From Candidatus Limnocylindrales bacterium (GTDB taxonomy: Bacteria > Chloroflexota > Limnocylindria > Limnocylindrales > CSP1-4), in contig DASTOB010000061.1 in assembly GCA_035720425.1 (NCBI GenBank), positions 29,870 to 93,869 of the forward strand: a DNA stretch of 64,000 bases, in the 5' to 3' direction. Both the position numbers and the translations under genes were made by a program. The notes below the pieces were generated by a model. The model ran no database searches, was not told where the DNA came from, and saw only the letters and a list, made by a program, of their open reading frames with translations. Of this stretch, positions 1-64,000 are shown one piece after another (the first letter of the stretch is position 1; every line of letters begins with the position of its first letter).

Positions 1-1445
1 AGCTCGAGATCGAGCGCGAGGCGCTGCGCAAGGAAACCGACGACGCGTCGCGAGCCCGGCTCGAGGCGCTCGAGGCGGAGCTCGCCGAGCTATCCGAGCA
101 GGCCGGCGCGATGAAGCAGCGCTGGGAGGCGGAGAAGTCCGCGATCGCCGCTATCCGGACGACGAAGACCGAGCTCGAAGGGCTCCAGGTCCGGATCGAG
201 CAGGCCCAGCGGGAGACGGACTTCGAGACGGCGGCCAAGCTCCAGTACGGCACCCTGCCGGAGCTCCAGGAGCGGTTGCGCGAGCAGGAAGCGGCCCTCG
301 AAACACTCCAGGGACCGGGCTCGCTGCTCAAGGAGGAGGTCAGCGCCGACGACATCGCCGAGATCGTGGCCGCCTGGACGGGCATCCCGGTCACCCGACT
401 CATGGAGGGCGAGACGGCCAAGCTCATCCACATGGAGGAACGCCTCCACGCTCGGGTGGTCGGCCAGGACGAGGCGATCGAGGCCGTCGCCGACGCGGTC
501 CGGCGCGCGCGCGCCGGGCTCAAGGACCCGCGCCGCCCGATCGGCTCGTTCCTCTTCCTCGGGCCGACCGGCGTCGGCACGACCGAGCTCGCCCGCGCCC
601 TCGCCGAGTTCCTGTTCGACGACGAGCACGCGATGGTCCGCATCGACATGAGCGAGTACATGGAGAAGTTCTCCGTGTCGCGGCTGGTCGGAGCCCCGCC
701 CGGCTACGTCGGCTACGAGGAGGGTGGGCAGCTGACCGAGGCGGTTCGCCGCCGGCCGTACCAGGTCGTCCTGCTCGACGAGATCGAGAAGGCCCACCCG
801 GACGTGTTCAACGTGCTGCTCCAGGTCCTCGACGACGGGCGCCTGACCGACTCGCAGGGCCGGACGGTCGACTTCCGGAACACGGTCGTGATCATGACGA
901 GCAACGTCGGGAGCGCCTCGATCGCAGCGGTCGGCGGGCGCGGTGACGAGGCCTACGAGGAGGTCAAGCGGCAGGTCCAGGAGGCGCTTCGCCTCCAGTT
1001 CCGGCCGGAGTTCCTCAACCGGATCGACGAGGTCATCGTGTTCCATTCGCTGACCGACGCGGACCTCGCCGCGATCGTGGACCTCCTGCTGGCCGACCTC
1101 GGCCGCCGGCTCGCCGAGCAGGACATCGAACTGGAGCCGACGCCGGCCGCCCGCGCGGTCATCGCACGCGAGGGCACCGATCCCACCTTCGGCGCCCGAC
1201 CGCTGCGGCGGACGATCCAGCGGCTGGTCGAGAACCCGCTCGCCCGCGGCCTGCTCCAGGGCACGTTCCGGTCCGGCGACCGGGTCGCGGTCGATGCCGA
1301 CCCGGTCGGCGGCACGCTCGTCTTTCGGGCCGACGACCGAACGCTCGTGACCGAGGCGGGCGAGCGGCGCGACGCGCGGGCGGCGGAGCCCTCGACGGAG
1401 GAGCCCGTGCCCGCGTCGGACGCCGGCGGGCGGCTCGTCAACTGA
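1..1445 (+). CDS. clpB: ClpB chaperone / AAA+ disaggregase, C-terminal part (5' end lies outside the window)
   Basis: The reading frame is open from nt 3. The product shows the coiled-coil M-domain (LEIEREALRKE...KQRWEAEK), an NBD2 Walker A (FLFLGPTGVGTTELARALA), the sensor/arginine region (GARPLRRTIQR) and a DEIEKAHPDVFNVLLQVLDDGRLTD block. Confidence 0.95.
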   Translation, partial: LEIEREALRKETDDASRARLEALEAELAELSEQAGAMKQRWEAEKSAIAAIRTTKTELEGLQVRIEQAQRETDFETAAKLQYGTLPELQERLREQEAALETLQGPGSLLKEEVSADDIAEIVAAWTGIPVTRLMEGETAKLIHMEERLHARVVGQDEAIEAVADAVRRARAGLKDPRRPIGSFLFLGPTGVGTTELARALAEFLFDDEHAMVRIDMSEYMEKFSVSRLVGAPPGYVGYEEGGQLTEAVRRRPYQVVLLDEIEKAHPDVFNVLLQVLDDGRLTDSQGRTVDFRNTVVIMTSNVGSASIAAVGGRGDEAYEEVKRQVQEALRLQFRPEFLNRIDEVIVFHSLTDADLAAIVDLLLADLGRRLAEQDIELEPTPAARAVIAREGTDPTFGARPLRRTIQRLVENPLARGLLQGTFRSGDRVAVDADPVGGTLVFRADDRTLVTEAGERRDARAAEPSTEEPVPASDAGGRLVN

Positions 1446-1465
1446 GCGACCGGGCCGCGTCCGTC

Positions 1466-2134
1466 GTGCGCTACGACGACGTCGTCGCGCGCCTCGCGAC
1501 GCTGCCGACGCCGCTCCCGGAGCCGCCGGCGGCGCTGATCCCCGTGCGGACGAACTCAGACGTCCCCCTCTCGTTCAGGCCGGACCCGTCGACGGTCAAG
1601 CAGGCCGCCGTGCTCGTCCTCGTCGTGCCGGGGACGGACATGGACGCACGGGTCGTGCTCACCGAGCGGGTCGACCGCGGCGGGCACCACAGCGGGGAGA
1701 TGAGCTTCCCCGGCGGGCGGACGGAACCGACCGACCGGGATCTCACCGCGACCGCCCTCCGCGAAGCAGCCGAGGAGGTCGGCCTCGATGCCGTCGCCGC
1801 CGGCGTGCGGATCGTCGGCTCCCTCGACCCGTTCTGGATCCCGGTCAGCGACTTCGAGGTCACGCCGATCGTCGCGGTCGCCGCGCGCCGCCCGCGCCTC
1901 GTCGCGGCGCCGGCGGAGGTCGCGCGGATCATCGAGGCGCCGATCGTCGCGTTCCTGCCGGGGGCGCGGCTCGAGATCGTGGAGCGCACGATCCGGGACT
2001 GGGACCTGCGCTACGCGGCCTATCCGATCGACGGGGCGCGGGTGTGGGGAGCGACGGCCCGCATCCTCGGCCAGCTCGGCGCGATCATCGCCGCGCACGA
2101 CGGCGCCCCGACCGCCGGGGGACGGGAGCCCTAA
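1466..2134 (+). CDS. Nudix hydrolase (CoA pyrophosphatase-like)
   Basis: Nudix box GGHHSGEMSFPGGRTEPTDRDLTATALREAAEEVGL (GX5EX7REUXEEXGU pattern). The start is a GTG. Confidence 0.85.
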   Translation: MRYDDVVARLATLPTPLPEPPAALIPVRTNSDVPLSFRPDPSTVKQAAVLVLVVPGTDMDARVVLTERVDRGGHHSGEMSFPGGRTEPTDRDLTATALREAAEEVGLDAVAAGVRIVGSLDPFWIPVSDFEVTPIVAVAARRPRLVAAPAEVARIIEAPIVAFLPGARLEIVERTIRDWDLRYAAYPIDGARVWGATARILGQLGAIIAAHDGAPTAGGREP

Positions 2135-2607
2135 CTCGGCTCGCCGGCCGTTGGATCCGGGGCCGGCGGCCGCGGCGGTGTGACGAGCCGGCCCTCGCCA
2201 CGCGCGACCGTCCCCGCCTCGCCGGGACCGAGCCGGCGTGCCGCGCCCTCGAGGATGCCGCGCGCCGCCGCGTCGTCGCGGCCCGCGAACTCGACCACGA
2301 TCGCGCGCATCTCGGACGCCTCGGTCCAGGCCGCATGGGAGACATCGGCCGGCCAGACCACCGCCTCACCGGCGGCGACCCGGATGCGCTCGTCGCCGAC
2401 GGACGCCCAGCCGCCGCCCTCGATGACCACGAAGTACGTCGTGTTCGGGTTGCTGTGTGGCTCGATCGCCGCCCCGCGGGCGAAGGCCAACTCCGACACG
2501 ACACCGCGTGCGTCGCTGTGGATGACCCGACCGGCGATGCCACGCGTCCCGGGCGGACCGTCCGCGCGACGGTGACCGACACCGAAGCGCAGGACCTCGA
2601 TCGGCAT
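2131..2607 (-). CDS. Cupin domain protein
   Basis: Cupin-like core: HSNPNTTYFVVIEGGGWASVGDERIRVAAGEAVVWPADVSHAAW. I placed the start at the internal ATG (MPIEVLRF) of the longer 2131..3159 ORF. The upstream part of that ORF overlaps the better-supported membrane gene in another frame. Confidence 0.7.
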   Translation of the reverse strand: MPIEVLRFGVGHRRADGPPGTRGIAGRVIHSDARGVVSELAFARGAAIEPHSNPNTTYFVVIEGGGWASVGDERIRVAAGEAVVWPADVSHAAWTEASEMRAIVVEFAGRDDAAARGILEGAARRLGPGEAGTVARGEGRLVTPPRPPAPDPTAGEPS

Positions 2608-2618
2608 CGCCGGACGCG

Positions 2619-3053
2619 TCAGCGGCGACGGCGAGACCGCCGGGCCGCCTTCGGGCGGATGGTGGCCTCCGGCTTGGCGAACTTCGTGCGCGAGAAGTAG
2701 CGCTGCTTGGCGAGCTTCTGCTCGTACACCGCGAGGACCGGCGGGAACTTCCGGAAGCGCACCCAGGCGAGCGTCCCGAGCCCGATCACCTCGATCGCGA
2801 GGACGAGGAAGAACTCGAACCGGAACACCGCGGCCACGATGAGCAGTGAGAACGTGATGATCCCCGTCCACAGCAGCCACTCGTACAGGTCGAGGTACGG
2901 CGGGTGGCGGTGCAGCCGGCGCGTCCGGATCACGTACAGGGCGATGAGCCCGACGAGGAGGACGAGCGATGCGACCCACGTCGGATGGAACAGGTCCGGG
3001 AAGTTCTGGCTGGTGAACGGGAGGAACAGGTAGTTCCAGGGTGGAAGCGTCAC
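2619..3053 (-). CDS. Small polytopic membrane protein, function unknown
   Basis: 144 aa with three clear hydrophobic spans and a basic C-terminal tail (KAARRSRRRR). It lies 11 nt upstream of the cupin gene on the same strand. Confidence 0.7.
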   Translation of the reverse strand: MTLPPWNYLFLPFTSQNFPDLFHPTWVASLVLLVGLIALYVIRTRRLHRHPPYLDLYEWLLWTGIITFSLLIVAAVFRFEFFLVLAIEVIGLGTLAWVRFRKFPPVLAVYEQKLAKQRYFSRTKFAKPEATIRPKAARRSRRRR

Positions 3054-3182
3054 GCCCGGGAGGATACACGGCGCACGCTATACTCGACCGGCACGCGAGC
3101 GTCGCCTCGTCCAGTCGCGCGCTGGGACGGTCAGGCCCGCGGGATCGACGCCAGACCACGGGTTTCGGGAGGGACTGCCCGG

Positions 3183-4730
3183 TTGCGAGCCCTGCTCTCG
3201 GTGGCGAATCGGGACGGCATCTCCACGTTCGCCCGCGACCTGCTCTCCCTCGGCGTCGAGATCTTCGCCACCGACGGGACGCGCGAGCACCTGGCCGCGG
3301 ACGGCATCGAGGTCGCCCCCGTTTCGGAGCTCACCCAGGTGGCCGCCCTCGTCGGTGGCCAGGTCAAGACGTTCCACCCCGCGGTCTACGCCGGGATTCT
3401 CGCCCGACGTGACATCCCCGAGCAGATCGAGGAGCTGAGCGCCCACGGCATCGGCCTCATCGACGTTGTCGTCGTCAACGTCAAGGCGTTCGCGCCGGAG
3501 GTCGGCCGGCGGCTGATCGGGATCGACGAGGCGATCGAGATGATCGACGTCGGCGGGGCCGCCCTGCTCGGCGCCGCCGCGCGCAACGCGGCGGGAGTCG
3601 CGGCCGTCGCGAGCCCGGAGCACTACGCGCGCGTCGCCGACGAGATCCGGCGCCACGGCCATGTCTCGCCGGAGCTGCGCGCCCAGCTCGCCGCGGAGGC
3701 GTTCGGCGCCGTCGCGGCCTACCACGCGGAGATCGCCGCGTACCTCAACCAGATCGCCGGCACGACGTTTCCCAAGCGCCTCGCCGTGGTCCTCGAGAAG
3801 GTCGACGACCTGCCGTACGGGGAGAATCCGCACCAGCACGCCGCCTTCTACCGCGAGACGACCCACCGCTCCGGCTCGCTCGCCGACGCGACCCTCGTGC
3901 AGGGCGCGCGGCCGTCGTTCAACAACCTGCTCGACCTCGACGCGGCGTACCGGATCGCCCGCGACTACACGGCGCCGACCGTCGCGATCGTCAAGCACAC
4001 GGACCCCGTGGGCCTCGCCTCGAACGACGAGCTCGTGGAGGCCTACCGCAAGGCGCTCGAGACGGACCCGGTCGCGTCGTTCGGCGGGATCGTCGGCGTC
4101 AACCGCGAGCTCGACGGGGCGACGGCGCGGGAGATCGCCGCCAACTCGTACGAGGCGGTCGTCGCACCCTCGTACAGCCAGGCGGCGCTCGGCATCCTGA
4201 AGAGCAAGCACGGCCTCGAGCTGCTCGCCATCCCGCCCGATCCGACCGAGGGCATGCGCGACTACGGCATCGCCAACCTCGACTTCAAGCGCGTCGGCGG
4301 CGGGCTGCTGGTGGAAGGGCTCGACGAGCTCGGTCTCGATCGCGGCCAGCTCCAGGTGGTGACGAAGCGGCGCCCGACGCTCGAGGAGCTGACCGACCTG
4401 CTGTTCGCCTGGCGCGCCGTGCGACACGTCCGCTCGAACGCGATCGTCCTCGCCCGCAACGCCGCCACGGTCGGGATCGGCGCCGCGCAGGCGAGTCGCC
4501 ACGTATCGGTCGAGATCGCCCTGCGCCGGGCCGGCGACCGGGCCAAGCTCGCCGTCCTCGCCAGCGACGCCTACTTCCCGTTCCCGGACGGCATCCAGCT
4601 CGCCGCAGGCGCCGGGGTGACGGCGATCATCCAGCCGGGCGGCTCGATCCGCGACGAGATGGCGATCGAGGTCGCCGACCGGCATCACCTGGCGATGGTC
4701 TTCACCGGCCGCCGGCATTTTCGTCATTAG
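3183..4730 (+). CDS. purH: Bifunctional AICAR transformylase / IMP cyclohydrolase
   Basis: N-terminal MGS-like motif [32 protein letters not shown] and a typical C-terminus, [31 protein letters not shown]...[10 protein letters not shown] placed the start at the in-frame TTG at 3183; the ORF track's start at 2904 is an upstream extension. Confidence 0.92.
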
Positions 4731-4734
4731 CGGC

Positions 4735-5715
<981 letters not shown>

Positions 5716-5763
5716 CTTGACGCGCCGCGCGGGCCGGCGTCAGCGGCAGCGCCAGCGACCGCG

Positions 5764-6423
5764 TCAGCTCCCCCGCCAGCTCCCGCGATCCCGGTCCCAC
5801 TCGCCGATCGGCCGTGCGGCGTCATCGCCCTCGACGCGCTCCCGTCGCCGGCGCGCCGACTCGACCGTCTCCCCCCAGCCGGGCGGCACGAGGCCGCGGG
5901 CGAGGTCGGCCAGCGGCGCGAGCACGAACAGCCGGTCGCGAGCCTCCGGATGGGGCACCTCGAGCAGCCGATCGCGATGGCCGGGATCGAGCGACATGCC
6001 CGCCGGCGGGCGCTCGACGCTGAGGCGGTGGCGGCCGAAGACGAGCAGATCGAGATCGAGCTCGCGCGGTCCCCACCGGCCGCGATCGCGCCGGCCGAAC
6101 GCGCGCTCGATCCCCTTGAGCGCCACGAGGAGCGCCAGGGCCCCGGTCGCCGGGTCCGGCCCAGCGGGCACGTCGAGCGCGACGACCGCGTTCCGGAAGG
6201 CGGGCTGGTCGACGACCCCGACCGGCGCCGTCTCGTACAGCCGCGAGACGCCGCCCAGGCGCGCGCCGGGGAGAGCGCCCAGCGCGTGGACGCCCGCCGC
6301 CAGCGTGGCCGCGGCGTCGCCGAGGTTGGCTCCCAGGCCGATATAGGTTCTGACGGTCCGTGTCAGCTCACCGGCCCTCCTCGCGATGCGTCGATGCCCG
6401 TCGCTATGCTCGCACTCGTGCAC
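5764..6423 (-). CDS. folK: 2-amino-4-hydroxy-6-hydroxymethyldihydropteridine diphosphokinase (HPPK)
   Basis: YIGLGANLGD...SRLYETAPVG..DQPAFRNAVVAL..RWGPRELDLDLLVFG..LEVPHPEARDRLFVLAPLADL. The start is uncertain. The nearest in-frame start upstream of the domain is the GTG at 6423. The ORF track's 542-aa version is an upstream extension. Confidence 0.85.
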   Translation of the reverse strand: MHECEHSDGHRRIARRAGELTRTVRTYIGLGANLGDAAATLAAGVHALGALPGARLGGVSRLYETAPVGVVDQPAFRNAVVALDVPAGPDPATGALALLVALKGIERAFGRRDRGRWGPRELDLDLLVFGRHRLSVERPPAGMSLDPGHRDRLLEVPHPEARDRLFVLAPLADLARGLVPPGWGETVESARRRRERVEGDDAARPIGEWDRDRGSWRGS

Positions 6424-7440
6424 GACGTCGCGGTTCGCATTCTTCACCCCCCGCCGTCGCCGCGGGCCGGCGAACTCGAGCGGCTGCTCGTCGATGCCCG
6501 CCGCGACAACGCGGAGCGCCAGGCCTCCGGGTTCGCCCGGGCCGGGGCGAGCGACGTCCGGATCGAGGGGGACGCCGACGACGTCCCGTTCGGCGCGCGC
6601 CTCCGGGCGATCGTGGCGCAGATCGGTCGCCGCGGGCTCGTGCTGCTCGGGTCCGGCGCCGTGCCGCTCGCTCGGCCCGCTGACCGGCGCGCCTTGGTAA
6701 CGGCTGCGGCAGCCGACGGGTCGACCGTCCTCGCCAACAACCGCTACTCGGCGGACATCGTCGCGATCCCGCGGCCGTGGGACCTCGACGGGATCCCGGA
6801 CCTCGCGACCGACAACGGGCTGCCGCGCTGGCTCGAGGAGGTCGCCGGCCGGCCGGTCGCCGACCTTCGGCGACGCTGGCGTCTCGCGGTCGACCTCGAT
6901 TCGCCGCTCGATGCCGCGCTGATCGGCCGGCCGGTGGCGACCGCGTCCACCGTCCTCGCCCGCCTCGACGCCGTCGCGGCCGTCGCCAGGGACGCGACGG
7001 CCGAGCTCGTCGTGGCAGGTCGCACGAGCGCGGCAACGCTCACATGGATGGAGACGGCGGCGCGGGCCCGCGTCCGCGCGCTCGTCGAGGAGCGCGGGCT
7101 CAGGACCCGCCGGACGGACCAACGACCGGCGCGATCCGTCCTCGGGCTGCTGCTCGACCGAGCCGGACCGGACGGGCTGGGAGCGGTGCTCGCGGAGCTC
7201 GGTGACGCCGCCCTCGTCGATACACGGGTGCTCCTCGCGCATCGCTGCGGGGCGGACGAGCGATCCTGGCCCGCCCCGGAGGACCGGTTCGCGTCCGACC
7301 TCCTGCTCGCGGACCGCGTGCGCGACCCGTGGCTGCGTGCGCTCACGGCCTCCGCCGTCGCGGCTCCGATCCCGGTCGTCCTCGGCGGCCACACCCTCGT
7401 GGGTCCGGGCGTCCGGTACGCGTTGCGGTCCCCGGCGTGA
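6394..7440 (+). CDS. Hypothetical protein; the N-terminal part vaguely resembles a nucleotidyltransferase/GT-A fold
   Basis: Long ORF with protein-like composition. Its stop overlaps the GTG start of the downstream MidA gene (GTGA). The start could be ATG 6394, ATG 6406 or GTG 6418. The last of these lies back-to-back with the folK GTG inside the palindrome GTGCAC. I recognised no catalytic motif. Confidence 0.55.
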   Translation: MPVAMLALVHDVAVRILHPPPSPRAGELERLLVDARRDNAERQASGFARAGASDVRIEGDADDVPFGARLRAIVAQIGRRGLVLLGSGAVPLARPADRRALVTAAAADGSTVLANNRYSADIVAIPRPWDLDGIPDLATDNGLPRWLEEVAGRPVADLRRRWRLAVDLDSPLDAALIGRPVATASTVLARLDAVAAVARDATAELVVAGRTSAATLTWMETAARARVRALVEERGLRTRRTDQRPARSVLGLLLDRAGPDGLGAVLAELGDAALVDTRVLLAHRCGADERSWPAPEDRFASDLLLADRVRDPWLRALTASAVAAPIPVVLGGHTLVGPGVRYALRSPA

Positions 7441-8642
7441 ACGGCAACGGCGCCAGCCTGGGGCTGCGACGCGTTCCGCCGCCAGACCTCGATGCGGTCG
7501 GGAGTGACGCCGTCCTCGAGGAGCGGATTCGCGCGGAGATCGCGGCGAGCGGCCCGATCACGTTCGCCCACTACATGGAGATCGCCCAGTACGACCCCGA
7601 GCGCGGCTACTACCGGGTGGCCGACGCCCGGCCGGGACGGGGCGGCGACTTCCTGACCGCACCGGAGGCGCATCCGATCTTCGGCCACGCCGTGTCGCGC
7701 CAGATCCACGACGTGTGGCAGCGGCTCGGCGAGCCGGATCCGTTCGTCGTTCGGGAGTACGGGGCCGGCGCCGGGGCGCTCGCGGCAGCCGTGCTCGACG
7801 GGCTCGCGGCCGACGGTTCCGGATTAGGCGGCCGCCTGCGCTACCGCGCCGTCGAAGTCGATCGGCGGCGGCTCGACGAGCTCACGGCGCGCCTGGCCGC
7901 GACCGGGCACGCGGCCGCCTTCGAGCCGGATGACGGCGCGCCGATCACGGGCGTCGTCGTCGCCAACGAGGTCCTCGACGCACTGCCGTTCCATCGGGTC
8001 GTCGCGCGCGGCGGACGCCTGCGCGAGGTGCGCGTCGGGATCGGCCCGTCTGGCCGGCTGGAGGACGTGGAGGGTGACCCCTCGACGCCGGCTCTCGAGG
8101 CCCGACTCGATGACGAGGGGATCCGTCTCGCGGACGATCAGCAGGCGGAGATCTGCCTCGCGCTGGATTCGTGGGTCGCGACGGCCGCCTCCGGGCTCGC
8201 GCGCGGCCTGCTCCTCCTCATCGACTACGGGCACCCGGCAGCGGAGCTGTACGACGGGCGCCGGCGCCCGCACGGAACGCTCGCCGCCTACGTCCGTCAC
8301 ACGGTCCACGAGGACCCGTACCGCCACGTCGGCCGCCAGGACCTCACCGCCCACGTCGACGTGACCGCCGTCGAGCGCGCGGCGGCGCGAGCCGGCCTCG
8401 ACCGGCTCGGCGTGACGACGCAGGGCGAATTCCTCGCCTCGCTCGATGCCGGCGAGCTGCTCGTCGCGCTCGGCCAGGCGACGGGGACGACGGTGCCGGA
8501 CTACCTGACCGCCCGCTCGGCCCTCGCACGGATGATCGATCCGGCCGCCATGGGCCGCTTCCGGGTCATGCTGTTCGGGCGGGGCCTGGACGTCCGGCCG
8601 CCGCTCCGCGGGCTCACGGTCAGGGTTCGCCGTGGCACGTGA
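7437..8642 (+). CDS. Class I SAM-dependent methyltransferase, MidA/NDUFAF7 (DUF185) family
   Basis: ITFAHYMEIAQYDPERGYYR...GDFLTAPEAHPIFGHAV...VVREYGAGAGALA...ANEVLDALP...LLLIDYGH. The GTG start at 7437 overlaps the upstream stop. Confidence 0.85.
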   Translation: MNGNGASLGLRRVPPPDLDAVGSDAVLEERIRAEIAASGPITFAHYMEIAQYDPERGYYRVADARPGRGGDFLTAPEAHPIFGHAVSRQIHDVWQRLGEPDPFVVREYGAGAGALAAAVLDGLAADGSGLGGRLRYRAVEVDRRRLDELTARLAATGHAAAFEPDDGAPITGVVVANEVLDALPFHRVVARGGRLREVRVGIGPSGRLEDVEGDPSTPALEARLDDEGIRLADDQQAEICLALDSWVATAASGLARGLLLLIDYGHPAAELYDGRRRPHGTLAAYVRHTVHEDPYRHVGRQDLTAHVDVTAVERAAARAGLDRLGVTTQGEFLASLDAGELLVALGQATGTTVPDYLTARSALARMIDPAAMGRFRVMLFGRGLDVRPPLRGLTVRVRRGT

Positions 8643-8839
8643 CGCGGGATGCGCGTTCCGGGTACGGCATTCTGCCTATTGCCGCGCGACGATCCCGGCG
8701 CGCACGCTCCGAGGTGCCGGTTACGGCGCACCGCCGGGGAGCGGATCGTGATCCTGCACGCGCGCTCGGCGCGATCCGCTCCCCGACCCTCGTCACGATC
8801 GAAGGCTCGTGACGCGCGCGCCGTACGTGCGGGTCCCCC

Positions 8840-8848
8840 TGCTAGAAT
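8840..8848 (+). promoter_or_regulatory. Candidate extended -10 promoter element (TGCTAGAAT) upstream of nuoA
   Basis: The sequence TGcTAGAAT lies in the 320-bp gap before nuoA, about 115 nt upstream of its GTG. The same TGCTAGNNT pattern recurs upstream of two other genes in this window. I found no convincing -35. Confidence 0.4.
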
Positions 8849-8962
8849 GACCACGCGGATGGGGACCATTCGAACTGCCCGCCGCCCACCCCAGGGGAAG
8901 TCCGATCCACCGTTCCGTGAGCGCCGCCGCAGGGGCCGGCGAGCGCCTTCAGTGAGGCTCGC

Positions 8963-9319
8963 GTGACCGGCATCTGGTACGTCGTCGGGTTCGCCGTCGC
9001 CGGCGTGTCGTTCGTCTTTCTGACGATCGGCGCGGCGTGGCTCATCTCGCATCGCAACCGGGGCGACGTCCACAAGGGCCTGCCGTACGAGTCCGGCATT
9101 GACACATTCGGCGACACGCACGGGCGGTTCGGCCTGTCGTTCTACATCTACGCGCTGCTGTTCGTCGCCTTCGACATCGAAGTGATCTTCCTCTACCTTT
9201 GGGCCATCGTGTTCCGCGATCTCCTGCTCGGCGGGTTCATCAGCATGCTCATCTTCGTCGTCGTCCTCCTATTCGGGCTGTTCTACGCCTGGCGGAAGGG
9301 GGTGCTGTCGTGGGACTGA
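8963..9319 (+). CDS. nuoA: NADH-quinone oxidoreductase subunit A
   Basis: 118 aa, three TM segments, and [10 protein letters not shown]...[12 protein letters not shown]. Confidence 0.92.
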
Positions 9320-10005
9320 AGCCGGACGCCACGACCGCCGTCGTGACGACCGGGTCGACCGACGTCGTCGAGGCCATCGAGGTACCGAATGCCCTGTGGC
9401 AGCCGTCGGATCCGGCGGCCTACGGTGGCGGGCAGCCGACCGACATCACGCACCTCCGGGAGCTCGCTGAGGGCGACGCCCTGCGCCGTGACAACGCCCG
9501 CTGGTCCGGCGCGCTCGAGATCATCCCGACCAAGGCGGACTACGTCCTCGACCTGATCCGTGCCAACAGCCTGTGGCCGCTCCTGTCCGGCCTGGCCTGC
9601 TGCGCCTTCGAGATGATGTCGAGCGCGACGAGCAAGAACGACATCGATCGGTGGGGGATGTTCCCGTTCCGGGCCAGCCCACGCCAGGCGGACGTGCTCA
9701 TCGTCGCAGGCACGCTCACGACGAAGATGGCCGGGCCGCTCGTCCGGCTGTGGGAGCAGATGCCGGAGCCCAAGTGGTGCGTGGCGATGGGCGACTGCAC
9801 GTGCTCCGGCGGCCGCTACAAGCGGAGCTACTCGACGGTCGAGGGCATCGATCGGGTCATGCCGGTCGACGTCTACGTGCCGGGCTGCCCGCCGCGGCCG
9901 GAGGGCCTCATCTACGGGATGATGAAGCTCCAGCAGCTCGTCAAGGACCGCCGCGGACACTGGCCGGAGCGGGCGATCGGACCGACGGTTCCCGAGGACG
10001 TCTGA
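9310..10005 (+). CDS. nuoB: NADH-quinone oxidoreductase subunit B (N2 cluster)
   Basis: GLACCAFEM...[16 protein letters not shown]...[13 protein letters not shown]...[14 protein letters not shown] chose the GTG at 9310, which overlaps the nuoA end. Confidence 0.92.
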
Positions 10006-10554
10006 GTGGACAAGGCCCTGGCCCGCCGGCTCGAGGCGCGCTTCGGTTCGACCCTGGCGGGCCCCGTCCGGCAGCGCCACGACGAGACCGAGATCCGGAT
10101 CGCCGCGAGCGAGGTCCCGGAGGTCATGCGCGCGCTCCATGACGAGCCGGAGTTCGGGTTCGAGCTCCTCGCGGACCTGGCCGGCGTCGACACCGGCGAG
10201 GTCATGCAGGTCGTCTATCACCTGTGGAGCGCGACGAGCCCGGACTGGCTGCGGGTCATCGCCGACGGCCTGCCGCGCGAGGCGCCGCGTGCGCCGTCCG
10301 TGACCTTCCTGTGGAAGGGCGCGGAGTGGCTCGAGCGCGAGGCGTATGACATGTTCGGGATCACGTTCGAGGGCAACCGGGATCTGCGGCGCATCTTCAT
10401 GCCGCCTGACTACACCTCCTTTCCGCTGCGCAAGGACTTCTACCTGGCGGACGATGCAGCGCGTTCGCCCGGCGCGGGCGTGCGCCACATGGAACGCACG
10501 CACGAGCCCGCCAATACCCCGGGCGCCGAGCGCACCCGGCGGGTCAGGACGTGA
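10006..10554 (+). CDS. nuoC: NADH-quinone oxidoreductase subunit C
   Basis: FELLADLAGVD...WKGAEWLEREAYDMFGITFEGNRDLRRIFMP. Confidence 0.9.
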   Translation: MDKALARRLEARFGSTLAGPVRQRHDETEIRIAASEVPEVMRALHDEPEFGFELLADLAGVDTGEVMQVVYHLWSATSPDWLRVIADGLPREAPRAPSVTFLWKGAEWLEREAYDMFGITFEGNRDLRRIFMPPDYTSFPLRKDFYLADDAARSPGAGVRHMERTHEPANTPGAERTRRVRT

Positions 10555-10567
10555 GCGACCAGCGGCG

Positions 10568-11788
10568 ATGACGACCGAGTCGCGCCACGCGTCCGCCGAT
10601 GACCCGCGCGTCCTGCTCGACGAGCAGGTCGGCGTGTTCGAGCCGGTCCCGCCATACCCGCCGCGCACAGAACGCGAGGCGGAGTTCTACACGCTGCGCG
10701 ACGGCGAGATGTTCATCAACATCGGGCCGCACCATCCGTCCACCCACGGCGTCCTGCGGGTGGTGATGAAGATCGACGGCGAGAACGTCGTCGATCTCGA
10801 TCCCGTCCTCGGCTACCTCCATCGCGGCGTCGAAAAGCTGTGCGAGAACGCGGACTTCCATCACACGATCGCGTACATGGATCCGCTCGAATACATCGCC
10901 TCGCTGTTCTGCGAGTGGCCGGCGGTCATGGCCTACGAGAAGCTGCTCGACGTGGGGGTGCCGCGGCGGGCGGAGTACATCCGGGTCCTGACCGGTGAGC
11001 TGAACCGGATCTCGAGCCATGCGCTCGCGATGGGCTTCCATGCCCTCGACCTCGGCGGGCTGACCCCGATCCTCTACTCGTTCATCGAGCGCGACGAGAT
11101 CGTCGAAATGCTCGCCTCGATCACCGGCCAGCGGATGCTCTTCAACTACTTTCGGATCGGCGGCGTCAACGGCGACCTCAACCACGACTTCATGAGTCGC
11201 CTCGGGACGTGGATGAGCCGCGCGACGACCCAGATCGAGGCCAACACGGGACTGCTCAACGAGAACGAGATCTTCGTCCGGCGCAACCGCGGGCTCGGGA
11301 CGATTGACCCCCAGACCGCGCTGCGGATGTGCTGGACCGGCCCGAACCTCCGCGCGACCGGCATCCCGTTCGACATCCGGCGAGCCCACCCGTACTCGGT
11401 CTACCCGGAGCTCGACTTCGACATCCCGACCCGGTCGGAAGGCGACGCGCTGGCCCGCTACCTGCTCCGCATCGACGAGATCAAGCAGAGCCTGCGGATC
11501 ATCGACCAGTGCCTCCACGAGATGCCGGACGGTCCGATCATGGCCAAGCTGCCGCGCCTGCTCCGGCCCCGGCCGGGCCGGGCCTTCGCCGCGGTCGAGG
11601 GACCGCGCGGTGAGTACGCGATCTACGCCGTGAGCGACGGGACGGACCAGCCGTTCCGCTTCCGCATCCACGACCCGAGCTTCCTCCACCTGCAGTCGTT
11701 CAACCTGCTCATGGAGGGTCGCCTCATCGCCGACTGGATGGCGATCAACGCGAGCCTCGACCCGATCATGGGCGGCGTCGACAAATGA
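10568..11788 (+). CDS. nuoD: NADH-quinone oxidoreductase subunit D
   Basis: MFINIGPHHPSTHGVLR...LGYLHRGVEKL...RISSHAL...EGPRGEYAIY...IHDPSFLHLQ...DPIMGGVDK. The start is the ATG at 10568 (MTTES). Confidence 0.93.
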   Translation: MTTESRHASADDPRVLLDEQVGVFEPVPPYPPRTEREAEFYTLRDGEMFINIGPHHPSTHGVLRVVMKIDGENVVDLDPVLGYLHRGVEKLCENADFHHTIAYMDPLEYIASLFCEWPAVMAYEKLLDVGVPRRAEYIRVLTGELNRISSHALAMGFHALDLGGLTPILYSFIERDEIVEMLASITGQRMLFNYFRIGGVNGDLNHDFMSRLGTWMSRATTQIEANTGLLNENEIFVRRNRGLGTIDPQTALRMCWTGPNLRATGIPFDIRRAHPYSVYPELDFDIPTRSEGDALARYLLRIDEIKQSLRIIDQCLHEMPDGPIMAKLPRLLRPRPGRAFAAVEGPRGEYAIYAVSDGTDQPFRFRIHDPSFLHLQSFNLLMEGRLIADWMAINASLDPIMGGVDK

Positions 11789-11921
11789 CGGCCGCGCTGG
11801 GACGGCCGACGCCCGCGTTGCCGACTGCGCGGGTGCGCTCACGTAGCGTGGGCTACGCTCGCTTCCCTGCTCGTCGGCGCCTTGGCCTCGGCTCGTCCGA
11901 GCGCGGCCACGGGATGCTCGC

Positions 11922-13274
11922 ATGACCGTCGTGGCGCGGACCTGGAATCGGTTGACCCTTCCCGGGAAGATCGTGTTCACGGTCGTGCCGGTGCTCGTCG
12001 TCCTGACGGTCGCCGCGGTGGTGGCGATCGCGCTCGTCGGCGAGGCGGTCCTCGAGATCCTCGGCGCGAACCTGCCGATCGTCCGCTTCGTCGTCGCGGC
12101 GACGGCGATCCTGCTCATGACGATCCCGACGGCGTTCCTCATCATCTACATGGAGATGAAGGGCATCGCCCTCATGAACCTGCGGATCGGGCCAGACCGG
12201 GTCGGGCCGTTCGGTTCCCTCCTGTCGGTCATCCACGGGCTCAAGGTCCTCATGAAGGAGGACTTCACCCCGACCGGCGCCGACTCGACGATCTTCACCC
12301 TCGCCCCGGTGGTCGTCTACCTGTCGGCCGTCATGGCCCTGCTCGTCATCCCGTTCGGGCCTGGCCTGTTCGGCGTCGACATGAACATCGCCCTGCTCTA
12401 CTTCTTCGCCGTCGGCGGGCTGACCGTCGTGGGCCTGCTCATGGGCGGATGGTCGAGCTTCAACAAGTACTCGCTGCTCGGCGGTCTCCGCTCCGCGGCC
12501 CAGATCATCAGCTATGAGATCCCGCTCACCCTGTCGGTCGTCGGCGTCCTCCTGCTGGCGGGCACGATGAGCCTCAACCAGCTCGTCCAGAACCAGGCCG
12601 GCTGGTTCACCGATTGGTACATCTGGCAGCAGCCGCTCGGCGCGCTCATCTTCTTCATCGCCGCCACGGCCGAGGCGAACCGGACCCCGTTCGACCTGAC
12701 CGAGGCGGACTCCGAGATCGTGGCCGGCTTCGCGACCGAGTACTCCGGGATGCGCTTCGGCTTCTTCTTCTTCGCCGAGTACGTGAATGTGTTCATCGTC
12801 TCGGCGCTCATGGTCACGCTCTTCTTCGGTGGCTGGAACGCGCCGTTCCCGTTCCCGGCCACGAGTCTCGCGCTCGACCCGGCATCACTCGGGATCGGCC
12901 TGCTCATCCTCATCGCCGTCGTGCCGGTCGTCGCCACGCTCGTCTTCGCGGCCCCGTTCTGGCTGCTCCGCCCGGCCTGGCCGGCGTGGTACGGGCTCGT
13001 CATCGGGTTCGTCCTGTTCAACCTCGTCGCCGTCGCCGCCGTCGTCGGCTGGGCGTACATCAGCTTCGACTGGGTGGCCGGCCTCGCCTGGTTCCTGGTC
13101 AAGACGTACTTCTTCGTGTTCGTCTTCGTGTGGATGCGCGGGACGCTGCCGCGAGTCCGGATCGACCAGCTCATGAATTTCGCCTGGAAGTGGCTCATGG
13201 AGCTCGCCTTCATCAACATCTTCATCACGGCCGGGGCCATCCTCGTGATCGACGCCCTGAGGTCCGGGTCGTGA
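11922..13274 (+). CDS. nuoH: NADH-quinone oxidoreductase subunit H, with N-terminal extension and internal insertion
   Basis: RIGPDRVGPFGSLLSVIHGLKVLMKEDFTP...NRTPFDLTEADSEIVAGFATEYSGMRFGFFFFAEY...RGTLPRVRIDQLM. At 450 aa it is long for NuoH. It follows nuoD directly, where nuoE would normally sit. Confidence 0.9.
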   Translation: MTVVARTWNRLTLPGKIVFTVVPVLVVLTVAAVVAIALVGEAVLEILGANLPIVRFVVAATAILLMTIPTAFLIIYMEMKGIALMNLRIGPDRVGPFGSLLSVIHGLKVLMKEDFTPTGADSTIFTLAPVVVYLSAVMALLVIPFGPGLFGVDMNIALLYFFAVGGLTVVGLLMGGWSSFNKYSLLGGLRSAAQIISYEIPLTLSVVGVLLLAGTMSLNQLVQNQAGWFTDWYIWQQPLGALIFFIAATAEANRTPFDLTEADSEIVAGFATEYSGMRFGFFFFAEYVNVFIVSALMVTLFFGGWNAPFPFPATSLALDPASLGIGLLILIAVVPVVATLVFAAPFWLLRPAWPAWYGLVIGFVLFNLVAVAAVVGWAYISFDWVAGLAWFLVKTYFFVFVFVWMRGTLPRVRIDQLMNFAWKWLMELAFINIFITAGAILVIDALRSGS

Positions 13275-13927
13275 GCTTCGTCCCGGGCATCGGCCTCGTG
13301 AAGGGCATGGCCCTGACCCTGCGCCGGTTCTTCGAGCCGAAGGTGACGGTCCGCTACCCGGAGGTCCAGGCGGACATCCCGCCGAAGTTCCGCGGCCGCC
13401 TCCAGCTGCTGTATGACGAGTACGGCACGATCAAGTGCGAGACGTGCTTCCAGTGCGCCCAGGCCTGCCCGATCGAGTGCATCGACATGGGCGGCATCGA
13501 CACGAAGGGTCGCTACCACGTCCACTGGGGCGCCCCGGAGACGTACGGCGAGCGGCGCGAGGAATCGGCCCTCCGACGCTCCGGCAGGCCCGTTCCGGAT
13601 CCCGCCTACGCCCACTTCGAGCCGATCGACCTCGGGCCGGTCGACGCCGTCCTCGACGAGTACGACCACGATCCGGCGCACATGCTCGCGATCCTCGAGG
13701 GAACGCAGGCCGCCTACGGCTACCTGCCGGTCGCGGCGCTCAAGCGGATCAGCCACCGAACTGGCGCGTGGTACGCGACGATCTACGGGACCGCGACGTA
13801 CTACCGGCACCTCCGGTTCGAGGCACCCGGTGACGCGCTCGCGGTGGCCGATGCGGCGGCGCGCCGGCCCGGCGACGCCGCCTACCTCGACGCGCTGACG
13901 ACGGCGATCGGGCGGCGGGTCCAGTGA
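13271..13927 (+). CDS. Fusion protein: N-terminal half of NuoI (one 4Fe-4S motif) plus a NuoE-like helical domain that lacks the 2Fe-2S cysteines
   Basis: The NuoI-type N-terminus is LRRFFEPKVTVRYPEVQADIPPKFRGRLQLLYDEYGTIKCETCFQCAQACPIECIDMG, with only one CxxCxxCxxxCP. It is followed by a NuoE-like segment, HMLAILEGTQAAYGYLPVAALKRISHRTGAWYATIYGTATYYRHLRF, with no Cys afterwards. The GTG start overlaps the nuoH stop (GTGA). Confidence 0.75.
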   Translation: MSFVPGIGLVKGMALTLRRFFEPKVTVRYPEVQADIPPKFRGRLQLLYDEYGTIKCETCFQCAQACPIECIDMGGIDTKGRYHVHWGAPETYGERREESALRRSGRPVPDPAYAHFEPIDLGPVDAVLDEYDHDPAHMLAILEGTQAAYGYLPVAALKRISHRTGAWYATIYGTATYYRHLRFEAPGDALAVADAAARRPGDAAYLDALTTAIGRRVQ

Positions 13928-13940
13928 CGACGGTGACCCG

Positions 13941-15275
13941 ATGACGACCGTGCTGTCGACCCCGGCCGCCTGGCCGCGGATCCTCCTCGCCCGCGCCGGT
14001 GCGGCCGATCCGACCGACCTCGACGCGGCGGTCCGAGCCGGTGCCTTCGAGGGCCTCCGGCGGGCCGTGCGCGACCTGGGCCCGACCGGGGCGATCGCGA
14101 CGGTCGCGGCCTCCGGGTTGCGCGGACGCGGCGGGGCAGGCTTCTCGACCGGCGAGAAGTGGCGCGCCTGCGCCGGGACCGAGGCGCCGCGCCGGTTCGT
14201 GGTCGCCAACGCCTATGGCGCCGACCCGGCCTCGCGCACCGACCTCGCGCTCATCGAGCTCGATCCGTATGCGGTCATCGAGGGGCTCGCGATCGCCGCC
14301 TACGCGATCGGCGCGCGCGAGGCGATCGTCGCGATCCGCGCCGACGCGGCCGACGCCGTCCGGGCGATCGAGCGGGCGGTCGCGGCCGCCACGAAGGCGG
14401 GCTACCTCGGCGACGGCGTGCTCGGCTCCGGACACGACATCGACGTCACCGTCCGGCCCGTCCAGGGCGCCTGGATGCTCGGCGAGGAGACGGTGCTGCT
14501 CAAGGCGCTCGAGGGCCGCCGTGGCCAGCCGGAGCAGCGGCCGCCGTACCCGGCACGGCGCGGCCTGTTCGGCGCTCCCACCGTCGTCCAGAACGTGCAG
14601 ACGCTCGCGGCCGTGCCGTGGATCGTGACGAACGGGCCGGAGGCGTTCGCGGCGATTGGAGACCCGGACGCCCCGGGCACGATCCTCGTCGGCCTGCGCG
14701 GCCCATCCGGCGACGGCATCGCGGAGGTGCCCCTCGGGACGCCGCTTCGCCAGGTGGCCGCGCTCGCGGGGAGCCTGCCGCGCGGCCGGACGCTCAAGGC
14801 CGTCCTCGTCGGTGGCCCGTCCGGCGGGATCCTGCCGCCGAGCCTGCTCGACACCCCGTACACGTACGCCGGCCTCCGGTCGGTCGGGGCCCACGTCGGC
14901 TCCGGCTCCGTGGTCGTGGCGGACGATCGGGCGTGCATCGTCGACCTCGCCCGGATCCTGACCGGCTTCTGTGCCACGGAGGCGTGCGGCAAGACCATCC
15001 CGTGCCGGATCGGGACGCAGCGGCTCCTCGAGATCGCCGAACGGTTCGCCGGCGGACGGGCCCGGCCGACCGATCCGGACCTTGTCGTGGACCTCTCGGC
15101 GGACATCGTCGGGAGCGCGCTGTGCGACCACGAGCGGCTGGCGACGCTTCCGCTCACGAGCGGGATGCGATACTTCCGCTCCGAGATCGACGACCACATC
15201 GTGCGCGGCACGTGCCCCGCCGGCGTCTGCCGGCCGATCGCCGCGCCGGCCACGTCCGCCGCCGGAGCCCACTGA
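13941..15275 (+). CDS. nuoF: NuoF-like FMN/NADH-binding flavoprotein subunit (51-kDa family)
   Basis: GLRGRGGAGFSTGEKW (FMN/NADH site) and GEETVLLKALEG. The cluster region FCATEACGKTIPCRIGTQR...LCDHE is non-canonical compared with the usual SCGKCTPCR. Confidence 0.85.
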   Translation: MTTVLSTPAAWPRILLARAGAADPTDLDAAVRAGAFEGLRRAVRDLGPTGAIATVAASGLRGRGGAGFSTGEKWRACAGTEAPRRFVVANAYGADPASRTDLALIELDPYAVIEGLAIAAYAIGAREAIVAIRADAADAVRAIERAVAAATKAGYLGDGVLGSGHDIDVTVRPVQGAWMLGEETVLLKALEGRRGQPEQRPPYPARRGLFGAPTVVQNVQTLAAVPWIVTNGPEAFAAIGDPDAPGTILVGLRGPSGDGIAEVPLGTPLRQVAALAGSLPRGRTLKAVLVGGPSGGILPPSLLDTPYTYAGLRSVGAHVGSGSVVVADDRACIVDLARILTGFCATEACGKTIPCRIGTQRLLEIAERFAGGRARPTDPDLVVDLSADIVGSALCDHERLATLPLTSGMRYFRSEIDDHIVRGTCPAGVCRPIAAPATSAAGAH

Positions 15276-15282
15276 CGACGCA

Positions 15283-17937
15283 ATGGCAGACCTGATCACC
15301 CGCCCCGACGCCAGGCCACCGGCCCCACCGGCCGGGTCGCCGGCCGACGCCTCGCTCGCCGAGCGCCTGCTCGAGACGCAGGCGCCGCAGCGGCCGATGT
15401 CGACGCCGCGCATCCGGATCGAGGTCGACGGTCGGGTCGTGGAGGGCTTCGAGGGCCAGACGATCCTCGAGGTCTGCCGCGACAACGGGATCGAGATCCC
15501 GACCCTGTGCTACGAGCCCAAGCTGCCCGGCTTCGGCGCCTGCCGGATGTGCGTCGTCGAGGTCGACGGGGAGGACCATCCACCGATCTCGTGCTCGCGC
15601 GACGCCGAGGCGGGGATGGTCGTGCGAACCCAGACGGACGAGGTCCGGCGCCTCCGACGGACGAACCTCGAGCTCATCTTCAGCGACCACAACGCGTACT
15701 GCCTGCCGCCCTGCCAGAACAAGTGCCCCAGCCACATCGACATCCCGGGCTTCCTGAAGCAGAACGCCGAGGGCAACTTCCGCGAATCGACACGGATCTT
15801 CAAGCGGACGATCCCCTTCCCGTCGGTCCTCGGCCGGGTCTGTCCGGCGCCGTGTGAGGAGCACTGCCGGCGCGACGAGGTGGACGAGGCGATCGCCATC
15901 CGCGACAGCCATCGCTACGCTGGCGACCAGGTCCTCCGGGCGATGCTCGACGACGGCGTCGATCCACCGGTGCCGTTCGAGGTCCAGCCCCGGACCGGCC
16001 GGCGGGCCGCCGTCATCGGCTCCGGGCCGGCGGGCATGTCCGCGGCGTACTACCTGCTCATCTCCGGCCACGACGTGACCGTCTTCGAGCGCGACCCGGC
16101 GCCGGGCGGGATGCTCCGCTACGGCATCCCGCAGTACCGCCTGCCCAAGGTCGAGGTGCTCGAGGCGGAGTACGAGTCGGTCACCCGGCTCGGCGGGCGG
16201 ATCGTGTGCAACCAGGGCCTCGGACGCGACTTCACCCTCGACGACCTGCGCAACCAGGGCTTCGACGCGGTCGTCGTCGCGATCGGCTGCTACGACACGA
16301 ACAAGCTCGGCATTCCGGGCGAGGACGCCGAGGGCGTCTACGACGGCCTCGAGTACCTGCGCACGGCCACGCTGGGCCTCGAGGTGCCGGGGCACGCCGG
16401 CAGCCGGGTCGTCGTCATCGGCGGCGGGTTCACCTCGATGGACTGCACGCGGACGTCGGTCCGCCAGGGCGCGAAGGAGGTCACCCTCGTCTATCGGCGC
16501 GACATGAAGGACATGCCGGCCGCGAACGAGGTTCACGAGGCGCTCGAGGAAGGCGCCCAGGCCATCTTCCAGGCCGGCCCGTCGCGGATCATCACGGATC
16601 CGAAGAGCGGGCGCGTGACCGGCGTCGAGTTCATCCGGATGCAGCTCGGCGAGCCGGACGCGTCGGGGCGGCGCCGGCCGGAGCCGGCGCCCGGGACCGA
16701 GTTCACGATCCCGTGCGACCGGGTGCTCCTCGCCATCGGCCAGGGCCCGGAGCTCGACTGGATCGGACCGGGATCAGAGGGGGTCGAGGCGACCCGCCAG
16801 CGCCGCCTCAAGGCGGACGCGGTCACGTTCGAGACCGGCCGGCCGGGCGTCTTCGGCACCGGCGACGTGCGGATCGGCGCGGCGACGGTCGTCCAGGCCA
16901 TCGCCGAGGGCCGCCGGGCCGCGTACGCGGTCGATGCCTACCTGCAGGGCCTCGACCTGGGCGCGATCCGCACCCGCCAGACCCTGGCCGAGCCGCAGCC
17001 GGAGTTCCTGTCCATCGTGCCGTTCACGAGCGAGGTGAAGGAGCCGCGCTACCGGATGACGGCTATGGAGCCGGAGGTCCGAAACCGGAGCTACGTCGAA
17101 TACGAGATCCCGTACTCGCGCGAGGAGGCGGTCGCCGAATCGACGCGCTGCCTCCAGTGCACGTGCGAGGCGATCGGGTTCTGTGACCTCCGCCGCCTCG
17201 GAATCGAGTACGGGACGACGCTCCGGACGCTCGAGCCGCAGCACCACCAGGGCGCGGGCTACCGGAGCGTGACGGAGAACCGCTTCACCGGCGTCAACCA
17301 CGACTACCTCCGCGACGACTCGCACGCGTTCATCCTGCGCGAGCCGTCGCGCTGCATCGACTGCGGCCGATGCGCCAACGTGTGCGCCGAGGTGGTCGGC
17401 GCGGCGTGCTACGACTTCATGCGGATCGGCTTCGACACGCTCGTCACGACGCCGCTCGACATGAGCCTCAACGACACGCCGTGCGTGTCGTGCGGGCGCT
17501 GTGCCGAGACGTGCCCCACCGGCGCGCTCATGCCGAAGCCACGCGTGCTCCAGAAGTACGAGGTCGACGAGAGCCGCTGCATCCTGTGCGGGATCTGCGT
17601 CGACGCGTGCCCGTACGACGCGTTGCGCGACGGGGCGGACTTCGAGCTGTCGCACACGAGCCGGCAGGATCCGATGATCGACCTGCTCGCGATCGCCGCG
17701 GTCGAGCGCGAGACGGAGGTCACGTACATCCGGCGCGAGCGGGACTGGCTCGAGCGCGCGACGGCGGAGGGTCGGGTCATCGGCTCCGACCGGCTCCTCC
17801 CGGTCCTGCCGCCAACCGTCGCTGCGCGCGGCGAGACGGGCAACGGCCACGGGCACGGCAACGGCAACGGCCATACCGACGGGCACGGGATCACCGGGAT
17901 CGGGCCCGGCGGATCCGGCCACGCCCACCCGAAGTAG
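15283..17937 (+). CDS. Multi-domain Fe-S flavoprotein: NuoG-type N-terminal Fe-S module interrupted by a GltD/NfnB-type FAD-NAD(P)H domain and ending in the C-terminal half of NuoI
   Basis: - 2Fe-2S motif: LCYEPKLPGFGACRMCVVEV...ISC.
- H/C cluster: DHNAYCLPPCQNKCP.
- GltD-like domain: VCPAPCEEHC, AAVIGSGPAGMSAAYYL, VVVIGGGFTSMDC, FGTGDV..ATVVQAIAEGRRAA.
- NuoG N4-like region: CIDCGRCANVCAEVVG...CVSCGRCAETCPTGAL.
- NuoI second half: KYEVDESRCILCGICVDACPYDALRDGADFELS.
- His/Gly-rich tail: GNGHGHGNGNGHTDGHG...GHAHPK.
- I saw no molybdopterin-like NuoG C-terminal domain. Confidence 0.8.
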   Translation: MADLITRPDARPPAPPAGSPADASLAERLLETQAPQRPMSTPRIRIEVDGRVVEGFEGQTILEVCRDNGIEIPTLCYEPKLPGFGACRMCVVEVDGEDHPPISCSRDAEAGMVVRTQTDEVRRLRRTNLELIFSDHNAYCLPPCQNKCPSHIDIPGFLKQNAEGNFRESTRIFKRTIPFPSVLGRVCPAPCEEHCRRDEVDEAIAIRDSHRYAGDQVLRAMLDDGVDPPVPFEVQPRTGRRAAVIGSGPAGMSAAYYLLISGHDVTVFERDPAPGGMLRYGIPQYRLPKVEVLEAEYESVTRLGGRIVCNQGLGRDFTLDDLRNQGFDAVVVAIGCYDTNKLGIPGEDAEGVYDGLEYLRTATLGLEVPGHAGSRVVVIGGGFTSMDCTRTSVRQGAKEVTLVYRRDMKDMPAANEVHEALEEGAQAIFQAGPSRIITDPKSGRVTGVEFIRMQLGEPDASGRRRPEPAPGTEFTIPCDRVLLAIGQGPELDWIGPGSEGVEATRQRRLKADAVTFETGRPGVFGTGDVRIGAATVVQAIAEGRRAAYAVDAYLQGLDLGAIRTRQTLAEPQPEFLSIVPFTSEVKEPRYRMTAMEPEVRNRSYVEYEIPYSREEAVAESTRCLQCTCEAIGFCDLRRLGIEYGTTLRTLEPQHHQGAGYRSVTENRFTGVNHDYLRDDSHAFILREPSRCIDCGRCANVCAEVVGAACYDFMRIGFDTLVTTPLDMSLNDTPCVSCGRCAETCPTGALMPKPRVLQKYEVDESRCILCGICVDACPYDALRDGADFELSHTSRQDPMIDLLAIAAVERETEVTYIRRERDWLERATAEGRVIGSDRLLPVLPPTVAARGETGNGHGHGNGNGHTDGHGITGIGPGGSGHAHPK

Positions 17938-17946
17938 GCCGTCCGC

Positions 17947-18552
17947 ATGCCCTCCTGGATCCCCGGGGCGTTCCGGCCGCTGATCGCCACCGCGGTCCTC
18001 GCCGGCATCGTGCTGACGCCGGCGATCCTGACCGTCCTGCTGTGGGGCGGTGACTTCACCGACGCCCTGTTCCTCGTCTTCGCCGTGACCATGCTCGTGT
18101 CCGCGCTGGCGGTCGTGACGATGCGCGACATCATCCGCTGCGGTCTGGCGATGATCGTCTGCTTCGGTGCCCTCGCCGGCATCTACCTGCTCGCCGGCGC
18201 GACGCTCGTCGCCGCCGCCCAGGTCGTCGTCTACATCGGCGCGATCAGCGTGCTCATCCTGTTCGCGATCATGCTGACCGAGACGAAGGCGGCCCCGTCG
18301 CGGCTCGTGTTCCAGACCCAGGCCGGGCCGGCCGGTGTCGCCGCCGTGGTGCTCGCCATCGTCATCGCGATCACGGTCACGGCGACCGACTGGGGCGAGC
18401 TCGGCGAGCGCCTCCACACGGCGACGGACACGCTCGCCCGGCTGCTCTTCGCGGACTACGTCCTGCCCTTCGAGATCGTCGGCGTCCTCCTCCTCGCGGC
18501 CGTCATCGGTGGCGTGTTCATCGCCAAGCGCGAGCGGGGCGAGTCGCTGTGA
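17947..18552 (+). CDS. nuoJ: NADH-quinone oxidoreductase subunit J
   Basis: 201 aa, five TM segments, [22 protein letters not shown], and a C-terminal [16 protein letters not shown]. Confidence 0.9.
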
Positions 18553-18863
18553 TCGCCAACTCGCTCGATGCCTACCTGATCCTGTCCGGGCTCCTGTTCG
18601 CCATCGGCACGTTCGGCTTCCTCGCACGGCGCAACGCGATCAGCATGCTCATGTCGATCGAGCTCATGCTCAACGCGGTGAACCTCGCGATCGTCGCCTT
18701 CGGCGCGTTCGTCGCCGGCCTGGCGGAGAACGGATCGGTCATCGCGATCATGGTCATCGCCGTCGCGGCGGCCGAGGCGACGGTGGGGCTCGCGATCGTC
18801 ATCGCCATCTTCCGCAACCGGCGGACGCCGCTCGTCGACGAATACGACGCGATGCGGCGGTAA
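18549..18863 (+). CDS. nuoK: NADH-quinone oxidoreductase subunit K
   Basis: 104 aa, with [14 protein letters not shown] and [12 protein letters not shown]. The GTG start overlaps the nuoJ stop. Confidence 0.92.
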
Positions 18864-18869
18864 GGCACG

Positions 18870-20819
18870 ATGGACGTCCTCGTTCCGCTCATCGCGATCC
18901 TGCCGCTGGCAGGGTTCGCGATCACCGCGCTCGTCGGGCGGCGGCTCGACAAGGAGGCCCACTGGATCCCGGTCGGCCTCGTTGTCGTCGCCTGGGCGAT
19001 CTCGATGGTCGTCGCGTACCTCGCGCTCACCCACGCGGAACCGTTCGGGGAGCACGGCTTCGGGGTCACGCTGTACGAGTGGATCCCGGCCGGCGACTTC
19101 GTCGTCGAGGCGGGCTTCTTCGTCGACACCCTGACGGCCTGCCTGCTCATCGTGGTCACCACGATCGGCATGCTCGTGCACGTCTACTCGATCGGCTACA
19201 TGAGCCACGACCCGGGGTACTGGCGCTTCTTCGCCTACCTCAACCTGTTCATGTTCTCGATGCTCCTGCTCGTCCTCGCGGACAGCTTCCTCGTCGTGTT
19301 CGTGGCCTGGGAGCTGGTCGGCCTGTCGAGCTACCTGCTCATCGGGTTCTGGTACCGCAAGCGGACCGCCGCTCTGGCGGCGAAGAAGGCGTTCATCGTC
19401 AACCGCGTCGGCGACGTGGGCTTCGCGCTCGGGATCATGCTCATCTTCGTGAGCCTCGGCACGCTCGACATCCGCGAGACGATCGAGCGCATCGGGGAGC
19501 TCGAGCCGCTCACGATCAGCGTCATTTCGCTCCTCATCTTCGCCGGGGCGATGGGCAAGAGCGCCCAGTTCCCGCTCCACGTGTGGTTGCCCGACGCGAT
19601 GGAGGGCCCGACGCCCGTCTCCGCGCTCATCCACGCCGCGACGATGGTCAACGCCGGCGTCTACCTCGTGGCCCGCACGAGCCCGATCTTCGCCCACGCC
19701 CCCGAGGCGCTCGTGGTCGTCGCCGCGATCGGCATCTTCACCGCCATCCTGGCCGCCTCGATCGCGCTGACCCAGACGGACATCAAGCGCGTGCTCGCCT
19801 ATTCGACGCTCAGCCAGCTCGGCTACATGTTCGCCGCCCTCGGTGTCGGCGCGTTCACCGCCGCGATCTTCCATCTCATGACCCACGGTTTCTTCAAGGG
19901 CCTGCTGTTCCTCGGCTCGGGCTCCGTCATCCACGCCGTGCACGAGGAGCAGGACATGCGCCGGATGGGCGGCCTGCGTCGGAAGATCCCGATCACCTAC
20001 GCGACGATGCTCGTCGGCTCGCTCGCGATCGCCGGCATCCCGCCGCTGGCCGGCTTCTTCAGCAAGGACGAGATCCTCGGCGAGTCGTTCAAGCTCGGGT
20101 TCGCGTGGGTCTGGTTCATCGGCTTCGTCGTGGCCGGCCTCACCGCGTTCTACATGTTCCGGCTCATGGGCCTCACGTTCTGGGGCGAGTTCCGCGGTCC
20201 GCGCGAGGTCTGGGACCGGATCCATGAATCGCCGCGGGTCATGACCGTGCCGCTCATCCTGCTCGCCATTCCGTCCGCCCTGCTCGGCCTGTACCTGGGC
20301 CTGCCACTCGGCGACAGCACGCTCCACCACTGGCTCGAGCCGGTGTTCCACGAGGCCACCGAGCTGCTCCACCACGAGCTCGAGCCATATGCGCTGTTCG
20401 GGATCGACGGCGTGCTCATCCTGGCCAGCGTCGGGGTCGCCGCGGTCGGCATCGCGATCGCCTGGCGGCTGTTCGGCGTCGAGCTGCCCGGCCTTCGGCA
20501 CCGCGCCCCGGACCCGGAGGCGGTTCGCACCCTGACCGCCCGCGCGCCGTTCCTCTACCGCGCGTCGCTCAACAAGTGGTGGTTCGACGAGCTCAACGAC
20601 CTGCTGTTCATGCGGATCGGCGGCCGGATCGCGGCCGCCCTATGGTGGTTCGACCGCGAGATCGTCGACGGGATCGTCAACGGGGCGGGAGCCGTGACGC
20701 GTGCCAGCGGCCGGGGTCTCGCCGAGGTCCAGACCGGCCGGGTCCAGAACTACGCCCTCGGGATCGCGATCGGGCTGATCGTGATGGCCGGCTCCTACCT
20801 GTGGATCGCGGGGCGCTGA
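18870..20819 (+). CDS. nuoL: NADH-quinone oxidoreductase subunit L
   Basis: Antiporter-like subunit: WELVGLSSYLLIGFW, GAMGKSAQFPLHVWLPDAMEGPTPVSALIHAATMV and a C-terminal lateral-helix region. Confidence 0.93.
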   Translation: MDVLVPLIAILPLAGFAITALVGRRLDKEAHWIPVGLVVVAWAISMVVAYLALTHAEPFGEHGFGVTLYEWIPAGDFVVEAGFFVDTLTACLLIVVTTIGMLVHVYSIGYMSHDPGYWRFFAYLNLFMFSMLLLVLADSFLVVFVAWELVGLSSYLLIGFWYRKRTAALAAKKAFIVNRVGDVGFALGIMLIFVSLGTLDIRETIERIGELEPLTISVISLLIFAGAMGKSAQFPLHVWLPDAMEGPTPVSALIHAATMVNAGVYLVARTSPIFAHAPEALVVVAAIGIFTAILAASIALTQTDIKRVLAYSTLSQLGYMFAALGVGAFTAAIFHLMTHGFFKGLLFLGSGSVIHAVHEEQDMRRMGGLRRKIPITYATMLVGSLAIAGIPPLAGFFSKDEILGESFKLGFAWVWFIGFVVAGLTAFYMFRLMGLTFWGEFRGPREVWDRIHESPRVMTVPLILLAIPSALLGLYLGLPLGDSTLHHWLEPVFHEATELLHHELEPYALFGIDGVLILASVGVAAVGIAIAWRLFGVELPGLRHRAPDPEAVRTLTARAPFLYRASLNKWWFDELNDLLFMRIGGRIAAALWWFDREIVDGIVNGAGAVTRASGRGLAEVQTGRVQNYALGIAIGLIVMAGSYLWIAGR

Positions 20820-20821
20820 CG

Positions 20822-22468
20822 ATGGCCGTGTCGAGCATCCCGATCCTCACGATCGTGACCTTCCTGCCCCTTGCCGGGGCGATTGCCGTCGCCCTCCTTC
20901 CGAGGTCGGCCGCCCGCCCCGTGGCGCTGGCCGCCGCGCTGCTCGCGTGGGTGGCCTCGCTCCTGCTCCTCGTCGGCTTCGTCCCGACGCCGGTCGCCCA
21001 TCGCTTCCAATTCGTCGAGGTCGCCGACTGGATCCCCCTGTTCGGGATCCAGTACAAGCTCGGCGTCGACGGCCTGTCGGTCGTCCTCGTCGTGCTCACC
21101 ACGACGCTCATGTGGATCAGCATCCTCGCCTCGTTCCGCCCGATCCAGGAGCGGATCAAGGAGTACATGGTCTCGTTCCTCATCCTCGAGGTCGGGATGA
21201 TCGGCGTGTTCGTCGCCCTCGACACGTTCCTGTTCTACATCTTCTGGGAAGTCGTCCTCGTTCCGATGTACCTGATCATCGGCATCTGGGGCGGCGCGAA
21301 CCGGATCTACGCGACGATCAAGTTTGTCCTGTACACGCTCGTCGGGTCGCTGCTCATGCTCGTCGCGATCCTCGCCACCGCGTTCGCGTTCCAGGACGCG
21401 AACGGCGGCTCGTGGGTCGGCGCGTTCGACTTCGAGGCCCTGCGGGCCCACGCGGCGACGACCGGCTTCGCCGATGGGCTCCAGCTCTTCGCGTTCGCCG
21501 CGTTCTTCCTCGCCTTCGCGATCAAGGTCCCGATGTTCCCGTTCCACACGTGGCTGCCGGATGCCCACGTCGAGGCACCCACGGCGGGCTCCGTGATCCT
21601 CGCCGGCGTGCTGCTCAAGCTCGGCGGTTACGGGTTCATTCGGTTCGCCCTGCCGCTCTTCCCGGCGGCCGCGCAGGCCTACGCGCCGGCGATCATCGGG
21701 CTCAGCCTCATCGCGATCATCTACGGGGCGATCGTCGCCCTCGTCCAGCCGGACCTCAAGAAGCTCGTCGCGTACAGCTCGGTCAGCCACATGGGCTTCG
21801 TCACGCTCGGCATCTTCGTGTTCCGGGAACAGGGCATGCAGGGCGCGATCCTCCAGATGGTGAATCACGGGCTCATCACCGGCGCCCTGTTCCTGCTCGT
21901 CGGCGTGATCTACGAGCGGACGCACGATCGGACGATCGCGAAGATGGGCGGGCTGTCGGCGAGCGTGCCGGTCTATGCCGCGCTGCTCGGGTTCTTCGTC
22001 TTCGCCTCCGGCGGGCTGCCCGGCCTGTCCGGGTTCGTCGGCGAGTTCCTCGCCCTCGTGGGCGCGTTCGACTACAGCCCGGCCGTCGGCGCGATCGCCA
22101 CGTTCTGCATGATCCTCGCCGCGGGCTATCTGCTGTGGATGTTCCAGCGAGTCGTGTTCGGCGAGCTGTCCGACTTCCTCAAGGGGCTCGGCCACCACCT
22201 CACCGACGTGTCGCCGATCGAGCTCCTCACGCTCACGCCGCTCGCCGCACTTGTCGTCGTCCTCGGCCTGTTCCCGGGTCTCGTGCTCCACCTCATCGAG
22301 GGGTCCGTGCTCGGCGCCCTGTCGGACGTGGAGCCGGTGCCGCCGGCGGCGATCGATCCCGTCGTGCCGGTCGTCGTCGGCATCGTGCTCCTGGCGATCG
22401 TCGCGTTCCGGGTGCTCGCCATCATCGGGCCGGCCGCCGAGCCAGCCGAACCGGCGGAGGCGGCCTGA
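20822..22468 (+). CDS. nuoM: NADH-quinone oxidoreductase subunit M
   Basis: FYIFWEVVLVPMYLIIGIWGG...KVPMFPFHTWLPDAHVEAPTAGSVILAGVLLKLGGYG. I used the ATG at 20822 (MAVSSIPIL). Confidence 0.93.
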   Translation: MAVSSIPILTIVTFLPLAGAIAVALLPRSAARPVALAAALLAWVASLLLLVGFVPTPVAHRFQFVEVADWIPLFGIQYKLGVDGLSVVLVVLTTTLMWISILASFRPIQERIKEYMVSFLILEVGMIGVFVALDTFLFYIFWEVVLVPMYLIIGIWGGANRIYATIKFVLYTLVGSLLMLVAILATAFAFQDANGGSWVGAFDFEALRAHAATTGFADGLQLFAFAAFFLAFAIKVPMFPFHTWLPDAHVEAPTAGSVILAGVLLKLGGYGFIRFALPLFPAAAQAYAPAIIGLSLIAIIYGAIVALVQPDLKKLVAYSSVSHMGFVTLGIFVFREQGMQGAILQMVNHGLITGALFLLVGVIYERTHDRTIAKMGGLSASVPVYAALLGFFVFASGGLPGLSGFVGEFLALVGAFDYSPAVGAIATFCMILAAGYLLWMFQRVVFGELSDFLKGLGHHLTDVSPIELLTLTPLAALVVVLGLFPGLVLHLIEGSVLGALSDVEPVPPAAIDPVVPVVVGIVLLAIVAFRVLAIIGPAAEPAEPAEAA

Positions 22469-22518
22469 GCCATGCCTGACGCCCGCCCGATGCCTGCATC
22501 CCGCCCGGTGCGTTCCTC

Positions 22519-23982
22519 ATGACCGCTGCCGACCTCGTCACGATCGCGCCGCTTGCCGCCGCTGTGCTCGTCGCCATCGCGGTCATCGTCGTCGACCTCG
22601 CCTGGCCGGGTCGGTCGGAGCCGGTCGTGTTCGTGTCGCTGGCCGGCCTGGCCGTCGTCGCCGGCCTGATCGTCGTGACCGGCGCGACCGCGGCCTCGGC
22701 GTTCGGCGGGTCGTACACGGTCGACGCCCTGACGACGTTCCTCGACCTGCTGTTCGTGGCGATCGTCGGCCTCACGATCGCGTTCGGTCCGGACTACCTC
22801 CGGCCAAGGGACCTACCGCTCGCGGAATTTGCGACGGTGCTCATCTTCGCGATGTGCGGGGCGATGCTCATCGCCGCCTCGACGGACCTGCTCCTCCTGT
22901 TCCTCGGCCTCGAGCTCATGGTCCTGCCCGGCTACCTGCTGGCGGGCTACCACAAGACGGACGGTTACTCGACCGAGGGGGCGATCAAGTACTTCCTGCT
23001 CGGTTCGTTCAGCTCGGCGATCTTCCTGTTCGGCCTCGCGTTCGTGTGGGGGCTGACCGGCACGACACGCGTCGCCGGCGTCGCCGAGGCGCTGTCCGGG
23101 ATTGCCGCCGGCTCGGCTGTTTTGTCGCCGGGCCTGGCGATGGGCCTCGCGTTCATGACCACTGGCGTCGCGTTCAAGATCGCGGCGGTCCCGTTCCATT
23201 ACTGGACGCCGGATGCGTATCAGGGCTCGCCGACGCCGATCACCGGCTACCTCTCGGTGGGCCCGAAGGTCGGCGCCTTCGCGCTGATCCTGCGCCTGTT
23301 CGTCGAGGCGCTCGGGCCGCTCCGCGAGGAGTGGCTGCCGGTCGTCGTCGTGCTCGCCGCGATCACGATGACGCTCGGCAACCTGGTCGCGCTCACGCAG
23401 ACGAACGTCAAACGGATGCTGGCCTACAGCTCGATCGCCCACACCGGGTACATGCTCGTGGGCCTCGCGGCGTACGCCGCAGGACGGATGGAGGGCCTCG
23501 AGGGCCTGCTGTTCTACGGAGCGGCCTACTCGTTCATGAACCTCGGCGCCTTCGCCGTCGTCGCCGCCCTCCAGAAGCGGGCCGGCGTCACCTCCGGGCT
23601 CGACACGTTCGCCGGGCTCGGGCGGCGCGAGCCGGTCCTCGGGATCCTCATGACGCTGTTCCTCCTGTCGCTCACCGGCATCCCGCCGACGGCCGGGTTC
23701 TTCGCCAAGGCGTACGTGATCCTCGCCGCGGTCCAGGCCGGCGGTGGGGTCGCGTTCCTCGCCGTGATCGCCGTGCTCAACGCGGCGGCGGCCGCGTTCT
23801 ACTACCTGCGCGTCGTCGTGTACATGTTCATGCGCGAGCCGCGGACCGAGGCCGAGCCGCTCCGGCACGGTCGCCTGCTGTGGGTGGGGCTGGCGGCAGC
23901 GACGGTCCTGACGATCGTCTTCGGCGTGTTCCCGAATGCCCTGCTCGACGCCGTGGGAGCGGCCGCCCGGGCCATCGGGTAA
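22519..23982 (+). CDS. nuoN: NADH-quinone oxidoreductase subunit N
   Basis: LELMVLPGYLLAGY...FKIAAVPFHYWTPDAYQGSPTPITGYLSVGPK...KRMLAYSSIAHTGY. Confidence 0.93.
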   Translation: MTAADLVTIAPLAAAVLVAIAVIVVDLAWPGRSEPVVFVSLAGLAVVAGLIVVTGATAASAFGGSYTVDALTTFLDLLFVAIVGLTIAFGPDYLRPRDLPLAEFATVLIFAMCGAMLIAASTDLLLLFLGLELMVLPGYLLAGYHKTDGYSTEGAIKYFLLGSFSSAIFLFGLAFVWGLTGTTRVAGVAEALSGIAAGSAVLSPGLAMGLAFMTTGVAFKIAAVPFHYWTPDAYQGSPTPITGYLSVGPKVGAFALILRLFVEALGPLREEWLPVVVVLAAITMTLGNLVALTQTNVKRMLAYSSIAHTGYMLVGLAAYAAGRMEGLEGLLFYGAAYSFMNLGAFAVVAALQKRAGVTSGLDTFAGLGRREPVLGILMTLFLLSLTGIPPTAGFFAKAYVILAAVQAGGGVAFLAVIAVLNAAAAAFYYLRVVVYMFMREPRTEAEPLRHGRLLWVGLAAATVLTIVFGVFPNALLDAVGAAARAIG

Positions 23983-24048
23983 GTCCCGGTAGCGCGTCCG
24001 CGCGGACCTCCCGGCGCACGAATCGCGCCACCCCCGTACGATTCGGGC

Positions 24049-25683
24049 ATGCCGGATGCCACGCGCGCCGGCCTGCTCGACGAACTGCTGGGCCGCGACG
24101 GCCGCCTGTTCGTCGTCTCCAACCGCGGGCCGATCACGTTCGACACGGATCCCGATGAGCCCGACGGCCTGACCGCCGGTCGCGGGTCCGGTGGGCTCGT
24201 GACGGCCCTGGCCGAACTCGGCCGTCACGCGCCGGTGACCTGGGTCGCCGCGGCGTTGACCGAGGGCGATCGGATTGCGGCGCCGCACCTGGATCGCGGG
24301 CAGCCGCGCCAGCGGCGCCGCACCCGGTCCGGGGTCCGCGGGCGGGTCGGAGCGCTGATCGAGGACCTCCTGCCGGGCCAGGATCTCGCCCTGTCGTACG
24401 TGCCGCTCGATCCGGACGTGTACGACCGCTTCTACCGCGTCGTGTCGAACCCGTTCCTGTGGTTCCTCCAGCACCGGATGTACGCGCCGGCGTACGGCCC
24501 GAACGTCGACGCCGCCCTGCTCGACGCGTGGCGGCGCGGCTACCGCAGCGCGAACGCGACCCTCGCCGAGGCGGTCGTCAGGGCCGCCGCGGGCCACGAG
24601 CGGCCGATCGTGCTCCTCCAGGACTACCACCTGTACCTCGCCCCGGCGCGCATCCGCGAGCGCCTGCCGCACGCGACGATCCTCCACTTCAATCACATCC
24701 CGTGGCCGGCCGAAAGCGAGTGGCAGCTCCTCCCGCAGGCGCTCCGGCGCGAGATCTGCGAGGGCCTCCTCGCGTGCGACATCGTGGGCCTCCAGACCGA
24801 CCGCTACGCGTCGCACTTCCTCGACACCGTGGCGAGCTTCGTGCGCGACGCGCGGGTCGACCCGGAGGGCCGATCCGTCCGCTGGCGCGACCGGCGGATC
24901 CGGGTTCGGACGTATCCGATCGCGGTCGATCCGGACGGCCTCGCCCGCTTCGCCCGTTCCGCGCCGGTGACGGAGCGGGTCGAGCGCATCCGGCAGCGCC
25001 TCGAGCGCGCGGGCAATCCGGCGCTCATCGTACGGGCGGACCGGATCGAGCCGTCCAAGAACGCGTTGCGCGGCTTCCTCGCCTTCGAGGAGCTGCTCGA
25101 GCGCCACCCGGAACTGCGCGGCACGGTCCGCTTTCTCGCCGTCCAGGCACCGACGCGGACGGAGATCCGCGAGTACGCGGAGTACGGCGCCGCGGTCCGC
25201 GAGGTGGTCGCCCGGGTGAACGGCCTGGCCGAGCCGGACGACGCGCCGATCTGGATCGCCGATGGCTCCGACTACGCGATGGCGATCGCCGCCCTCCGCC
25301 TGGCCGACACGGTGCTCGTCAACCCGCTCGTCGACGGCATGAACCTCGTCGCCAAGGAGGCCGTGCTCGTCGGCGAGCGAGACCCGGTGCTCATCCTGTC
25401 CGAGACCGCCGGCGCGGCCGAGCAGCTGGCCGGCGATTCGCTGACCGTCGCCCCGGCCGACATCGTCGGGACGGCGGAGGCGCTCGAGCGCGCCCTCCGC
25501 ATGCCGCGGGACGAGCGGCGGGCGCGGCTGCGGCGCCTTCGCGCCTCGGTCCGCGAGGAGGACCTCGATTGGTGGCTGCGGAGGCAGCTCCGGGACGTCG
25601 CCGCCCTCCGGCGCGGCGATCTGCCGCCGTCGCGCCGGCTGCGCGACACGGTCAGGCGAGTCGAGACCGCACTTCCCGGCTGA
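24049..25683 (+). CDS. otsA: Alpha,alpha-trehalose-phosphate synthase (GT20)
   Basis: LFVVSNRGP...GSGGLVTAL...NPFLWFLQH...VLLQDYHLYLAP...RADRIEPSKN...DGMNLVAKE. Confidence 0.9.
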   Translation: MPDATRAGLLDELLGRDGRLFVVSNRGPITFDTDPDEPDGLTAGRGSGGLVTALAELGRHAPVTWVAAALTEGDRIAAPHLDRGQPRQRRRTRSGVRGRVGALIEDLLPGQDLALSYVPLDPDVYDRFYRVVSNPFLWFLQHRMYAPAYGPNVDAALLDAWRRGYRSANATLAEAVVRAAAGHERPIVLLQDYHLYLAPARIRERLPHATILHFNHIPWPAESEWQLLPQALRREICEGLLACDIVGLQTDRYASHFLDTVASFVRDARVDPEGRSVRWRDRRIRVRTYPIAVDPDGLARFARSAPVTERVERIRQRLERAGNPALIVRADRIEPSKNALRGFLAFEELLERHPELRGTVRFLAVQAPTRTEIREYAEYGAAVREVVARVNGLAEPDDAPIWIADGSDYAMAIAALRLADTVLVNPLVDGMNLVAKEAVLVGERDPVLILSETAGAAEQLAGDSLTVAPADIVGTAEALERALRMPRDERRARLRRLRASVREEDLDWWLRRQLRDVAALRRGDLPPSRRLRDTVRRVETALPG

Positions 25684-26557
25684 GCAGCGCGAGTGCCCGG
25701 GCGGCGTCGTGCGGGCCCGCGAGCAGGACGTCGGCGGCCTCGATGACCTCGTCGGGGGTCTCCGCGGCTCCGTGAACCCCGACGGCGAGGCCGTCACGGA
25801 GCTGGCCTGACTCACGCGCCGTCCGGATGGCCCGAAACGCCTCGGCGTCGCTCCGATCGTCGCCGAGGACGATCGCCGCTGCCGGTCTGATCTCGTCGAG
25901 CAGGCGCTCGACGGCCGCTCCCTTGTGGCCGGCCCCCTCCGGATGGAGCTCGACGACCCGGCGACCCTCGAGCCGGACGAGGCCGATCTCGCCCGACGCG
26001 GTCTCCGCGTCATCGATCGCGGCGAGCACCGCCGCGCGGGCCGCGTCGCCGTCTGCCGCGCGGCGAAAGTGGAACGCCACGGTCGGGCCCTTGTCCTCGA
26101 CGAACAGCCAGCCGGGATTGCCCAGCCGGATCGCCACGTCGTCGGCCAGGCGGCGCACGGTTGGGGCGTGCCGGGAGAGGGCGGGGTCGGTTGCGACCGC
26201 CAGCCGCTCCGCCGATGAGCGGCGGGCCAGCGCGCCGCCCTCGACGCCGTGGTTGCCGAGGTACCGGACGCCCCCGACGCGAACGCGCCCGGCGACGTCG
26301 GCCGCGGCCCGGCCGGACAACACGACGAGCTCGAGCCGATCGGGATGGCCCTCGGCGAGGGCAGCGAGCCGGCGGAGCGCCGCCCGCCCGAGCGGCAGGA
26401 CGCGGGTCGCCATCGGCTCCGGCGTGATCGGCGCGATCGTGCCGTCGAAGTCGGTCACGACGAGCAGCCGACCGCGGGCCGCGGCGACCCCCGCGATCGC
26501 CGCGATCCGGCCGGCAACGATCGGCCAGGAGGTCACGGCGCCCTCCGCGCCGATCAC
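25652..26557 (-). CDS. otsB: Trehalose-phosphate phosphatase (HAD family)
   Basis: LLVVTDFDGTIAPI...ELHPEGAGHKGAAVERLL...VLGDDRSDAEAF. I placed the start at the GTG at 26557, which overlaps the upstream redoxin stop (GTGA); the GTG at 26536 is an alternative. The 3' end overlaps the convergent otsA gene by 32 nt. Confidence 0.85.
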   Translation of the reverse strand: MIGAEGAVTSWPIVAGRIAAIAGVAAARGRLLVVTDFDGTIAPITPEPMATRVLPLGRAALRRLAALAEGHPDRLELVVLSGRAAADVAGRVRVGGVRYLGNHGVEGGALARRSSAERLAVATDPALSRHAPTVRRLADDVAIRLGNPGWLFVEDKGPTVAFHFRRAADGDAARAAVLAAIDDAETASGEIGLVRLEGRRVVELHPEGAGHKGAAVERLLDEIRPAAAIVLGDDRSDAEAFRAIRTARESGQLRDGLAVGVHGAAETPDEVIEAADVLLAGPHDAARALALLSREVRSRLA

Positions 26558-27207
26558 GGCGTGACGTCGACGCCGGGCAGGATCCGCGCGACGCCGCGCG
26601 CCATGATGTCCGGGCCGATCCCGCCGAACGCCCCGTCCCGGATGATCCCGTCGGCATCGATCCAGAAGTGGACCGGCAGGGCGTACGCATCCCACGCGCG
26701 CTGGGCCGCGCCGTCAAGGTCGAGTCCCACCGGGAACGTCGCGTTGAGCGACTGGGCGAACGCGGCGACGAGGCCCTCCTCTTCGCGCACGTCGATCGCG
26801 AGGACGATCAGCCCGTCGTCGGCGTAGCGCACGGCGAACCCGTTCATGCGCGGGAACTCCTCCTGGCACTCGGGACACCAGGTTGCCATGAAGTTCACCC
26901 ACACCGGCGACCCGACGAGGGCCGCCAGGTCGATCTCACCGCCGCCGACCTGGGGGACGACGAGCGGCGGCGCGGGCTCGCCGACGTGGAAGCCACCGAC
27001 GATCGGTCCGACGGTGGGGACGGCCGTGGCGCTGCTCGTCGGTGTCGGCGACGCGCTGGGCGAGGCCTGCGACGGGGCAGTCGGCGACGGGTCGGCGGCG
27101 GATGGGCCGGTGGGTTCCGGAGCGAACGCGACGATCGCACCGATGACCACCGCGGCGGCGAGCACGCCCGTCACGACGCCGGCGGCGATGGGAACGCGGG
27201 AGGACAT
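26554..27207 (-). CDS. Membrane-anchored thiol:disulfide oxidoreductase, TlpA/ResA-like redoxin
   Basis: N-terminal TM segment, a Pro/Ser/Thr linker, and a thioredoxin-fold motif VWVNFMATWCPECQEEFP. Confidence 0.85.
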   Translation of the reverse strand: MSSRVPIAAGVVTGVLAAAVVIGAIVAFAPEPTGPSAADPSPTAPSQASPSASPTPTSSATAVPTVGPIVGGFHVGEPAPPLVVPQVGGGEIDLAALVGSPVWVNFMATWCPECQEEFPRMNGFAVRYADDGLIVLAIDVREEEGLVAAFAQSLNATFPVGLDLDGAAQRAWDAYALPVHFWIDADGIIRDGAFGGIGPDIMARGVARILPGVDVTP

Positions 27208-27258
27208 CGCCGCGGAGAGTACCAGTACGAGCGTGCGGGGGCCGTCTCGGACGTTCGC

Positions 27259-27267
27259 TGCTAGGCT
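27259..27267 (+). promoter_or_regulatory. Candidate extended -10 element (TGCTAGGCT), which would give a leaderless or near-leaderless transcript of the 27277 gene
   Basis: TGcTAGGCT ends 9 nt before the ATG at 27277. This spacing fits a transcription start at or next to the start codon. Confidence 0.4.
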
Positions 27268-27276
27268 GTCCGTCCG

Positions 27277-27996
27277 ATGTCGACCATCCGGGATCGCCTC
27301 CGCACGCGTCTCGTGCCCTCCCTGTTGACGGCGAGCGGCGTCATGCTCGTCGCGGCCGGCCTGCTGTCCTACACCGGACCGGTCGACGCCGGGGTCCCGA
27401 CATCACCGCCGCCCACCACCGCTCCGCCGACGGCGACCCCGTCGCCCACGCCGACCCCGTCGCCCACGTTCCCGCCGTCGGTCGAACCATCCGCCTCGCC
27501 GTCTCCGTCACCGTCCGTGCCGAGCGACCGGGTCTCGACCCGCGTCGTCGTCCCCGCGCTCGGGATCGACCTGCCGGTGGTCAAGCCGCCCGGCGACAAC
27601 TCGTATCCACTGTGCAACGTGGCCGAGTACATCCAGGAGCTCGGCCAACCCGGACAGGGCCGGGCGACCTACCTCTACGCGCACGCCCGGACGGGCATGT
27701 TCCTGCCGATCCTCGACGCTTCGAAGGTCAGCAACGGGGCGGCCATGCTCGGCATGCTCGTCCAGGTCTACACGAGCGACGACCAGCTGTTCCTCTACGA
27801 GATCGTCGAGATCCGCCGCCACCAGACGTCGCTCGGCGACGCGCTCGCGGCGAACACGGAGCAGGTCTGGCTCCAGACGTCCGAGGGACCCCGCGGCACA
27901 CCGGGCAAGACCCAGGTGATCGCCGACTTCCTGTTGAGCGGCCCGGCCGATCCGGCCGATGCGCACCCGGTGCCCAAGCCGGTCGTGTGCGGCTGA
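27277..27996 (+). CDS. Sortase-fold-like exported protein with the active-site Cys position occupied by Ser
   Basis: N-terminal TM segment, Pro/Thr/Ser-rich linker, then sortase-like blocks RVVVPALGIDLPVV, ATYLYAHARTGMF, LFLYEI and VWLQTSEGP in the position where sortases carry TLxTC. The family assignment is by eye only. Confidence 0.45.
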   Translation: MSTIRDRLRTRLVPSLLTASGVMLVAAGLLSYTGPVDAGVPTSPPPTTAPPTATPSPTPTPSPTFPPSVEPSASPSPSPSVPSDRVSTRVVVPALGIDLPVVKPPGDNSYPLCNVAEYIQELGQPGQGRATYLYAHARTGMFLPILDASKVSNGAAMLGMLVQVYTSDDQLFLYEIVEIRRHQTSLGDALAANTEQVWLQTSEGPRGTPGKTQVIADFLLSGPADPADAHPVPKPVVCG

Positions 27997-28003
27997 CGCC
28001 GCC

Positions 28004-29080
28004 TCAGATCCAGTCGATCCGGCGGAGCACGAGCGCGACGGTCGCCGACAGCGCGACGACGGCGACGGTCACGACCCAGAACCCGGTCGCCTCGCCGCCC
28101 GCGAACGCGGCGCCAGCCTCGCTCATCCCGAAGATGCCGGCCACCGCGCCGATGCCGGCCAGGATGACCGTCACCCCGGTCAGCCGCTTCATGATGAGCG
28201 ACAGGTTGTTGTTGACCGTCGAGAGGTAGACGTCGAGCGTGCCGGAGACGAGCTCGCGGTAGTTGTCGAGCTCGTCGGTGACGCGGATGAGGTGGTCGTA
28301 CACGTCGCGGAAGTAGACGACGTGGGGCGGCCGGATGACGGCCAGGTCGCGGTTCGTCAGCTGGTTGAAGATCTCGCGGGCCGGTGACGTCGCCCGCCGC
28401 ACCGCGATCAACTCGCGCTTGAGCACGAACAGCTGCTCGAGCGTCCAGCGCGACGCCGTGTCGACCACGACGTCCTGGAGCTGGTCAATCTCGTCGGCGA
28501 GCCGATCGAGGACGGGAAAGTACTCGTCAACGATCCAGTCCGCGATCGCGTAGAAGAGGAGGTCCGGCCCCCGCCCCAGGTACTCGCCGGGGTCCACGCG
28601 CAGGAGCGGCGCCGCCGCCGGGTTCCAGCCGTGCTCGTGGGAGGTGACGAGGTAGCGCTCGCCGAGCACGAAGTCGACCTCGATCGTCTGCACCTCGCCT
28701 ACGAATGCGAGCACGAACAGGACGACGTGGACGCACCCCTCCACCTGGTCGACCTTCGCCCGCTGGTGGTGCTCGCCGATGTTCTCCGCGATGAGCGGGT
28801 GAAGCTCGAGGATCCGGGCGACCTCGGCGACCTGGGCCCGGGACGGATCCTCGAGGTCGACCCAGACGAACGCCGCCGGGTCGCGCAGCGCGGCCGCCAG
28901 GCCGTCGAGGCCCACCGTCTCGGATCCGGATCGCCCGGCGCGCGTGATGACGATCCGGACCGTGCCCGGGTTCTCCGTCGGGTCGATCGGGGTCTCGGCG
29001 CCCGGCGCCATCGCCACCCGCCCGGTCCGGGCCCGAGGCGCCCTAGAGGGCGAGCGAGGGCTCGGTGTCGTCTCGTCCAT
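28004..29080 (-). CDS. corA: CorA-family divalent cation transporter
   Basis: Cytoplasmic domain plus two C-terminal TM segments, with MKRLTGVTVILAGIGAVAGIFGMSEAG (GMS where GMN is usual). I chose the start ATG at 29080, which is preceded by GGAGACGGAG; the ATG at 29011 is an alternative. Confidence 0.8.
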   Translation of the reverse strand: MDETTPSPRSPSRAPRARTGRVAMAPGAETPIDPTENPGTVRIVITRAGRSGSETVGLDGLAAALRDPAAFVWVDLEDPSRAQVAEVARILELHPLIAENIGEHHQRAKVDQVEGCVHVVLFVLAFVGEVQTIEVDFVLGERYLVTSHEHGWNPAAAPLLRVDPGEYLGRGPDLLFYAIADWIVDEYFPVLDRLADEIDQLQDVVVDTASRWTLEQLFVLKRELIAVRRATSPAREIFNQLTNRDLAVIRPPHVVYFRDVYDHLIRVTDELDNYRELVSGTLDVYLSTVNNNLSLIMKRLTGVTVILAGIGAVAGIFGMSEAGAAFAGGEATGFWVVTVAVVALSATVALVLRRIDWI

Positions 29081-30704
29081 CGACTCCGTCTCCGTGTGCC
29101 GCGCCCGCGGCGCGAGGGGATGATCCGGGCGCAGCATGCGCCGTTCGCTCGCCCATCGCGAGCGCCGCCGGCGCGGCGGCCGCCGTGAGGCCGGCGGCGA
29201 CGAGGAAGATCCCGACCATGATCCGGGCCGCCTCGCCGGCCGCCCAGTCCTCGAGCGCCTGGACCACGAGCCCGTCGCGGAGCGGACGGTCGCGCAGCTC
29301 GGCGGGAATGAACGCCGTGTATGCGTCCGGCGTGGCGTAGACCTCGTCGTACAGGCGATCGATCGTCGTGGACCCATACGCGGTGAGCACGGCGAGGCCG
29401 ACGGCCATCCCGACCATCCGGGCGACGGTCACGGTCGCCGAGGCGGCCCCGAAGGCGGCCCGGCCGACGGCTTCCACGGCCGCCGTCGAGCGCGGCGTGA
29501 CGGTCAGCCCGAAGCCGAATCCGAAGATCCCAAGGCCGATCGCGACCTGGTCGAGCGGGGTCGACGGCGTCCAGCCGGCCATGGCGGCGAGCGCCGCTGT
29601 ACTCGCACCGAGGCCGGCGATCGTGATGAGCCGAAGTGAGACGACCCGGAGGGCGAAGCCGGACACGAGCGCGCCGAGCGCCGTCGCGCCGGCGAGCGCG
29701 CCGAGGGCAACCTGCTGCTGGGCCGGCCCGCCGTACAGGACGCGGTCGACGAACACTGCGCCGCCGACGATCGCGGTAGCCAGCCCGTAGCCGGTCAGGA
29801 GGCTCACGATCGCGGCCGAGCTGAAGGCCCGGATCCGGAAGAGGCGCGGGTCGAGGAACGGGTCGCTCCGTCGCAGGCCGGCGGCGACCGCGACGAGCGT
29901 CGCTACCGCGGCGATCGCCGCGAGCCACGGGGTCACGGCCGCCGGGTCGACGTCCCCGGGGTCACCGCCGCCCTCGGCACCGATGAGCGTGAGTGCGATC
30001 AGCCCGGCTGCAAGCGCGATGCTGAAGACCACCGCGCCGAGCACGTCGACGCGGCCGTTGCGGCGCGGCGTGTCCCATCCGTGAGAGGCGGCCCAGGCGA
30101 TCGCGAGCGCGGCGATCCCGACGGGGACGTTGAGATAGAAGACCCAGCGCCAGGCAGGCGCAAGCGATTCGAGCAGGAGCGGGTCGTCGAGGCTCGCGCG
30201 GGCGAGGGCCCCTTCGACGTGGATCGCCGACAGGATCGCCGCGCCGAGGAACGGGCCGGCGGCCATGCCGAGGAACGTGAGGGCGCCGACGACGCCGAGG
30301 GCCCGTGGCCGGGCGTGACCGTCGAAGAGGTGGGACGCCGCCGCGGTGGCGACCGGCACGAGGGCCCCGCCGCCCGCGGCCTGGACGAGGCGCGCGGCGA
30401 TGAGCTCCTCGAGTGACTGGGCTCGTCCCGCGAGGGCGGACCCGACGGTGAACACCGCGAGCGCGGCGAGGAACAGGCGGCGGGAGCCCCAGACGTCCGT
30501 GAGCCGACCCGCGAGCGGCATCGCGACGACGTACACGAGCAGGTACCCGTTGACGATCCACGACGCGGTCCGGAGGTGGGTCCAGTCGGCGAGGTCCGTC
30601 ACGATCGACGGCAGGGCGACGGCCGTGATCATGAGCTCGAGCCCGGCGAGGAACACGCCGGCACCGAACACGCCGAGCAGCGCGATCGCGGTCAGGCGGC
30701 CCAT
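29043..30704 (-). CDS. MFS transporter, 14-TM drug:H+ antiporter (DHA2/EmrB-QacA-like)
   Basis: About 14 hydrophobic spans. The N-terminal part reads GLELMITAVALPSIVTDL...LAGRLTDVWGSRR (MFS motif A-like). The start is the ATG at 30704 (MGRLTAIALL). Confidence 0.85.
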   Translation of the reverse strand: MGRLTAIALLGVFGAGVFLAGLELMITAVALPSIVTDLADWTHLRTASWIVNGYLLVYVVAMPLAGRLTDVWGSRRLFLAALAVFTVGSALAGRAQSLEELIAARLVQAAGGGALVPVATAAASHLFDGHARPRALGVVGALTFLGMAAGPFLGAAILSAIHVEGALARASLDDPLLLESLAPAWRWVFYLNVPVGIAALAIAWAASHGWDTPRRNGRVDVLGAVVFSIALAAGLIALTLIGAEGGGDPGDVDPAAVTPWLAAIAAVATLVAVAAGLRRSDPFLDPRLFRIRAFSSAAIVSLLTGYGLATAIVGGAVFVDRVLYGGPAQQQVALGALAGATALGALVSGFALRVVSLRLITIAGLGASTAALAAMAGWTPSTPLDQVAIGLGIFGFGFGLTVTPRSTAAVEAVGRAAFGAASATVTVARMVGMAVGLAVLTAYGSTTIDRLYDEVYATPDAYTAFIPAELRDRPLRDGLVVQALEDWAAGEAARIMVGIFLVAAGLTAAAAPAALAMGERTAHAAPGSSPRAAGAAHGDGVDGRDDTEPSLAL

Positions 30705-30863
30705 CGGTCGATGGTACGCGCGAAGTCGGTGAGCCCACACGGGCGCGGCCGACGCACCACCGGCGCCGCCGGCGCACCATCGTGCTGTCGCCGTGGCATG
30801 CGGCCGCGCAGGCTTCGGCCGACCCGTCACCGTGAGACCCTGTCCGCGGTCGCATCGGCTCCA

Positions 30864-30882
30864 TTGATGCCGCACGCATCAA
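30864..30882. promoter_or_regulatory. Perfect 7-5-7 palindrome TTGATGC-N5-GCATCAA, a candidate operator
   Basis: The palindrome is visible directly in the 418-bp MFS/arsR divergent intergenic region. It shares the core CATCAA/TTGATG with the inverted repeat at the arsR promoter. Further half-sites occur at about 31020 (ATTGATGG) and about 31106 (ATTGATA). Confidence 0.45.
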
Positions 30883-31067
30883 CGGGCGCGTCACGGGGCC
30901 GGCTGGCCGCCCGGGGTCGCCGGCTTGTCGAGCGCCACGCAGCCGGTTATCGATGGACGCGGTGGGATCACGACAAGGCCGGCCGCGCGAGGGACAATCG
31001 CCTCGCCTTGCCCACACGGCATTGATGGAGGCGGTACGCGGGCGCGCAACGGGTGGCGACGGTCCCG

Positions 31068-31127
31068 TTGACAGGGGACGAGCAACCGGGCTAGCATCAA
31101 CGAAGATTGATATAAACGGTCGTTGAT
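31068..31127 (+). promoter_or_regulatory. Sigma70-type promoter plus overlapping inverted-repeat operator for the arsR-PI/PIM operon
   Basis: The promoter reads TTGACA (31068-31073), an 18-nt spacer, then TAGCAT (31092-31097). The inverted repeat ATCAACGA (31096-31103), N16, TCGTTGAT (31120-31127) overlaps the -10 element and the predicted transcription start. Confidence 0.5.
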
Positions 31128-31515
31128 CCGACCGCCACGCACCGGAGCCCCTCCCCTGAGCCCCTCGCCCGCCCGCATTCGCTCGACCCTCGCCACCGTG
31201 CTCGACCAGCCGGACGAGCTGCGCGCCCTCCGCCTCGTCCACAAGACGCTGGCCGACGTCAATCGGCTGCGGATCGTGCGCCGTCTCGCCGAGTCGGACG
31301 CGACGGTGACCGAGCTCATCGAGCATGTCGGCCTGTCGCAGCCGCTCGTGTCGTGGCACCTCGCGCGGCTCCGCGCCGCGGGCCTCGTCGAGACGCGCCG
31401 GAACGGTCGCGAGACGGTGTGCGCCCTTCGGGCGGAGGCGTGGGAAGCCTTCGTCGAGCGGGAGCGCATCGTGCTCGGGCTCGGCGGGGCGGCCGCGCGG
31501 CGGGCCGCCTCGTGA
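31123..31515 (+). CDS. ArsR/SmtB-family transcriptional regulator
   Basis: Winged-HTH region: LADVNRLRIVRRLAESDATVTELIEHVGLSQPLVSWHLARLRAAGLVETRRNGRETVCAL. The start could be the TTG at 31123 or the GTG at 31198. I saw no ELCVCDL-type metal site; the protein has a single Cys. Confidence 0.85.
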   Translation: MIRPPRTGAPPLSPSPARIRSTLATVLDQPDELRALRLVHKTLADVNRLRIVRRLAESDATVTELIEHVGLSQPLVSWHLARLRAAGLVETRRNGRETVCALRAEAWEAFVERERIVLGLGGAAARRAAS

Positions 31516-32195
31516 CCGGCTCGTTCGTCTCCCCAGAGACCCGGCAGCGGATCCGCGGCTGGGCCGTCCCCGTCGCCGTCGCGATGGGTCGCCTCGGCCT
31601 GACCCCGAACGCGCTGACCGTCATCGGCTTCGCCGGCACGACGGTCGCGGCGATCGCGGCGGCCACCCAGCAGTGGCTGCTGGCCGGGATCCTCGTCCTC
31701 GCCTTCGGGATCTTCGACCTGTTCGATGGTGCTCTCGCGCGGGCGACCGGGCGGGCGACGAAGTTCGGTGCGTTCCTCGACTCGACCCTCGACCGAACCG
31801 GCGAGAGCCTCGTCGTCGCCGGTGTGGCGGTCGGGTGTGCGGGCGCGGATTTCATCGCCGGCGTCGCGCTTGCCGGGATCGCTGCGACGTTTGCATCGGG
31901 CGTCACGTACACGAGAGCCAAGGCCGAGGCGCTCGGGCTCCATGGTGAAGTCGGGTTCGCCCCTCGACCCGAACGGCTGGCCATCCTCGCCGCCGGACTC
32001 GTCCTGGCCGACGTATTGGGTGGCGTCGGCCGCGGGGAACCCGCCTCCGAGCTCTTCATCCAGGTCGACCCGGTTTGGCTCACGGGCACGTATGCGCTGA
32101 TGGTGTCGCTCGGCCTCATCGCGATCCTGTCGGCCGTGACCGTCCTCCAGCGCATCGTCCACGTCAAACGACAACTCGAATCCACCGACCAGTAG
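31512..32195 (+). CDS. pgsA: CDP-alcohol phosphatidyltransferase, phosphatidylinositol-phosphate (PIP) synthase-like
   Basis: Motif FDLFDGALARATGRATKFGAFLDSTLDRTGE (D-G-x2-A-R...G-x3-D-x3-D) and six TM segments. The GTG start overlaps the arsR stop (GTGA). The adjacent ino1 and pimA genes support the PIP-synthase assignment. Confidence 0.85.
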   Translation: MTGSFVSPETRQRIRGWAVPVAVAMGRLGLTPNALTVIGFAGTTVAAIAAATQQWLLAGILVLAFGIFDLFDGALARATGRATKFGAFLDSTLDRTGESLVVAGVAVGCAGADFIAGVALAGIAATFASGVTYTRAKAEALGLHGEVGFAPRPERLAILAAGLVLADVLGGVGRGEPASELFIQVDPVWLTGTYALMVSLGLIAILSAVTVLQRIVHVKRQLESTDQ

Positions 32196-32216
32196 TCGAA
32201 CAGCAGGGAGCAGCGA

Positions 32217-33482
32217 ATGGCCACCAACGGCAAGAACGGCAAGGGTGCGAAGAACGGCGCGACGCCGGACAACACGTGGGCGGGCGCCGCCCGCCGCAAG
32301 GACGGCAAGATCCGCGTCGCCATCGTCGGCGTCGGCAACTGCGCCAGCAGCCTCGTCCAGGGCCGCTACTACTACGAGGACGCCAGGGAAGGCGACTTCG
32401 TCCCGGGCCTCATGCACGTCAACCTCGGCGGTTACCACGTCCGCGACATCGAGTTCGTGGCCGCGTTCGACATCGACAAGAACAAGGTCGGCAAGGACCT
32501 CTCGGATGCCATCTACACGAAGCCGAACAACACGTACGTGTTCCAGCAGGTCCCGCACACCGGCGTGACGGTCGAGCGCGGGATGACCCACGACGGCCTC
32601 GGCAAGTACCTGAGCCAGGTCATCGAGAAGGCCCCCGGCGCGACGGCCGACATCGTCGGCATCCTCAAGGAGCGCGAGGTCGACGTCATGGTCAGCTACC
32701 TCCCGGTCGGGAGCGAGCAGGCCACGAAGTGGTACGTCGAGCAGGCCCTCCAGGCGGGCGTCGGGTTCATCAACGCGATCCCGGTGTTCATCGGCCGCGA
32801 GCCGTACTGGCAGCGCCGCTTCGCCGAGGCCGGCCTGCCGGTGATCGGCGACGACATCAAGAGCCAGGTCGGCGCGACGATCAGCCACCGCGTCCTGACC
32901 CGCCTGTTCATGGACCGCGGTGTGCGCCTCGATCGGACCTACCAGCTCAACTTCGGGGGCAACACGGACTTCCTCAACATGCTCGAGCGCGAGCGGCTCG
33001 AGTCGAAGAAGATCAGCAAGACCAACGCCGTCACGTCGATGCTCGACTACGAGCTCGACCCCGACGACGTCCACGTCGGCCCGAGCGACCATGTGCCGTG
33101 GCTGCAGGACCGCAAGTGGTGCTACATCCGGATGGAGGGCACGACCTACGGCGACGTCCCGCTCAACGCGGAGCTCAAGCTCGAGGTCTGGGACAGCCCG
33201 AACAGCGCCGGCGTCATCACCGACGCGATCCGCTGCCTCAAGCTGGGCCTCGACCGAGGTCTCGCGGGCACGCTCGTCGCCCCGTCGAGCTACTTCATGA
33301 AGAGCCCGCCGATCCAGATCCACGACGACATCGCGTTCAACCGCGTCGAGGCGTTCATCCGGGGCGAGGACACGGAAACGCTCGTCGGCACGGAGGCACC
33401 GCAGAAGCGGACCCTCCGCAAGCTGGCCGCGGCGCCGAAGCCGAAGACCGCCACCGCCGAGCGGGCACCCTCCACGCGGTGA
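32217..33482 (+). CDS. ino1: myo-inositol-1-phosphate synthase
   Basis: [17 protein letters not shown]...[15 protein letters not shown]...[17 protein letters not shown]...[13 protein letters not shown]...[12 protein letters not shown]. Confidence 0.92.
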
Positions 33483-34585
33483 AGCGACGCGCCCTCCGAG
33501 GTCCGAGGCCAGGCTCCGCGAGGCCAGGCTCCGCGAAGCCATCGGCCCGGGGACTCGAGGCGCCGCATCGGCCGCGCCGATCCGGGTCGCGGCTGGTCGA
33601 GCGCTCGGCCGTCGTCGCCTATCGGACCGCGGCCGCGGTCATCGGTCGGCTGCCCGCCGCCCCGGCCCGCTTCGTCATCGGCCTTGGCGCCCAGCTGTCG
33701 TACCTCGCGTGGCCTGCCAAGCGGCGGGGGTCGAACGCGAATTTCGGCCACGTTCTGGGTCTCCCCCCGGACCATCCCCGCGTTCGCCGCCTCGCGCTGG
33801 CGGCCTACCGGGAGTACGCGCGCTACCTCGTCGAGCTCATGCAGCTGCCCCGCCTTCCGGCGTCGGAGGCGGGTCGGCTCCTGCCGACCGTGGACGTCGA
33901 TGCCGTCGAGCCGATCTGGCGCGAGTCGCGCGGCGGGCTCATCTTCGCCGTCGGCCATGTCGGCAACAACGAGGCGGTCGCGGCCGGGATCGCGTCGCGC
34001 GGCTGGCCGATCAGCGTCGTCGCCGACGACACCGCCTTTCCGGAGCTGTACGAGGACTTCCGCCGGATGCGTGCGACGTGGGGAATCCGGCTCATCCCGT
34101 GGCGCAACCTGCGCGAGATCTACGGCGTGCTGCGGCGGCGCGAGATGCTCGGCCTGCTCGTCGACTGGGGCTTTCGCGACGACGGCGTCCCGGTCCGCCT
34201 GCTCGGCAGCTGGACGACGCTGCCGTCGGGACCGGCCACGCTCGCGGCGAAGACCGGGTCGCGCATCCTCCCGATCGTCATCCGCCGCACCGGCGAGTGG
34301 CGCTTCCACGCCGAGTACACCGGCGTCATCGAGGCGACTTCGACGTCGCCGGCGGAGATCCGGCGCGTGACCCAGGCGATCGCCGACTCGCTCGGCGCGG
34401 CGATCGCGGCCGCGCCGCACCAGTGGTACAGCTTCAAGTCGATCTGGCCGGCGACCGCAGAGGAACAGGCTGCGCTCGAGCGGAGGGCGGCCGAGATGGA
34501 CGGGGCGGCCGACGTGCCCGGGGCGGCCGATGCGAACGGGGCGGCCGACGTGCCCGACCCCGCCGCCGAGGCGCGCTCGCCGTGA
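33479..34585 (+). CDS. LpxL/HtrB-family lipid acyltransferase (PIM acyltransferase PatA-like), copy 1
   Basis: [16 protein letters not shown] (HX4D-like region)...[40 protein letters not shown]...PHQWYSF. The GTG start overlaps the ino1 stop (GTGA). The N-terminal 40 aa are basic and repeat-containing ([10 protein letters not shown]). Confidence 0.78.
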
Positions 34586-35610
34586 CCACGGCCGATCCTG
34601 CCGCGCCGGTGGCCGGCCGCGCGGCCGGCACGACTCGGCAGCGCGTTCGCGCGTCGGTCGTGGCCGCCGCGTCGTGGCTCGCCTGTCGACTGCCGGAGGG
34701 ACCGCTCATCCGCCTGGCCGAGGTCGCCGGCGAGCTCCGCTACCGCCTGTCGCCCGCGACCGCCGCGCAGGCGCGGCGCAACCTCGCGCGGGTGACCGCC
34801 TACCTCGACGCGACGGGCACCGGGTCCGATCGGGCCCGCGCCGCGGCGGCGGACCCGCGCGCCCTCGAGCGCCTCGTCCGGGCCGCCTTCCGCCACGCCG
34901 CGCGCTACTACCTCGAGGTCGCCCGCACGCCGGCGGTGACCGATCGGATGCTCCGCGAGCGGCTGCTCATCGAGAATCCCGAGGTCGTCGACGCGGCGTT
35001 CGACGGCGGGCGGGCGCCGATCTTCGTCGGGCTCCACTTCGGCGCGGTCGAGCTGCCGGCGCTCTACCTCGCCTCACGCTCCGGCCGGCCCGCCACCGCG
35101 CCGATGGAAACGATCGACGACCCGCCGCTCCAGGACTGGTTCGTGCGAACGCGCGGCAGCGTCGGGATCCGGATCGTCGGCCTGCGCGAGGCGCGCCGTG
35201 AGCTCCTCGCCGCCCTGCGTCGCGGCGAGCCGGTCGGGCTCGTCGGCGACCGGGACCTGACCGGTGGCGGCGTCGAGTTGCCATTCTTCGGTGCACGGGC
35301 GCCGCTCCCGGCCGGGCCGGCGCTCCTTGCCATCGAGGCGGATGCGCCGCTCTTCGTCGCGTCGGTCCGGCGGGCCGGGCCGGGGCGGTACCGCGGCCGA
35401 CTCCAGCACGTCGAGACCGGCGACGGCACGACCCGCCGCGAGCGGCTCACCTCGACGATGACCGGCCTCGCCCGGGCGTTCGAATCGGCCGTCGCCGATG
35501 CGCCGGAGCAGTGGTGGGCGGTCTTCTTCCCGATCTGGCCGGACCTCGAGGCGGTCGCCGCCGCTGCCGACACGAGCACCGAGCGACGCGGGACCGGGGG
35601 CGGCCGATGA
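34582..35610 (+). CDS. LpxL/HtrB-family lipid acyltransferase, copy 2 (paralogue of the previous gene)
   Basis: APIFVGLHFGAVELPA...LVGDRDLTGGGVELPFFGARAPLPAGPALLAIEADAPLFV...PEQWWAVFFPIW. The GTG start overlaps the upstream stop (GTGA). Confidence 0.78.
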   Translation: MTTADPAAPVAGRAAGTTRQRVRASVVAAASWLACRLPEGPLIRLAEVAGELRYRLSPATAAQARRNLARVTAYLDATGTGSDRARAAAADPRALERLVRAAFRHAARYYLEVARTPAVTDRMLRERLLIENPEVVDAAFDGGRAPIFVGLHFGAVELPALYLASRSGRPATAPMETIDDPPLQDWFVRTRGSVGIRIVGLREARRELLAALRRGEPVGLVGDRDLTGGGVELPFFGARAPLPAGPALLAIEADAPLFVASVRRAGPGRYRGRLQHVETGDGTTRRERLTSTMTGLARAFESAVADAPEQWWAVFFPIWPDLEAVAAAADTSTERRGTGGGR

Positions 35611-36380
35611 CGGATCGACTCGGTCGGGCGGACCTGCACATCCACACGCTCGCCTCGGACGGCACGGCCGGCATCGGCGAGATCCTCGACCACCTCGAGG
35701 CGCGCACGACGCTCGACGTCATCGCGATCACCGATCACGAGCGGATCGATGCCGCCGTCGCCGCGCGGTCGATCGCCCGGGATCGCGGCCTGCGCGCGGA
35801 GGTCGTCGTCGGTGAGGAGGTGACGACGCGCGGCGGCCACCTGCTCGCGCTGTTCATCGAGGAGCGCGTTCGGCCCCTTCGCTCGCTCCGCTCGACGATC
35901 GCCGCGATCCACGACCAGGGCGGGATCGCCATCCCCGCCCATCCGCTCGTGCCGTACCCGCTGTGCGCCCAGGGGTTCGTCCTGCGCGGCCTCCTCGACG
36001 ACCCGGACGAGCGCGTCCATCCCGACGCGATCGAGACGTTCAACCCGACGACGCTCGGGCGGCCGTGGCACGGCCGAGTGGTCCGCTTCGCGGAGGAATA
36101 CGGGCTGGCCAAGGTCGGCAACAGCGACGCCCACGCGGTCGAGGCGATCGGGACCGGCTGGACAACGTTCCCCGGGCGGAGCGCGGACGACCTGCGTCGC
36201 GCGATCGCGGAGCGGCGCACCCACCACCATGGTGCGTTCCACGGAACCGGGTCGCAGATCACGACGTTCGGGCGGCAGCTCCGCAAGTACGGCCGCGACG
36301 CCCGCGACACCGTTCGCGGGCGTCTCCTGCGCGACGGTTCCGGCCGGGACCTGGGCTACCCGGAGGCGGGCGGGCGATGA
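35607..36380 (+). CDS. PHP-domain metal-dependent phosphoesterase
   Basis: ADLHIHTLASDGT...VIAITDHERID...GGIAIPAHP...ETFNP...GNSDAHAVEAIG (PHP His/Asp motifs). The ATG start overlaps the upstream stop (ATGA). Confidence 0.85.
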   Translation: MTDRLGRADLHIHTLASDGTAGIGEILDHLEARTTLDVIAITDHERIDAAVAARSIARDRGLRAEVVVGEEVTTRGGHLLALFIEERVRPLRSLRSTIAAIHDQGGIAIPAHPLVPYPLCAQGFVLRGLLDDPDERVHPDAIETFNPTTLGRPWHGRVVRFAEEYGLAKVGNSDAHAVEAIGTGWTTFPGRSADDLRRAIAERRTHHHGAFHGTGSQITTFGRQLRKYGRDARDTVRGRLLRDGSGRDLGYPEAGGR

Positions 36381-36393
36381 AGAGCGGCGGCCG

Positions 36394-37581
36394 ATGAAGA
36401 TCGGGCTCGTCTCGCCGTACGTGTATCCGCTGCCCGGCGGCGTCACCCAACACGTCCGCTACCTCTACGAGAACCTGCGCCTGCGCGGTCACGACGTCCG
36501 GATCATCACCAGCTCGCACGGCCTGCAGCGCGCATCGGACGGCGACATCATCCGAATCGGCAAGGGGTTCTCGATGCCGGCCAACGGGTCGGTCGGCACG
36601 ATCACGCTGTCGCCGCGCTTCGTGTCGCAGGTTCAGGACGTGCTCGATCGCGAGCAGTTCGACCTGCTCCACTTCCACGAGCCGTTCGTGCCGTTCCTGT
36701 CGCTCATCGTGCTGCGCCAGTCACGGAGCGTGAACGTCGCGACGTTCCACGCCTATGGTGGCTTTTCCACTGCCTACGAGTTCGGCAGCCGGGTGCTCGG
36801 CGGGTATGCGGCGCGGCTCCACGGGCGGATCGCGGTGAGCGCCGCGGCGCGCCACTTCATCGACCGGTTCTTTCCGGGTGACTACAAGGTGATCCCGAAC
36901 GGGGTTGACGTCGAGCGGTTCGCCCGCGCGGTGCCCGTTGCGCGCTGGCAGGATGGCACGCGGAACCTCCTGTTCGTCGGCCGGCACGAACCGCGCAAGG
37001 GCCTCATCGAGCTGCTCAAGGCGTTCCGCATCCTGCGCAAGACCGGCTGCCAGTGCCGCCTCCTCGTGGTCGGCAGCGGGCCGCAGGAGCGGGAGGCGCG
37101 CCGCTACGTGCTGACGCGGCGGCTGGGCAACGTCGAGTTCCTGGGCCGCGTCACCGACGACGAGAAGGCGCAGCTGTTCCGGACGGCCGACGTGTACGTT
37201 TCGCCGGCGACCGGGGCGGAGTCGTTCGGGATCGTGCTCCTCGAGGCGATGGCGGCGGGCACGCCCATCGTGTGCAGCGACATCCACGGCTACAAGGGCG
37301 TCGTCCGACGCGGCCGCGAGGGGCTGCTCGTTCCGCCGCGCAAGCCGAAGGCCATCGCGGCCGCGATCGGCGAGCTGCTGGCCGATAACGAGCGACGCGC
37401 GGCGATGGGCGCCGCCGGGCAGCTCCGCGCCGAGGAGTTCAGCTGGCAGCGGGTCACGGCAAAGGTCGACGACTACTACGGCTTCGTCATCCGCCGCCTC
37501 GCCGCCCAGAACGCCTTGCCGCCGGGATTCCGGGCGGAGGTGCCGCCGGCGACGCGCGTCGCGGGGAGCGAGACCGCGTAG
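36394..37581 (+). CDS. pimA: GT4 glycosyltransferase, phosphatidylinositol alpha-mannosyltransferase PimA-like
   Basis: MKIGLVSPYVYPLPGGVTQHVRYLYENLRLRGHDVRIIT...FVGRHEPRKG...ESFGIVLLEAMAAGTPIV (the EX7E region). It is the last gene of the pgsA-ino1-acyltransferase operon. Confidence 0.8.
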   Translation: MKIGLVSPYVYPLPGGVTQHVRYLYENLRLRGHDVRIITSSHGLQRASDGDIIRIGKGFSMPANGSVGTITLSPRFVSQVQDVLDREQFDLLHFHEPFVPFLSLIVLRQSRSVNVATFHAYGGFSTAYEFGSRVLGGYAARLHGRIAVSAAARHFIDRFFPGDYKVIPNGVDVERFARAVPVARWQDGTRNLLFVGRHEPRKGLIELLKAFRILRKTGCQCRLLVVGSGPQEREARRYVLTRRLGNVEFLGRVTDDEKAQLFRTADVYVSPATGAESFGIVLLEAMAAGTPIVCSDIHGYKGVVRRGREGLLVPPRKPKAIAAAIGELLADNERRAAMGAAGQLRAEEFSWQRVTAKVDDYYGFVIRRLAAQNALPPGFRAEVPPATRVAGSETA

Positions 37582-37639
37582 GTCCGTGGCCGGACGACTC
37601 GAGGCCGGGGCCGCCCGCGGCTCGGGCCGGCGCTCGTGG

Positions 37640-37710
37640 GAGGCTGATCTTCGGGGCTGATCTCCGGGTCCCTCGTCGGGGCCCTCGTCGGGGCTGATCT
37701 CCGGGGCCTC
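37640..37710. repeat. Short interleaved direct repeats (GCTGATCT x3, CCCTCGTCGGGG x2)
   Basis: I read these directly from the sequence in the convergent pimA / giant-GT intergenic region. Confidence 0.6.
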
Positions 37711-37723
37711 TCGCGGGCCGTTC

Positions 37724-38043
37724 GCTCGTGGGACGAGCAGCCGGGACATGGTGGGGCCCGCGCAGGTCTCGTTCGCTCGTGGGACGAGCAACGGCGACCG
37801 ATTTGGGCGCCAGGGTGCACCGGCTGCTCGTGGGGCGAGCAACGCCGACGTGGTGGGGCTCTTCCGCGTCGCGTTCGCTCGTGGGACGAGCGGCGGCGAC
37901 CGATCGAGGCGCCAGGGTGCACCGGCTGCTCGTGGGGCGAGCAACGCCGACCTGGTGGGGCTCTTCCGCGTCGCGTTCGCTCGTGGGACGAGCGGCGGCG
38001 ACCGAGCTGAGCACCACAGGTACCGGCTGCCCGTGGGACGAGC
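37724..38043. repeat. Array of 7 GC-rich hairpin cores (GCTCGTGGGRCGAGC) phased every 51 bp, organised as a 102-bp tandem repeat of two alternating 51-bp sub-units
   Basis: The cores start at 37724, 37775, 37826, 37877, 37928, 37979 and 38029 (the last is degenerate). The 102-bp units starting at 37771, 37873 and 37975 are near-identical. Each core is a 5-6 bp stem with a 5-nt loop. Confidence 0.85.
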
Positions 38044-38056
38044 AGCCCTGCGACCC

Positions 38057-41000
38057 TCAGCCGGGCTGAGCGACTGCCCCGCTTCCGTCGTCGCTCGCCT
38101 CGCGTTCGGCCAGCGCGATTCGCCAGACCCAGGCGCTGTACGCGACGACCGCACAGGCAACGGTGAGCGCCGCCAGCAGGATCGCCGGACCCGGGGCGAT
38201 GAGCGACGGCCCGGCCACGTTGCGATCGACCGTGCTGACCGGGAACTGGAACGGGTACACGTAGGTCGGCAGGATTCCCTGGTACATGTTCACGATCGGA
38301 GCCGGGAGCGGCAGGGCGGCGATGTTCGGATAGAAGAACACGGCCGTGCCGACGATCGCGAGCAACGCACCGCCGACGAACCGCCGCGCATCGCGGGCGG
38401 TTGCCACGAAGCCCGCGATGAGGACGAGCGGCAGGGCGACGAGCAACGCGACCGGCTCGACGGCGACATTGCTGAGTGCGAGGAGCGTGACTTCCCCGGC
38501 CGTCGCGGTCACGACCGCGAGCGCGATCGCCGCCACGAGGGCAACCACGAGCGCGGGGCCGAACACCCCGACGACGCCCGCCGACCTGGCGAGCCCCGCG
38601 AGCCCCCCGAGCGCCCCGACCCCGACGCGCCCCTCGACGCTCCGGACTCCCCCGACTCCCTCGCCTCCCCCGACTCCCTCGCCTCCCGCGAACCGACCCG
38701 ATCGGATCGAATCCCCCGCCGAGCCGCTCCCGCTCGGTCCCCGGTGGTCCTCCGGCTCGCCCCCGTCCGTCGGCCGCTGCAGGCGAAGCAGCTGGCGCAC
38801 GAGGATGAGCACCGCGAGCGTGACGACGATCGCGAGGGCAGCCGACCGATAGGTGAGCACGAACTCCGGGATGAGCGTGGGGCACGCTCGTGAGCCCGGA
38901 AGCACCTGCTCGACCCCGACGAACCCGCACAGCGGGCGGTGGAACAGCCACATCGCGGCCGGCGCGACGACCGCGGCGGCGGCCGCGAGTCGCGCGAACA
39001 GCCACGTCCGCCGCGACGCCCCGTGCCACAGCTCGGCGAGGAAGTAGGCCAGGGCAAGGAGCACGAACGGCAGGCTCGTGTAGTAGTGGTACTGGAACGC
39101 CGCCCGATCGATCCGCGCCCACGGGATCCACTGGCAGGCAAACCCGATCGCGATGAGTGCGAGGGCCAGACTGCGCCGGCGGTACGCCTGCCACGCGGCG
39201 AAGGCCATCGCCGGCACGCCGAGCCACCAGATGACGAGGTTGCCCGCGTCGTAGATCGACGCCGCGGTCCCGCCGGCGAACGACTCCTGGTAGAACCAGA
39301 CCGGCTTGAGGTCGAACGGCCAGGCCCACCACGGCGACGAGGCAGCGTGCGCGGACGACAGCGTGTTGTGATAGCGGTACATGTCGCCGGTCAGGGTGAG
39401 CAGCGTCTGCCCGGTATGTCCGGCCGGCCAGCCGTCGACGATCCGATGGTTCTCGACCCACGCCCACGGCACGTACGAGGCGACATAGACGGCGACCGGG
39501 ATCGCGATCAGGCAGGCCAGCATCCACGCGACCGGGAGGCCGAGGGCCCAGCCCGGCCGGAGCCACCCGGCTGCCGGTGGATCCGCCGGCGCGAGCAGCG
39601 CCGCCGGATCGTCCGGCCCCGGCGGCGGTGCGAGGGGGCCGAACCCCCACCGCCCGGCCAGCCAGAAGGCGCCCGCGACGGCGATCGACCCGAGGGCGAG
39701 GGCGAACGAGGCCTCGAGCGGCGTGACGCTCACGCTGCCGAGCGCGATTGGCGCGTCGAGCACGCCGGCGGCGAGCGCGGCAAGGGCGATCAGCCCACCG
39801 GCCGCGGCCGGCGCCCCGATCGCGAAGCGGAGCTCGTCGTCCGACCAGGCGATCGGCCGGAGCACGGTCACCACGACCGCGACGAGGGTCAGGGCGATCA
39901 TGATGAGCGGGAAGAGGAGGTTGCCGCCGGTCTGTCCCTCCGGGACGCTGATCGCGAGATAGCCGAGCACGGTCGTCACGACGATCATCCCGGCCACGAG
40001 CACGAGCCGGCCCAGCGCGCTCCGGGCCAGGATGAGGATGCCGAGCGCGCCGATGGCGTAGGCCGCCACCCACTTCGAGGCGAGCGCCAACCCGAGCAGG
40101 AGGCCGATCGCCGGCATGACGACCCAGAACGCGCCGCGCCACCGCCACGCACCGGTCCACAACCCCGCGAACAGCGCGTACGCGGCAACGATGAACAACC
40201 CGACGTACGCGTCGTTCATCCCGATCCGCGCCTGGACGAAGAGCATCCCGTCGGCGACGAGCAGGATGGCGAGGAAGACCGCGACCGCGCGACGCTGGAA
40301 GAACAGGCGCGCGAGCAGGAACAGCAGCACCGCCATGATCGTCCCGGCGATCACGCCGGGCAGGCGCCATGCGAAGGCGTGGCTGCCGACACCGATCGAC
40401 GCGGTCGTCCCGTCGGGCTCGAACACGAGCAGCTCCTGGCGGTCGTCCGCCGGGTACAGCCCGTTGGAGTCCATCACCCACGCCGCCGGCTCGGCCGGCA
40501 AGCGCGCATCCGCGTAGACCGCGTTGGCGTGTGGCTCGATGACGTAGACCGTCCAGCCGGCCGGGTCGTCCGGCGCGGCGCCGAGGATGTGGACCTGCTG
40601 ACTCGCCTCGTCGTGGGCCACCCACCCGCCTCGGGCCGGAAGCGGTGCCGACCGATCGAGGGTCGGCGTGTCGTCTGCCTTGTCGCCCCCGATCGTGACG
40701 ATCCCGTAGCGCGGCCCGTCCGCGCCGTTCATCGTGAAGTACAGCTTCGGATCGTCGACGCCCGTGACGAGAGCGACTCCGCCGGCGCCGCCATCCGCGG
40801 GGAGCGTGGACGACACCGCCCCAGCGGCGGGCACGACGAACGTCAGGCCACTCGCCGCCGCGACCGCGACGCGCGGCAGCTCGACCACCTCGACGCCCGC
40901 GAGCCGGCCGCTCGTGATCGCCCCGTCGACGCGTTCGCGCCGATCGACCGGCACGGGGGCCAGGATGACGCGCTCCGCGTCGGATGCGAGGAGCTCGCGA

Positions 41001-43537
41001 TAGTGCTCCCGGTCGCCGCCCACGAGCCCGGCCAGGGCGGCCGCGACGGCCACGGGGTCGGCGACGTCGGCCGGGTTGGCGACGGCGGCCGGCGCGCGTC
41101 CCGCCTCGGCCAGCTGGGCGATCCCATCGAGGACGAGCGTGCCGGTCACCGTACCGCTCGCCGCGTCGACCATCGCAGCCCGCCCGTCGGCAAGGACGGC
41201 TACCAGCGCGGAGCCGTCGTCGGTCACGTGGATGCGCTCGATCGCGCCGTCGAGCCGCGTCAGCTCCGGCGCCGCGAGGCTGAAGCCGTCGGTCCCGATC
41301 GCGCGCGCCTCGTCGAGCGACGTGAGCTCGATCGTCGCGAGGACGCCATCGGCCGTCCCCACGATGAGCCGGTGGCCCACCCGGTCGACCGCGACGGCCG
41401 ACGCGCCGACCACCGGCGTCGCGGCCACGAGCGCGCGGGTGGCGAGGTCGTACGAGCGCACCTCGGTGCCGGTCGCGACATGCAGCCGGTCGCCGAGCCG
41501 ACCGGACCGACGGGCCGGATCCTCGTAGCGGGGCTCGATCACGGCGTCGGCCACCGGCACGCCGAGCTCGCTCGTTGCCCGCACCCGGTCGTCGCCCCAG
41601 GCGACGATCCCGCCGGCCATCGCGTACTTGGCGAGGTGCGGGTGCGTCCACTCGTAGATGTCGTGCGAGATCCCGTAGCGCCAGTGCTGGAGGAATTCGG
41701 TCGCCGTCCGCGCGTGATACACCTCGTCGAAGTGCATCTGGTACGGCTCCGCGAGCCGCCACAGCCGCGTGCCGAACACGGCGGCGATGAGCACGACGAC
41801 GATCCACAGGTCGAGCCGGTCGAGGCGCCCGCCACGCTCGCGGGCGAGGAGGGCGGTGCGATCCGGCCGGATGGGCCGCTCGACGAGGCGAGTCCGGAAC
41901 CACTCCCAGGCGCCGACCTCGGCGACCGGCGGGCGCTCGCGCCAGGTCGGTGGCCGCGGCGGTTCGGCCGGCTCGGCGATCGGTGATCCGGGCGACGATG
42001 GCGGAGGGATGACCGACGCCGCCGAGCGCGGCGCCGGAGCGAGGTGGAGCGGGCGGGCGGACCCCTCCGGGACGTCCTCCGGCGATTCGACCGGCGTTCC
42101 CGCAGCGGCTTCGGCCGACGCGCCGATCTCGCCACGCACCCCTGCGATCGCCCCGCGACGGAGCTGACCGGCGACCCATCCGAACGCCGCGGCGTGGACG
42201 AGCGCAACGACGGCGACCCCGGCGGCGGACCGGATGAGCGGCCCGATCCCGAGCCAGTCGTCGATCTGCGGGTTGTCCGGATAGAGCGTGGTGAGGACGA
42301 CGTACATGTTCGCGAACGTCGCGACCGAGACGATGACGTACGCGATACGCCAGCGCAGCGACCCGCCGGCCAGGATCGCGGCGAGGGCGAAGAACGGGAA
42401 CAGGTACCGCTCATGGACCCGGGTCGGCACGATGAAGAAGACGAAGGCGAGGACGATGAGCCCGACAAGCATGGTGATCCGATCCGGCCGCCGCGCAACG
42501 ACGAGCGTGACCGCGCCGATCGCGGCGAGGAGGAGCGCCGTGCCGACCAGCAGCGCGGGGACGGGCCCGAACATGAACGCGACGCCCTCGCCCGGACCGC
42601 TGCCGGCCACGTCGCGGACCCATTGGCCGCTCGCCGCCAGCCCCACGCCGTCGAGCGACAGGAGCGCCCACGGGTTGTACGCGTTGACGGTCAGGTATGG
42701 ATAACCGGCGGCGGCCGTGCCGACCTGCTCGAGGAGGCCGACGATCGATAGGCCGTACGGGGCCGACAGGGCGACAGCGGTGAGCAGGCCGACGAGCCCG
42801 GTCGTCACGACGCGCAGCGGGCCCCGGGTCCGCCACTCCCAGTCCGTCGTCGTTCGCCGTCGCTCCGGGGCATCGTCGCCGCCGAACCCGCCCTCCGGCC
42901 AGAATGCCCGCCGAATCGTTACCGCGGCGACGAGCGGAACGAGGATGCCGAGCTGCGGCTTGATGATCGCGGCGACGACGGTCAGGAACGCGGACCGCTC
43001 CGGCCGGTCGCGCCACAGTTCGCGGAGCGCGAGGAGCAGGAAGACGACGCCGACGGCATCGACCTGGCCCCACACGACGCTGTCGAACCAGGTGATCGGG
43101 TTGACGATGACGATGACGGCCGACACGAGGGCGGCCCGCCGGCCGATCCCGAGCTCGAGGGCCATCGACCGGACGAGCCAGGCGAGGGCCAGATCGGCGA
43201 GGATGGGCGGGACCTTGATGAGGTCGCCGATCCCACCGAACGCGGAGCCGACGAGGCCGACCACCCAGAGCACGTACAGGTAGCCGGGCGTGTAGTCGTG
43301 GAAGAACGGGCGCTCGTAGAACCCGAACGGGCCCTCCGCGGCGAGGTTCGCCGCCCAGAAGCGGAAGGCGTTGAGGTCCGCCTCGAAGCCGGATCCCGGG
43401 AGCAGGTATGCAAGAATGAGCCGGAAGGCGAGCCCGAGCGCGAGCACGATGAGGATCGCGCTGGCCGCTTCTCCCGTCCTGGTCCGCGTCGGCGCTTCCA
43501 CGCCCCGATCGGGCTCACCCGTAGCGGGGCGACTCAC
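38057..43537 (-). CDS. Giant (1826 aa) polytopic membrane protein: an N-terminal GT-C-fold glycosyltransferase fused to a PMT/GT39-type protein O-mannosyltransferase-like domain that carries a roughly 400-aa soluble insertion
   Basis: - N-terminal domain: FEADLNAFRFWA...DYTPGYLYVLW...HERYLFPF, with many TM segments.
- A Pro-rich linker follows.
- PMT-like part: MHFDEVYHARTATEF...WTHPHLAKY, then the insertion, then HAFAWRLPGVIAGTIMAVLLFLLARL and more than 10 further TM segments.
- I chose the GTG at 43537, which is preceded by AGGAGG. Confidence 0.8.
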   Translation of the reverse strand: MSRPATGEPDRGVEAPTRTRTGEAASAILIVLALGLAFRLILAYLLPGSGFEADLNAFRFWAANLAAEGPFGFYERPFFHDYTPGYLYVLWVVGLVGSAFGGIGDLIKVPPILADLALAWLVRSMALELGIGRRAALVSAVIVIVNPITWFDSVVWGQVDAVGVVFLLLALRELWRDRPERSAFLTVVAAIIKPQLGILVPLVAAVTIRRAFWPEGGFGGDDAPERRRTTTDWEWRTRGPLRVVTTGLVGLLTAVALSAPYGLSIVGLLEQVGTAAAGYPYLTVNAYNPWALLSLDGVGLAASGQWVRDVAGSGPGEGVAFMFGPVPALLVGTALLLAAIGAVTLVVARRPDRITMLVGLIVLAFVFFIVPTRVHERYLFPFFALAAILAGGSLRWRIAYVIVSVATFANMYVVLTTLYPDNPQIDDWLGIGPLIRSAAGVAVVALVHAAAFGWVAGQLRRGAIAGVRGEIGASAEAAAGTPVESPEDVPEGSARPLHLAPAPRSAASVIPPPSSPGSPIAEPAEPPRPPTWRERPPVAEVGAWEWFRTRLVERPIRPDRTALLARERGGRLDRLDLWIVVVLIAAVFGTRLWRLAEPYQMHFDEVYHARTATEFLQHWRYGISHDIYEWTHPHLAKYAMAGGIVAWGDDRVRATSELGVPVADAVIEPRYEDPARRSGRLGDRLHVATGTEVRSYDLATRALVAATPVVGASAVAVDRVGHRLIVGTADGVLATIELTSLDEARAIGTDGFSLAAPELTRLDGAIERIHVTDDGSALVAVLADGRAAMVDAASGTVTGTLVLDGIAQLAEAGRAPAAVANPADVADPVAVAAALAGLVGGDREHYRELLASDAERVILAPVPVDRRERVDGAITSGRLAGVEVVELPRVAVAAASGLTFVVPAAGAVSSTLPADGGAGGVALVTGVDDPKLYFTMNGADGPRYGIVTIGGDKADDTPTLDRSAPLPARGGWVAHDEASQQVHILGAAPDDPAGWTVYVIEPHANAVYADARLPAEPAAWVMDSNGLYPADDRQELLVFEPDGTTASIGVGSHAFAWRLPGVIAGTIMAVLLFLLARLFFQRRAVAVFLAILLVADGMLFVQARIGMNDAYVGLFIVAAYALFAGLWTGAWRWRGAFWVVMPAIGLLLGLALASKWVAAYAIGALGILILARSALGRLVLVAGMIVVTTVLGYLAISVPEGQTGGNLLFPLIMIALTLVAVVVTVLRPIAWSDDELRFAIGAPAAAGGLIALAALAAGVLDAPIALGSVSVTPLEASFALALGSIAVAGAFWLAGRWGFGPLAPPPGPDDPAALLAPADPPAAGWLRPGWALGLPVAWMLACLIAIPVAVYVASYVPWAWVENHRIVDGWPAGHTGQTLLTLTGDMYRYHNTLSSAHAASSPWWAWPFDLKPVWFYQESFAGGTAASIYDAGNLVIWWLGVPAMAFAAWQAYRRRSLALALIAIGFACQWIPWARIDRAAFQYHYYTSLPFVLLALAYFLAELWHGASRRTWLFARLAAAAAVVAPAAMWLFHRPLCGFVGVEQVLPGSRACPTLIPEFVLTYRSAALAIVVTLAVLILVRQLLRLQRPTDGGEPEDHRGPSGSGSAGDSIRSGRFAGGEGVGGGEGVGGVRSVEGRVGVGALGGLAGLARSAGVVGVFGPALVVALVAAIALAVVTATAGEVTLLALSNVAVEPVALLVALPLVLIAGFVATARDARRFVGGALLAIVGTAVFFYPNIAALPLPAPIVNMYQGILPTYVYPFQFPVSTVDRNVAGPSLIAPGPAILLAALTVACAVVAYSAWVWRIALAEREASDDGSGAVAQPG

Positions 43538-43569
43538 GAGGGAAATCGGCCTCCTGCACGAGCGTTGAG

Positions 43570-45045
43570 GTGGAGCGCAGCGTAGCACAGGGTCGCGCGC
43601 CGGAGGCCCGGCCCGATCGACCGACGCCCCGGCCGGCCCGTTCCTGGCGTGCGCTGCGGATCGCGCTCGCTCTGATGGCCGTGGCCGCCATCGCCTACAC
43701 GGCCTGGAACCCGCTTCGCTTCTACAACCACTTCGTGTGGCAGGCGGAGGCCTTCCTCGACGGACGCGCCGAGATCGCGTACCCGGTCGCCGCATCGGAC
43801 GATTCCCCGGGCAACTGGTTCTTCCAGGACGTGCTCCCGGTCGAGCGGCCGCGCGGCGGCGAGCCCGGCACCGGTCTTATCCCGTTCCCGCCGCTGCCGG
43901 CGATCCTGCTCGTGCCGTTCGTCGCCGTGTTCGGTCTCGCGACCGACCAGCAACTCATCGCGTCGGTCCTCGGCGCGATCGACGTGGGCCTCGTCTGGTG
44001 GCTCCTGGGGCGGCTCCGGGTGTCCGAGTCGATCCGGCTGGCGACGACGATCTTCTTCGGCTTCGGGACGGTTTTCTGGTACACGGCGCAGCTCGGCACG
44101 ACGTGGTGGTTCGCGCACGTCGTGGCGCTCGCCCCGCTGCTGCTCGCCGTGGGGCTGGCGATCGACGGCGACCGCGACAGCGCACGGAGCGAGGACGACC
44201 TGCGAGATCCGGAGGGCACGGATGCGGCCGGCCGCTCGATCCGCGCGCTCGCTCGACGGCCATGGCGCCTCCTCGACGCACGCCAGGTCGTCGTCGGCTT
44301 CCTGTTCGGCCTGGCGGCCACGGCGCGCCTGACCGTGCTCTTCGGCGCCCCGTTCTTCGTCCTCGTCGGCAGCGGCGGCAGCTGGCCGCGGCGGGCCGTG
44401 TCGGCCGGTCTCGGCGCAGCCATCCCGGTCGGCGCCCTGCTCGTCTACAACTACGTGTCGACCGGCCACCTGTTCCACCCCGCCTACGAGTTCCTCTACC
44501 GAGCGGAGGCGTTCGGCTACCCCACCCTCGGCTACCACCTCGACTGGGCGATCGAGGACCCGCGCTACATCCCGCAGAATCTCGCGATCATGCTGTTCAG
44601 CCTGCCGGTGCTCTTCCCCGACCAGGTCCCCTCGGCGCTCGGGGACTACGGCGCGCTGTGCGTCGATCCCGGCGCCGTGCGCGGGATCTTCGACGAGGCC
44701 TGCCCGATCGCGCTGCCGCGCGACGTCGGGATGAGCCTGCTCCTGACCAGCCCGGCCTATCTCCTCGCCCTGCCGGCCCTCCGCCTCCACGGCCGGTCGC
44801 GCCTGGTGACCGGGGCGGTGATCGCCGTCCTGCTCATCGCCGTCGTGAATCTCATGCACTTCAGCCAGGGCTGGGTCCAGTTCGGCTACCGCTTCAGCAA
44901 CGACTTCGTCGTCTTCGCGCTGCCACTCGTCGCGCTCGGCCTGGCGCTGCGCGGTGGGGTCGGACGGCTGGGCTGGGCCCTCGTCGCGGTGTCGGTCGCG
45001 GTCAACCTGTGGGGCGTCGCGTGGGGGAATCTGCTCGGATGGTGA
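43570..45045 (+). CDS. Polytopic membrane glycosyltransferase, GT-C-like (ArnT/PMT_2-like)
   Basis: 491 aa with at least 10 TM segments and an early periplasmic-loop acidic motif region (FQDVLPVE...PFPPLPAILLVP). It is divergent from the giant GT gene and is the first gene of a three-gene operon. The family call is by eye. Confidence 0.6.
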   Translation: MERSVAQGRAPEARPDRPTPRPARSWRALRIALALMAVAAIAYTAWNPLRFYNHFVWQAEAFLDGRAEIAYPVAASDDSPGNWFFQDVLPVERPRGGEPGTGLIPFPPLPAILLVPFVAVFGLATDQQLIASVLGAIDVGLVWWLLGRLRVSESIRLATTIFFGFGTVFWYTAQLGTTWWFAHVVALAPLLLAVGLAIDGDRDSARSEDDLRDPEGTDAAGRSIRALARRPWRLLDARQVVVGFLFGLAATARLTVLFGAPFFVLVGSGGSWPRRAVSAGLGAAIPVGALLVYNYVSTGHLFHPAYEFLYRAEAFGYPTLGYHLDWAIEDPRYIPQNLAIMLFSLPVLFPDQVPSALGDYGALCVDPGAVRGIFDEACPIALPRDVGMSLLLTSPAYLLALPALRLHGRSRLVTGAVIAVLLIAVVNLMHFSQGWVQFGYRFSNDFVVFALPLVALGLALRGGVGRLGWALVAVSVAVNLWGVAWGNLLGW

Positions 45046-46556
45046 GTGCGCGCGTCGCGCTCGCCCGAGCGCTGCCGCCGCTCGCCGTGGCCCTTGTCGC
45101 GCTGGCCGTGATCGTCCCCACCGTCCAGCCCGGGGTCGGCTTCTGGGACACCGCGGAGGCGCAGACCGTGCCGCCCCTGCTCGGGGTCATGCACCCGACG
45201 GGCTTTCCCGCCTACGTGGTCACGGGCTGGCTCGCCACGCAGTTCCTCGCTCCGCTCGGCGAGCCGGCGTTCCGGATGAATGTCCTGTCCGCGCTCCTCG
45301 TGGCGACGGCCGCGGGCCTGACCGTCGTCCTCGTCCGGCGCCTGACGGATTCGACGGCGATCGGCGTCGCCGCCGGGATCGGCCTCGCGCTCACGCCGAT
45401 CACCTGGGCCATCGGGACGCGGGCCGACGTCCATGCCCTCCACCTGGCGCTCGCGGCCCTGCTCCTCGTCCTTCTCGTCGAGTGGGAGCGGCGCCGTGCC
45501 GCCGGTGCCCCGCGCGCAGATCGCTGGCTCGTCGCCGCGTCGGTCGTGTTCGGCCTGGCGATGGCGAACCACACGCTCACCCTGCTCCTGCCGCCGGCCA
45601 TCGGCCTGTTCGTGCTGGCCGTCGAGCCGGCGATCCTGCGCCGGCCGCGGCTCGTCCTGGCCTGCCTCGTGGCCATCACCGTGACGGTCACGGTCCTCTA
45701 CCTCGAGCTGCCGTTGCGCGCCGGGCCGTTCCGGGCACCGCTCGTCTACGGTCGGCCGGAAACGCTCGACGGCTTCCGGTACATCGTCCTCGCCGAGCAG
45801 TTCCGGGGCAGCCTCATCGACCCACTCGGCGATCTGCCCGGCAAGATCCGGAACCTGGCCGGCCTGACCGCGAACCAGTTCGGGATCCTCGCCCCGCTCG
45901 TCCCGATCGGGCTCCTCGCGGCGATTCGCCGGGCCCCCCGCTACGCGCTGCTGAGCGGCATCGCGGCGCTTGCGACCGTCTTCTTCGCCGCCTCGTACGC
46001 GAACGCCGACATTAGCCGCTACTACCTCGTGCCCGCGCTCATCGCCTGGTCGTGGCTCGGGATCCTTGCGGCGACGGCGGTCGAGGCACTCGAGGCGCTG
46101 ACCGGCCCCGACGACTCGCCGGCCGGCGTGGCCGCCGCCGGCTTGCTGGGGCTCGCCCTGCTCGTCCCGTCGCTCGGCGCACTGCCGGATCGGGCGGCCC
46201 GGCTCGATCTCAGTCGCGACCGCAGCGCAGCCCGCTGGCTCGACGCCGCCCTCGGGGCGATGGAACCCGACGCGGTCGTCGTGTCGTGGTGGAGCTACTC
46301 GACGACACTATGGTACGCACAGCACATCGAGGGCCGGTTCGCCGACGGCTTCGTCGTCGACGACCGGACACGCCTCGACCTGGAGCTCGGTGAGGTTCAC
46401 GACGTGATCGACGCACACCTCGGCCGGCGCCCCGTCTACGTGGTCAGGTCGAGCATGGAGGAGGTGGCGGCGTTGCGCGGCTCGTACGCGCTCGAGGCGA
46501 TTCCCGGGGCGACGATGCTCTACCGGGTGGTCGAGCGACGGGGCGCCGGGTCATGA
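45039..46556 (+). CDS. DUF2723 (TMEM260-like) membrane glycosyltransferase
   Basis: GVGFWDTAEAQTVPPLLGVMHPTGFPAYVVTGW (the typical DUF2723 N-terminus), multiple TM segments and a soluble C-terminal domain. The ATG overlaps the upstream gene by 7 nt. Confidence 0.75.
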   Translation: MVSARVALARALPPLAVALVALAVIVPTVQPGVGFWDTAEAQTVPPLLGVMHPTGFPAYVVTGWLATQFLAPLGEPAFRMNVLSALLVATAAGLTVVLVRRLTDSTAIGVAAGIGLALTPITWAIGTRADVHALHLALAALLLVLLVEWERRRAAGAPRADRWLVAASVVFGLAMANHTLTLLLPPAIGLFVLAVEPAILRRPRLVLACLVAITVTVTVLYLELPLRAGPFRAPLVYGRPETLDGFRYIVLAEQFRGSLIDPLGDLPGKIRNLAGLTANQFGILAPLVPIGLLAAIRRAPRYALLSGIAALATVFFAASYANADISRYYLVPALIAWSWLGILAATAVEALEALTGPDDSPAGVAAAGLLGLALLVPSLGALPDRAARLDLSRDRSAARWLDAALGAMEPDAVVVSWWSYSTTLWYAQHIEGRFADGFVVDDRTRLDLELGEVHDVIDAHLGRRPVYVVRSSMEEVAALRGSYALEAIPGATMLYRVVERRGAGS

Positions 46557-47377
46557 CCGATCAGCCGGGTCCGATCGTCCGCGTCGCCCGCCTGTCCTAC
46601 TTCTTCCCGGCGCACAACGAAGAGGCGAACCTCGCACCGCTCGTCGAGGAGGCGCTCGCGACGCTGCCGACGCTGGCCGAGGAGTTCGAGGTCATCATCG
46701 TCGACGACGGCTCGCGCGACGCCACGCCGCGCCTGGCGGACGAGCTGGCGGCGGCGCATCCGGGTGTCGTCCGGGCCGTCCACCACCCGACCAACCGCGG
46801 CTACGGGGGGGCGCTCCGGTCCGGCTTCGCCGCCGCCCGCCATGACCTCGTTGCGTTCACCGACGGCGACCGCCAGTTCCGCGTCGCCGACCTCGGCCGG
46901 CTGACCGCCCGCCTCGCGGAGCCGGACGAGCCGGACGTCGTGGCCGGCTATCGGATCCGGCGGGCCGACCCCCTCGTCCGGACGGTCTACGCCCGCCTGT
47001 ACCGGCTCGCCAACCGGCTGTTCTTCGGCCTTCGTGTGCGCGACGTCGACTGTGCCTGCAAGCTCTTCCGGCGCCCCGCGCTCGACGGCCTGCGGGTCGA
47101 GTCCGGGGGCGCGTTCTTCTCGGCGGAGCTGCTCATCAAGCTTCGGGCATCCGGCCGTCGCGTCGTCGAGGTCGGCGTACCGCACTACCCGCGCACGGCC
47201 GGGTCGCCGACGGGAGCGCGGCCGTCCGTCGTGCTCCGGGCGGTGAAGGACTTCTGGAGCCTGCGCCTGCGCCTGTGGGCGGCCCCGCGTCGGGCGCTCG
47301 GCCGCGGTGCGCCGATCCTCGGCAGGCCCATCCCCGGTGACGCCGCCGCCCCGGAGCCGGAGCAGCCCGCGACCTGA
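46553..47377 (+). CDS. GT2 glycosyltransferase, polyprenyl-phosphate sugar synthase-like (Ppm1/DPM1/ArnC-type)
   Basis: LSYFFPAHNEEANL...VIIVDDGSRDAT...NRGYGGALRSGF...FTDGDRQF...DVDCACKLFRR. The ATG overlaps the upstream stop (ATGA). Confidence 0.88.
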   Translation: MTDQPGPIVRVARLSYFFPAHNEEANLAPLVEEALATLPTLAEEFEVIIVDDGSRDATPRLADELAAAHPGVVRAVHHPTNRGYGGALRSGFAAARHDLVAFTDGDRQFRVADLGRLTARLAEPDEPDVVAGYRIRRADPLVRTVYARLYRLANRLFFGLRVRDVDCACKLFRRPALDGLRVESGGAFFSAELLIKLRASGRRVVEVGVPHYPRTAGSPTGARPSVVLRAVKDFWSLRLRLWAAPRRALGRGAPILGRPIPGDAAAPEPEQPAT

Positions 47378-47378
47378 C

Positions 47379-47960
47379 CTAGCTGCCGCGCGAGCCCTCT
47401 CGCGGGTCCGCCCCCGGGTCCGTCTCGAGCGAGTTGACGAAGTCGCGGAATACGTCGAGCCGCGGATCGACGATCGTCTCGCCGGTGGCCTCGAGCGCGG
47501 CGCCGCTCGTCGCCCCGCCCTCCTCGTCGTCGTCCGCCACCGCGTCGCCGCCCAGACCGGCCTGGTCGAGCACCGCCTCGGCCGCGAAGATCCGGATGCC
47601 GGAGCGGACCGCCAGCGCGAGCGCGTCCGACGGACGCGAATCGATCTCCACCGTCCGGCCGCCGAGCTCGAGGTAGAGCCGCGCGTGGAACGTTTCCTCG
47701 GCGAGTGTCGAGATCACGACCCGATCGACCCGGACCCCGATCTCCTCGAGGACGCTCGCGAACAGGTCGTGCGTGAGCGGCCGCTCCGGGACGAGCCCCT
47801 GGAGCTTCATCGCGATCGCACTCGCCTCCCACGGACCGATCCAGATCGGGAGATAGCGATCCCGGTCCGTCTCCTTGAGGATGACCACGTGGCGGCTCGA
47901 GAGCATGTGCACGCGCACGCTCTCGACGACCATCTCGACCAGCTCGTCCGGCCCGGCCAT
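47379..47960 (-). CDS. Bifunctional nuclease (DUF151/BFN) family protein
   Basis: VVILKETDRDRYLPIWIGPWEASAIAMKLQG...RPLTHDL...FHARLYLE...IDSRPSDALALAVR. Confidence 0.85.
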   Translation of the reverse strand: MAGPDELVEMVVESVRVHMLSSRHVVILKETDRDRYLPIWIGPWEASAIAMKLQGLVPERPLTHDLFASVLEEIGVRVDRVVISTLAEETFHARLYLELGGRTVEIDSRPSDALALAVRSGIRIFAAEAVLDQAGLGGDAVADDDEEGGATSGAALEATGETIVDPRLDVFRDFVNSLETDPGADPREGSRGS

Positions 47961-47967
47961 GGCCGGA

Positions 47968-48693
47968 TTATCCCACGCCGTACCGGTACGACGGCCCGCG
48001 CGGCGGACCGGGCCGGATCGCCCGGATCACGATCGCCACGACGAAGCCGGCCACGAAGCCGCCGATGTGGGCGAAAAACGCGACACCACCGGCCGCCGTC
48101 GACGCCCCGAGGGTGGCGACGCCGTCGATCAACTGGAGGATGAACCAGAAGCCGAGGACGAGCAGCGCGGGAACCTGGAGCAGCTGGTAGAAGAACCCGA
48201 GGAAGACGAGGGTCAGGACGCGGGCATGCGGGAAGAACACGAGGTACGCGCCGAGCACCGCGGAGATCGCCCCCGAGGCGCCGACGAGCGGCACCTCCGA
48301 CGTAGGGTCGACGGCGACCTGGGCGAGTGCCGCGACGGCACCGCCGAGCACGTAGAAGGCGACGAAGCCGAGCGCCCCGAAGCGGTCCTCGATGTTGTTG
48401 CCGAAGATCCACAGATAGAGCATGTTCCCGATCAGGTGCAGCCAGCCGCCGTGCAGGAACATGCTGGTCAGGATCCCGAGCATCGCGGTGGACAGGAAGT
48501 CGCCGGTCTCCAGCGCGAGGCTGATCCGGGCCGGGACCGCGCCGTAGTCGAGGAAAAGCTGTCCGAGGGCGCGCTGGCCGCCGTTGGCCTCGACCCCGAG
48601 CTCCCAGCCGAAGGCCACGACACAGGCCGCGATGATCGCGATCGTGAGGACCGGGAAGCGGCGGGTCGGGTTCGCGTCCCGAAGCGGGATCAC
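47968..48693 (-). CDS. Rhomboid-family intramembrane serine protease
   Basis: FLHGGWLHLIGNMLYLWIFG...VGASGAISAVLGAY...FAHIGGFVAG (catalytic Ser and His contexts). The GTG start overlaps the upstream stop (GTGA). Confidence 0.9.
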   Translation of the reverse strand: MIPLRDANPTRRFPVLTIAIIAACVVAFGWELGVEANGGQRALGQLFLDYGAVPARISLALETGDFLSTAMLGILTSMFLHGGWLHLIGNMLYLWIFGNNIEDRFGALGFVAFYVLGGAVAALAQVAVDPTSEVPLVGASGAISAVLGAYLVFFPHARVLTLVFLGFFYQLLQVPALLVLGFWFILQLIDGVATLGASTAAGGVAFFAHIGGFVAGFVVAIVIRAIRPGPPRGPSYRYGVG

Positions 48694-50960
48694 GGCGCGG
48701 CAGCGGACGCCGCCGGATCGACCGAAGCCGATGGGTCGACCGATGGCGACGGTGACGGTGACGGCGGCGGCACGTCCGGCACGGGCACGAGCAGCGACTC
48801 GTAGACGGCCGTCGCGTCGGCCCACACGAGGACGGACGGATCGCCGTCGATCCCCGGACGCACGAACATCCCGCGCAGGTCTTCCCAGGGCGCCACGCCA
48901 CCCGCCGGCCGGTACTGCTCGATGTACGCCCCGCTCGCCTTCTCGAAGGCGAGGATGCGGCCGTTCGGCGGGTCGTAGGCGTACAGGAGGCCCTCTCGGC
49001 GGCCGGTGCCGGACGTGATCCGCGTGTACGTCGGGGCCGGGCGGAGGAGCACGTCCGGCGCCTCGTCGACCGCCCAGCCTCCGCTGTTGCCGGACACGAA
49101 CCGCTCGATGACCCCGTTCTCGATCACGAAGATGTCGCCGTCGATGTAGAGCGAAGTCATCGTCTCGACCGCGCGGGCGGCGGACAGCCGGCCGGTGGGG
49201 CGGGCCGGGAATCCGCTCCCGTCGGCGGCCGGCGCATAGGCGAGGATCTGCCGCTCCGAGGGATCGACGACGTAGAGGTTGTAGAGCCCCGCCTCGGAGT
49301 CGCGCAGGTACGTCCCGATGTCGCGGATGTCGTCCCCCCAGCTGGCCTGACCCTGGACGCCGACCAGGGTCGTCGTGCCGGCACCGCTGGCGTCGGACGG
49401 GCGCCACCGCCAGAGGAGGTTCTGGTCGTCGAGCACGAGCAGGTCCAGGCCCCCGCGCGCGAGAAATCGTGGCGCCCCCTGGACCGAGGCGCCGACGGTC
49501 GTCCCGGAGCGATAGATGAGGGCGGCACCGCCGGTCGCGAGGTCGAGCCGCCACACGCTCGCCGTGCCGCGGTCGAGCACGTACGGGGCACCGTCCGGGC
49601 CCTCGATCAGGGCGCCGACGTCCGGCGCCGTGTTCGTCGTGGGGTCGAGCGGCGGGAACTGGTAGAGCGGGCTCCAGGCCACCGGCACGACCCCATACAG
49701 CCGATCGAGGCCCTCGACCACCTGCTCGCGCAGTGGTGTGATCGTGGCCGCGCCGACGCCGGCGGCGGCCGCCTCGTCGAGTCGGTCGTGGGCGATCGCC
49801 AGCTGCTCCAGGGCGCGCGGCGGGTCGTCCTCGACGAGGTCGATCCCCGGCCCGAAGACCGCCGCAATCGCCTCGCGCGCCTCGCGCAGTGCACGTTCGC
49901 CGACCGTCACCGAGCTGATCGCCTCCCTCGGCGCTTGCCCGCCCAGGACGTACACGCTGACCCCCAGACCCGTCGCCACGACGACGAAGGCGAGGAGGGC
50001 GAGGGCGGCCCGGCGCTGCGACTCGCGGCGGGCGGCGAGCGGCGTCACTCGCCGGTACGCCGTCGGCCGACGAGGCAGGACGTCCTGGACGGCGAAGATC
50101 ACGCGGTCGAGGGCGGATCCGGCGGCCTCGCGAACGCGATCGGCACCGGCCTGGACCGCCGCGACGCCGCCGACGACCGGGTCCGCGAGCGGGATCGGCG
50201 AGCGGTCCGGCGCTCCGGCCAGCGGCTCCGCCGGCCGAACCGGAACGAGCGTGCGCTGGCGGTGGGTCGCCGCGACCTCGGTCGCCTCGAAGGCGATCGC
50301 CCCATCGCTCCCCGCCCCGTCCGAGGCAACGAACCGGTGGTGGAGGTGCTCCATCGCGGACTGCGGGTGGAGCGTCAGCATCGCGTCCTTCAGTTCGTCG
50401 GGCCCGAGGCGCGCCATGACGTTGGGCGAGACGAGCACGAGCGAGTCGCCCACGGCGATCTCGCCGCGCCACACGTCGACCTCGAGCTCGCCGGCCGGCA
50501 GGCCTCGCTCGCGATGCGGATCGGGCAGCGTCGACAGGCGGGCCTGCCGGATGAGGTACGCCTCCGCCGGACCGACGGTCGCGACGTACAGCTCGTTGCC
50601 GCGGACCACCGCCACTCCGACCCCGACCGGGCCGTTGCCGTCCGGGGCATGGCCCAGGCCGAACCGGTCGCGCTGGTGGGCAAGACGCTTGTTGGCCGTC
50701 GCGATGGCCTTGGCGAGGCAGACGCGGATCCCGGCCGACTCGTCGTAGTAGTACTCCTCCTTGATCGTCGCGGCGACGAGGCGGGTGGCCTCGCGGGCCC
50801 GGTGGCCGGGGATCCGGCACGAGACGAGCAGGTAGAGATGGCCCTTCGAACGGGCCATCGAGCCGGTCGACGGCTCGTGCGTGACGATCGTGTCCGGCGA
50901 GTCGGACAGCCGATCGGCGGCGGGAACGACGCCGATCTTCAGTTGTAGACGGACGGCCAT
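48690..50960 (-). CDS. Membrane protein: a degenerate PP2C-like cytoplasmic domain, one TM segment and a large repeat-rich (propeller-like) extracytoplasmic domain
   Basis: PP2C-like blocks are present with the catalytic residues replaced: VATVGPAEAYLIR (usual GDSRAY), LVLVSPNVMARL (usual SDGL) and GSDGAIAFE. The TM segment is ALALLAFVVVATGLGVSVYVLGG. It is followed by about 440 aa with repeated strand-turn patterns and a Pro/Ser tail. The start is the ATG at 50960. Confidence 0.55.
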   Translation of the reverse strand: MAVRLQLKIGVVPAADRLSDSPDTIVTHEPSTGSMARSKGHLYLLVSCRIPGHRAREATRLVAATIKEEYYYDESAGIRVCLAKAIATANKRLAHQRDRFGLGHAPDGNGPVGVGVAVVRGNELYVATVGPAEAYLIRQARLSTLPDPHRERGLPAGELEVDVWRGEIAVGDSLVLVSPNVMARLGPDELKDAMLTLHPQSAMEHLHHRFVASDGAGSDGAIAFEATEVAATHRQRTLVPVRPAEPLAGAPDRSPIPLADPVVGGVAAVQAGADRVREAAGSALDRVIFAVQDVLPRRPTAYRRVTPLAARRESQRRAALALLAFVVVATGLGVSVYVLGGQAPREAISSVTVGERALREAREAIAAVFGPGIDLVEDDPPRALEQLAIAHDRLDEAAAAGVGAATITPLREQVVEGLDRLYGVVPVAWSPLYQFPPLDPTTNTAPDVGALIEGPDGAPYVLDRGTASVWRLDLATGGAALIYRSGTTVGASVQGAPRFLARGGLDLLVLDDQNLLWRWRPSDASGAGTTTLVGVQGQASWGDDIRDIGTYLRDSEAGLYNLYVVDPSERQILAYAPAADGSGFPARPTGRLSAARAVETMTSLYIDGDIFVIENGVIERFVSGNSGGWAVDEAPDVLLRPAPTYTRITSGTGRREGLLYAYDPPNGRILAFEKASGAYIEQYRPAGGVAPWEDLRGMFVRPGIDGDPSVLVWADATAVYESLLVPVPDVPPPSPSPSPSVDPSASVDPAASAAAP

Positions 50961-51078
50961 GCGGGCCTCGTGCGAACGGGCGGGCTCCCGGATGCCGGGG
51001 CGGTGCGAAACGGCGGGCGGGACGATCCCGGGTACGATCGTCGACGCTCGCCCCGTACTGTCTGGCAGGTGGCCCGGA

Positions 51079-51408
51079 TTATACGGCCGGTCCCTCGCGC
51101 CGGACGCGAATGCGGAGGTCCGTGGCCCGAATGCCTCCGGGGGCGGCTCCGAACGCGGCAAGGAGCTCGGGGCCGCGGAGACGCAGCTCCTGGGCGACGA
51201 TGGCGGCGTCCGCCTCGACGACGAGCGAGAACCCGTCGAGCCGGATGAGGCGGCACGCGCCGGATGCCGCGGGCACGCGCTCCGCGACGATCGCCGCGAA
51301 CGTCGTGATCGCCCGCGCCTCCCGCAGCTCGTCCTCGAGTCCGAGCCGGCGCGCCGCCTCGGGGATGAGCTCGCCGATCCGTTCCATCGGCCGGCGGCGG
51401 CCGCTCAC
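51079..51408 (-). CDS. DUF721 (DciA-family) protein
   Basis: It lies immediately downstream of recF, as in many Actinobacteria. The sequence reads IGELIPEAARRLGLEDELREARAITTFAAIVAERVP...RLDGFSLVVEADAAIVAQELRLR. The start could be the GTG at 51408 (GTGA overlap with the recF stop) or the ATG at 51387. Confidence 0.7.
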   Translation of the reverse strand: MSGRRRPMERIGELIPEAARRLGLEDELREARAITTFAAIVAERVPAASGACRLIRLDGFSLVVEADAAIVAQELRLRGPELLAAFGAAPGGIRATDLRIRVRREGPAV

Positions 51409-52565
51409 TCGGCTCCCGCCCCCACCCGGCCCGCTCGGCCGGACTGGCGCAGTCGGGCCCCGTCGACGTCGGCCGCCACCTCCCACGTGGTGGCGATCTC
51501 GACGAGTCGCGGATCGAGGTCGTCGAGCGTCGTGGTCGTGACGATGGCCTGCGGCAGGTCGGCGATCCGGCGGACGAGGTGGGCCCGCCGATCCGGATCG
51601 AGCTCGGAGAAGACGTCGTCGAGGAGGAGGAGCGGCGGTCGGCCGTCGAGCGTGGTCAGCAGGTCCAGCTCGGCGAGCTTGAAGGCGAGGATCGCGGTCC
51701 GCTGCTGACCCCTCGAGGCGAACGCCGCCAGGTCGCGACCGTCGATCTCGAACACGAGGTCGTCGCGATGCGGCCCGACGAGCGTGGCGCCGTTCCAGAC
51801 CTCCTTGTCGGCCGTCTCTGCCAGCCGGCGCGAGAGCGCGTCCCGGATCGACTCGCCCGGCGCGGCCGGCGCGTTCGTCGCGTAGCGGACGACGAGCCGG
51901 CTCCGGGCCGCCTCGTCGGGAGCGATCTCCGCATGCGCCGCGGCGAGCGGCTCGGCGAGCTCGTCGAGGACCCGCAGTCGATCCTCGACGAGGGCGGCAC
52001 CGGCCTCGAGGAGCGGCTCGTCCCAGTAGCGGAGCTCCGCGCGGTCGGCCTCCTCCTCGCGGATCGCGCGAAGGAGGCTGTTGCGCTGCTGAAGGGCGCG
52101 GGCGTACGTCGCCTGCTGGGCTCCGTAGGCGGGGAAGCGTTGCCCGGCCACCTGGTCGAGCGCGGCACGGCGGAGGCCGGGCGACCCGATGACGAGCAGC
52201 ATCTCCTCCGGCGCGAACAGGACCGTGCGCAGGACGCCGGACAGGCCGGACGCCCGGCGGGCGACACCGTTGACCCGGATGCGCTTGCGCCCCGCGGCCG
52301 CGGACCGGACGAGGCCCACCTCCACGACCTCCGCCCCAGCCGGCCCGACGCGTCCCTCGATCCGCCCGACGTCGACCCCCCAGCGGATCAGCTCCGCGTC
52401 CACGGTGGTCCGATGCGAGCGACCCCAGGCGAGCACGACGAGCGCCTCGAGCAGGCTCGTCTTGCCGGCCGCATTGGGCCCCACGATCAGCTGCGGACCG
52501 GGACCGAACGTCGCGTCGAGCGCGACGTAGCCGCGGAAGTCGCGCAGCGTCAGGTCGTGGAGCAC
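51405..52565 (-). CDS. recF: DNA replication and repair protein RecF
   Basis: LTLRDFRGY...IVGPNAAGKTSLLEA (Walker A)...SRGQQRT (signature)...LLLLDDVFSELD (Walker B). Confidence 0.93.
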   Translation of the reverse strand: MLHDLTLRDFRGYVALDATFGPGPQLIVGPNAAGKTSLLEALVVLAWGRSHRTTVDAELIRWGVDVGRIEGRVGPAGAEVVEVGLVRSAAAGRKRIRVNGVARRASGLSGVLRTVLFAPEEMLLVIGSPGLRRAALDQVAGQRFPAYGAQQATYARALQQRNSLLRAIREEEADRAELRYWDEPLLEAGAALVEDRLRVLDELAEPLAAAHAEIAPDEAARSRLVVRYATNAPAAPGESIRDALSRRLAETADKEVWNGATLVGPHRDDLVFEIDGRDLAAFASRGQQRTAILAFKLAELDLLTTLDGRPPLLLLDDVFSELDPDRRAHLVRRIADLPQAIVTTTTLDDLDPRLVEIATTWEVAADVDGARLRQSGRAGRVGAGAE

Positions 52566-52581
52566 ACCGGCCCGAGGCGTG

Positions 52582-53700
52582 CTAGGACGTCGTCCGAACG
52601 GGCATGACGACGTGGACGTAGTGCTCGTCGCCGATCGGCCGGAAGACGCCGGGCGACAGCGGTCCGTTCAGCTCGAGCGCGAACTGCTCCGCCTCCACGT
52701 TGGTCAGCACGTCCGCCAGGTAGCGGGCGTTGAACGCGATCGTCGTGCCGTCGCCCTCGACGGCCGCCTCGACCTCGCCGACGTGGTCGCCGACCTCCGC
52801 GTTGGCGGAGACGACGACCCCGGCATTGCCATCCGCGCCGACCTGGAGCTTGACGATGTTGGCCGATTCATGGGCGATGAGCGCGGCCGGTCGAACGGCT
52901 CGCAGGAGTTCCTCGCGGTCGAGCACCGCGCGGGTGGTGTGGCTCTGGGGCAGCACCTGCTGGTAGTTCGGGAACTGCCCGTCGATGAGCCGGCTGACGA
53001 GGTCGATCCCCTCGAGGTGGAAGAGGATCTGGTTCTTCGCCGTCGCGAGCACGATCTCGACCGGATCGTCGACGTCGGCGAGGACCCTGGTCAGCTCGTT
53101 GAGCGCTCGGGCCGGGATCACCACGCTCGTCTCCGGTACCGGGTCGAGGACCGGGATCGTCTTGACCGCGATGCGGTAGTTGTCGGCCGCGGCGAGGGTG
53201 ACCGTGTCGCCTTCGAACCGGGCGAGCACGCCGGTCAGGATCGGCCGCGCCTCGTCACTCGCCGCCGCGAAGGCCGTCTCCTCGAGCGCCTGGCGGAGGA
53301 CGTTCTGGGCGATCCGCGTGGTCGGCCGCTCGCCGGCCGTCTGGATCGACGGGAACTCGTCGGCGTCGATGCCCTTGAGGTGCGACTCGGCCCGGCCGGC
53401 GCGCAGATGGAGCGTCTCGCCGGCGGTCAGCTCGAGCTCGACCTTGTCGCCGCCCTGGAGCGCGTTCACGTAGTCGGTCAGCAGCTTGGCCGGAACCGTC
53501 GTCGCGCCGTCGGCATCGATCTTGCCGGGAACCCAGTAGGTGATCCCGATCTCGAGGTTCGTCGCGGTCAGCTTGAGCCCGGCGTCCTCGGTCTTGAGCA
53601 GGACGTTGGCGAGCACCGGCAACGTGCTCCGCGTCGACACCGCCCGGCTCACCACCGACAGGCCGCGCGCCAGGTTCTCCTGCATGACCGATAGCTTCAC
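52582..53700 (-). CDS. dnaN: DNA polymerase III beta sliding clamp
   Basis: MKLSVMQENLARGLSVVSRAVSTRSTLPVLANVLLKTEDAGLKLTATNLEIGI... The length (372 aa) and the position after dnaA also fit. Confidence 0.95.
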   Translation of the reverse strand: MKLSVMQENLARGLSVVSRAVSTRSTLPVLANVLLKTEDAGLKLTATNLEIGITYWVPGKIDADGATTVPAKLLTDYVNALQGGDKVELELTAGETLHLRAGRAESHLKGIDADEFPSIQTAGERPTTRIAQNVLRQALEETAFAAASDEARPILTGVLARFEGDTVTLAAADNYRIAVKTIPVLDPVPETSVVIPARALNELTRVLADVDDPVEIVLATAKNQILFHLEGIDLVSRLIDGQFPNYQQVLPQSHTTRAVLDREELLRAVRPAALIAHESANIVKLQVGADGNAGVVVSANAEVGDHVGEVEAAVEGDGTTIAFNARYLADVLTNVEAEQFALELNGPLSPGVFRPIGDEHYVHVVMPVRTTS

Positions 53701-54018
53701 GGTGGGCTCACTCCGTCGTCGTGTGTGTATCTTCGTCCTAATCTTCTCACTCCGTCATCACCCTCATCATGGTGTGGATGTCGTGGATCGGCCCGTTCGA
53801 TCGAGCGCGGTCGGCCGGTGGACGACCGGGCCGGGACGGTTGACGGGGCGCGTTCGAATGGGGAGCGGGGCCGGGATGGCCGGTGGACGGCGAGGGCGAA
53901 TCCCCGCCCGGCGACCGGGAGATGTCCACAGCCCCCATCGGTTGTCCACCGTTTCGGGGGGGTTATCCACACATGGCGCGTCAGAAAGGCCCGGCGAGGG
54001 CCTCGCCCGGGAGCCCGA
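53701..54018. other. Candidate oriC: DnaA-box cluster plus a relatively AT-rich stretch in the dnaA-dnaN intergenic region
   Basis: Three same-orientation boxes are spaced 20-21 bp apart: ATGTCCACA (53922-53930), TTGTCCACC (53942-53950) and a perfect TTATCCACA (53963-53971). Opposite-orientation boxes are TGTGGATGT (53773), CGTGGATCG (53782), GGTGGACGA (53817) and GGTGGACGG (53882). The locally AT-richer segment spans about 53719-53770. Confidence 0.75.
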
Positions 54019-55386
54019 TCAGTCGGCGTAGATCAGCTCACGAACCGCTGCGATCTCGCGCCGCAGCTCGTCGTTGACCGCCGATTCGCGGGTGATCTTG
54101 TCGCACGCGTGAAGGACCGTGGAGTGGTCCCGCCCGCCGAGCTCGGCCCCGATCCGGAGGAGCGATACGTCCGTCTCCTCGCGCATGAGGAACATGGCGA
54201 TCTGGCGGGGCATGACGATCGCCTTGTCGCGCTTCTGGCCGCGCAGCGCGTCCATCTGGACCCCGTAGTAGTCGGCGACCGCCTTGGCGATCCGCTCCGG
54301 CGTGACCTGCCGCTTCTTGGGGTTGTAGAGGACGTTCGACAGGACCGCCTGAGCGAGCTCGATCGAGATCGGCATGGCGCCCATGCTCGCGTAGGCCACG
54401 ATCCGGTTGAGCGCCCCCTCGAGTTCGCGGATGTTGCTCACGACCTTGCGCGCGATGAACTCGATCACGTCGCTCGTGATCGGGACCGCGCCCTCCTCCG
54501 CCTTGGCCCGCAGGATCGCGATGCGCGTCTCGAGGTCCGGCGCGGTGAGATCCGCGATGAGTCCCCACTCGAACCGGCTGCGCAGCCGCTCCTCGAGGGT
54601 CAGGATCGCCTTCGGTGGGCGGTCCGAGCTGAGCACGATCTGCTTGCCGTCCTCGTGGATCGCATTGAACGTGTGGAAGAACTCCTCCTGGGTCCGCTCC
54701 TTGTCGGCGATGAACTGGATGTCGTCGATGAGGAGCAGGTCGATCCGCCGGTAGCGGGCGCGGAAGTCATCGATCTTGCCCTGCTGGATCGAGGTGATGA
54801 ACTCGTTCGTGAACTTCTCGCTCGTGGCATAGACGACGCGTTTGCGCGGGAACTTGGCGATGACCTGGTTCCCGATCGCGTGCATGAGGTGGGTCTTGCC
54901 GAGCCCCACGCCGCCGTACAAGAAGAGTGGGTTGTAGGCGTGCCCGGGGCGCTCCGCGACGGACAGGCTGGCGGCGTGGGCGAGGCGGTTGGCGGAGCCG
55001 ACGATGAAGTTCGAGAACGTATAGCGCGGGTTGAGGTTCGTCGAACCCCCCTCGCCGCCGACGCGCGTCGGCTCGAGCCGCACGTGTGGTGCCGGCTGGG
55101 TGGGGGCGGTGCCGTCCGATCCGTTCGACGTGGCCGGGTCGACGACGAGGACGACGAACTCCACCTGGACGCTGTAGCCGACGATCCGGGCGAGGGTCTG
55201 GCTGATCAGGGAGCGGTACCGGTTCTCGAGCCAGTCCTTGGCGAAGCCGTTCGGGACGGCGATCCGGAAGCGCTGCTCGTCGACGTCGACGAGGCTCGTG
55301 TCGCGCAGCCAGGTCTCGAAGTTCGCGGGCGACAGCGATACCTGAAGTTCGCCGAGGGCGGCCCGCCAGACCTGCTTCGCGTCCAT
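54019..55386 (-). CDS. dnaA: Chromosomal replication initiator protein DnaA
   Basis: [10 protein letters not shown]...[19 protein letters not shown]...[21 protein letters not shown]...IDDIQF...SDRPP...[11 protein letters not shown]... The C-terminal DNA-binding domain reads [21 protein letters not shown]. The start is the ATG at 55386; the ORF track's longer version is an upstream extension. Confidence 0.95.
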
Positions 55387-55739
55387 TCGATCGATGCCTG
55401 ACCTTGTGCGCAACGGCTTCCGTGAACCGGGATCGGGAGCGCGGGAATCCGGGGCCGCGAGCGTCGCGATGTGGGGCCATTCGGCTGCCGCGATGCTGTA
55501 CGTCCGAGGGTTCCCGGTGGTCGATGTCCGGGTTACCCGCGAGCGTCCCGGCGCCGAGGGCCCGGAGAGGATAGCACCGCGCCGCGGGCTCCCGCAAGGC
55601 AATCCGCACATACTCCACGGGAGTATCCGCTCAGGGATCGCCGGAAGGCAGGCCGACGGCGAGTCCGGCGCACGCGATGGCGCGTCCGACGCCGGGTTGA
55701 CGACGGGCCGACGACGGGGTGGCGGGACCGCCGTCCCCG

Positions 55740-55769
55740 TTTGACACCCTCGATCGGGGCAGCCTATCA
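55740..55769 (+). promoter_or_regulatory. Candidate sigma70-type promoter for rpmH-rnpA-yidD-yidC-jag
   Basis: TTGACA (55740-55745), an 18-nt spacer, then TATCAT (55764-55769), about 118 nt upstream of the rpmH ATG. Confidence 0.5.
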
Positions 55770-55886
55770 TCCGCCCGACGACGAACGCGCCGATGCGCTC
55801 ACGGGCGCCAGGCGCGTTTGCGTGCCTCTAGGGGTTGGCTCCGAACGAGTCACCGAGGCGGATGGAGAGGATCGCGCACAGTCCCG

Positions 55887-56021
55887 ATGAAGCAGACCTA
55901 CCAGCCCAAGAAGCGCCACCGCGCCAAGGAACACGGCTTCCGCGCCCGGATGAAGACCGCCGGCGGACGCCGAATCCTGGCCGCACGCCGGGCTCGTGGT
56001 CGGAAGCGCCTGACGGCCTGA
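55887..56021 (+). CDS. rpmH: 50S ribosomal protein L34
   Basis: [44 protein letters not shown] (44 aa, a canonical L34). Confidence 0.95.
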
Positions 56022-56053
56022 CGAACGAGCGCGGCAGTGACACGCCGCGACTC

Positions 56054-56392
56054 GTGATGCTCTCCCGTCCGCAGGACTTCGCGGCGTTCCAGGGTCGCGG
56101 GACCGTCCGGTCCCATCCGCTCCTCACCGCCCGGTTCCTGCGAACGGACCACGCCTCGACCCGGTTCGGCCTGTCGACCGGGCGCAAGCTCGGCGGCGCC
56201 GTGGTGCGAAACCGCGTTCGGCGGCGACTCCGTGAGGGGCTCAGGGTGATGGCGCCCTCGTTCCGGCCCGGCTGGGACGTCCTCATCATCGCCCGGCCCG
56301 CGCTCGTCACGGCCGACCACGACGCACTGGTCGGGGCGCTGCGCCGGCTGCTCGAGCAGGGCGGCGTGATCGGAGGACGAACCACTACGTGA
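56054..56392 (+). CDS. rnpA: Ribonuclease P protein component
   Basis: It sits after rpmH. The sequence reads [24 protein letters not shown] (RNR motif)...DVLIIARP. The start could be the GTG at 56054 or the ATG at 56057. Confidence 0.85.
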
Positions 56393-56595
56393 AGCGCGTC
56401 GGGATCGGGTTCATACGTCTCTACCGGATCGTGTTTGCGTGGTTGCCGCCGAGCTGTCGGTTCGAGCCCACCTGCTCGCACTACACGGAGCAGGCGATAG
56501 ACAAGTACGGCCTCGTCCGGGGCAGCTGGATGGGGGCACGCCGCATTGCTCGCTGTCACCCCTGGAACCCGGGCGGATATGACCCCGTCCGGTGA
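56389..56595 (+). CDS. yidD: Membrane protein insertion efficiency factor YidD
   Basis: [34 protein letters not shown]...[16 protein letters not shown]. The GTG start overlaps the rnpA stop. Confidence 0.9.
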
Positions 56596-57760
56596 CGGTG
56601 GTCGGGGGGTGAGGACCGGGAGCGGGCGACGCCCGTGGCTGGCGCCGCTCCTGCTCCTCACGGTCGTCGCTCTCGTCGCGGCGTGTGTCCCGGGAGCGCC
56701 GGCAGGGTCCGGCGCTCCGTCGCCGTCGCCCATTCCGCCGCTCGCACCGGCCCAGCCCACGGACCCGTTCAACCTGTTCGCGTGGGCGTTCACGCCGATC
56801 TTCCAGCCGATGTTCATCCTGCTCGTGTTCGTCTACGACGTGCTCGAGCAGGCCGCCGTGCCCGGGGCGATCGGGATCGCGATCGTCGTCCTCACGCTCG
56901 TCGTGCGGGCGGTGCTGATCCCGCTCTATCGCCGCCAGCTCGTCTCGCAGCGGCGGATGCAGATGCTCCAGCCGGAAATCTCCGAGATCAAGCGGCGCTT
57001 CAAGGGCGACGCGATGAAGCAGCGGGTCGCGCAACAGGAGCTCATGAAGGAGCGCGGGGTCAACCCGCTGGCCGGCTGCCTGCCGCTCCTCCTGCAGCTG
57101 CCGCTCCTGTTCGTCATGTATTCGGTCATCTCGAACGGACTGACCAACCCGGATCCGACCGCGATGCTCCAGGTCGCCGGCATCACGCTCGTCGATATCG
57201 ACTGCCTGAACAACGGCGACCAGTTCAAGCCGTGCATCGACCCGATCGTCCCGCTCCTCGGTGACGTGAGCAAGCCGGAGATCCTGTTCACCATCCCCGG
57301 CATCATGTTCGGCGTGAGCGGGCTGGCGATCCTGTCTTCGCTGCTTCAGCTCGTTCAATCGCGGATGATGCTCACCCCGGCGGATCCCACCAACGACGAC
57401 CCCAACCTGCGCATCCAGCGCCAGACGATGCTGTTCCTGCCGCTCATCTCGATCCTCTACGGCGGCATCCTGCCAGCCGGCCTGTTCATCTACTGGATCG
57501 TGGCGACGATCTTCTCGATCGTCCAGCAGTACCTGATCGTCGGCTGGGGTGCGATGTTCCCGCTGTTCGGCTGGACGCCGGGCTTCGCGGCCGACCACAC
57601 ACCGCGGTTCCCGGTGGCGATGCCACCGCCGGTCGATCCATCGACCCGGCCGGCCAAGTCCGTGCTCGGAGGGGCGAACGTGTCGCGAGCCGCGTCCGCC
57701 GACAAGACCATTCGCCATCGTGAACGCGGCCGCCAGGGCCGCCGAGGGAGACGCCGCTGA
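56579..57760 (+). CDS. yidC: Membrane protein insertase YidC (probable lipoprotein type)
   Basis: Lipobox-like LVAAC after a signal peptide. The core reads [45 protein letters not shown]...[19 protein letters not shown]...[17 protein letters not shown]. The start could be the ATG at 56579 or the GTG at 56609. Confidence 0.88.
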
Positions 57761-57761
57761 C

Positions 57762-58859
57762 ATGAGTGCGTATCGGGAGTTCACCGGCAAGACGGTCGAG
57801 GAAGCGCTGCGCAGCGCCCGCGAGGAATTCGGCGCGGGCCTCGACGACCTCGACTTCGAGATCCTCACCCCGGGCAGCCGGGGAGTACTCGGGATGGGCG
57901 CGGAACCCGCCAGAATCGTGGCGGCGCCGCGCGCCGCCCTCGGTGGTGCCGCGCCCAAGCGCGAGGCGGCGGCCGCCCAGCCGCTTCCGCCCCCGCCACC
58001 GCGCGACGACCGGGGGTTCGGCGACCGGGATCGGGATCGCGGCGGCCGAGGGTTCGGCGACCGGGATCGCGGCCCACGCCGCGACGATCGCCCCCCGCGC
58101 GACGATCGCCCCCCGCGCGACGAGCGGCCGGCTGCCACCGTCGAGGGAGCCCCCGCAGCCGTCGAGAGCGCGCCGGTCGACGCCGAGCAAGGGCCCCGTC
58201 GGGAGGACCGCGGGGAACGCGACCGCGGGGCCCGTTTCGGCGACCGCTCGCGTGACCGCGGACCGCGGCGTGACGACCGCGGGCCCCGGCGCGCGCCGTC
58301 GTCTGACCTGTCCGCGAGCGAGGCCGCAGAGGTCGAGGCGGCACGGGGATCCCTCGCCGCGGAGCGTGCGGACCTCGAGGCCGCGGAGGCATCGCCGGAG
58401 GCGCTCGCCGCCGGGAAGCAGATCCTCGAGGAGTTGATGGGCCACCTCGGGTTTGACGTGAAGGTCGAGCTTGAGACCGGCGACACGAGCCGCCTCAACG
58501 TCGTCGGGGAGGGCGAGGAGCGCGACGCGCTCGGCGCCCTGATCGGCCGCAAGGGGGAGCGCCTGTCCGCGCTCCAGCACCTCGTCAACCTCATGCTGTC
58601 GCGGCGGATGGGCGGCTGGACGCGCGTGCTCGTCGACGTCGAGGACTATCGCGGCCGCCGCGAGCGACAGTTGCGCGACCTGGCGGACCGGGCCGCGTCG
58701 CGCGTCGTCGAGACCGGCAAGATGCTCCAGCTCGAGCCGATGCCTGCCCTCGAGCGGCGCTGGATCCACATCGCGTTGCGCGACAATCCGGACGTGGCGA
58801 CGCAGTCGATCGGCGAGGAACCCAATCGGCGGGTGGTCGTTCTGCCGCGCGGCGGCTGA
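57762..58859 (+). CDS. jag: Jag/KhpB-type RNA-binding protein (Jag_N, KH and R3H domains) with a long Arg/Asp/Gly-rich disordered insert
   Basis: N-terminus: REFTGKTVEEALRSAREEFG. C-terminal KH/R3H region: LNVVGEGEERDALGALIGRKGERLSALQHL...LEPMPALERRWIHIALRD. The central part, at about nt 57990-58300, encodes a low-complexity segment: DDRGFGDRDRDRGGRGFGDRDRGPRRDDRPPRDDRPPRDERP...RDRGPRRDDRGPRR. Confidence 0.85.
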   Translation: MSAYREFTGKTVEEALRSAREEFGAGLDDLDFEILTPGSRGVLGMGAEPARIVAAPRAALGGAAPKREAAAAQPLPPPPPRDDRGFGDRDRDRGGRGFGDRDRGPRRDDRPPRDDRPPRDERPAATVEGAPAAVESAPVDAEQGPRREDRGERDRGARFGDRSRDRGPRRDDRGPRRAPSSDLSASEAAEVEAARGSLAAERADLEAAEASPEALAAGKQILEELMGHLGFDVKVELETGDTSRLNVVGEGEERDALGALIGRKGERLSALQHLVNLMLSRRMGGWTRVLVDVEDYRGRRERQLRDLADRAASRVVETGKMLQLEPMPALERRWIHIALRDNPDVATQSIGEEPNRRVVVLPRGG

Positions 58860-58956
58860 ACGAACGGGCCATGGGGGACGCGTCACGCGTGGCGCATGCT
58901 GGGCGTCATCTGATCGCGTGCCGCGAAACCGCGGTGCCGGGCTCCCACGTAGGGCC

Positions 58957-58965
58957 TGCTAGGAT
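58957..58965 (+). promoter_or_regulatory. Candidate extended -10 element (TGCTAGGAT), which would give a very short leader for the VanW gene
   Basis: TGcTAGGAT ends 12 nt before the ATG at 58978. The motif is the same as at 8840 and 27259. Confidence 0.4.
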
Positions 58966-58977
58966 GGCGCCCGACCG

Positions 58978-60879
58978 ATGACCACGACGACGAACACCGC
59001 GCCGCCGATCACCCTCGACACGGGTCGTCGGTCCGGTCTCCTCCGCTTCGGCATCGCCTTCGCGGCCAGCCTCGGCGTCGCGATCATCCTCGCCGTCGGT
59101 GCGCTCTACGCGTTCGATCGGGCCTACGAGGGCCGCGTGCTGCCCGGGATCCGCGTCGCCGGCGTCGACCTGTCCGGGCTTGACCCGGCCGTCGCCGAGG
59201 ACCGCGTTGCCGACGCGTTCGCCTACGTCGGCCGCGGTGCGATCGATCTCACCATCGGGTCCGAGACGAGGACGATCGGGTACGGCGTCTTCGACCGCCG
59301 GGTGGACGTCGATGCCGTGGTCGGCGACGCGCTCGCCGTCGGCCGTGTCGGCTCGCCCGCGGAGCGACTGGTCGGCAACGCCAAGACGGCCGTCCGCGGT
59401 GTTGCCCTCGAGCCGGCGGTGGTCTACGACCCCGAGGCACTTTCCGCCGCCATCGAGGCGATCGCCGTGACCTTCGACCGCGCCCCGGTGAGCGCGTCGG
59501 TCGAACTGACGGAGACTGGATTCAGCGTGGTTCCGGGCGTCGACGGCGTGCGCGCCGATCGCACCGCGGCCGCCGAGGCGATCCGCGCGGTCATCGCCGA
59601 CCTCGACACGCCGGCCAGGATCGAGGTCGACCTTCCGCTCGTCGTCGTCGAGCCAACGATCACGACGCGTGAGGCGCTCGAGGCCCGTCTCGCCGCGGAG
59701 CGAATCGCGATGGACATCACGCTCGCCGAGGGCGACGAGCGCTGGACGATCCCCGGCACGACGGTTCGCTCGTGGATCTCGTTCGTGTCAACCCCGGACG
59801 GCTCCTACCAGCCGGCGGTCGACACAACCGGTCTCGGAACCGAACTGGGCGAGATCGCCAAGCTGGTCGCCCGCGAGCCGAAGAATGCAACGTTCCTCGT
59901 CGGCGACGGGAGCGTCGTGGTCGGGGTGACCGCCGGCGCCGATGGTCGTTCGCTTGACATCCCGACGACGACGACCCGCATCAACGACGCCCTTCGGGCG
60001 CGAGCCGGCCGCGCACCGACGCCGGTCGTCGAGCCGGCCCTGCTCGTCGTGGCGCCGGCCCTGTCGACCGAGGACGCCGAGAAGGTCGCGCCGCTCATGG
60101 AGCGCATCTCGACCTGGACGACCTGGTTCCCGATCGGCGAGAAGAACGGCTTCGGCGCGAACATCTGGATCCCTGCCATCGACATCGACGGCTACGTCGT
60201 GGGCCCGGGCGAGACGTTCGACTTCTGGAAGGCCGTCGGACCGGTCACCCGCGAGCGCGGCTACCGCGACGGTGGGGCGATCATCAACGGCCGAACGGAG
60301 CCCCAGGGCGCGCTCGCCGGCGGGATCTGCTCGACCTCGACCACGCTGTTCAACGCCGCGCTTCGGGCCGGCTTCGACATGGGTGCCCGGCGCAACCACT
60401 ACTACTACATCGACCGCTACCCGCTCGGCCTCGACGCGACCGTGTTCAAGAGCGCGTCCGGGTCCGTCCAGACGATGTCGTGGACGAACGACACGGAGTA
60501 CCCGGTGCTCATCCGCGGGTTCAAGATCCGCGAGGGCAGCAAGGGCTACGTCCGGTTCGACCTGTACAGCGTGCCGACGGGTCGGACGGTCTCCTTCTCG
60601 AAGCCGACGGTGAAGAACGTCAGACCGGCGAGCGATTCGGTCCAGTACACGACCTCGCTCGCACCCGGTGTCCGCCAGCGGATCGAGTACCCGGTCGACG
60701 GCAAGGATGTCTGGGTGACCCGCACGGTCAAGGACGCGGCCGGGGCCGTCATCCACGAGGAGACGTACTACTCCCACTACGCCCGAATCACCGGCATCGT
60801 GCTCGTCGGCGTTGCTCCGACCGACACGACCGCCGAACCGGCTCCGCCGCCCGACCCGGCCCCGACGCCGACGCCGTAG
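58978..60879 (+). CDS. VanW-family protein with N-terminal membrane anchor
   Basis: The TM segment is LLRFGIAFAASLGVAIILAVGALYAF. The VanW core reads GYVVGPGETFDFWKAVGPVTRERGYRDGGAII...GGICSTSTTLFNAALRAGF...RRNHYYYIDRYPLGLDATV. Confidence 0.85.
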   Translation: MTTTTNTAPPITLDTGRRSGLLRFGIAFAASLGVAIILAVGALYAFDRAYEGRVLPGIRVAGVDLSGLDPAVAEDRVADAFAYVGRGAIDLTIGSETRTIGYGVFDRRVDVDAVVGDALAVGRVGSPAERLVGNAKTAVRGVALEPAVVYDPEALSAAIEAIAVTFDRAPVSASVELTETGFSVVPGVDGVRADRTAAAEAIRAVIADLDTPARIEVDLPLVVVEPTITTREALEARLAAERIAMDITLAEGDERWTIPGTTVRSWISFVSTPDGSYQPAVDTTGLGTELGEIAKLVAREPKNATFLVGDGSVVVGVTAGADGRSLDIPTTTTRINDALRARAGRAPTPVVEPALLVVAPALSTEDAEKVAPLMERISTWTTWFPIGEKNGFGANIWIPAIDIDGYVVGPGETFDFWKAVGPVTRERGYRDGGAIINGRTEPQGALAGGICSTSTTLFNAALRAGFDMGARRNHYYYIDRYPLGLDATVFKSASGSVQTMSWTNDTEYPVLIRGFKIREGSKGYVRFDLYSVPTGRTVSFSKPTVKNVRPASDSVQYTTSLAPGVRQRIEYPVDGKDVWVTRTVKDAAGAVIHEETYYSHYARITGIVLVGVAPTDTTAEPAPPPDPAPTPTP

Positions 60880-60913
60880 CACGACCCGCGCGGGGGTGCC
60901 GCGACGTCGCGAC

Positions 60914-61378
60914 TCAGTTCGCGCGACCGCGCCGCATCACGACGGCCGCACTCGCCAGCACACCGAGCACGATCACGGCGCCGAGGCCGATGGAGGACGG
61001 CCCCACCGGCGCAGCCGGCTGCTCGCTGTCCGTGGCGGGCAGGGTGTCCGAGACGGTCACCCGGCCCTCCATCGTCGGATGGATCGTGCAGTGGTAGCGG
61101 TAGATGCCGACCGTCGCGAAGGTCACACTGCGCGAAGAGTTGGTGAAGATGTTGCCGGTTCCCCAGCTCTCATCGGCCGCCGTCGCGTCGTGGCGCTCCG
61201 CATCACGGTTCGTCCAGGTCACCGAGTCACCCGGGGCGATCGTCACGTCGGCCGGCTGGAAGGTGTTCGCCTCGATCGTCACATCATGATTCGCGGCCGC
61301 CGCAGCGCCACCGGCCACCGCGACGACCAGGATGAGTCCGCAGCCGACGGCCATCGACCACCGTGCCAGGTTCGCCAT
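60914..61378 (-). CDS. Type-1 (blue) copper cupredoxin, plastocyanin/amicyanin-like, with signal peptide and C-terminal TM anchor
   Basis: The copper ligand context is DSVTWTNRDAERHD...GIYRYHCTIHPTMEG (H...C-x2-H-x2-M). The N-terminal signal is MANLARWSMAVGCGLILVVAVAGGAAAA. The C-terminus reads LPATD...IGLGAVIVLGVLASAAVVMRRGRAN. Confidence 0.85.
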   Translation of the reverse strand: MANLARWSMAVGCGLILVVAVAGGAAAAANHDVTIEANTFQPADVTIAPGDSVTWTNRDAERHDATAADESWGTGNIFTNSSRSVTFATVGIYRYHCTIHPTMEGRVTVSDTLPATDSEQPAAPVGPSSIGLGAVIVLGVLASAAVVMRRGRAN

Positions 61379-61483
61379 CGTCGTACCTCCCGCGTGGCGC
61401 GCGGTGGACCGCCCGGCCGCGCCGGCGCACGGTGCCGGGTCCGACCGATTGAGGCCATACGACGAACGTCGTATTGTGCGTCG

Positions 61484-62230
61484 ATGGCGCTCGTGACGGA
61501 TCGCGACTATCGGGCGATCCTCGCGGTCGTTGCCGAGGCCGCACGCGGTACGGCCGCGATGCCACTGCCGCCCGGCGCGCTCGAGGCCACCCGCCGGCTC
61601 TTCCCGTGGGCGGACAGCGCGGCGTACTTCGAGGGTGCTCCGTGGAGCCGATGGCGCAGGGTGTGGGTGTCGGGCAACCACACGCCGTGGTCAACCTCCG
61701 AGCGCGAGGTCGTGGACCGCTTCCGGCACCAGGTTCCGCTCTGGCCGGGACCCACGTCGCTCGACCGTCCGTTGCGCCTGTCGGACTTCATGTCCCGGCG
61801 CGCGTACCGTCGTCTCGACCTGTACGTGATGGCTGGTCGGGCCCATGGGATCGAGTACTCGATGGGCTGGTGGACCCGGCCGCGGGACGGCATCGTCCGC
61901 GGCTTCGGCATCGATGCGAGCGCGCGGGACTTCAGCGACCGCGATCTGGCGGTACTCGACATCCTCGGAACGTACCTCGGCCGGGTGCTCTCGATCCACG
62001 ACCCGCGTCTGCCGGAGGCACCGGCATCGCATCGGCTCACCGCGCGGCAGCGCGACATTCTCGGCTGGGTCGCTCGCGGACGGTCGAACCTGGAAATCGC
62101 CACGATCCTGTCGCTGTCGCCCGGGACGGTGCGCAAGCATCTCGAGAACGCCTACGAGCGTCTCGGGGTGCACAGTCGGGCCGCGGCCGTGCAAGCCGGC
62201 TACGGCGGACTCGATCGGGCAGAATCGTAG
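61484..62230 (+). CDS. LuxR-family transcriptional regulator
   Basis: The C-terminal HTH is LTARQRDILGWVARGRSNLEIATILSLSPGTVRKHLENAYERLGVHSRAAAV. I did not recognise the N-terminal sensor domain. Confidence 0.85.
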   Translation: MALVTDRDYRAILAVVAEAARGTAAMPLPPGALEATRRLFPWADSAAYFEGAPWSRWRRVWVSGNHTPWSTSEREVVDRFRHQVPLWPGPTSLDRPLRLSDFMSRRAYRRLDLYVMAGRAHGIEYSMGWWTRPRDGIVRGFGIDASARDFSDRDLAVLDILGTYLGRVLSIHDPRLPEAPASHRLTARQRDILGWVARGRSNLEIATILSLSPGTVRKHLENAYERLGVHSRAAAVQAGYGGLDRAES

Positions 62231-62288
62231 GAGGGAGACCACCCGGCGATCTCCGAGAGGGCCGATGCCGCTCCGGCGGGCCTGGGCG

Positions 62289-63140
62289 TCAGCGCGGAGG
62301 TAGGGCGAACAAACGGCGCGGCCCCGGCAGGCCGCGCAGTTCGTGCTCGCCGCGGTCTTCCAGGCCAAGGCGATCGTCGCCCGCGAGGGTGGCGGTCGTG
62401 GCCGACACGAGGATCTCCCCGGGACCGGCGATCGACAGCATGCGTGAGGCCTCGTGGATCGCCAGGCCGCGGATGTCGTCGCCGGCCGGCTCCACCTCGC
62501 CGGTGTGGACGGCCAACCGAATGGTGACCTCGAGACCCGTGGCAGCATCGCGCAGGGCGAGCGCGCAGCGCAGCGCCCTCGCCGCACCGTCGAACGTCGC
62601 CAGGGTACCGTCTCCGGTGGTCTTGACGACCCGACCACGAAAGCGGGCCACGATGTCCGCCGCCTGGCCCTCGAACGCTGCCAGCAGGTCTCCCCACGTC
62701 CGATCGCCGAGGCGAACCGCCGCCGCCGTCGAGTCGACGATGTCGGTGAAGACGATCGTCGTGATCACCCGGTCGGCGAGTGACTCGAGCGGCGCGAGGA
62801 AGCCCCGGGCTCCGGTCCACGCGATCGTTTCGGCCGGCTCGTCGCCGACGACCCAGGCGTCGTGACCCGGCGGAATGTCCAGGAGCGAGATCGGCTCGGC
62901 GTCAAAGGCCGTTCCGTCACGGAGGATGAACGACATCCGCCCACGGATGAGCACCCCCACGTGGTGCACCTCGCACCACTCGGTGCCGATGAGCGGTCGG
63001 ATGTGGGTCGACCAGCGCCAGCCCGGCTGCTGGAGGTCGTGCGAGACCGTGAGGCCGCCCTTCGTGATCATCTCGGAGCGAACGGTCTCGATCTCGATGA
63101 CCTCGTCGGGGGACGAGAAGCTCCGCACGTAGCGTTCCAC
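62289..63140 (-). CDS. Class III adenylate/guanylate cyclase with N-terminal cupin-like domain
   Basis: The cyclase homology domain reads ITTIVFTDIVDSTAAAVRLGD...VKTTGDGTLATFD...RLAVHTGEVE...GLAIHEASRM. I placed the start at the GTG at 63140, which is preceded by GGAGG-N5. The ORF track's start at 63212 would come within 30 nt of the tmRNA 3' end. Confidence 0.82.
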   Translation of the reverse strand: MERYVRSFSSPDEVIEIETVRSEMITKGGLTVSHDLQQPGWRWSTHIRPLIGTEWCEVHHVGVLIRGRMSFILRDGTAFDAEPISLLDIPPGHDAWVVGDEPAETIAWTGARGFLAPLESLADRVITTIVFTDIVDSTAAAVRLGDRTWGDLLAAFEGQAADIVARFRGRVVKTTGDGTLATFDGAARALRCALALRDAATGLEVTIRLAVHTGEVEPAGDDIRGLAIHEASRMLSIAGPGEILVSATTATLAGDDRLGLEDRGEHELRGLPGPRRLFALPPR

Positions 63141-63242
63141 GGCCACCTCCGAACCCGGAGCGTAGCAGAGGCAGAGCCGTTCACTCACGCACTGCGCGCG
63201 GCACGCGCGCACGGCGGCGCGACGATTCGAAAGGGGGCACGG

Positions 63243-63616
63243 TGGTGGAGATGGGGGAGAGTCGAACTCCCCGTCCAGAGCCCGTTGCCGGAGACCACTA
63301 CGAGCGTGTCCGATGGTTTGTCGTCGACCGATCGGGCGCCCATCGGCAGGCTCCCGGCCGGTCCAGTCACGTGCCCCTAGATCGGGCTTGTCACCGGACT
63401 ACGCGACGCTGATCCGGTTTGCAGCCCCGCTGTATGACGCTTCCACCACCCGCGGGACCGAGGTGGCTTCCACGCTCACCTTACCGCCTAAGCGGCGAGG
63501 GCGAGAGTCGACTGGCGGTTGCCAGGTACTTCGTTTTGCCGCCTGTTTAACGAGGCCTGACGGCACCTCGGCTCGCGTCCTCCGACTGCAGGACCCTGTC
63601 GAAACCACACATCCCC
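63243..63616 (-). ncRNA. ssrA: tmRNA (SsrA)
   Basis: On the - strand the 5' end reads GGGGATGTGTGGTTTCGACAGGG. The 3' end reads GGGGAGTTCGACTCTCCCCCATCTCCACCA, comprising a T-arm, an acceptor strand complementary to the 5' GGGGATG (including a G3:U pair) and an encoded CCA. The internal tag frame is GGC AAC CGC CAG TCG ACT CTC GCC CTC GCC GCT TAG, giving (G)NRQSTLALAA, at 63488-63523. The ends are good to within a few nt. Confidence 0.9.
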
Positions 63617-63646
63617 ACAGGACCCGAACGTCGGTTCGGTATGCAG

Positions 63647-63655
63647 ATCGTACCA
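63647..63655 (-). promoter_or_regulatory. Possible extended -10 element (TGGTACGAT on the - strand) upstream of ssrA
   Basis: The reverse complement of 63647-63655 is TGGTACGAT. It lies about 30 nt upstream of the mature 5' end, which fits a short precursor leader removed by RNase P. Evidence is weak. Confidence 0.3.
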
Positions 63656-63715
63656 CCGGTCGGCCGATCCGCCAACGCCTGCTCCGGCGCAATGGGCCGA
63701 GAGGCGATGACGGTA

Positions 63716-63760
63716 CCGCGCTGTCGCGGGCTCCTCTGCCGCGCTGTCGCGGCCCCTCTG
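63716..63760. repeat. Two tandem copies of a 22-23-bp unit, each containing the small palindrome CCGCGCTGTCGCGG
   Basis: The sequence CCGCGCTGTCGCGGGCTCCTCTG followed by CCGCGCTGTCGCGGCCCCTCTG is read directly. Confidence 0.6.
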
Positions 63761-63880
63761 CCGCACGGTCAACGCTCCCGTGGGTAACGAAATCTGGATG
63801 AACGAGCGTGGGCGCATGCCGGTTTCGGTCAGTTTCGCGATGTGAGCGTGCTCGTTCGTTCGGGTCGCGTAACTGGTGGT

Positions 63881-63927
63881 AGCGCCGCAACGTGGGGAGC
63901 GCCGCAACGTGGGGAGCGCCGCAACGG
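63881..63927. repeat. 17-bp tandem repeat AGCGCCGCAACGTGGGG, about 2.8 copies
   Basis: Copies lie at 63881-63897 and 63898-63914, with a partial copy at 63915-63927. Confidence 0.8.
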
Positions 63928-64000
63928 TACCCGGACGGCGCACCTCCGCCCGGACCATCGGGTCGGATGCCCGATCCCGGACATCCTGCTACTGTTGATC

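Follow-up and report, generated by a model that had tools for sequence, protein, structure and literature searches.

Gene content of the locus

The window, i.e. the whole stretch of 64 kb of DNA that was analysed, carries a complex I operon of 13 genes (Table 1). Its order in Limnocylindria is nuoA-B-C-D-H-[NuoI N-half::NuoE']-F'-[2Fe-2S / GltD / 4Fe-4S chain::NuoI C-half]-J-K-L-M-N. A cassette of three genes of the Stn/Nfn-Bfu type lies at the position of nuoI, encoding a C-type, a B-type and an A-type subunit, the latter with a GltD insertion (gene X, F' and G', respectively), and the ends of this cassette are joined in frame to both halves of NuoI. All subunits of the membrane arm (A, H, J, K, L, M, N) and of the Q-module (B, C, D) have Pfam matches. 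NuoD keeps the quinone-site motifs HPSTHG and GYLHRG and is devoid of NiFe cysteines, and the N2 ligands of NuoB are intact. Normal nuoE, nuoF, nuoG and nuoI genes are absent from the operon, a separate intact nuoI included, no gltB was found in it, and the 64-kb window holds no second copy of NuoI, NuoF or NuoG. The methyltransferase gene preceding nuoA possibly encodes an assembly factor.

Table 1. Positions of the operon genes and of the domains encoded by the cassette, counted from the first letter of the window.
Feature	Position	Strand	Evidence or remark
MidA/NDUFAF7-type methyltransferase	7329..8642	+	PF02636 E 2e-53; immediately 5' of nuoA
nuoA-nuoH block	8963..13274	+	
nuoA	8963-9319	+	Pfam
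nuoB	9310 (probable start)-10005	+	Pfam; N2 ligands CC...C...PGCPP kept
nuoC	10006-10554	+	Pfam
nuoD	10568 (probable start)-11788	+	Pfam; without NiFe cysteines
nuoH	11922-13274	+	Pfam
Gene X, 218 aa	13271..13927	+	NuoI N-half fused to NuoE/BfuC-type N-terminal helical domain
NuoI N-terminal half (gene X aa 9-73)	13295..13489	+	First CxxCxxCxxxCP motif (CETCFQCAQACP)
NuoE/StnA/HydC-type helical domain (gene X aa 117-188)	13619..13834	+	9bov_C E 1e-12, StnA E 1.5e-9
F', 444 aa, NuoF/BfuB-core flavoprotein	13941..15275	+	Pfam Complex1_51K + NADH_4Fe-4S
G', 884 aa, StnC/NfnA-type Fe-S flavoprotein	15283..17937	+	ATG 15283, stop 17935-17937
G' [2Fe-2S] domain, aa 43-118	15409..15636	+	Fer2_4 E 2e-21; Cys at least 90% conserved
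G' His/Cys cluster motif (HNAYCLPPCQNKCP) and GltD-type 4Fe-4S (VCPAPCEEHC), aa 125-217	15655..15933	+	
G' GltD/NfnB-type FAD and NADPH dinucleotide-binding domains, aa 238-556	15994..16950	+	
G' CLQCTC...C motif and 2x[4Fe-4S] NuoG/HydA-type ferredoxin domain, aa 616-750	17128..17532	+	
NuoI C-terminal half (G' aa ~751-830)	17533..17772	+	Second CxxCxxCxxxCP motif (CILCGICVDACP), NuoI-specific FE(L/F)S tail
G' His/Gly-rich low-complexity tail, aa ~846-884	17818..17934	+	Varies among orthologs
nuoJ-nuoN block	17947..23982	+	
nuoJ	17947-18552	+	Pfam
nuoK	18549-18863	+	Pfam
nuoL	18870-20819	+	Pfam
nuoM	20822 (probable start)-22468	+	Pfam
nuoN	22519-23982	+	Pfam

At least 556 matching stretches were retrieved from a collection with one genome per species, together with thousands of metagenome proteins. 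From these matches, 80 Chloroflexota genomes were fetched for judging gene order, and the order D-H-X-F-G-J-K-L is kept in all of them where the contig covers those genes. Three related clusters differ from this layout. In a distant relative (L081), a complete bifurcating Bfu core lies within the same split-NuoI operon; a second cluster (L085) consists of nuoB-nuoD-X-F-G' only, with a member of the MidA/NDUFAF7 family adjoining G'; and in a third (L083) nuoJ-N are not nearby. Both reduced clusters, L085 and L083, keep NuoB and NuoD beside gene X.

The cassette proteins and the split NuoI

Gene X is absent from the program-made list of open reading frames. It starts with a GTG overlapping the stop codon of nuoH (GTGA), and the GC3 of its frame is 0.85-0.97. 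By the same measure, a mechanically derived reading frame of 161 aa (13413-13898) lies in the wrong frame. The sequence-only reading had placed a NuoE-like piece next to NuoF; the likeness to NuoE holds, but only for the C-terminal part of gene X, the N-terminal part being one half of NuoI. Domain-model searches match aa 9-83 to positions 13-88 of 180 of NuoI models and aa 124-188 to positions 2-65 of 145 only of 2Fe-2S_thioredx, and the 2Fe-2S thioredoxin-like (N1a) domain is absent from gene X in this search. Matches to PDB sequences agree with this division: aa 9-71 align with residues 6-68 of Nqo9, and aa 117-188 with 9bov_C 19-90 and StnA 16-87, a helical domain which in relatives is the flavoprotein-docking part. 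The databases hold 2966 relatives of gene X with E<=1e-5. The cysteine motif of its NuoI half shows conservation of 90% or more among 66 orthologs and does not vary in distant relatives.

The other half of NuoI is found near the end of G', where it covers positions 71-116 of 121 of TIGR01971 and aligns with Nqo9 73-128, TYKY 152-197 and residues 84-130 of Mycobacterium smegmatis NuoI. The two halves, each with one ferredoxin half-motif only, cover complementary and adjacent ranges of known NuoI proteins (6-68 and 73-128 of Nqo9; 76-140 and 152-197 of TYKY). The NuoI models, TIGR01971 and PRK05888, describe one polypeptide with two CxxCxxCxxxCP motifs; searched separately, the halves score 54 and 61 bits (positions 1-64 and 71-116). 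When gene X aa 1-82 and the C-terminal half were joined in silico, a single match to positions 1-116 of 121 was obtained, with an E-value of 3e-30 and 104 bits, i.e. below the model cut-off of 113. By sequence, the content of NuoI is present, yet split over two polypeptides and divergent.

In G', all motifs named in the sequence-only reading are present in the order given there, and the absence of a molybdopterin domain, also part of that reading, agrees with Pfam: no molybdopterin or FdhF-like domain is matched, and no further domain follows the NuoI C-half. Among PDB sequences, the NfnA-like chain 9bov_A (E 1e-165) and StnC (8oh5_C, E 2e-146) match about aa 43-778, far beyond chance, and the alignment covers residues 3-701 of the 1172 residues of StnC, ending near 701. 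The 2Fe-2S domain aligns with StnC 3-101. It is followed by a partial NuoG His/Cys cluster motif (Pfam, aa 125-141) and by Fer4_20 (aa 140-217, E 2e-18), a region which is aligned with StnC and 9bov_A and at least 90% conserved. Pyr_redox_2 matches aa 242-543 (E 1e-29), where the PDB matches are 4ylf_B, 5jca_L and 2vdc_G, and the whole range of aa 125-556 aligns unbroken with StnC and 9bov_A. All Fe-S ligands and the FAD/NADPH motifs (GSGPAG, GGGFTSMD, VYRR, GTGDV) show at least 90% conservation across 81 orthologs, and the VYRR stretch is common to StnC and 9bov_A. The GltD-type domain claimed previously is confirmed. An NADPH site in G' is well supported by homology, because the GltD domain keeps the GxGxxG motif for FAD, the second Rossmann motif and VYRR. 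The insertion of a GltD domain into a NuoG-like protein is already known and defines StnC/NfnA (PMC10482914).

A return to a NuoG region behind the GltD domain had also been proposed. This applies to aa 616-750, which are of the NuoG/HydA type (Fer4_Nqo3-like in Pfam at aa 684-749); the last ferredoxin motif, CILCGICVDACPYDAL then DGADFELSHTSRQD, is instead the C-terminal half of NuoI. Many tblastn matches to G' end near aa 846. The NCBIfam model PRK12814 covers aa 44-703 (E 4e-167), and G' was considered as GltD proper on this basis. With 557 bits it stays below the cut-off of 916, however, and gltB is missing from the operon: the fold is GltD-like, but the protein does not serve glutamate synthesis. 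'Formate dehydrogenase major subunit', as relatives are called at JGI, was rejected as an annotation artefact, given that there is no molybdopterin-binding catalytic domain. Other current annotations read 'FAD-dependent oxidoreductase', 'ferredoxin' or 'hypothetical', and with such names automated pathway calls would probably score complex I in these organisms as lacking NuoE, NuoG and NuoI.

By sequence comparison, F' is closer to the B subunits of bifurcating enzymes (StnB, HydB, NfnB; 357-360 bits) than to NuoF of complex I (243-299 bits) among PDB entries, with E 2e-106 for 9bov_B and 357 bits for StnB. Together with the match of G' to StnC and with 9bov_C and StnA as best matches of the NuoE-like part, this upholds at sequence level the Stn-like composition suggested before. 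F' aligns only to 9bov_B 103-526, HydB 117-541 and StnB 102-527; the extra clusters of BfuB (N-terminal 2Fe-2S, C-terminal 2x[4Fe-4S]) are missing from F' and from 74 close orthologs. Conservation is at least 90% for the GRGGAGF loop (the nucleotide/FMN-binding glycine loop), for GEET and for three N3 cysteines. The flavin loop NADEGDPGAF has become N(G/A)YGADPAS (NAYGADPAS in the window), with loss of the Asp-Glu pair. The N3 motif reads CGKTIPC...LCDH, following the pattern C-x2-(T/S)-x2-C...C, i.e. the second N3 cysteine is Thr or Ser in 74 of 74 orthologs, and this change covaries perfectly with a new C-(D/E)-H. Identity among orthologs is 64-74% for F' and 82-88% for G', which makes F' the least conserved soluble subunit, while its dN/dS (0.35) is similar to that of NuoH (0.34) and NuoL; the values for G' and gene X are 0.19 and 0.28. 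Since the Asp-Glu pair and one N3 cysteine are lost, F' may not bind FMN or pass electrons. Of the two nucleotide-binding flavin sites postulated in the sequence-only reading, the GltD site is well supported by homology, and the site in F' is uncertain.

Electron input and alternative readings

Based on this dataset, we hypothesize, with a probability of about 60%, that electrons enter a variant complex I mainly through G', and that this complex acts as a non-bifurcating, proton-pumping NAD(P)H:quinone oxidoreductase. The module is a stripped, probably non-bifurcating version of the Stn type which is tied covalently to the Q-module via the split NuoI, and this split is its most unusual feature. 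The two NuoI halves would form one 2x[4Fe-4S] domain (N6a/N6b), clamping the module onto NuoB/C/D. NADPH would reduce the GltD-domain FAD by hydride transfer, from where electrons may run through the clusters of G' into the branch which in Stn has no exit, and further via N6a/N6b and N2 to quinone, with NuoL, NuoM and NuoN predicted to pump protons. FMN is probably still bound by F', which would feed electrons from NADH into this wire by way of a remodelled N3 (three Cys, perhaps His), giving a proton-pumping NAD(P)H:quinone oxidoreductase without bifurcation. The use of NADPH or NADH is inferred, NADPH specificity being suggested by motifs common to relatives. As a counterpoint, a wire with sites for both NADPH and NADH would tend to bring the two pools towards equilibrium, which cells normally avoid. 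For the geometry between the G' clusters and N6a, an AlphaFold prediction from single-sequence input gave a pLDDT of 38.

As to origin, a Stn/Nfn-Bfu cassette may have entered nuoI once, between its two ferredoxin half-motifs. The formate-dehydrogenase-like domain would have been lost later, as would, in this lineage, the cluster domains for bifurcation. The broader proposal, that capture of a Stn/Nfn operon in nuoI founded a family of complex I with an input module stitched into a split ferredoxin subunit, of which the Limnocylindria form oxidises both NADPH and NADH and pumps protons, is tentative.

The poor conservation of F' relative to G', the replaced Asp-Glu pair, the N3 cysteine gone from every ortholog and the missing N1a domain would also fit an enzyme in which F' and the NuoE' stub are relics holding G', i.e. 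a dedicated proton-pumping NADPH:quinone oxidoreductase with its input at the FAD of the GltD domain. We regard this as rather unlikely. GRGGAGF, GEET and three N3 cysteines are conserved in F', its substitutions are themselves conserved, with Thr/Ser covarying with C-(D/E)-H, which looks like remodelling and not decay, and its dN/dS equals that of core membrane subunits. Still less probable is a GltD domain serving as electron output, in a membrane-anchored transhydrogenase that makes NADPH from NADH (via F') or by gradient-driven reverse flow from quinol. Stn and Nfn are reversible transhydrogenases, Stn has NADPH:NAD+ oxidoreductase activity, and by homology both sites lie on one Fe-S chain; however, the module lacks the ferredoxin-binding domains by which Stn drives the reduction of NADP+, the splice into NuoI points to delivery to N6a/N6b and quinone, and the full set of antiporter-like subunits is kept.

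Bifurcation or confurcation as in Stn/Nfn-Bfu or the predicted Nuo-Bfu, with ferredoxin as an extra substrate, appears very unlikely for the enzyme in the window. The nearest solved relatives are bifurcating enzymes, and L081 combines a complete Bfu core with a split NuoI, but the B-type subunit without N-terminal 2Fe-2S and C-terminal 2x[4Fe-4S] and the C-type subunit without 2Fe-2S are found in the window and in all 74 close orthologs; these cluster domains are treated as required for bifurcation in the literature (PMC9304861, PMC10482914). The least probable reading, hardly to be expected, is a soluble Stn-like enzyme of X, F' and G' encoded within the nuo operon and unattached to complex I. 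Clusters such as L085 and L083, with no adjacent membrane-arm genes or no nuoJ-N nearby, speak for it; against it stand the single ferredoxin half-motif per NuoI half, the lack of any other nuoI in the window, the NuoB and NuoD genes beside X even in these reduced clusters, and an operon order kept at every fetched locus that covers the operon.

NADH is regarded as the specific substrate of complex I. A natural complex I with a built-in NADPH site, such as hypothesized here, would alter models of redox balance and energy yield for a very abundant soil and freshwater lineage. The split NuoI would represent a rare case in which an operon has entered a gene and the reading frame is kept at both junctions, and would offer a concrete, testable picture of how the 11-subunit ancestor of complex I acquired its input modules. 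Its variants, i.e. complete bifurcating core, trimmed core and remodelled N3, resemble consecutive stages. If the broader proposal is true, the family records the stepwise capture of a soluble bifurcating module by 11-subunit complex I and its later simplification, and relatives of the L081 type could be membrane-bound proton pumps handling NADH, NADPH, ferredoxin and quinone together.

Relation to known systems

In the literature, we found no earlier description of a complex I with this module in a split NuoI. StnABC (Sporomusa-type Nfn; PDB 8oh5/8oh9; PMC10482914) shares the gene order (NuoE-like, NuoF-like, NuoG-like with GltD insertion) and the Fe-S motifs as far as the 2x[4Fe-4S] domain. 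For StnC, oxidation of NADPH was shown experimentally, and deletion of the StnA cluster abolished bifurcation (PMC10482914). [quoted passage not shown] In the alignment, C114 of StnC is replaced by Ile, and the cluster ligand K170 by His. StnABC is a soluble enzyme, whereas the present module is encoded within a complex I operon. Nfn-Bfu (NfnABC; PDB 9bov/9bp5, 9n5u/9n5v; PMC11829005, PMC12018979; we infer that 9bov belongs to PMC11829005) provides the best matches of solved structure for all three proteins; being soluble and bifurcating, with complete B and C subunits, it differs from the enzyme in the window as Stn does.

Schut et al. (2022, PMC9304861) predict a Nuo-Bfu in 14-subunit operons of Deferribacteres, Proteobacteria, Planctomycetes and Nitrospirae, where a BfuABC-type module in the middle of the nuo cluster replaces NuoEFG in a presumed proton-pumping quinone reductase; the text available does not mention GltD insertions or a NuoI in two parts. 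Compared with this description, the module here has an Nfn/Stn-type A subunit and truncated B and C subunits, it is fused to both halves of a split NuoI, and the genes number 13. Mbx-like operons (Degli Esposti, 2015; PMC4758237) likewise have a GltD-type NAD(P)H flavoprotein at the NuoI position. They belong to a branch resembling Mbx/Mbh hydrogenases, in which GltD substitutes for NuoI with NAD(P)+-reducing output, and neither NuoE- or NuoF-like subunits nor a split NuoI are reported for them.

Canonical 14-subunit complex I (PDB 2fug, 7awt, 8e9g) has in common the subunits A, B, C, D, H and J-N, the N2 ligands in NuoB, NuoI-like sequence, a NuoF-like flavoprotein and a NuoG-like N-terminal Fe-S region. 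In contrast to it, NuoI here is carried on two polypeptides, N1a is absent, N3 has three cysteines, the molybdopterin-like domain of NuoG is missing, and an FAD/NADPH domain and extra clusters are added. Once the insert is removed, the backbone A-B-C-D-H-I-J-K-L-M-N is the same as in 11-subunit NDH-1, Fpo and 'ancestral' nuo operons, where electrons enter at or near NuoI and an NDUFAF7-like gene is sometimes adjacent (PMC3144371). In those enzymes, however, the input module is absent or separate (FpoF, ferredoxin, NdhS), whereas here it is covalently part of NuoI.

A nuo operon with a divided NuoI

The nuo genes of the window follow the order A-B-C-D-H-X-F'-G'-J-K-L-M-N. Gene X encodes a 218-aa fusion protein, F' a 444-aa flavoprotein with a NuoF/BfuB core, and G' an 884-aa Fe-S flavoprotein of the StnC/NfnA type, known from the soluble bifurcating transhydrogenases Stn and Nfn-Bfu. 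No other NuoI-, NuoF- or NuoG-like sequence was found in the 64-kb window. The G+C content is about 72%, which gives rise to long spurious ORFs in other frames. A 161-aa ORF (13413-13898) taken as a 'NuoE-like piece' was rejected (wrong frame, no Pfam match, low GC3) in favour of gene X, which is missing as such from the ORF list. An ORF at 20947-22479 was likewise rejected as nuoM (no Pfam match); the true nuoM is read in the 20576-22468 frame and probably starts at 20822. In several public gene calls, X is a frameshifted hybrid between its true frame and the alternative one, and the 'distant' X matches P0268, P0278, P0298, P0308 and P0342 were dropped as frameshifted gene calls. Public names of X and G' ('ferredoxin', 'hypothetical', 'formate dehydrogenase major subunit', 'FAD-dependent oxidoreductase') mask the connection with complex I.

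Features of the window, with the Pfam domains of G' (nucleotide positions unless marked aa)
Feature	Position	Strand	Remark
MidA/NDUFAF7-type SAM methyltransferase	7329-8642	+	PF02636; directly upstream of nuoA
nuoA	8963-9319
nuoB	end at 10005
nuoC	10006-10554
nuoD	end at 11788
nuoH	11922-13274
gene X	13271-13927		GTG start overlaps nuoH stop; GC3 0.85-0.97 in this frame
F'	13941-15275
G'	15283-17937		ATG 15283, stop 17937, 884 aa
G' 2Fe-2S domain	aa 43-118
G' start of NuoG His/Cys cluster motif	aa 125-141
G' GltD/DPD-type 4Fe-4S domain	aa 140-217
G' two-dinucleotide-fold flavoprotein domain	aa 242-543
G' NuoG (Nqo3)-type ferredoxin domain	aa 684-749
nuoJ, K, L, M, N	17947-23982
trehalose-6-phosphate synthase-type GT20 gene	24049-25683	+	directly downstream of nuoN
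myo-inositol-1-phosphate synthase gene	32217-33482	+	further downstream
1912-aa ORF	38057-43795	-	weak protein O-mannosyltransferase (PMT) matches, C-terminal third only
recF-like gene	51405-52565	-
dnaN	52582-53700	-
dnaA	54019-55770	-

The operon is without a nuoI gene because NuoI, judged by its profile matches, is divided between X and G'; the sequence-only reading, which spoke of a complex I operon, had overlooked both the split and the missing gene. Residues 9-83 of X correspond to positions 13-88 of 180 in NuoI models and include the first CxxCxxCxxxCP motif, and residues ~751-801 of G' correspond to the second half (TIGR01971 positions 71-116 of 121). Past the second cluster motif, G' carries a NuoI-specific segment (DGADFELSHTSRQD vs EGPNFEFSTETREE in a mitochondrial subunit). 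The two pieces fall on adjacent, non-overlapping ranges of Nqo9 (6-68 and 73-128), plant TYKY (76-140 and 152-197) and M. smegmatis NuoI (8-78 and 84-130). Re-joined in silico, they give one unbroken match to TIGR01971 (1-116 of 121, E 3e-30), with 104 bits, slightly below the model cut-off of 113 bits. AlphaFold on the re-joined NuoI with single-sequence input gave a mean pLDDT of 38, too low for the model to be of use.

Towards its C-terminus (aa 124-188) the match of X to NuoE is limited to the N-terminal helical half, and the 2Fe-2S (N1a) domain is absent from X in the domain-model search. The linker between the two parts (residues 74-116, window 13490-13620; GGIDTKGRFHVHWGAPETYGERREESALRRSGR) is mostly at least 90% conserved among Limnocylindria-type orthologs and has no family match, and hence probably plays a structural role at the junction.

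Among the more remote neighbours, the GT20 and myo-inositol-1-phosphate synthase genes suggest compatible-solute or cell-envelope functions. The 1912-aa ORF shows no Pfam match outside its C-terminal third. The chromosomal replication origin probably lies near 56 kb of the window, with ~32 kb between it and the nuo operon's end.

Origin of the inserted module

A GltD-type domain within a NuoG-type module, without the molybdopterin-like bulk, had been proposed for 15283-17937, together with a likeness to Stn. All motifs quoted for that ORF are present in the stated order, and the insertion is confirmed by the Pfam domain order and by alignment with solved chains; the Pfam search finds no molybdopterin domain in G', which bears out its absence. 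Residues 43-778 align continuously with 9bov_A (E 1e-165), with StnC of the Sporomusa ovata Stn transhydrogenase (8oh5_C, E 2e-146) and with archaeal NfnA (9n5u_A, E 6e-145); with E-values down to 1e-165 against solved structures, chance is ruled out. The likeness to Stn is correct as well, both by this alignment and by the published architecture of StnC, a NuoG-like domain with a GltD-like NADPH/FAD insertion (PMC10482914). Since StnC is described as exactly such a fusion, the insertion alone is already known and not novel. The C-terminal tail of G' (residues ~846-884, window 17818-17934; GNGHGHGNGNGHTDGHG...GHAHPK) is His/Gly-rich and of low complexity, and both its length and its sequence differ between orthologs; it may serve to bind metal or have no meaning at all.

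F' scores 357-360 bits against bifurcating B subunits (9bov_B, HydB, StnB) vs 243-299 bits against complex I NuoF (M. smegmatis, E. coli, T. thermophilus). The best matches of the NuoE-like part of X are the 9bov C chain and StnA, and the gene order C-type, B-type, A-type equals stnA-stnB-stnC. These similarities indicate a Stn/Nfn-Bfu origin for the inserted module, which is present in a stripped form. F' aligns to the B-subunit core only (e.g. StnB 102-527), whereas bifurcating B subunits also have an N-terminal 2Fe-2S and a C-terminal 2x[4Fe-4S] domain, and StnA-type C subunits have a 2Fe-2S domain that X lacks. These extra cluster domains are treated as required for bifurcation in the literature (PMC9304861), and deletion of the StnA cluster abolished bifurcation while NADPH oxidation was retained (PMC10482914). 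Bifurcation is the activity of the soluble relatives; for the window enzyme it is a lesser alternative, and because the domains it requires are missing from F' and X, this enzyme is most likely non-bifurcating.

F' also departs from the canonical N3 motif. The second cysteine is replaced (residues 349-355, C-G-K-(T/S)-I-P-C) by Thr in 50 and Ser in 24 of the 74 close orthologs, and all 74 have a His two residues past the fourth cysteine, in a new C-(D/E)-H (residues 395-397, LC(D/E)HER). The two changes co-vary perfectly, and in the three distant relatives examined CxxCxxC is intact and this His is absent. This looks like a ligand swap and not decay; one idea is that His397 replaces the missing cysteine, and the motif suggests either a 3Fe-4S cluster or one coordinated by three Cys and a single His.

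Conservation and more distant relatives

When one genome per species was scanned, at least 556 matching stretches came up, and the best 80, nearly all from Chloroflexota, Limnocylindrales or Limnocylindria MAGs, were fetched; close relatives of G' and X in the protein database number in the thousands. The order D-H-X-F-G-J-K-L is kept in every one of the 80 loci wherever the contig spans those genes. Chance or an assembly artefact is rejected because the arrangement recurs in every covering locus of these independently assembled genomes. Compared with the window, G' is 82-88%, X 67-84% and F' 64-74% identical. Purifying selection acts on all three (dN/dS 0.19 for G', 0.28 for X and 0.35 for F', vs 0.34 for NuoH and 0.42 for NuoJ), G' being the most constrained of these proteins. 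Its Fe-S ligands, FAD motif, second Rossmann motif and the VYRR stretch, common to StnC and 9bov_A, are all at least 90% conserved.

An exhaustive profile-free search with X yielded more distant NuoI-N::NuoE fusions of 30-44% identity, whose gene neighbourhoods repeat the principle in three variants. One locus, L081 (GCA_040769125.1, JAXGLO010000001.1, 6255-20762), reads nuoA-B-C-D-H-[NuoI-N::complete NuoE]-B subunit-G'-J-K-L-M-N. Its C subunit has the full 2Fe-2S domain, its 636-aa B subunit has the N-terminal 2Fe-2S and C-terminal 2x[4Fe-4S] domains and the canonical motifs NGDEGDPGAF and CGKCVPC, and its 824-aa G' ends with the NuoI C-half. By domain content, this is a complete Bfu core within a split NuoI, and a candidate for a membrane-bound enzyme with NADH, NADPH, ferredoxin and quinone as its substrates. 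A second locus, L083 (Chloroflexi MAG, JACPPZ010000003.1, 6481-14281), reads nuoA-B-C-D-H-X-F-G' and has no adjoining nuoJ-N; where these would be expected, flavin reductase, GYD-domain and pyruvate:ferredoxin oxidoreductase genes follow G'. The third, L085 (JGI metagenome 3300085309, 1.68-Mb contig, 8230-15458), reads nuoB-nuoD-X(239 aa)-F(404 aa)-G'(804 aa)-NDUFAF7-like, with no nuoA, C, H or J-N near the cluster and an HNH-nuclease-like ORF immediately upstream. It could encode a soluble 'peripheral arm only' enzyme, or its membrane genes may be encoded elsewhere. In both L083 and L085 types the B and C subunits are trimmed and the flavin loop has the Tyr substitution, while the four-Cys N3 is retained. 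A series from full Bfu core through trimmed core to the remodelled N3 of the window type is plausible.

The PF02636 family gene upstream of nuoA in the window has a counterpart in L085 (14358-15458, directly downstream of G'). Mitochondrial NDUFAF7 methylates the NuoD homologue, and by analogy the window protein may therefore be an assembly factor. According to a preprint, NDUFAF7 adjoins 11-subunit nuo operons in Actinomarina.

Proposed electron path and comparison with known systems

Gene content, fusions and conserved cofactor motifs are taken as established, and from them we infer the steps of an electron path. The NuoI halves in X and G' would together form the N6a/N6b domain and fix the module to NuoB/C/D. 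NADPH would reduce the FAD of the GltD domain in G', and electrons would run along the G' clusters to the 2x[4Fe-4S] domain and via N6a/N6b and N2 to quinone. In Stn the path is FAD -> C7 -> C6 -> C5 -> C4 -> C3 -> flavoprotein; C2 and C1 form a side branch, called a 'non-functional remnant', in an FdhF-like domain that is catalytically dead (PMC10482914). The G' route would run on to N6a/N6b instead of stopping in such a dead-end branch. Within G', CAETCPTGALMPKPRVLQKYEVDESRCILCGICVDACP can be aligned with polyferredoxin repeats, which fits closely spaced consecutive clusters. The ligands of N2 are intact in NuoB; NuoD carries motifs of the complex I type and lacks NiFe cysteines.

Its motifs suggest that the module uses NADPH and NADH, and F' probably still feeds NADH electrons into the same chain. 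The main rival holds that F' is structural only and the enzyme NADPH-specific. The flavin loop of F', which reads N(G/A)YGADPAS in place of NADEGDPGAF, speaks for it; the conservation of GRGGAGF and GEET, at least 90% among orthologs, speaks against it. An NADP+-reducing or transhydrogenase role and a soluble enzyme that has nothing to do with complex I are lesser rivals. NADPH and NADH input to quinone stays the likelier reading.

The literature on Limnocylindria, complex I with GltD, the Bfu family, split or fused NuoI and 11-subunit complex I, with subscription papers covered in part so that absence is no proof, yielded no description of a split NuoI or of a Stn/Nfn-type module in a nuo operon. 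Moparthi and Hägerhäll describe the 11-subunit complex I backbone. Degli Esposti reports mbx-like operons with a gltD-like flavoprotein substituting for NuoI (PMC4758237), and Schut et al. predict 'Nuo-Bfu' complexes with BfuABC in place of NuoEFG in 14-gene operons of other phyla (PMC9304861). The window system is a complex I with an alternative input module, a kind already known; the attachment of this module through a split NuoI is very unusual.

Follow-up and report, generated by a model that had tools for sequence, protein, structure and literature searches.

A PHP-family phosphoesterase linked to phosphatidylinositol phosphate synthase in Chloroflexota is a candidate phosphatidylinositol phosphate phosphatase

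Introduction

Bacterial phosphatidylinositol (PI) is made via a phosphorylated intermediate, phosphatidylinositol phosphate (PIP), and the phosphatase that finishes the synthesis is known only from Bacteroides. In B. thetaiotaomicron, knockout and lipidomic evidence identified BT_1525, a protein of the PgpA family, as the PIP-DAG phosphatase, PIPPh (PMC9246714). The mycobacterial PI pathway is essential and a drug target, and the corresponding phosphatase is still sought there, being called 'long-sought' in July 2026 (bioRxiv 10.64898/2026.07.15.738315). An earlier note on the DNA analyzed here had held that the PIP phosphatase is not firmly assigned, which stands for mycobacteria but not for Bacteroides. 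The note had treated a different validated PIP phosphatase in the same lineage as an objection to its own proposal; none is known. Cultured Ktedonobacteria contain PI as one of their major lipids. A literature search for links of PHP proteins to PIP, PimA or Chloroflexi returned nothing relevant.

Results

We analyzed a 64-kb stretch of DNA (the window), which homologue matches place in Candidatus Limnocylindria (Chloroflexota), outside the actinobacterial frame that the earlier note had given it. Its PHP gene belongs to a tightly coupled unit of seven forward-strand genes in the order arsR, PIP synthase, ino1, two PatA-like acyltransferases (AT1 and AT2), PHP and PimA. This bears out the reported placement of the PHP gene between lipid acyltransferases and pimA, in one operon with ino1 and the PIP synthase. 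The four reported stop/start overlaps are likewise real: GTGA for arsR/PIP synthase (31512), ino1/AT1 (33479) and AT1/AT2 (34582), and ATGA for AT2/PHP (35607). There is no direct overlap between PHP and pimA, which are linked by a 6-codon mini-ORF (36377–36397) via two ATGA junctions. A sigma-70-like promoter, TTGACA-18-TAGCAT, recognized by consensus match only, lies on the forward strand just upstream of arsR (31068–31097). It is the single such site found by the consensus search of positions 30700–38200, against 0.1 expected from shuffles, and the search returned none inside the unit. The seven genes appear to form one transcript that starts at this promoter and is controlled by an ArsR-type regulator.

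The unit opens with an ArsR-family HTH regulator (31123–31515; Pfam HTH_5, 55 bits), which also heads the cluster in most related loci. The product of the second gene (31512–32195; PF01066) has the AIP and PIP synthase models as its best NCBIfam matches, at about 132 bits (131.7), below the equivalog cut-offs of 170–180, and M. tuberculosis PgsA1 (6h53, 79 bits) as its best match in the PDB. The D-D-D-D signature is conserved (D68, D71, D89, D93). Compared with the inositol-phosphate pocket residues of PgsA1 (PMC6506517), R94, Y133, R152 and R155 are kept, with the substitutions K135>R and R137>K. The CDP-alcohol phosphotransferase signature and the basic pocket mark this protein as a predicted PIP synthase, and since the pocket of PgsA1 is retained, a phosphorylated product is expected. 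Next comes myo-inositol-3-phosphate synthase, ino1 (32217–33482; PF01658, 122 bits; TIGR03450, 538 bits), followed by AT1 (33479–34585) and AT2 (34582–35610). Both acyltransferases match PF03279, Lip_A_acyltrans (104 and 110 bits, respectively), and have the PIM acyltransferase model NF005919 as their best NCBIfam match (139 and 141 bits). The last gene (36394–37581) encodes a GT4 protein that matches M. smegmatis PimA (4n9w, 2gej) over its full length (residues 1–363; 217 bits, E 4e-63), the second-best match being PimB' at 76 bits. Similarity to PimA clearly above that to other GT4 enzymes argues for a PimA-type GDP-mannose:PI alpha-1,2-mannosyltransferase. By these assignments, all steps from glucose-6-phosphate to acylated PIM1 would be encoded in the unit except the PIP phosphatase, and exactly one hydrolase of the unit is left without an assignment.

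That hydrolase is the 257-residue product of the PHP gene (35607–36380, forward strand). The reading frame runs from the ATG at 35607, within the stop codon of AT2 (ATGA, 35607–35610), to the TGA at 36378–36380, and is backed by the third-position GC frame plot. Homologues share the start site, with the same MT-RLGRADLHIHT N-terminus. The PHP motifs listed in the earlier note are all present (H11-I-H13-T..S17-D18-G19, D43-H44-E45, A111-H112-P113 and S173-D174-A175-H176), in columns that are invariant in an alignment of 45 sequences. The alignment contains 17 invariant active-site and core residues; the metal ligands H11, H13, D18, D43-H44, E71, H78, H112 and D174-x-H176 are among its invariant positions, reproduce the PHP pattern (HxH, D, (D)H, E, H, H, DxH) and persist in distant versions of the cluster. 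The protein scores above the cut-off for PF13263 (PHP_C; 55.7 bits, cut-off 21.3) and below that for PF02811 (PHP; 20.6 bits, cut-off 26.4), a model that many of the homologues do match. The AF2 model has a pLDDT of 91.7, and its top 40 Foldseek matches in the PDB, including 3e38, 2anu and 7ug9, are all PHP-domain proteins with a probability of 1.0. The predicted structure is therefore assigned to the PHP superfamily fold, a distorted (beta/alpha)7 barrel. Residues 214–241 are modeled as an amphipathic, basic C-terminal helix, which may hold the protein at the membrane or may instead pack onto the barrel. No signal peptide was found on the protein, which would therefore share a membrane face with the PIP synthase and PimA. 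Judging from these features, the product is most likely a cytoplasmic, metal-dependent PHP-fold phosphomonoesterase, and Pfam, AF2, Foldseek and synteny together make it a candidate PIP 3-phosphatase.

Comparison with models of characterized families does not place the protein in any of them. It scores 44 bits with the RNase AM/TrpH (YciV) equivalog NF047791, aligning only at residues 8–75 (cut-off 375), 36.7 bits with the Cv1693-type 3',5'-nucleoside bisphosphate phosphatase model NF041577 over the N-terminal 66 residues (cut-off 400), and 18 bits with the PHP-type histidinol-phosphate phosphatase model NF004981 (HisK/HPP; cut-off 117). The histidinol-phosphate phosphatase structure 2yxo is a distant fold match to the model, with a TM of 0.40. 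With PHP_C and PHP as its sole Pfam matches, the protein is not a member of the PgpA family. The match to the CehA/McbA family model NF038032 falls just under the cut-off (69.1 bits over residues 7–181, cut-off 80); this broad domain model carries no functional meaning for the protein.

Searching genome contigs with the PHP protein of the window returned matches from Limnocylindria only; the wider loci come from homologue-encoding contigs and from a metagenome scan. The order AT2-PHP-pimA is kept in all 80 Limnocylindria genome loci, and 55 of these extend to the PIP synthase. Within the class, PHP is better conserved (71–80% identity) than the PIP synthase (41–74%) or the acyltransferases (47–71%). 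Rearranged versions of the cluster contain PHP homologues (37–50% identity) in Dehalococcoidia, Ktedonobacterales and Dormibacteraeota, and the linkage is kept in six distant loci, which belong to Dormibacteraeota and to Chloroflexota classes other than Limnocylindria. The order ino1-AT-AT-PHP-GT4-PIPS (PIPS, PIP synthase) is found in Chloroflexi, Dehalococcoidales, Ktedonobacterales and a cluster named as Dormibacteraeota, and one distant locus has a single-acyltransferase version of the cluster.

The metagenome scan used an alignment of 10 sequences as its query, a 48-sequence alignment being too diverse for scanning. Among the 80 metagenome loci, which are diverse, 46 carry a PIP synthase adjoining the PHP gene, and 18 of the 23 with enough flank show the PIPS linkage. 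PIPS-linked loci of this set span 29–68% GC, and their PHP proteins are 37–49% identical to that of the window. Gene orders include arsR-AT-AT-PHP-pimA-x-PIPS, which is devoid of ino1, and PIPS-ino1-AT-pimA-AT-PHP on a contig of 29% GC. The decisive pattern is a reduced cluster, arsR-PHP-(x)-PIPS, in eleven Ktedonobacteria-like loci: pimA, the acyltransferases and ino1 are all missing from it, so it is the PIP synthase that the PHP gene accompanies. In the two of these loci that were checked (L143 and L151), none of the 17 invariant PHP residues is altered. The genomic association of PHP with the PIP synthase, down to this minimal cluster, is deep and persists across lineages despite rearrangement, and its persistence in five or more gene orders and over a wide range of GC content cannot be explained by chance. 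The synteny check proposed in the earlier note therefore comes out in favor of its proposal in the Limnocylindria, the six distant loci and the metagenomes alike. None of the PHP homologues found is from Actinobacteria.

Homologues without PI genes nearby also exist, at 37–42% identity. One of these adjoins a Pst/porin/PhoBR-like cluster, another (P0193) follows a LytR_cpsA_psr gene, and several paralogues adjoin GpgS-like GT4 genes, for which the best model is GlcNAc-phosphatidylglycerol synthase at 162–194 bits (cut-off 480; PMC12713373). A neighbor-joining tree of 103 homologues is star-like, with operon-linked and unlinked members interspersed, which leaves the orthology of all linked members unproven and argues against a specificity common to the whole family. 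Dehalococcoidia loci contain a second, divergent PHP gene. Neither a homologue of that gene nor a paralogue of the PHP gene was found in the window, and no PgpA, PAP2 or HAD phosphatase was found there either. Fusions of PHP with GT4 (P0125, P0169 and P0383) were set aside as Rosetta-stone evidence: in the inspected locus, L089, the GT4 gene is split in two, and a frameshift error probably accounts for the fusion, the assembly being from long reads. A clean-looking PHP-GT2 fusion (P0234) lies outside any PI cluster.

Discussion

We propose, with a probability of roughly 0.6 judged from genomic context only, that the PHP protein is a PIP 3-phosphatase of a new enzyme family. The conserved linkage and the intact active site lend support to the earlier note, which had proposed it as a logical candidate for the dephosphorylation of PIP; located beside the PIP synthase in very different Chloroflexota-type bacteria, it appears to be the best candidate for this step. 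In the proposed pathway, Ino1 would supply inositol-3-phosphate, which the PIP synthase of the operon would combine with CDP-diacylglycerol to give PIP. The PHP enzyme, possibly anchored by its amphipathic basic C-terminal helix, would then hydrolyze the head-group 3-phosphate of PIP at the membrane surface and release PI, which PimA would mannosylate; the two PatA-like acyltransferases would acylate the mannosylated product. Overlapping stop and start codons would couple the translation of the seven genes. We infer PIP as the substrate, the position of the PHP step before PimA and the membrane association through the helix.

Beyond the locus itself, a more tentative and on balance doubtful extension is that the Chloroflexota and Dormibacterota PHP proteins of the PHP_C type form an unrecognized family of phospholipid head-group phosphatases with glycosyltransferase partners, PimA and GpgS-like GT4s. 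Its members would be PIP 3-phosphatases, the paralogues perhaps PGP phosphatases. The seven-gene unit would then be a self-contained route to acylated phosphatidylinositol mannosides outside Actinobacteria, and the second PatA-like acyltransferase might acylate the inositol 3-OH just freed by the phosphatase. To our knowledge, no enzyme for acylation of the inositol 3-OH has been identified in mycobacteria either.

The order of the last steps could be different. PimA might mannosylate PIP first, with acylation possibly next, and PHP would then remove the inositol 3-phosphate from mannosyl-PIP. Pairs of a glycosyltransferase and a phosphatase, such as trehalose-6-P synthase/phosphatase and MshA/MshA2, provide a model for this sequence of events. 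The PHP and GT4 genes directly adjoin in every full cluster, with a 4-base overlap of the PHP stop and the GT4 start in two loci (L082 and L084), and PHP paralogues are paired with other GT4 or GT2 genes. Set against this, the 11 reduced loci have PHP and the PIP synthase but no PimA, PI itself is a major end product in Ktedonobacteria, and mycobacterial PimA is described as an enzyme that uses PI, making the mannosyl-PIP route unlikely.

It is also improbable, though not without support, that the PHP protein is a broad phospholipid head-group phosphatase, serving as the general PGP/PIP phosphatase of the lineage. The Bacteroides PIP phosphatase is of the PgpA family, which suggests that the PGP and PIP phosphatase activities are evolutionarily close; paralogues adjoin the GT4 genes with GlcNAc-phosphatidylglycerol synthase as best match, and the window contains no other lipid phosphatase. 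The GpgS-like matches, however, are far under the model cut-off of 480 bits, and the PHP gene is embedded in an inositol-lipid operon rather than beside a PGP synthase. The window covers 64 kb of the genome, so homologues of PgpA/B/C may lie elsewhere, and a housekeeping PGP phosphatase encoded there could itself carry out the PIP step.

A nucleotide or RNA enzyme, placed in the operon by co-regulation or by chance, is very unlikely, be it an NDP hydrolase, an exonuclease similar to RNase AM or a phosphatase of the pAp/nucleoside bisphosphate kind. The best characterized relatives in sequence and structure are indeed of this kind (RNase AM, 7ug9 and 9etk; Cv1693, 2yb1; BAD_1165), and in mycobacteria the last gene of the pgsA1-patA-pimA operon encodes a Nudix hydrolase, which is directed at nucleotide sugars. 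But the equivalog scores of 44 bits for RNase RNM and 37 bits for the bisphosphate phosphatase compare with cut-offs of 375 and 400, the alignment is limited to the N-terminal 70 residues, and the PIP synthase linkage is retained in five gene orders or more and across 29–72% GC. Still less credence can be given to an inositol monophosphatase that turns inositol-3-phosphate into free inositol, for an inositol-using PI synthase or other inositol products: PHP and ino1 do share one operon in most loci, but such an enzyme would consume the synthase's own substrate, the synthase keeps the phosphate pocket of PIP synthases and matches PIP/AIP synthase models best, and the reduced clusters have PHP and the synthase but no ino1. 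A regulatory protein tyrosine phosphatase of the CpsB/YwqE type, controlling glycolipid synthesis, is scarcely credible: CpsB is a PHP-fold enzyme of glycan operons beside an LCP protein, and one paralogue of the PHP gene lies behind a LytR_cpsA_psr gene, but no BY-kinase or other kinase partner occurs in any PI-type cluster examined, and the protein matches no CpsB-type model in Pfam or NCBIfam.

If the PIP 3-phosphatase reading is correct, PHP would add a third way of carrying out the PIP phosphatase step, unrelated to the other two, and would provide the first lipid substrate for the PHP fold. It would complete the PI pathway in a large and abundant soil and freshwater microbiota (Limnocylindria, Dehalococcoidia, Ktedonobacteria and Dormibacterota), imply machinery for PIM-type glycolipids in the same groups, and offer a small, soluble auxiliary enzyme with which to couple PIP-synthase assays. 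Because no actinobacterial homologue was seen, the finding alone does not solve the mycobacterial question.

Among known systems, the closest solved folds are TM0559 (2anu) and BVU_3505 (3e38), with Foldseek E values of about 1e-12 and TM 0.62–0.74. These structural-genomics entries are of the same PHP plus PHP_C type, but share only about 20% identity with the window protein and have no long basic C-terminal helix; as both are uncharacterized, no function can be transferred from them. RNase AM/TrpH (7ug9, 9etk), Cv1693 (2yb1) and 2yxo have the PHP barrel and the trinuclear metal ligands in common with the window protein, and demonstrate that the fold hydrolyzes both phosphomonoesters and phosphodiesters. 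Their substrates are soluble nucleotides, RNA and an amino alcohol, and none is linked to lipid operons. The nearest characterized PHP enzymes have nucleotides or RNA (RNase AM, pAp phosphatase) or else histidinol phosphate as their substrates, and none has a lipid, which counts against the PIP reading. So does the only validated bacterial PIP phosphatase, BT_1525, being of a different family. The reaction proposed here, PIP to PI, is nevertheless that of BT_1525, whose gene lies in an inositol-lipid cluster beside a MIP synthase and a PIP synthase, and whose assignment came partly from that context. The two differ in family (PgpA as opposed to PHP), in phylum and in the knockout and lipidomic evidence that backs BT_1525. 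EphE (ML2297/Rv homologue), put forward in 2026 (bioRxiv 10.64898/2026.07.15.738315), is a candidate for the same step in mycobacteria, supported by a PIM defect and by its association with PimA rather than by direct enzymology. This epoxide-hydrolase-like protein belongs to the alpha/beta-hydrolases, has a His-Asp dyad and is encoded outside the pgsA1 operon, whereas the window protein is a putative metal-dependent PHP barrel of Chloroflexota, encoded in the PIP synthase operon. The mycobacterial operon pgsA1 (Rv2612c)-patA (Rv2611c)-pimA (Rv2610c)-Rv2609c has the same core as the window unit, a PIP synthase, a PatA-type acyltransferase and PimA; the window unit differs in gene order, has no Nudix gene, and contains the PHP gene, arsR and ino1 as well as a further acyltransferase.

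Operon structure and gene content

Because the window has a GC content of ~72%, genes were called from third-position GC. Seven consecutive genes, all on the plus strand, occupy 31.1-37.6 kb: an ArsR-type regulator (31123-31515; Pfam HTH_5), a CDP-alcohol phosphatidyltransferase identified as phosphatidylinositol phosphate (PIP) synthase (31512-32195; Pfam, NCBIfam and PDB matches), inositol-3-phosphate synthase ino1 (32217-33482; TIGR03450, 538 bits), two Lip_A_acyltrans proteins (33479-34585 and 34582-35610), each with the PatA phosphatidylinositol mannoside (PIM) acyltransferase as top model, a PHP/PHP_C protein (35607-36380; Pfam, AlphaFold model and PDB fold matches) and a PimA-type GT4 (36394-37581), to which M. 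smegmatis PimA gives a full-length match of 217 bits, followed by PimB' at 76 bits. The nearest relative of the phosphatidyltransferase is M. tuberculosis PgsA1. Its catalytic aspartates are kept, as is the basic pocket (R94, Y133, R152, R155, with substitutions K135>R and R137>K) proposed to bind inositol phosphate (naming as in PMC6506517). A single sigma-70-like promoter lies directly upstream of arsR, and no further one was found inside the seven-gene unit. Gene calls, neighbour identities, overlaps and the promoter search confirm the view of the earlier note that the PHP gene belongs to a coupled PIP-synthase/ino1/PimA operon, and the overlaps it described, three GTGA and one ATGA, are all found in the window sequence. 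The actinobacterial setting it assumed does not hold: MAGs of Candidatus Limnocylindria/Limnocylindrales are the source of PHP homologues at 71-96% identity, placing the window in Chloroflexota.

The PHP stop is linked to the pimA start by a six-codon mini-ORF (MKSGGR; 36377-36397) that has ATGA at each end; GGCGGCCGATGA is the junction sequence both at the boundary between the second acyltransferase and PHP and at that between the mini-ORF and pimA. This bridge may be due to chance, since the PHP-pimA spacing differs among related loci.

Outside the operon, the window is ordinary near-origin chromosome (recF-dnaN-dnaA, yidC, nuo cluster, purH, glpX). From the minus-strand genes recF, dnaN and dnaA and the plus-strand gene yidC (51405-57760), the replication origin region is placed at ~55.8-56.5 kb, ~18 kb from the inositol-lipid operon. 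Convergent with pimA is a 1912-aa minus-strand ORF (38057-43795), in which ~1100 residues without assignment precede a C-terminal PMT/PMT_4TMC domain (GT-C, polyprenol-phosphate-mannose type); possible roles are mannolipid extension and protein mannosylation, and a Limnocylindria locus (L089) carries a 727-aa PMT gene at the equivalent position. The gap from the pimA stop to this ORF's end holds a 102-bp tandem repeat (37724-38044; 3.2 copies, 86% matches), with shorter repeats of 12-13 bp at 37642-37707. Within the nuo run, a 991-aa plus-strand ORF (14962-17937) combines 2Fe-2S, GltD-like Fer4_20, pyridine-nucleotide-disulphide oxidoreductase and 4Fe-4S dicluster domains, a composite subunit unusual for a complex I cluster; read from stop to stop, its frame overlaps a NuoF-like gene (13899-15275). 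Immediately after the nuo genes lies a GT20 (trehalose-6-phosphate-synthase-type) gene (23983-25683, plus strand). Three large high-GC3 ORFs have no Pfam match: 5716-7440 (574 aa), 43525-45045 (506 aa) and 48690-51404 (904 aa).

Fold and active site of the PHP protein

The PHP protein is 257 residues long and lacks a signal peptide. It matches PHP_C at 55.7 bits and the Pfam PHP model at 20.6 bits, under the threshold of the latter. The AlphaFold model is confident (pLDDT 91.7), and its top PDB neighbours are the uncharacterised PHP proteins BVU_3505 and TM0559, with RNase AM, PsfC, BAD_1165, Cv1693 and DNA polymerase III PHP domains further down. The curated RNase RNM, nucleoside bisphosphate phosphatase and histidinol phosphatase models score far under their cut-offs and align with the first 70 residues only. 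Across 45 aligned PHP sequences of 40-96% identity, D9, H11, H13, D18, D43, H44, E71, H78, H112, D140, E143, N146, S173, D174, H176, T186 and F188 are invariant, a list that holds every PHP metal ligand. A long, strongly amphipathic helix spans residues 214-241, with a net charge of +3 to +5; its hydrophobic moment is matched by only 0.55% of shuffles; such a modelled helix would fit an interfacial enzyme.

Conservation of gene linkage

Among 80 species-level Limnocylindria genome loci, PHP is followed by pimA in all 80, and 55 reach the PIP synthase. The order arsR-PIPS-ino1-AT-AT-PHP-pimA (PIPS, PIP synthase; AT, PatA-like acyltransferase) is present on every sufficiently long contig, ino1 being absent from one locus (L029). 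Within the class, identity is higher for PHP (71-80%) than for the synthase (41-74%) or the acyltransferases (47-71%).

Searching 1.84 billion representative proteins at E<1e-10 gave 1626 PHP homologue clusters. Member names include Limnocylindrus, Dehalococcoidales/Dehalococcoidia, Ktedonobacterales, Roseiflexaceae, Chloroflexi/Chloroflexota and Dormibacteraeota, and a few odd bins carry the labels Patescibacteria or Deltaproteobacteria; the names include no Actinobacteria. Contexts of distant homologues were compared at 38-50% identity. Clusters P0375, P0349, P0353, P0158 (Dormibacteraeota-named) and P0412 (Ktedonobacterales) share the order ino1-AT-AT-PHP-GT4-PIPS, with the synthase at the back of the unit rather than at the front as in Limnocylindria; P0202 is of this type with a single acyltransferase. 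Elsewhere PHP adjoins only a non-PimA GT4 (P0208), lies downstream of a LytR_cpsA_psr gene (P0193), adjoins a phosphate porin, Pst transporter and PhoBR-like cluster (P0430) or has unrelated neighbours (P0230). The homologue tree does not resolve operon-linked members from the others.

Several paralogues have settings of their own. One with a Deltaproteobacteria label (L094, 8001-8714) has a PhoBR-like two-component pair on one side and, on the other, a phosphate porin with two Pst-type ABC transporters, a setting that suggests a phosphate-scavenging role for this phosphoesterase of the same PHP_C family. Roseiflexaceae-like paralogues are paired with a GT4 in a two-gene module among otherwise unrelated neighbours (L097, L098, L103, L104, L105, L149, L091); in L104 there are two of these pairs, oppositely oriented. 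In L096 (4558-6273), complete PHP/PHP_C and GT2 domains share a single 571-aa ORF, which may be a true fusion of phosphatase and glycosyltransferase; its neighbours are a DedA/VTT gene and a divergent GT4 gene. Dehalococcoidia-type loci have a second, distinct PHP-like gene (~225 aa, histidinol-phosphatase-like) upstream of and divergent from the ino1 cluster, on the minus strand (L081, 3159-3827; L082, 3591-4268; L083, 1-672; L084, 4067-4744); the window contains no counterpart.

A metagenome scan with a 10-sequence alignment yielded a further 80 loci, whose identity to a Roseiflexaceae member is 37-62%; tblastn searches using five cluster-protein sets served to classify them. The PIP synthase is beside the PHP gene in 46 of these 80. 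Where at least 3 kb upstream and at least 3.5 kb downstream were available (23 loci), 18 are synthase-linked, three have a non-PimA GT4 only and two have nothing. Synthase-linked loci span 29% to 68% GC, at 37-49% identity to the window PHP protein. Conserved synteny with the PI genes, named in the earlier note as a check on its candidate PIP phosphatase, is thus found within Limnocylindria, among distant homologues and in metagenomes, more strongly than a reader of the sequence could know.

Reduced clusters

Gene order varies among the metagenome loci: PIPS-ino1-AT-pimA-AT-PHP in one (L157), and arsR-AT-AT-PHP-pimA-x-PIPS without ino1 in four (L120, L122, L123, L139). The most telling loci are eleven Ktedonobacteria-like ones (51% GC) that retain only arsR-PHP-(0 or 1 gene)-PIPS, with no pimA, acyltransferase or ino1, flanked by an NYN-domain gene and histidine kinases. 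The same PIPS-NYN junction ends the full Ktedonobacterales cluster L092, and the reduced form looks like an L092-type site without the PIM-specific genes. The 17 invariant PHP residues are all kept in the two reduced loci checked (L143 and L151). When the cluster shrinks, PHP stays with the PIP synthase and not with PimA or the acyltransferases, which matches the prediction for a PIP phosphatase and argues against a PimA-specific or acyltransferase-specific role. Cultured Ktedonobacteria have PI as a major polar lipid (PMC12453558), so this class does make a dephosphorylated end product.

Functional assignment

With a probability of roughly 0.6, the sequence evidence points to a cytoplasmic, peripheral-membrane, trinuclear-metal phosphomonoesterase that would hydrolyse the 3-phosphate on the inositol of PIP, and would be co-translated with the enzymes making its substrate and using its product. 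Within the 64-kb window, the part of the genome inspected for competing phosphatases, no PgpA, PAP2 or HAD gene was found. One of two main alternatives keeps the chemistry and changes the order, PHP acting after PimA on mannosyl-PIP; it is at odds with the reduced clusters, where PHP accompanies the synthase without pimA. The other, a wider PGP/PIP phosphatase, draws weak support from the GT4 partners of the Roseiflexaceae-like paralogues, whose top model is GlcNAc-phosphatidylglycerol synthase (GpgS), but their scores of 162-194 bits are far under its cut-off of 480. Action on nucleotides, inositol monophosphate or proteins fits poorly. The occurrence of PHP paralogues in non-PI contexts and the poor resolution of the homologue tree are weaknesses of the PIP phosphatase reading, which we regard as a well-supported, testable functional prediction for Chloroflexota and Dormibacterota.

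The tandem of PatA-like acyltransferases (33479-35610) is also found in L081, L082, L084, L086, L092 and most related loci; it is kept across Chloroflexota classes and Dormibacteraeota, and only the P0202 lineage has a single copy. No mycobacterial enzyme is known to acylate the inositol 3-OH of Ac2PIM. Because removal of the PIP 3-phosphate frees that hydroxyl, the second paralogue is a candidate for this acylation.

The PHP finding does not solve the mycobacterial PIP phosphatase problem. A July 2026 preprint still calls that enzyme "long-sought" and proposes the alpha/beta-hydrolase EphE without enzymology (bioRxiv 10.64898/2026.07.15.738315). In B. thetaiotaomicron, knockout of BT_1525, a PgpA-family protein encoded within the inositol-lipid cluster and named PIP phosphatase, leads to accumulation of PIP-DAG (PMC9246714). 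We found no relevant literature linking PHP with PIP synthase, PimA or Chloroflexi. With the PHP assignment, a known activity would thus gain a new, non-homologous enzyme family.

Follow-up and report, generated by a model that had tools for sequence, protein, structure and literature searches.

The window (the whole 64,000-nucleotide stretch of DNA that was analysed) contains a gene for an 1826-residue membrane enzyme with three joined parts, which is real and conserved: an N-terminal GT87-like module with a GT-C fold, a GT39-type module resembling protein O-mannosyltransferases (PMTs), and a beta-propeller inserted into the first extracytoplasmic loop (loop 1) of the latter. On balance, the protein appears to be a single-chain counterpart of the mycobacterial Pmt/GT87-like/propeller complex that O-glycosylates exported proteins and whose active site is capped by the propeller. 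The covalent fusion implies that the three fold classes may act together. The organism belongs to Limnocylindria, an abundant uncultured class of soil and freshwater in the phylum Chloroflexota.

The gene occupies 38057..43537 of the reverse strand (1826 codons plus the stop). Its open frame (38057..43795, same strand) extends beyond the chosen start, a GTG at 43537 that was preferred because the N-termini of homologs align there and that is preceded 12 nt upstream by AGGAGG. GC content by codon position is 0.74/0.55/0.90 over the entire frame 38057..43537, and coding is therefore unbroken. The first-pass annotation had described the fusion as one open reading frame, and each motif is found where it had been placed: FEADLNAFRFWA begins at residue 51, DYTPGYLYVLW at residue 81, HERYLFPF at residue 375, MHFDEVYHARTA at residue 601, WTHPHLAKY at residue 630 and HAFAWRLPG at residue 1053 (nt 40381), with the DE codons (D604/E605) at nt 41723-41728.

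An artifact in which frameshift or misassembly fused two or three neighboring genes of this metagenome-assembled genome, a possibility raised at the outset, is extremely improbable. Some long-read assemblies do call relatives as two or three abutting genes, and database entries of relatives are often labeled partial, but of 80 related loci in independent assemblies, 78 have every part in a single reading frame of 1700 aa or more, all parts align at occupancy near 1 among the relatives, and the GC signal is continuous. The Pro/Arg-rich interdomain linker (residues 471-572, 41822..42127, reverse strand), which had been noticed as a Pro-rich stretch preceding the PMT-like module, is the least conserved part of the N-terminal two thirds of the protein (residues 481-520: identity 0.14, occupancy 0.65), yet it is present in all relatives; the positive-inside pattern and the N-in orientation of the first transmembrane (TM) helix of the PMT module suggest that it is cytoplasmic. 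A split example breaks near residue 615, within PMT loop 1 and away from any domain border, which points to a sequencing error in that assembly. Apparent free-standing N-module genes of 500-850 aa on long contigs were discounted as evidence that the modules occur as separate genes, since the one case inspected is this split fusion gene, called as three abutting pieces of which the first two part within that loop.

Searches recovered over 1000 full-length relatives (55-91% identity, approximately 100% coverage), and 420 species-representative genomes encode one. In a phylum-wide sample, for which the query of the phylum- and class-level genome search was a 493-aa piece of the protein, all sampled genomes of Limnocylindria have the loop-1 propeller, and none from another class does. 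The architecture, first regarded as unusual, is instead the rule across Limnocylindria. The tandem arrangement of GT-C modules also has a precedent: translational fusions of GT39 to GT87 had already been noted in Paenibacillus (10.64898/2026.07.15.738315). Literature searches turned up no publication dealing with tandem GT-C fusions, phosphatidylinositol mannosides (PIMs) in Chloroflexota or the Limnocylindria fusion protein. Relatives are annotated merely as 'phospholipid carrier-dependent glycosyltransferase', and frameshifts in long-read assemblies have left many of them as separate partial entries, labeled 'GT87 family' or 'PMT'; the present analysis corrects this database annotation practice.

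The N-terminal module (residues 1-470, 42128..43537, reverse strand) is GT87/ALG6/PimE-like, with about 12 TM helices. Single-sequence and profile searches of the PDB with this module found nothing, and only the fold search was informative: the best Foldseek matches of its AF2 model (pLDDT 92.4, pTM 0.91) are ALG6 (6snh), GPI mannosyltransferase I (9wno) and PimE (9dm7), which share its GT-C fold at target-normalised TM-scores of 0.64-0.69 (PimE: E 3.2e-5, TMt 0.64; the other two slightly better) despite sequence identities of 12-19%. The N-terminal part is accordingly a complete GT-C module, as had been proposed; unlike these three enzymes, it is joined to a PMT module. Profile assignment places it in glycosyltransferase family GT87 (PF09594) by a marginal score, 26.7 bits against a cut-off of 25 when the module was scanned alone and 28.6 bits in a genome scan; the model went unreported in the Pfam scan of the full 1826-aa protein, and Alg6_Alg8 gave an E-value of 0.027 for the module.

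Alignment of the relatives shows that D54 (43376-43378), K193 (42959-42961) and H375 (42413-42415, all reverse strand), the last within an invariant R373-V-H375-E-R-Y378, do not vary, and D81-Y82-x-P84-G85-Y86 and Q158/D160 are further invariants. By helix pattern and numbering, D54, K193 and H375 appear to parallel the catalytic aspartate D58 at the JM1 tip of PimE and its phosphate-binding K195 and H322 (PMC12041525): D54 likewise starts the first juxtamembrane helix, and the Lys and His are numerically close to their PimE counterparts. With this Asp/Lys/His set at the positions expected of a GT-C active site, the module may be catalytically active. A purely scaffolding, non-catalytic role like that proposed for Rv0051 of mycobacteria, in which sugar would be transferred by the PMT module only and the conserved residues would bind either the acceptor polypeptide or the lipid carrier, seems rather unlikely. 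Such a role would agree with the marginal GT87 score, with the mycobacterial GT87-like partner, which reportedly lacks catalytic residues and has been likened to Pmt2 (10.64898/2026.07.15.738315), and with an invariant Phe (F58) that matches by spacing the essential Y62 of PimE (PMC12041525). However, D54, Q158/D160, K193 and H375-E376 are invariant over 79 sequences with a mean identity of about 52%, and they are also kept in a 34%-identical paralog on another contig, a degree of conservation that exceeds the expected needs of a scaffold.

The second module was described from the outset as PMT-like, a description upheld by its invariant DE motif and by two Pfam domains that exceed their cut-offs in the full protein: PMT (PF02366, 31.4 bits against 22.7, residues 1053-1171) and PMT_4TMC (PF16192, 50.8 bits against 32.4, residues 1379-1537). 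TM1 and the start of loop 1 (residues 573-645, 41603..41821, reverse strand) hold the DE motif (D604/E605), aligned by HMMER with that of yeast Pmt4 (9e61), and the sequence T-H632-P-H-L-A-K637-Y; residues 601-640 are 92% identical among 78 relatives. The core, which begins with TM2 and ends with the final PMT helix (residues 1053-1560, 38858..40381, reverse strand), contains W1057-R1058, R-I-G-M-N-D1109, K1155, a loop with S-P-W-W-A-W-P...K-P-V-W-F, and an invariant cysteine pair (C1537/C1552), and its HMMER profile matches to Pmt4 and Pmt1 in the PDB align R1058, D1109 and K1155 with yeast residues. Across 79 sequences, no variation occurs at D604/E605, H632, K637, R1058, D1109 or K1155. Of these, D604, H632, D1109 and K1155 are the counterparts of the essential D113, H159, D233 and K302 of Streptomyces coelicolor Pmt, and R1058 is that of yeast Pmt1 R138, listed as essential (PMC8698208). 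The fusion has in common with GT39 PMTs (yeast Pmt1, Pmt2 and Pmt4, and those of S. coelicolor and Mycobacterium tuberculosis) the PMT and PMT_4TMC domains, the loop-1 DE motif, and HPxLxK, WR, (L/N)D and K motifs at equivalent places, but it carries a second GT-C module, and its score on the NCBIfam Pmt equivalog model (NF058602) is a small fraction of the cut-off (43.7 bits against 800), which counts against ortholog-level identity with a characterised Pmt. It is the sole GT39-like gene found in the 87%-complete genome.

The soluble insertion in this module, estimated beforehand at roughly 400 aa and suspected to be propeller-like, measures about 410 aa (residues ~646-1052, 40382..41602, reverse strand) and is predicted with high confidence to form a seven-bladed WD40-like beta-propeller. 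In the AF2 model of residues 565-1560 (pLDDT 85.1, pTM 0.83) it has 28 strands outside an inserted subdomain, i.e. seven four-stranded blades, and Foldseek aligned it with Gbeta, Tup1 and UTP15 over approximately 415 columns (TMt 0.64-0.75); nearly all of the best 50 matches are seven-bladed WD40-type propellers, two BamB proteins excepted. Weak matches to propeller families of Pfam occur in 21 of 61 members, and a profile search with the propeller found no stand-alone relatives, only fragments of the same family and one weak YncE-like match. Two long strands in blade 4 are separated by a small alpha/beta subdomain (residues 821-881, 40895..41077, reverse strand; by DSSP in the model, helices 264-275, 279-286 and 300-311 and strand 293-297), and profile positions 233-339 match residues 58-165 of a class B penicillin-binding protein (4ovd, E 5.5e-7) and SpoVD (7rcz).

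The propeller is anchored 15 residues past K637 and 9 residues ahead of R1058, so that its insertion site lies between the HPxLxK motif (H632...K637) and R1058. These flanks correspond to H159, K164 and R182 of S. coelicolor Pmt, all in periplasmic loop 1 (PMC8698208), which agrees with the earlier proposal that the insertion falls within or beside the extracytoplasmic catalytic loop. Conservation of the propeller peaks in the first blade and the final two blades, and includes the motif Y-V-I-E1001-P-H1003-x-N-A-V-Y-A-D. Chain connectivity, the pTM of the model and this conservation suggest that the propeller sits above the PMT active site, where, by analogy with the mycobacterial propeller subunit, it may serve as an acceptor-recognition domain. 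Eukaryotic PMTs also have a soluble domain beside the active site, but theirs, the MIR domain, is a beta-trefoil between TM7 and TM8 rather than a propeller in loop 1.

The polypeptide ends in a C-terminal extension of five TM helices (residues 1561-1826, 38060..38857, reverse strand), delimited by hydropathy and conservation and consisting of one TM helix, a variable Gly-rich linker and four more TM helices. Its outer loop is conserved (Y-P-N...P-L-P...Q-G..P-T-Y.Y.F-Q-F), and no credible Pfam match to the extension was found in 45 members. This conserved extension is absent from the first-pass annotation.

The mycobacterial holo-complex comprises Pmt (Rv1002c/ML0192c, GT39), the GT87-like Rv0051/ML2687c, the periplasmic beta-propeller Rv3212/ML0810c, reported to be eight-bladed, and the DivIVA-like Rv1209/ML1065 (10.64898/2026.07.15.738315). 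Pmt pulls down the GT87-like protein and the propeller, and the latter is modeled directly over the Pmt active site and its DE motif; the evidence for the complex so far consists of a single pull-down, phenotype correlations and AlphaFold3 models (10.64898/2026.07.15.738315). Compared by description, both it and the fusion combine a GT39 enzyme with a GT87-like GT-C partner and have an extracytoplasmic propeller by the DE site. The fusion, in contrast, is one polypeptide with the propeller inside PMT loop 1 instead of a separate subunit; its propeller has seven blades, not eight; its GT87-like module retains Asp, Lys and His as candidate catalytic residues, whereas ML2687c is reported to be without catalytic residues (10.64898/2026.07.15.738315); it has the additional C-terminal extension; and no DivIVA-like subunit was identified for it. 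Given the difference in blade number and the lack of stand-alone relatives in the profile search, the propeller may be an analog rather than a homolog of Rv3212.

If the fusion is indeed a single-chain counterpart of this complex, its PMT-like GT39-type module would use a polyprenyl-phosphate sugar, probably the mannose form, produced by the GT2 enzyme that is encoded 3 kb away, and would glycosylate Ser/Thr residues of exported proteins on the outside of the cytoplasmic membrane. The presumed base in the transfer would be D604 in the DE motif. The propeller over the PMT active site would select or gate acceptor proteins, a task assigned to the MIR domain of eukaryotic PMTs and, in mycobacteria, to the separate Rv3212 propeller. 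Pmt2 has been described as recruiting the acceptor polypeptide and Pmt1 as catalysing (10.64898/2026.07.15.738315); the N-terminal module would be a covalently joined counterpart of Rv0051, paired with the PMT module as Pmt2 is with Pmt1, and perhaps active too, for example in extending the first sugar.

The fusion gene, which is near dnaA-dnaN-recF, always sits between a phosphatidylinositol (PI)/PIM-type lipid operon and a neighboring conserved operon that encodes a DUF2723 GT-C protein and the GT2 enzyme, which resembles polyprenyl-phosphate-sugar synthases. The lipid operon, on the 3' side and convergent with the fusion gene, encodes ArsR, a CDP-alcohol phosphatidyltransferase, inositol-1-phosphate synthase, two LpxL-type acyltransferases, a PHP phosphatase and a GT4 enzyme. 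No relationship between the divergent neighbor (43570-45045) and the N-terminal module was detected by hhalign (probability 0.5%), and neither Pfam, the PDB nor NCBIfam yielded a credible assignment for this neighbor.

The presence of the PI/PIM-type operon is no less compatible with a role in lipoglycan synthesis than with protein O-glycosylation. Both GT-C modules would then elongate and branch a PI-anchored glycolipid made by this operon, building a lipomannan-like polymer with polyprenyl-phosphate sugar while the propeller grips the growing glycan in the manner of the carbohydrate-binding modules of EmbC and AftD. The operon is conserved in essentially all 80 loci, two of the three best structural matches of the N-terminal module (PimE and GPI mannosyltransferase I) mannosylate PI-anchored glycolipids, the module keeps its candidate catalytic residues, and the Pmt equivalog score is far under its cut-off. 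A lipoglycan synthase is nevertheless the less probable assignment, to be entertained as a minority view: the second module has both PMT-specific Pfam domains, beyond the generic PMT_2/ArnT signature; three or four further stand-alone GT87 genes of the genome, which outscore the N-terminal module on GT87, could perform PIM elongation; and the trio of Pmt, GT87-like protein and propeller has its precedent in protein glycosylation. Moreover, the convergent orientation precludes co-transcription of the fusion gene and the PI operon, and synteny near dnaA-dnaN-recF may mirror a conserved genome backbone.

As a counterpart of the Pmt/GT87-like/propeller complex, the fusion backs from another phylum an assembly only recently proposed in mycobacteria, gene fusion being independent, sequence-level evidence of joint function. 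The single chain offers a structural target that needs no reconstitution of stoichiometry, and a GT87-like module that is apparently still catalytically competent bears on the original role of that partner. In a more speculative and distinctly unlikely version, both GT-C modules would be active in sequence, the propeller-guided PMT module adding the first mannose to Ser/Thr and the GT87/PimE-like module extending it. If so, initiation and elongation of O-glycosylation would be united in one polypeptide, the Pmt/GT87/propeller partnership would be older than the split between Chloroflexota and Actinomycetota, and the mycobacterial GT87-like subunit would be the degenerate remnant of a once-active elongating enzyme. 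The fusion gene is the likeliest candidate for glycosylation of surface proteins or lipoglycans in Limnocylindria.

The giant gene (38057-43537, minus strand) lies in DNA of about 73% G+C, within an open minus-strand frame running from 43795 to 38057. Alignment of 78 relatives places its N-terminus at a GTG (43537) with AGGAGG 12 nt upstream, giving a protein of 1826 aa. Every motif quoted in the first-pass annotation was found where it had been placed: FEADLNAFRFWA (residue 51), DYTPGYLYVLW (residue 81), HERYLFPF (residue 375), MHFDEVYHARTA (residue 601, containing D604/E605 at nt 41723-41728), WTHPHLAKY (residue 630) and HAFAWRLPG (residue 1053). That annotation had described a fusion of two GT-C modules, and the possibility that two genes were joined by error can be set aside: the gene is one coding frame because its G+C content by codon position (0.74/0.55/0.90) is maintained across the whole frame, and at 78 of the top 80 loci, drawn from many independent assemblies, the longest frame is a single open reading frame of at least 1700 aa.

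Over 1000 relatives were retrieved from 5.8 billion proteins. The top 120 have lengths of 1696-1875 aa and 54-91% identity, most spanning 85-100% of the query; where a source is named, it is nearly always a Candidatus Limnocylindrales or Chloroflexota MAG. Scanning one genome per species identified a relative encoded in 420 genomes. In the joint alignment, all parts (N module, loop 1, insertion, PMT core, C-terminal extension) have occupancy near 1, and variability is confined to residues 481-520 and 1601-1660, as would be expected of linkers. The orthologue on one 3.7-Mb contig of a long-read assembly (L084:7001-12470, plus strand) is called as three abutting genes (615, 1047 and 156 aa), the first break falling within PMT loop 1 rather than at any domain border, which probably reflects indel errors in that assembly. 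Proteins on long contigs that look like free-standing N modules are, as in this inspected example, the product of such splitting, and they give no evidence that the modules occur as separate genes. Long-read split calls probably also account for many database entries named "partial GT87 family" and "PMT".

The N module (residues 1-470) is of the GT-C glycosyltransferase type, as had been proposed: searched alone, it marginally passes the Pfam GT87 cut-off (26.7 bits; cut-off 25) and weakly matches Alg6_Alg8 across the HERY region. Its AF2 model is very confident (pLDDT 92.4, pTM 0.91), and the PDB structures closest to it in fold are those of yeast ALG6 (6snh), GPI mannosyltransferase I (9wno) and mycobacterial PimE (9dm7), followed by non-catalytic PIG-U and ALG3. 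Invariant residues include D54, D81-Y-x-P-G-Y86, Q158, D160, K193-P-Q and P371-T-R-V-H375-E-R-Y. In PimE, D58 at the JM1 tip is the catalytic base, with K195 and H322 binding the donor phosphate (PMC12041525); judged by helix pattern, D54, K193 and H375 would occupy the corresponding places. The position of the essential Y62 of PimE is taken by an invariant Phe. Model helices and the positive-inside pattern suggest 12 transmembrane (TM) helices, with both ends cytoplasmic and the invariant residues all outside. A nearly invariant Cys pair (308/317) lies in a loop predicted to be extracytoplasmic.

A poorly conserved, presumably cytoplasmic linker rich in Pro and Arg (residues 471-572) leads to the second module, whose description as PMT-like with a DE motif is upheld by Pfam matches above cut-off to PMT (residues 1053-1171) and PMT_4TMC (residues 1379-1537). 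The family profile matches yeast Pmt4, yeast Pmt1 and C. thermophilum Pmt4 in the PDB, aligning the DE motif, R1058, D1109 and K1155 to their yeast counterparts; these residues and H632...K637 of T-H-P-H-L-A-K-Y are invariant in the family. The Streptomyces coelicolor Pmt equivalents D113, H159, D233 and K302 are essential, and periplasmic loop 1 of that enzyme holds D113, E114, H159, K164 and R182 (PMC8698208). Judged by sequence, the module is a GT39-type enzyme that is not an orthologue-level match to Pmt (43.7 bits, compared with an NCBIfam equivalog cut-off of 800).

K637 and R1058 are separated by 420 residues, versus 17 in S. coelicolor; thus, the insertion (residues 646-1052) lies within loop 1, with an active-site motif on either side. 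Nothing between TM1 (approximately 574-592) and TM2 (approximately 1057-1080) spans the membrane, and because Arg-rich segments lie outside this pair, one before TM1 and one after TM2, homology and the positive-inside rule together predict that the insertion is extracytoplasmic, in agreement with its earlier placement in or next to the catalytic loop. It had also been called propeller-like, and in the AF2 model of residues 565-1560 (pLDDT 85.1, pTM 0.83) it forms 28 strands arranged as seven four-stranded blades, plus an alpha/beta subdomain; nearly all of its top PDB matches by Foldseek are WD40-type propellers with seven blades, among them Gbeta, Tup1 and UTP15 (TMt of at most 0.75, across about 415 columns). 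Weak propeller signals also recur at the sequence level, in 21 of 61 members. The best-conserved segments, in the first and last two blades (including YVIEPHxNAVYAD), are those closest along the chain to the points where the insertion is anchored in loop 1. The subdomain (residues 821-881; 40895-41077, minus strand) is modelled between two long strands of blade 4. Taken with its flanking strands, it resembles the non-catalytic N-terminal part of class B penicillin-binding proteins (4ovd residues 58-165, E 5.5e-7; SpoVD 7rcz, E 0.045); the Pfam PBP_dimer domain was found in none of the 61 members.

The C-terminal extension (residues 1561-1826; 38060-38857, minus strand) comprises a single TM helix and, beyond a variable linker rich in Gly, four more TM helices whose outer loop, YPN..P.P...QG..P..Y.FQF, is invariant. 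It matched no Pfam family in 45 members and is absent from some shorter relatives (about 1215-1270 aa). Just ahead of it is an invariant Cys pair (C1537/C1552) in a loop predicted to be extracytoplasmic, in keeping with an extracytoplasmic end of the PMT core; this pair and 308/317 may both form disulfides.

Among 101 genomes spread evenly across the phylum, the loop-1-plus-propeller segment was detected in all ten Limnocylindria, in open frames of about 1560-1940 aa save one of 902 aa, and not in the remaining 90 or so, one of which encodes an ordinary 550-aa PMT matching loop 1 only. A small-genome class member (G058) has two copies (contigs C4 and C7, frames of 1565 and 1598 aa). Divergent representatives (1215-1830 aa, N module 31-40% identical) keep the same order of parts, some with a shorter insertion and lacking the C-terminal extension, and a propeller-only profile found no stand-alone relatives. 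The genome to which the window belongs encodes a 1278-aa paralogue of the N module (L083:3771-7607, plus strand, contig C211), with only weak PIG-U and Alg6_Alg8 matches in Pfam, whose first 450 aa are 34% identical and retain the D, DYPP, K and PTRVHERYL motifs; the rest, about 800 aa, is membrane-rich, matches no assigned family and differs from the C-terminal part of the giant protein. Four further, stand-alone GT87-type matches (L085-L087 and L089; contigs C20, C210, C172 and C51; frames of about 290-350 aa), three of them above the Pfam cut-off and higher-scoring than the N module, are candidates for true PimE-like enzymes. No second GT39-like gene was found in this genome.

The arrangement immediately around the giant gene recurs in essentially all 80 loci. 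Further out in the window, dnaN and recF lie at a distance of about 8-10 kb. On the 3' side, after a 475-bp gap (37582-38056), is a convergent set encoding GT4, a PHP phosphatase, two LpxL-type acyltransferases, inositol-1-phosphate synthase, a CDP-alcohol phosphatidyltransferase and ArsR, together the genes for the early steps of PI/PIM lipid synthesis. This invariant neighbourhood and the likeness of the N-module fold to PimE and GPI mannosyltransferase I favour the main rival reading, a role in elongating a PI-anchored lipoglycan, which we consider possible but rather unlikely. The divergent set on the 5' side encodes a 491-aa membrane protein with no credible match in Pfam, PDB or NCBIfam searches, a DUF2723/TMEM260-like GT-C protein, and a GT2. 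In NCBIfam this GT2 is closest to synthases of polyprenyl-phosphate sugars, for example ArnC, PgfS, PpgS and dolichyl-P-hexose transferase, with every match below its cut-off. The start of the 491-aa gene (annotated GTG, 43570) is only 32 bp from that of the giant gene; either the promoters overlap or one start is wrong.

No literature describing this architecture in Limnocylindria was found. In Mycobacterium smegmatis, Pmt-FLAG co-purifies with homologues of Rv0051 (GT87-family, reported to lack catalytic residues), Rv3212 (a periplasmic propeller of eight blades, placed by modelling right over the active site of Pmt and likened to the MIR domain) and Rv1209 (a small DivIVA-like protein), the phenotypes of partner loss correlate with those of pmt loss, and GT39-GT87 fusions occur in Paenibacillus (10.64898/2026.07.15.738315). 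The same three kinds of large part are present here in one chain, and this likeness is the best guide to function available. The Limnocylindria propeller, in contrast to the separate Rv3212, is spliced into loop 1, has seven blades rather than eight and has no detectable sequence relatives outside the family; unlike what is reported for Rv0051, the GT87-like module retains candidate catalytic residues; and there is a five-TM extension but no DivIVA-like part was seen. The beta-trefoil MIR domain of eukaryotic PMTs, between TM7 and TM8 (PMC12705809), differs from this propeller in both place and fold. On balance, we lean slightly towards a single-chain Pmt, GT87-like and propeller machine that would use a polyprenyl-phosphate sugar to O-glycosylate exported proteins, its active site gated by the propeller. 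The giant protein offers independent fusion evidence for the mycobacterial complex and a convenient structural target in a single chain, and its gene can mark envelope glycosylation in a class that is abundant but uncultured.
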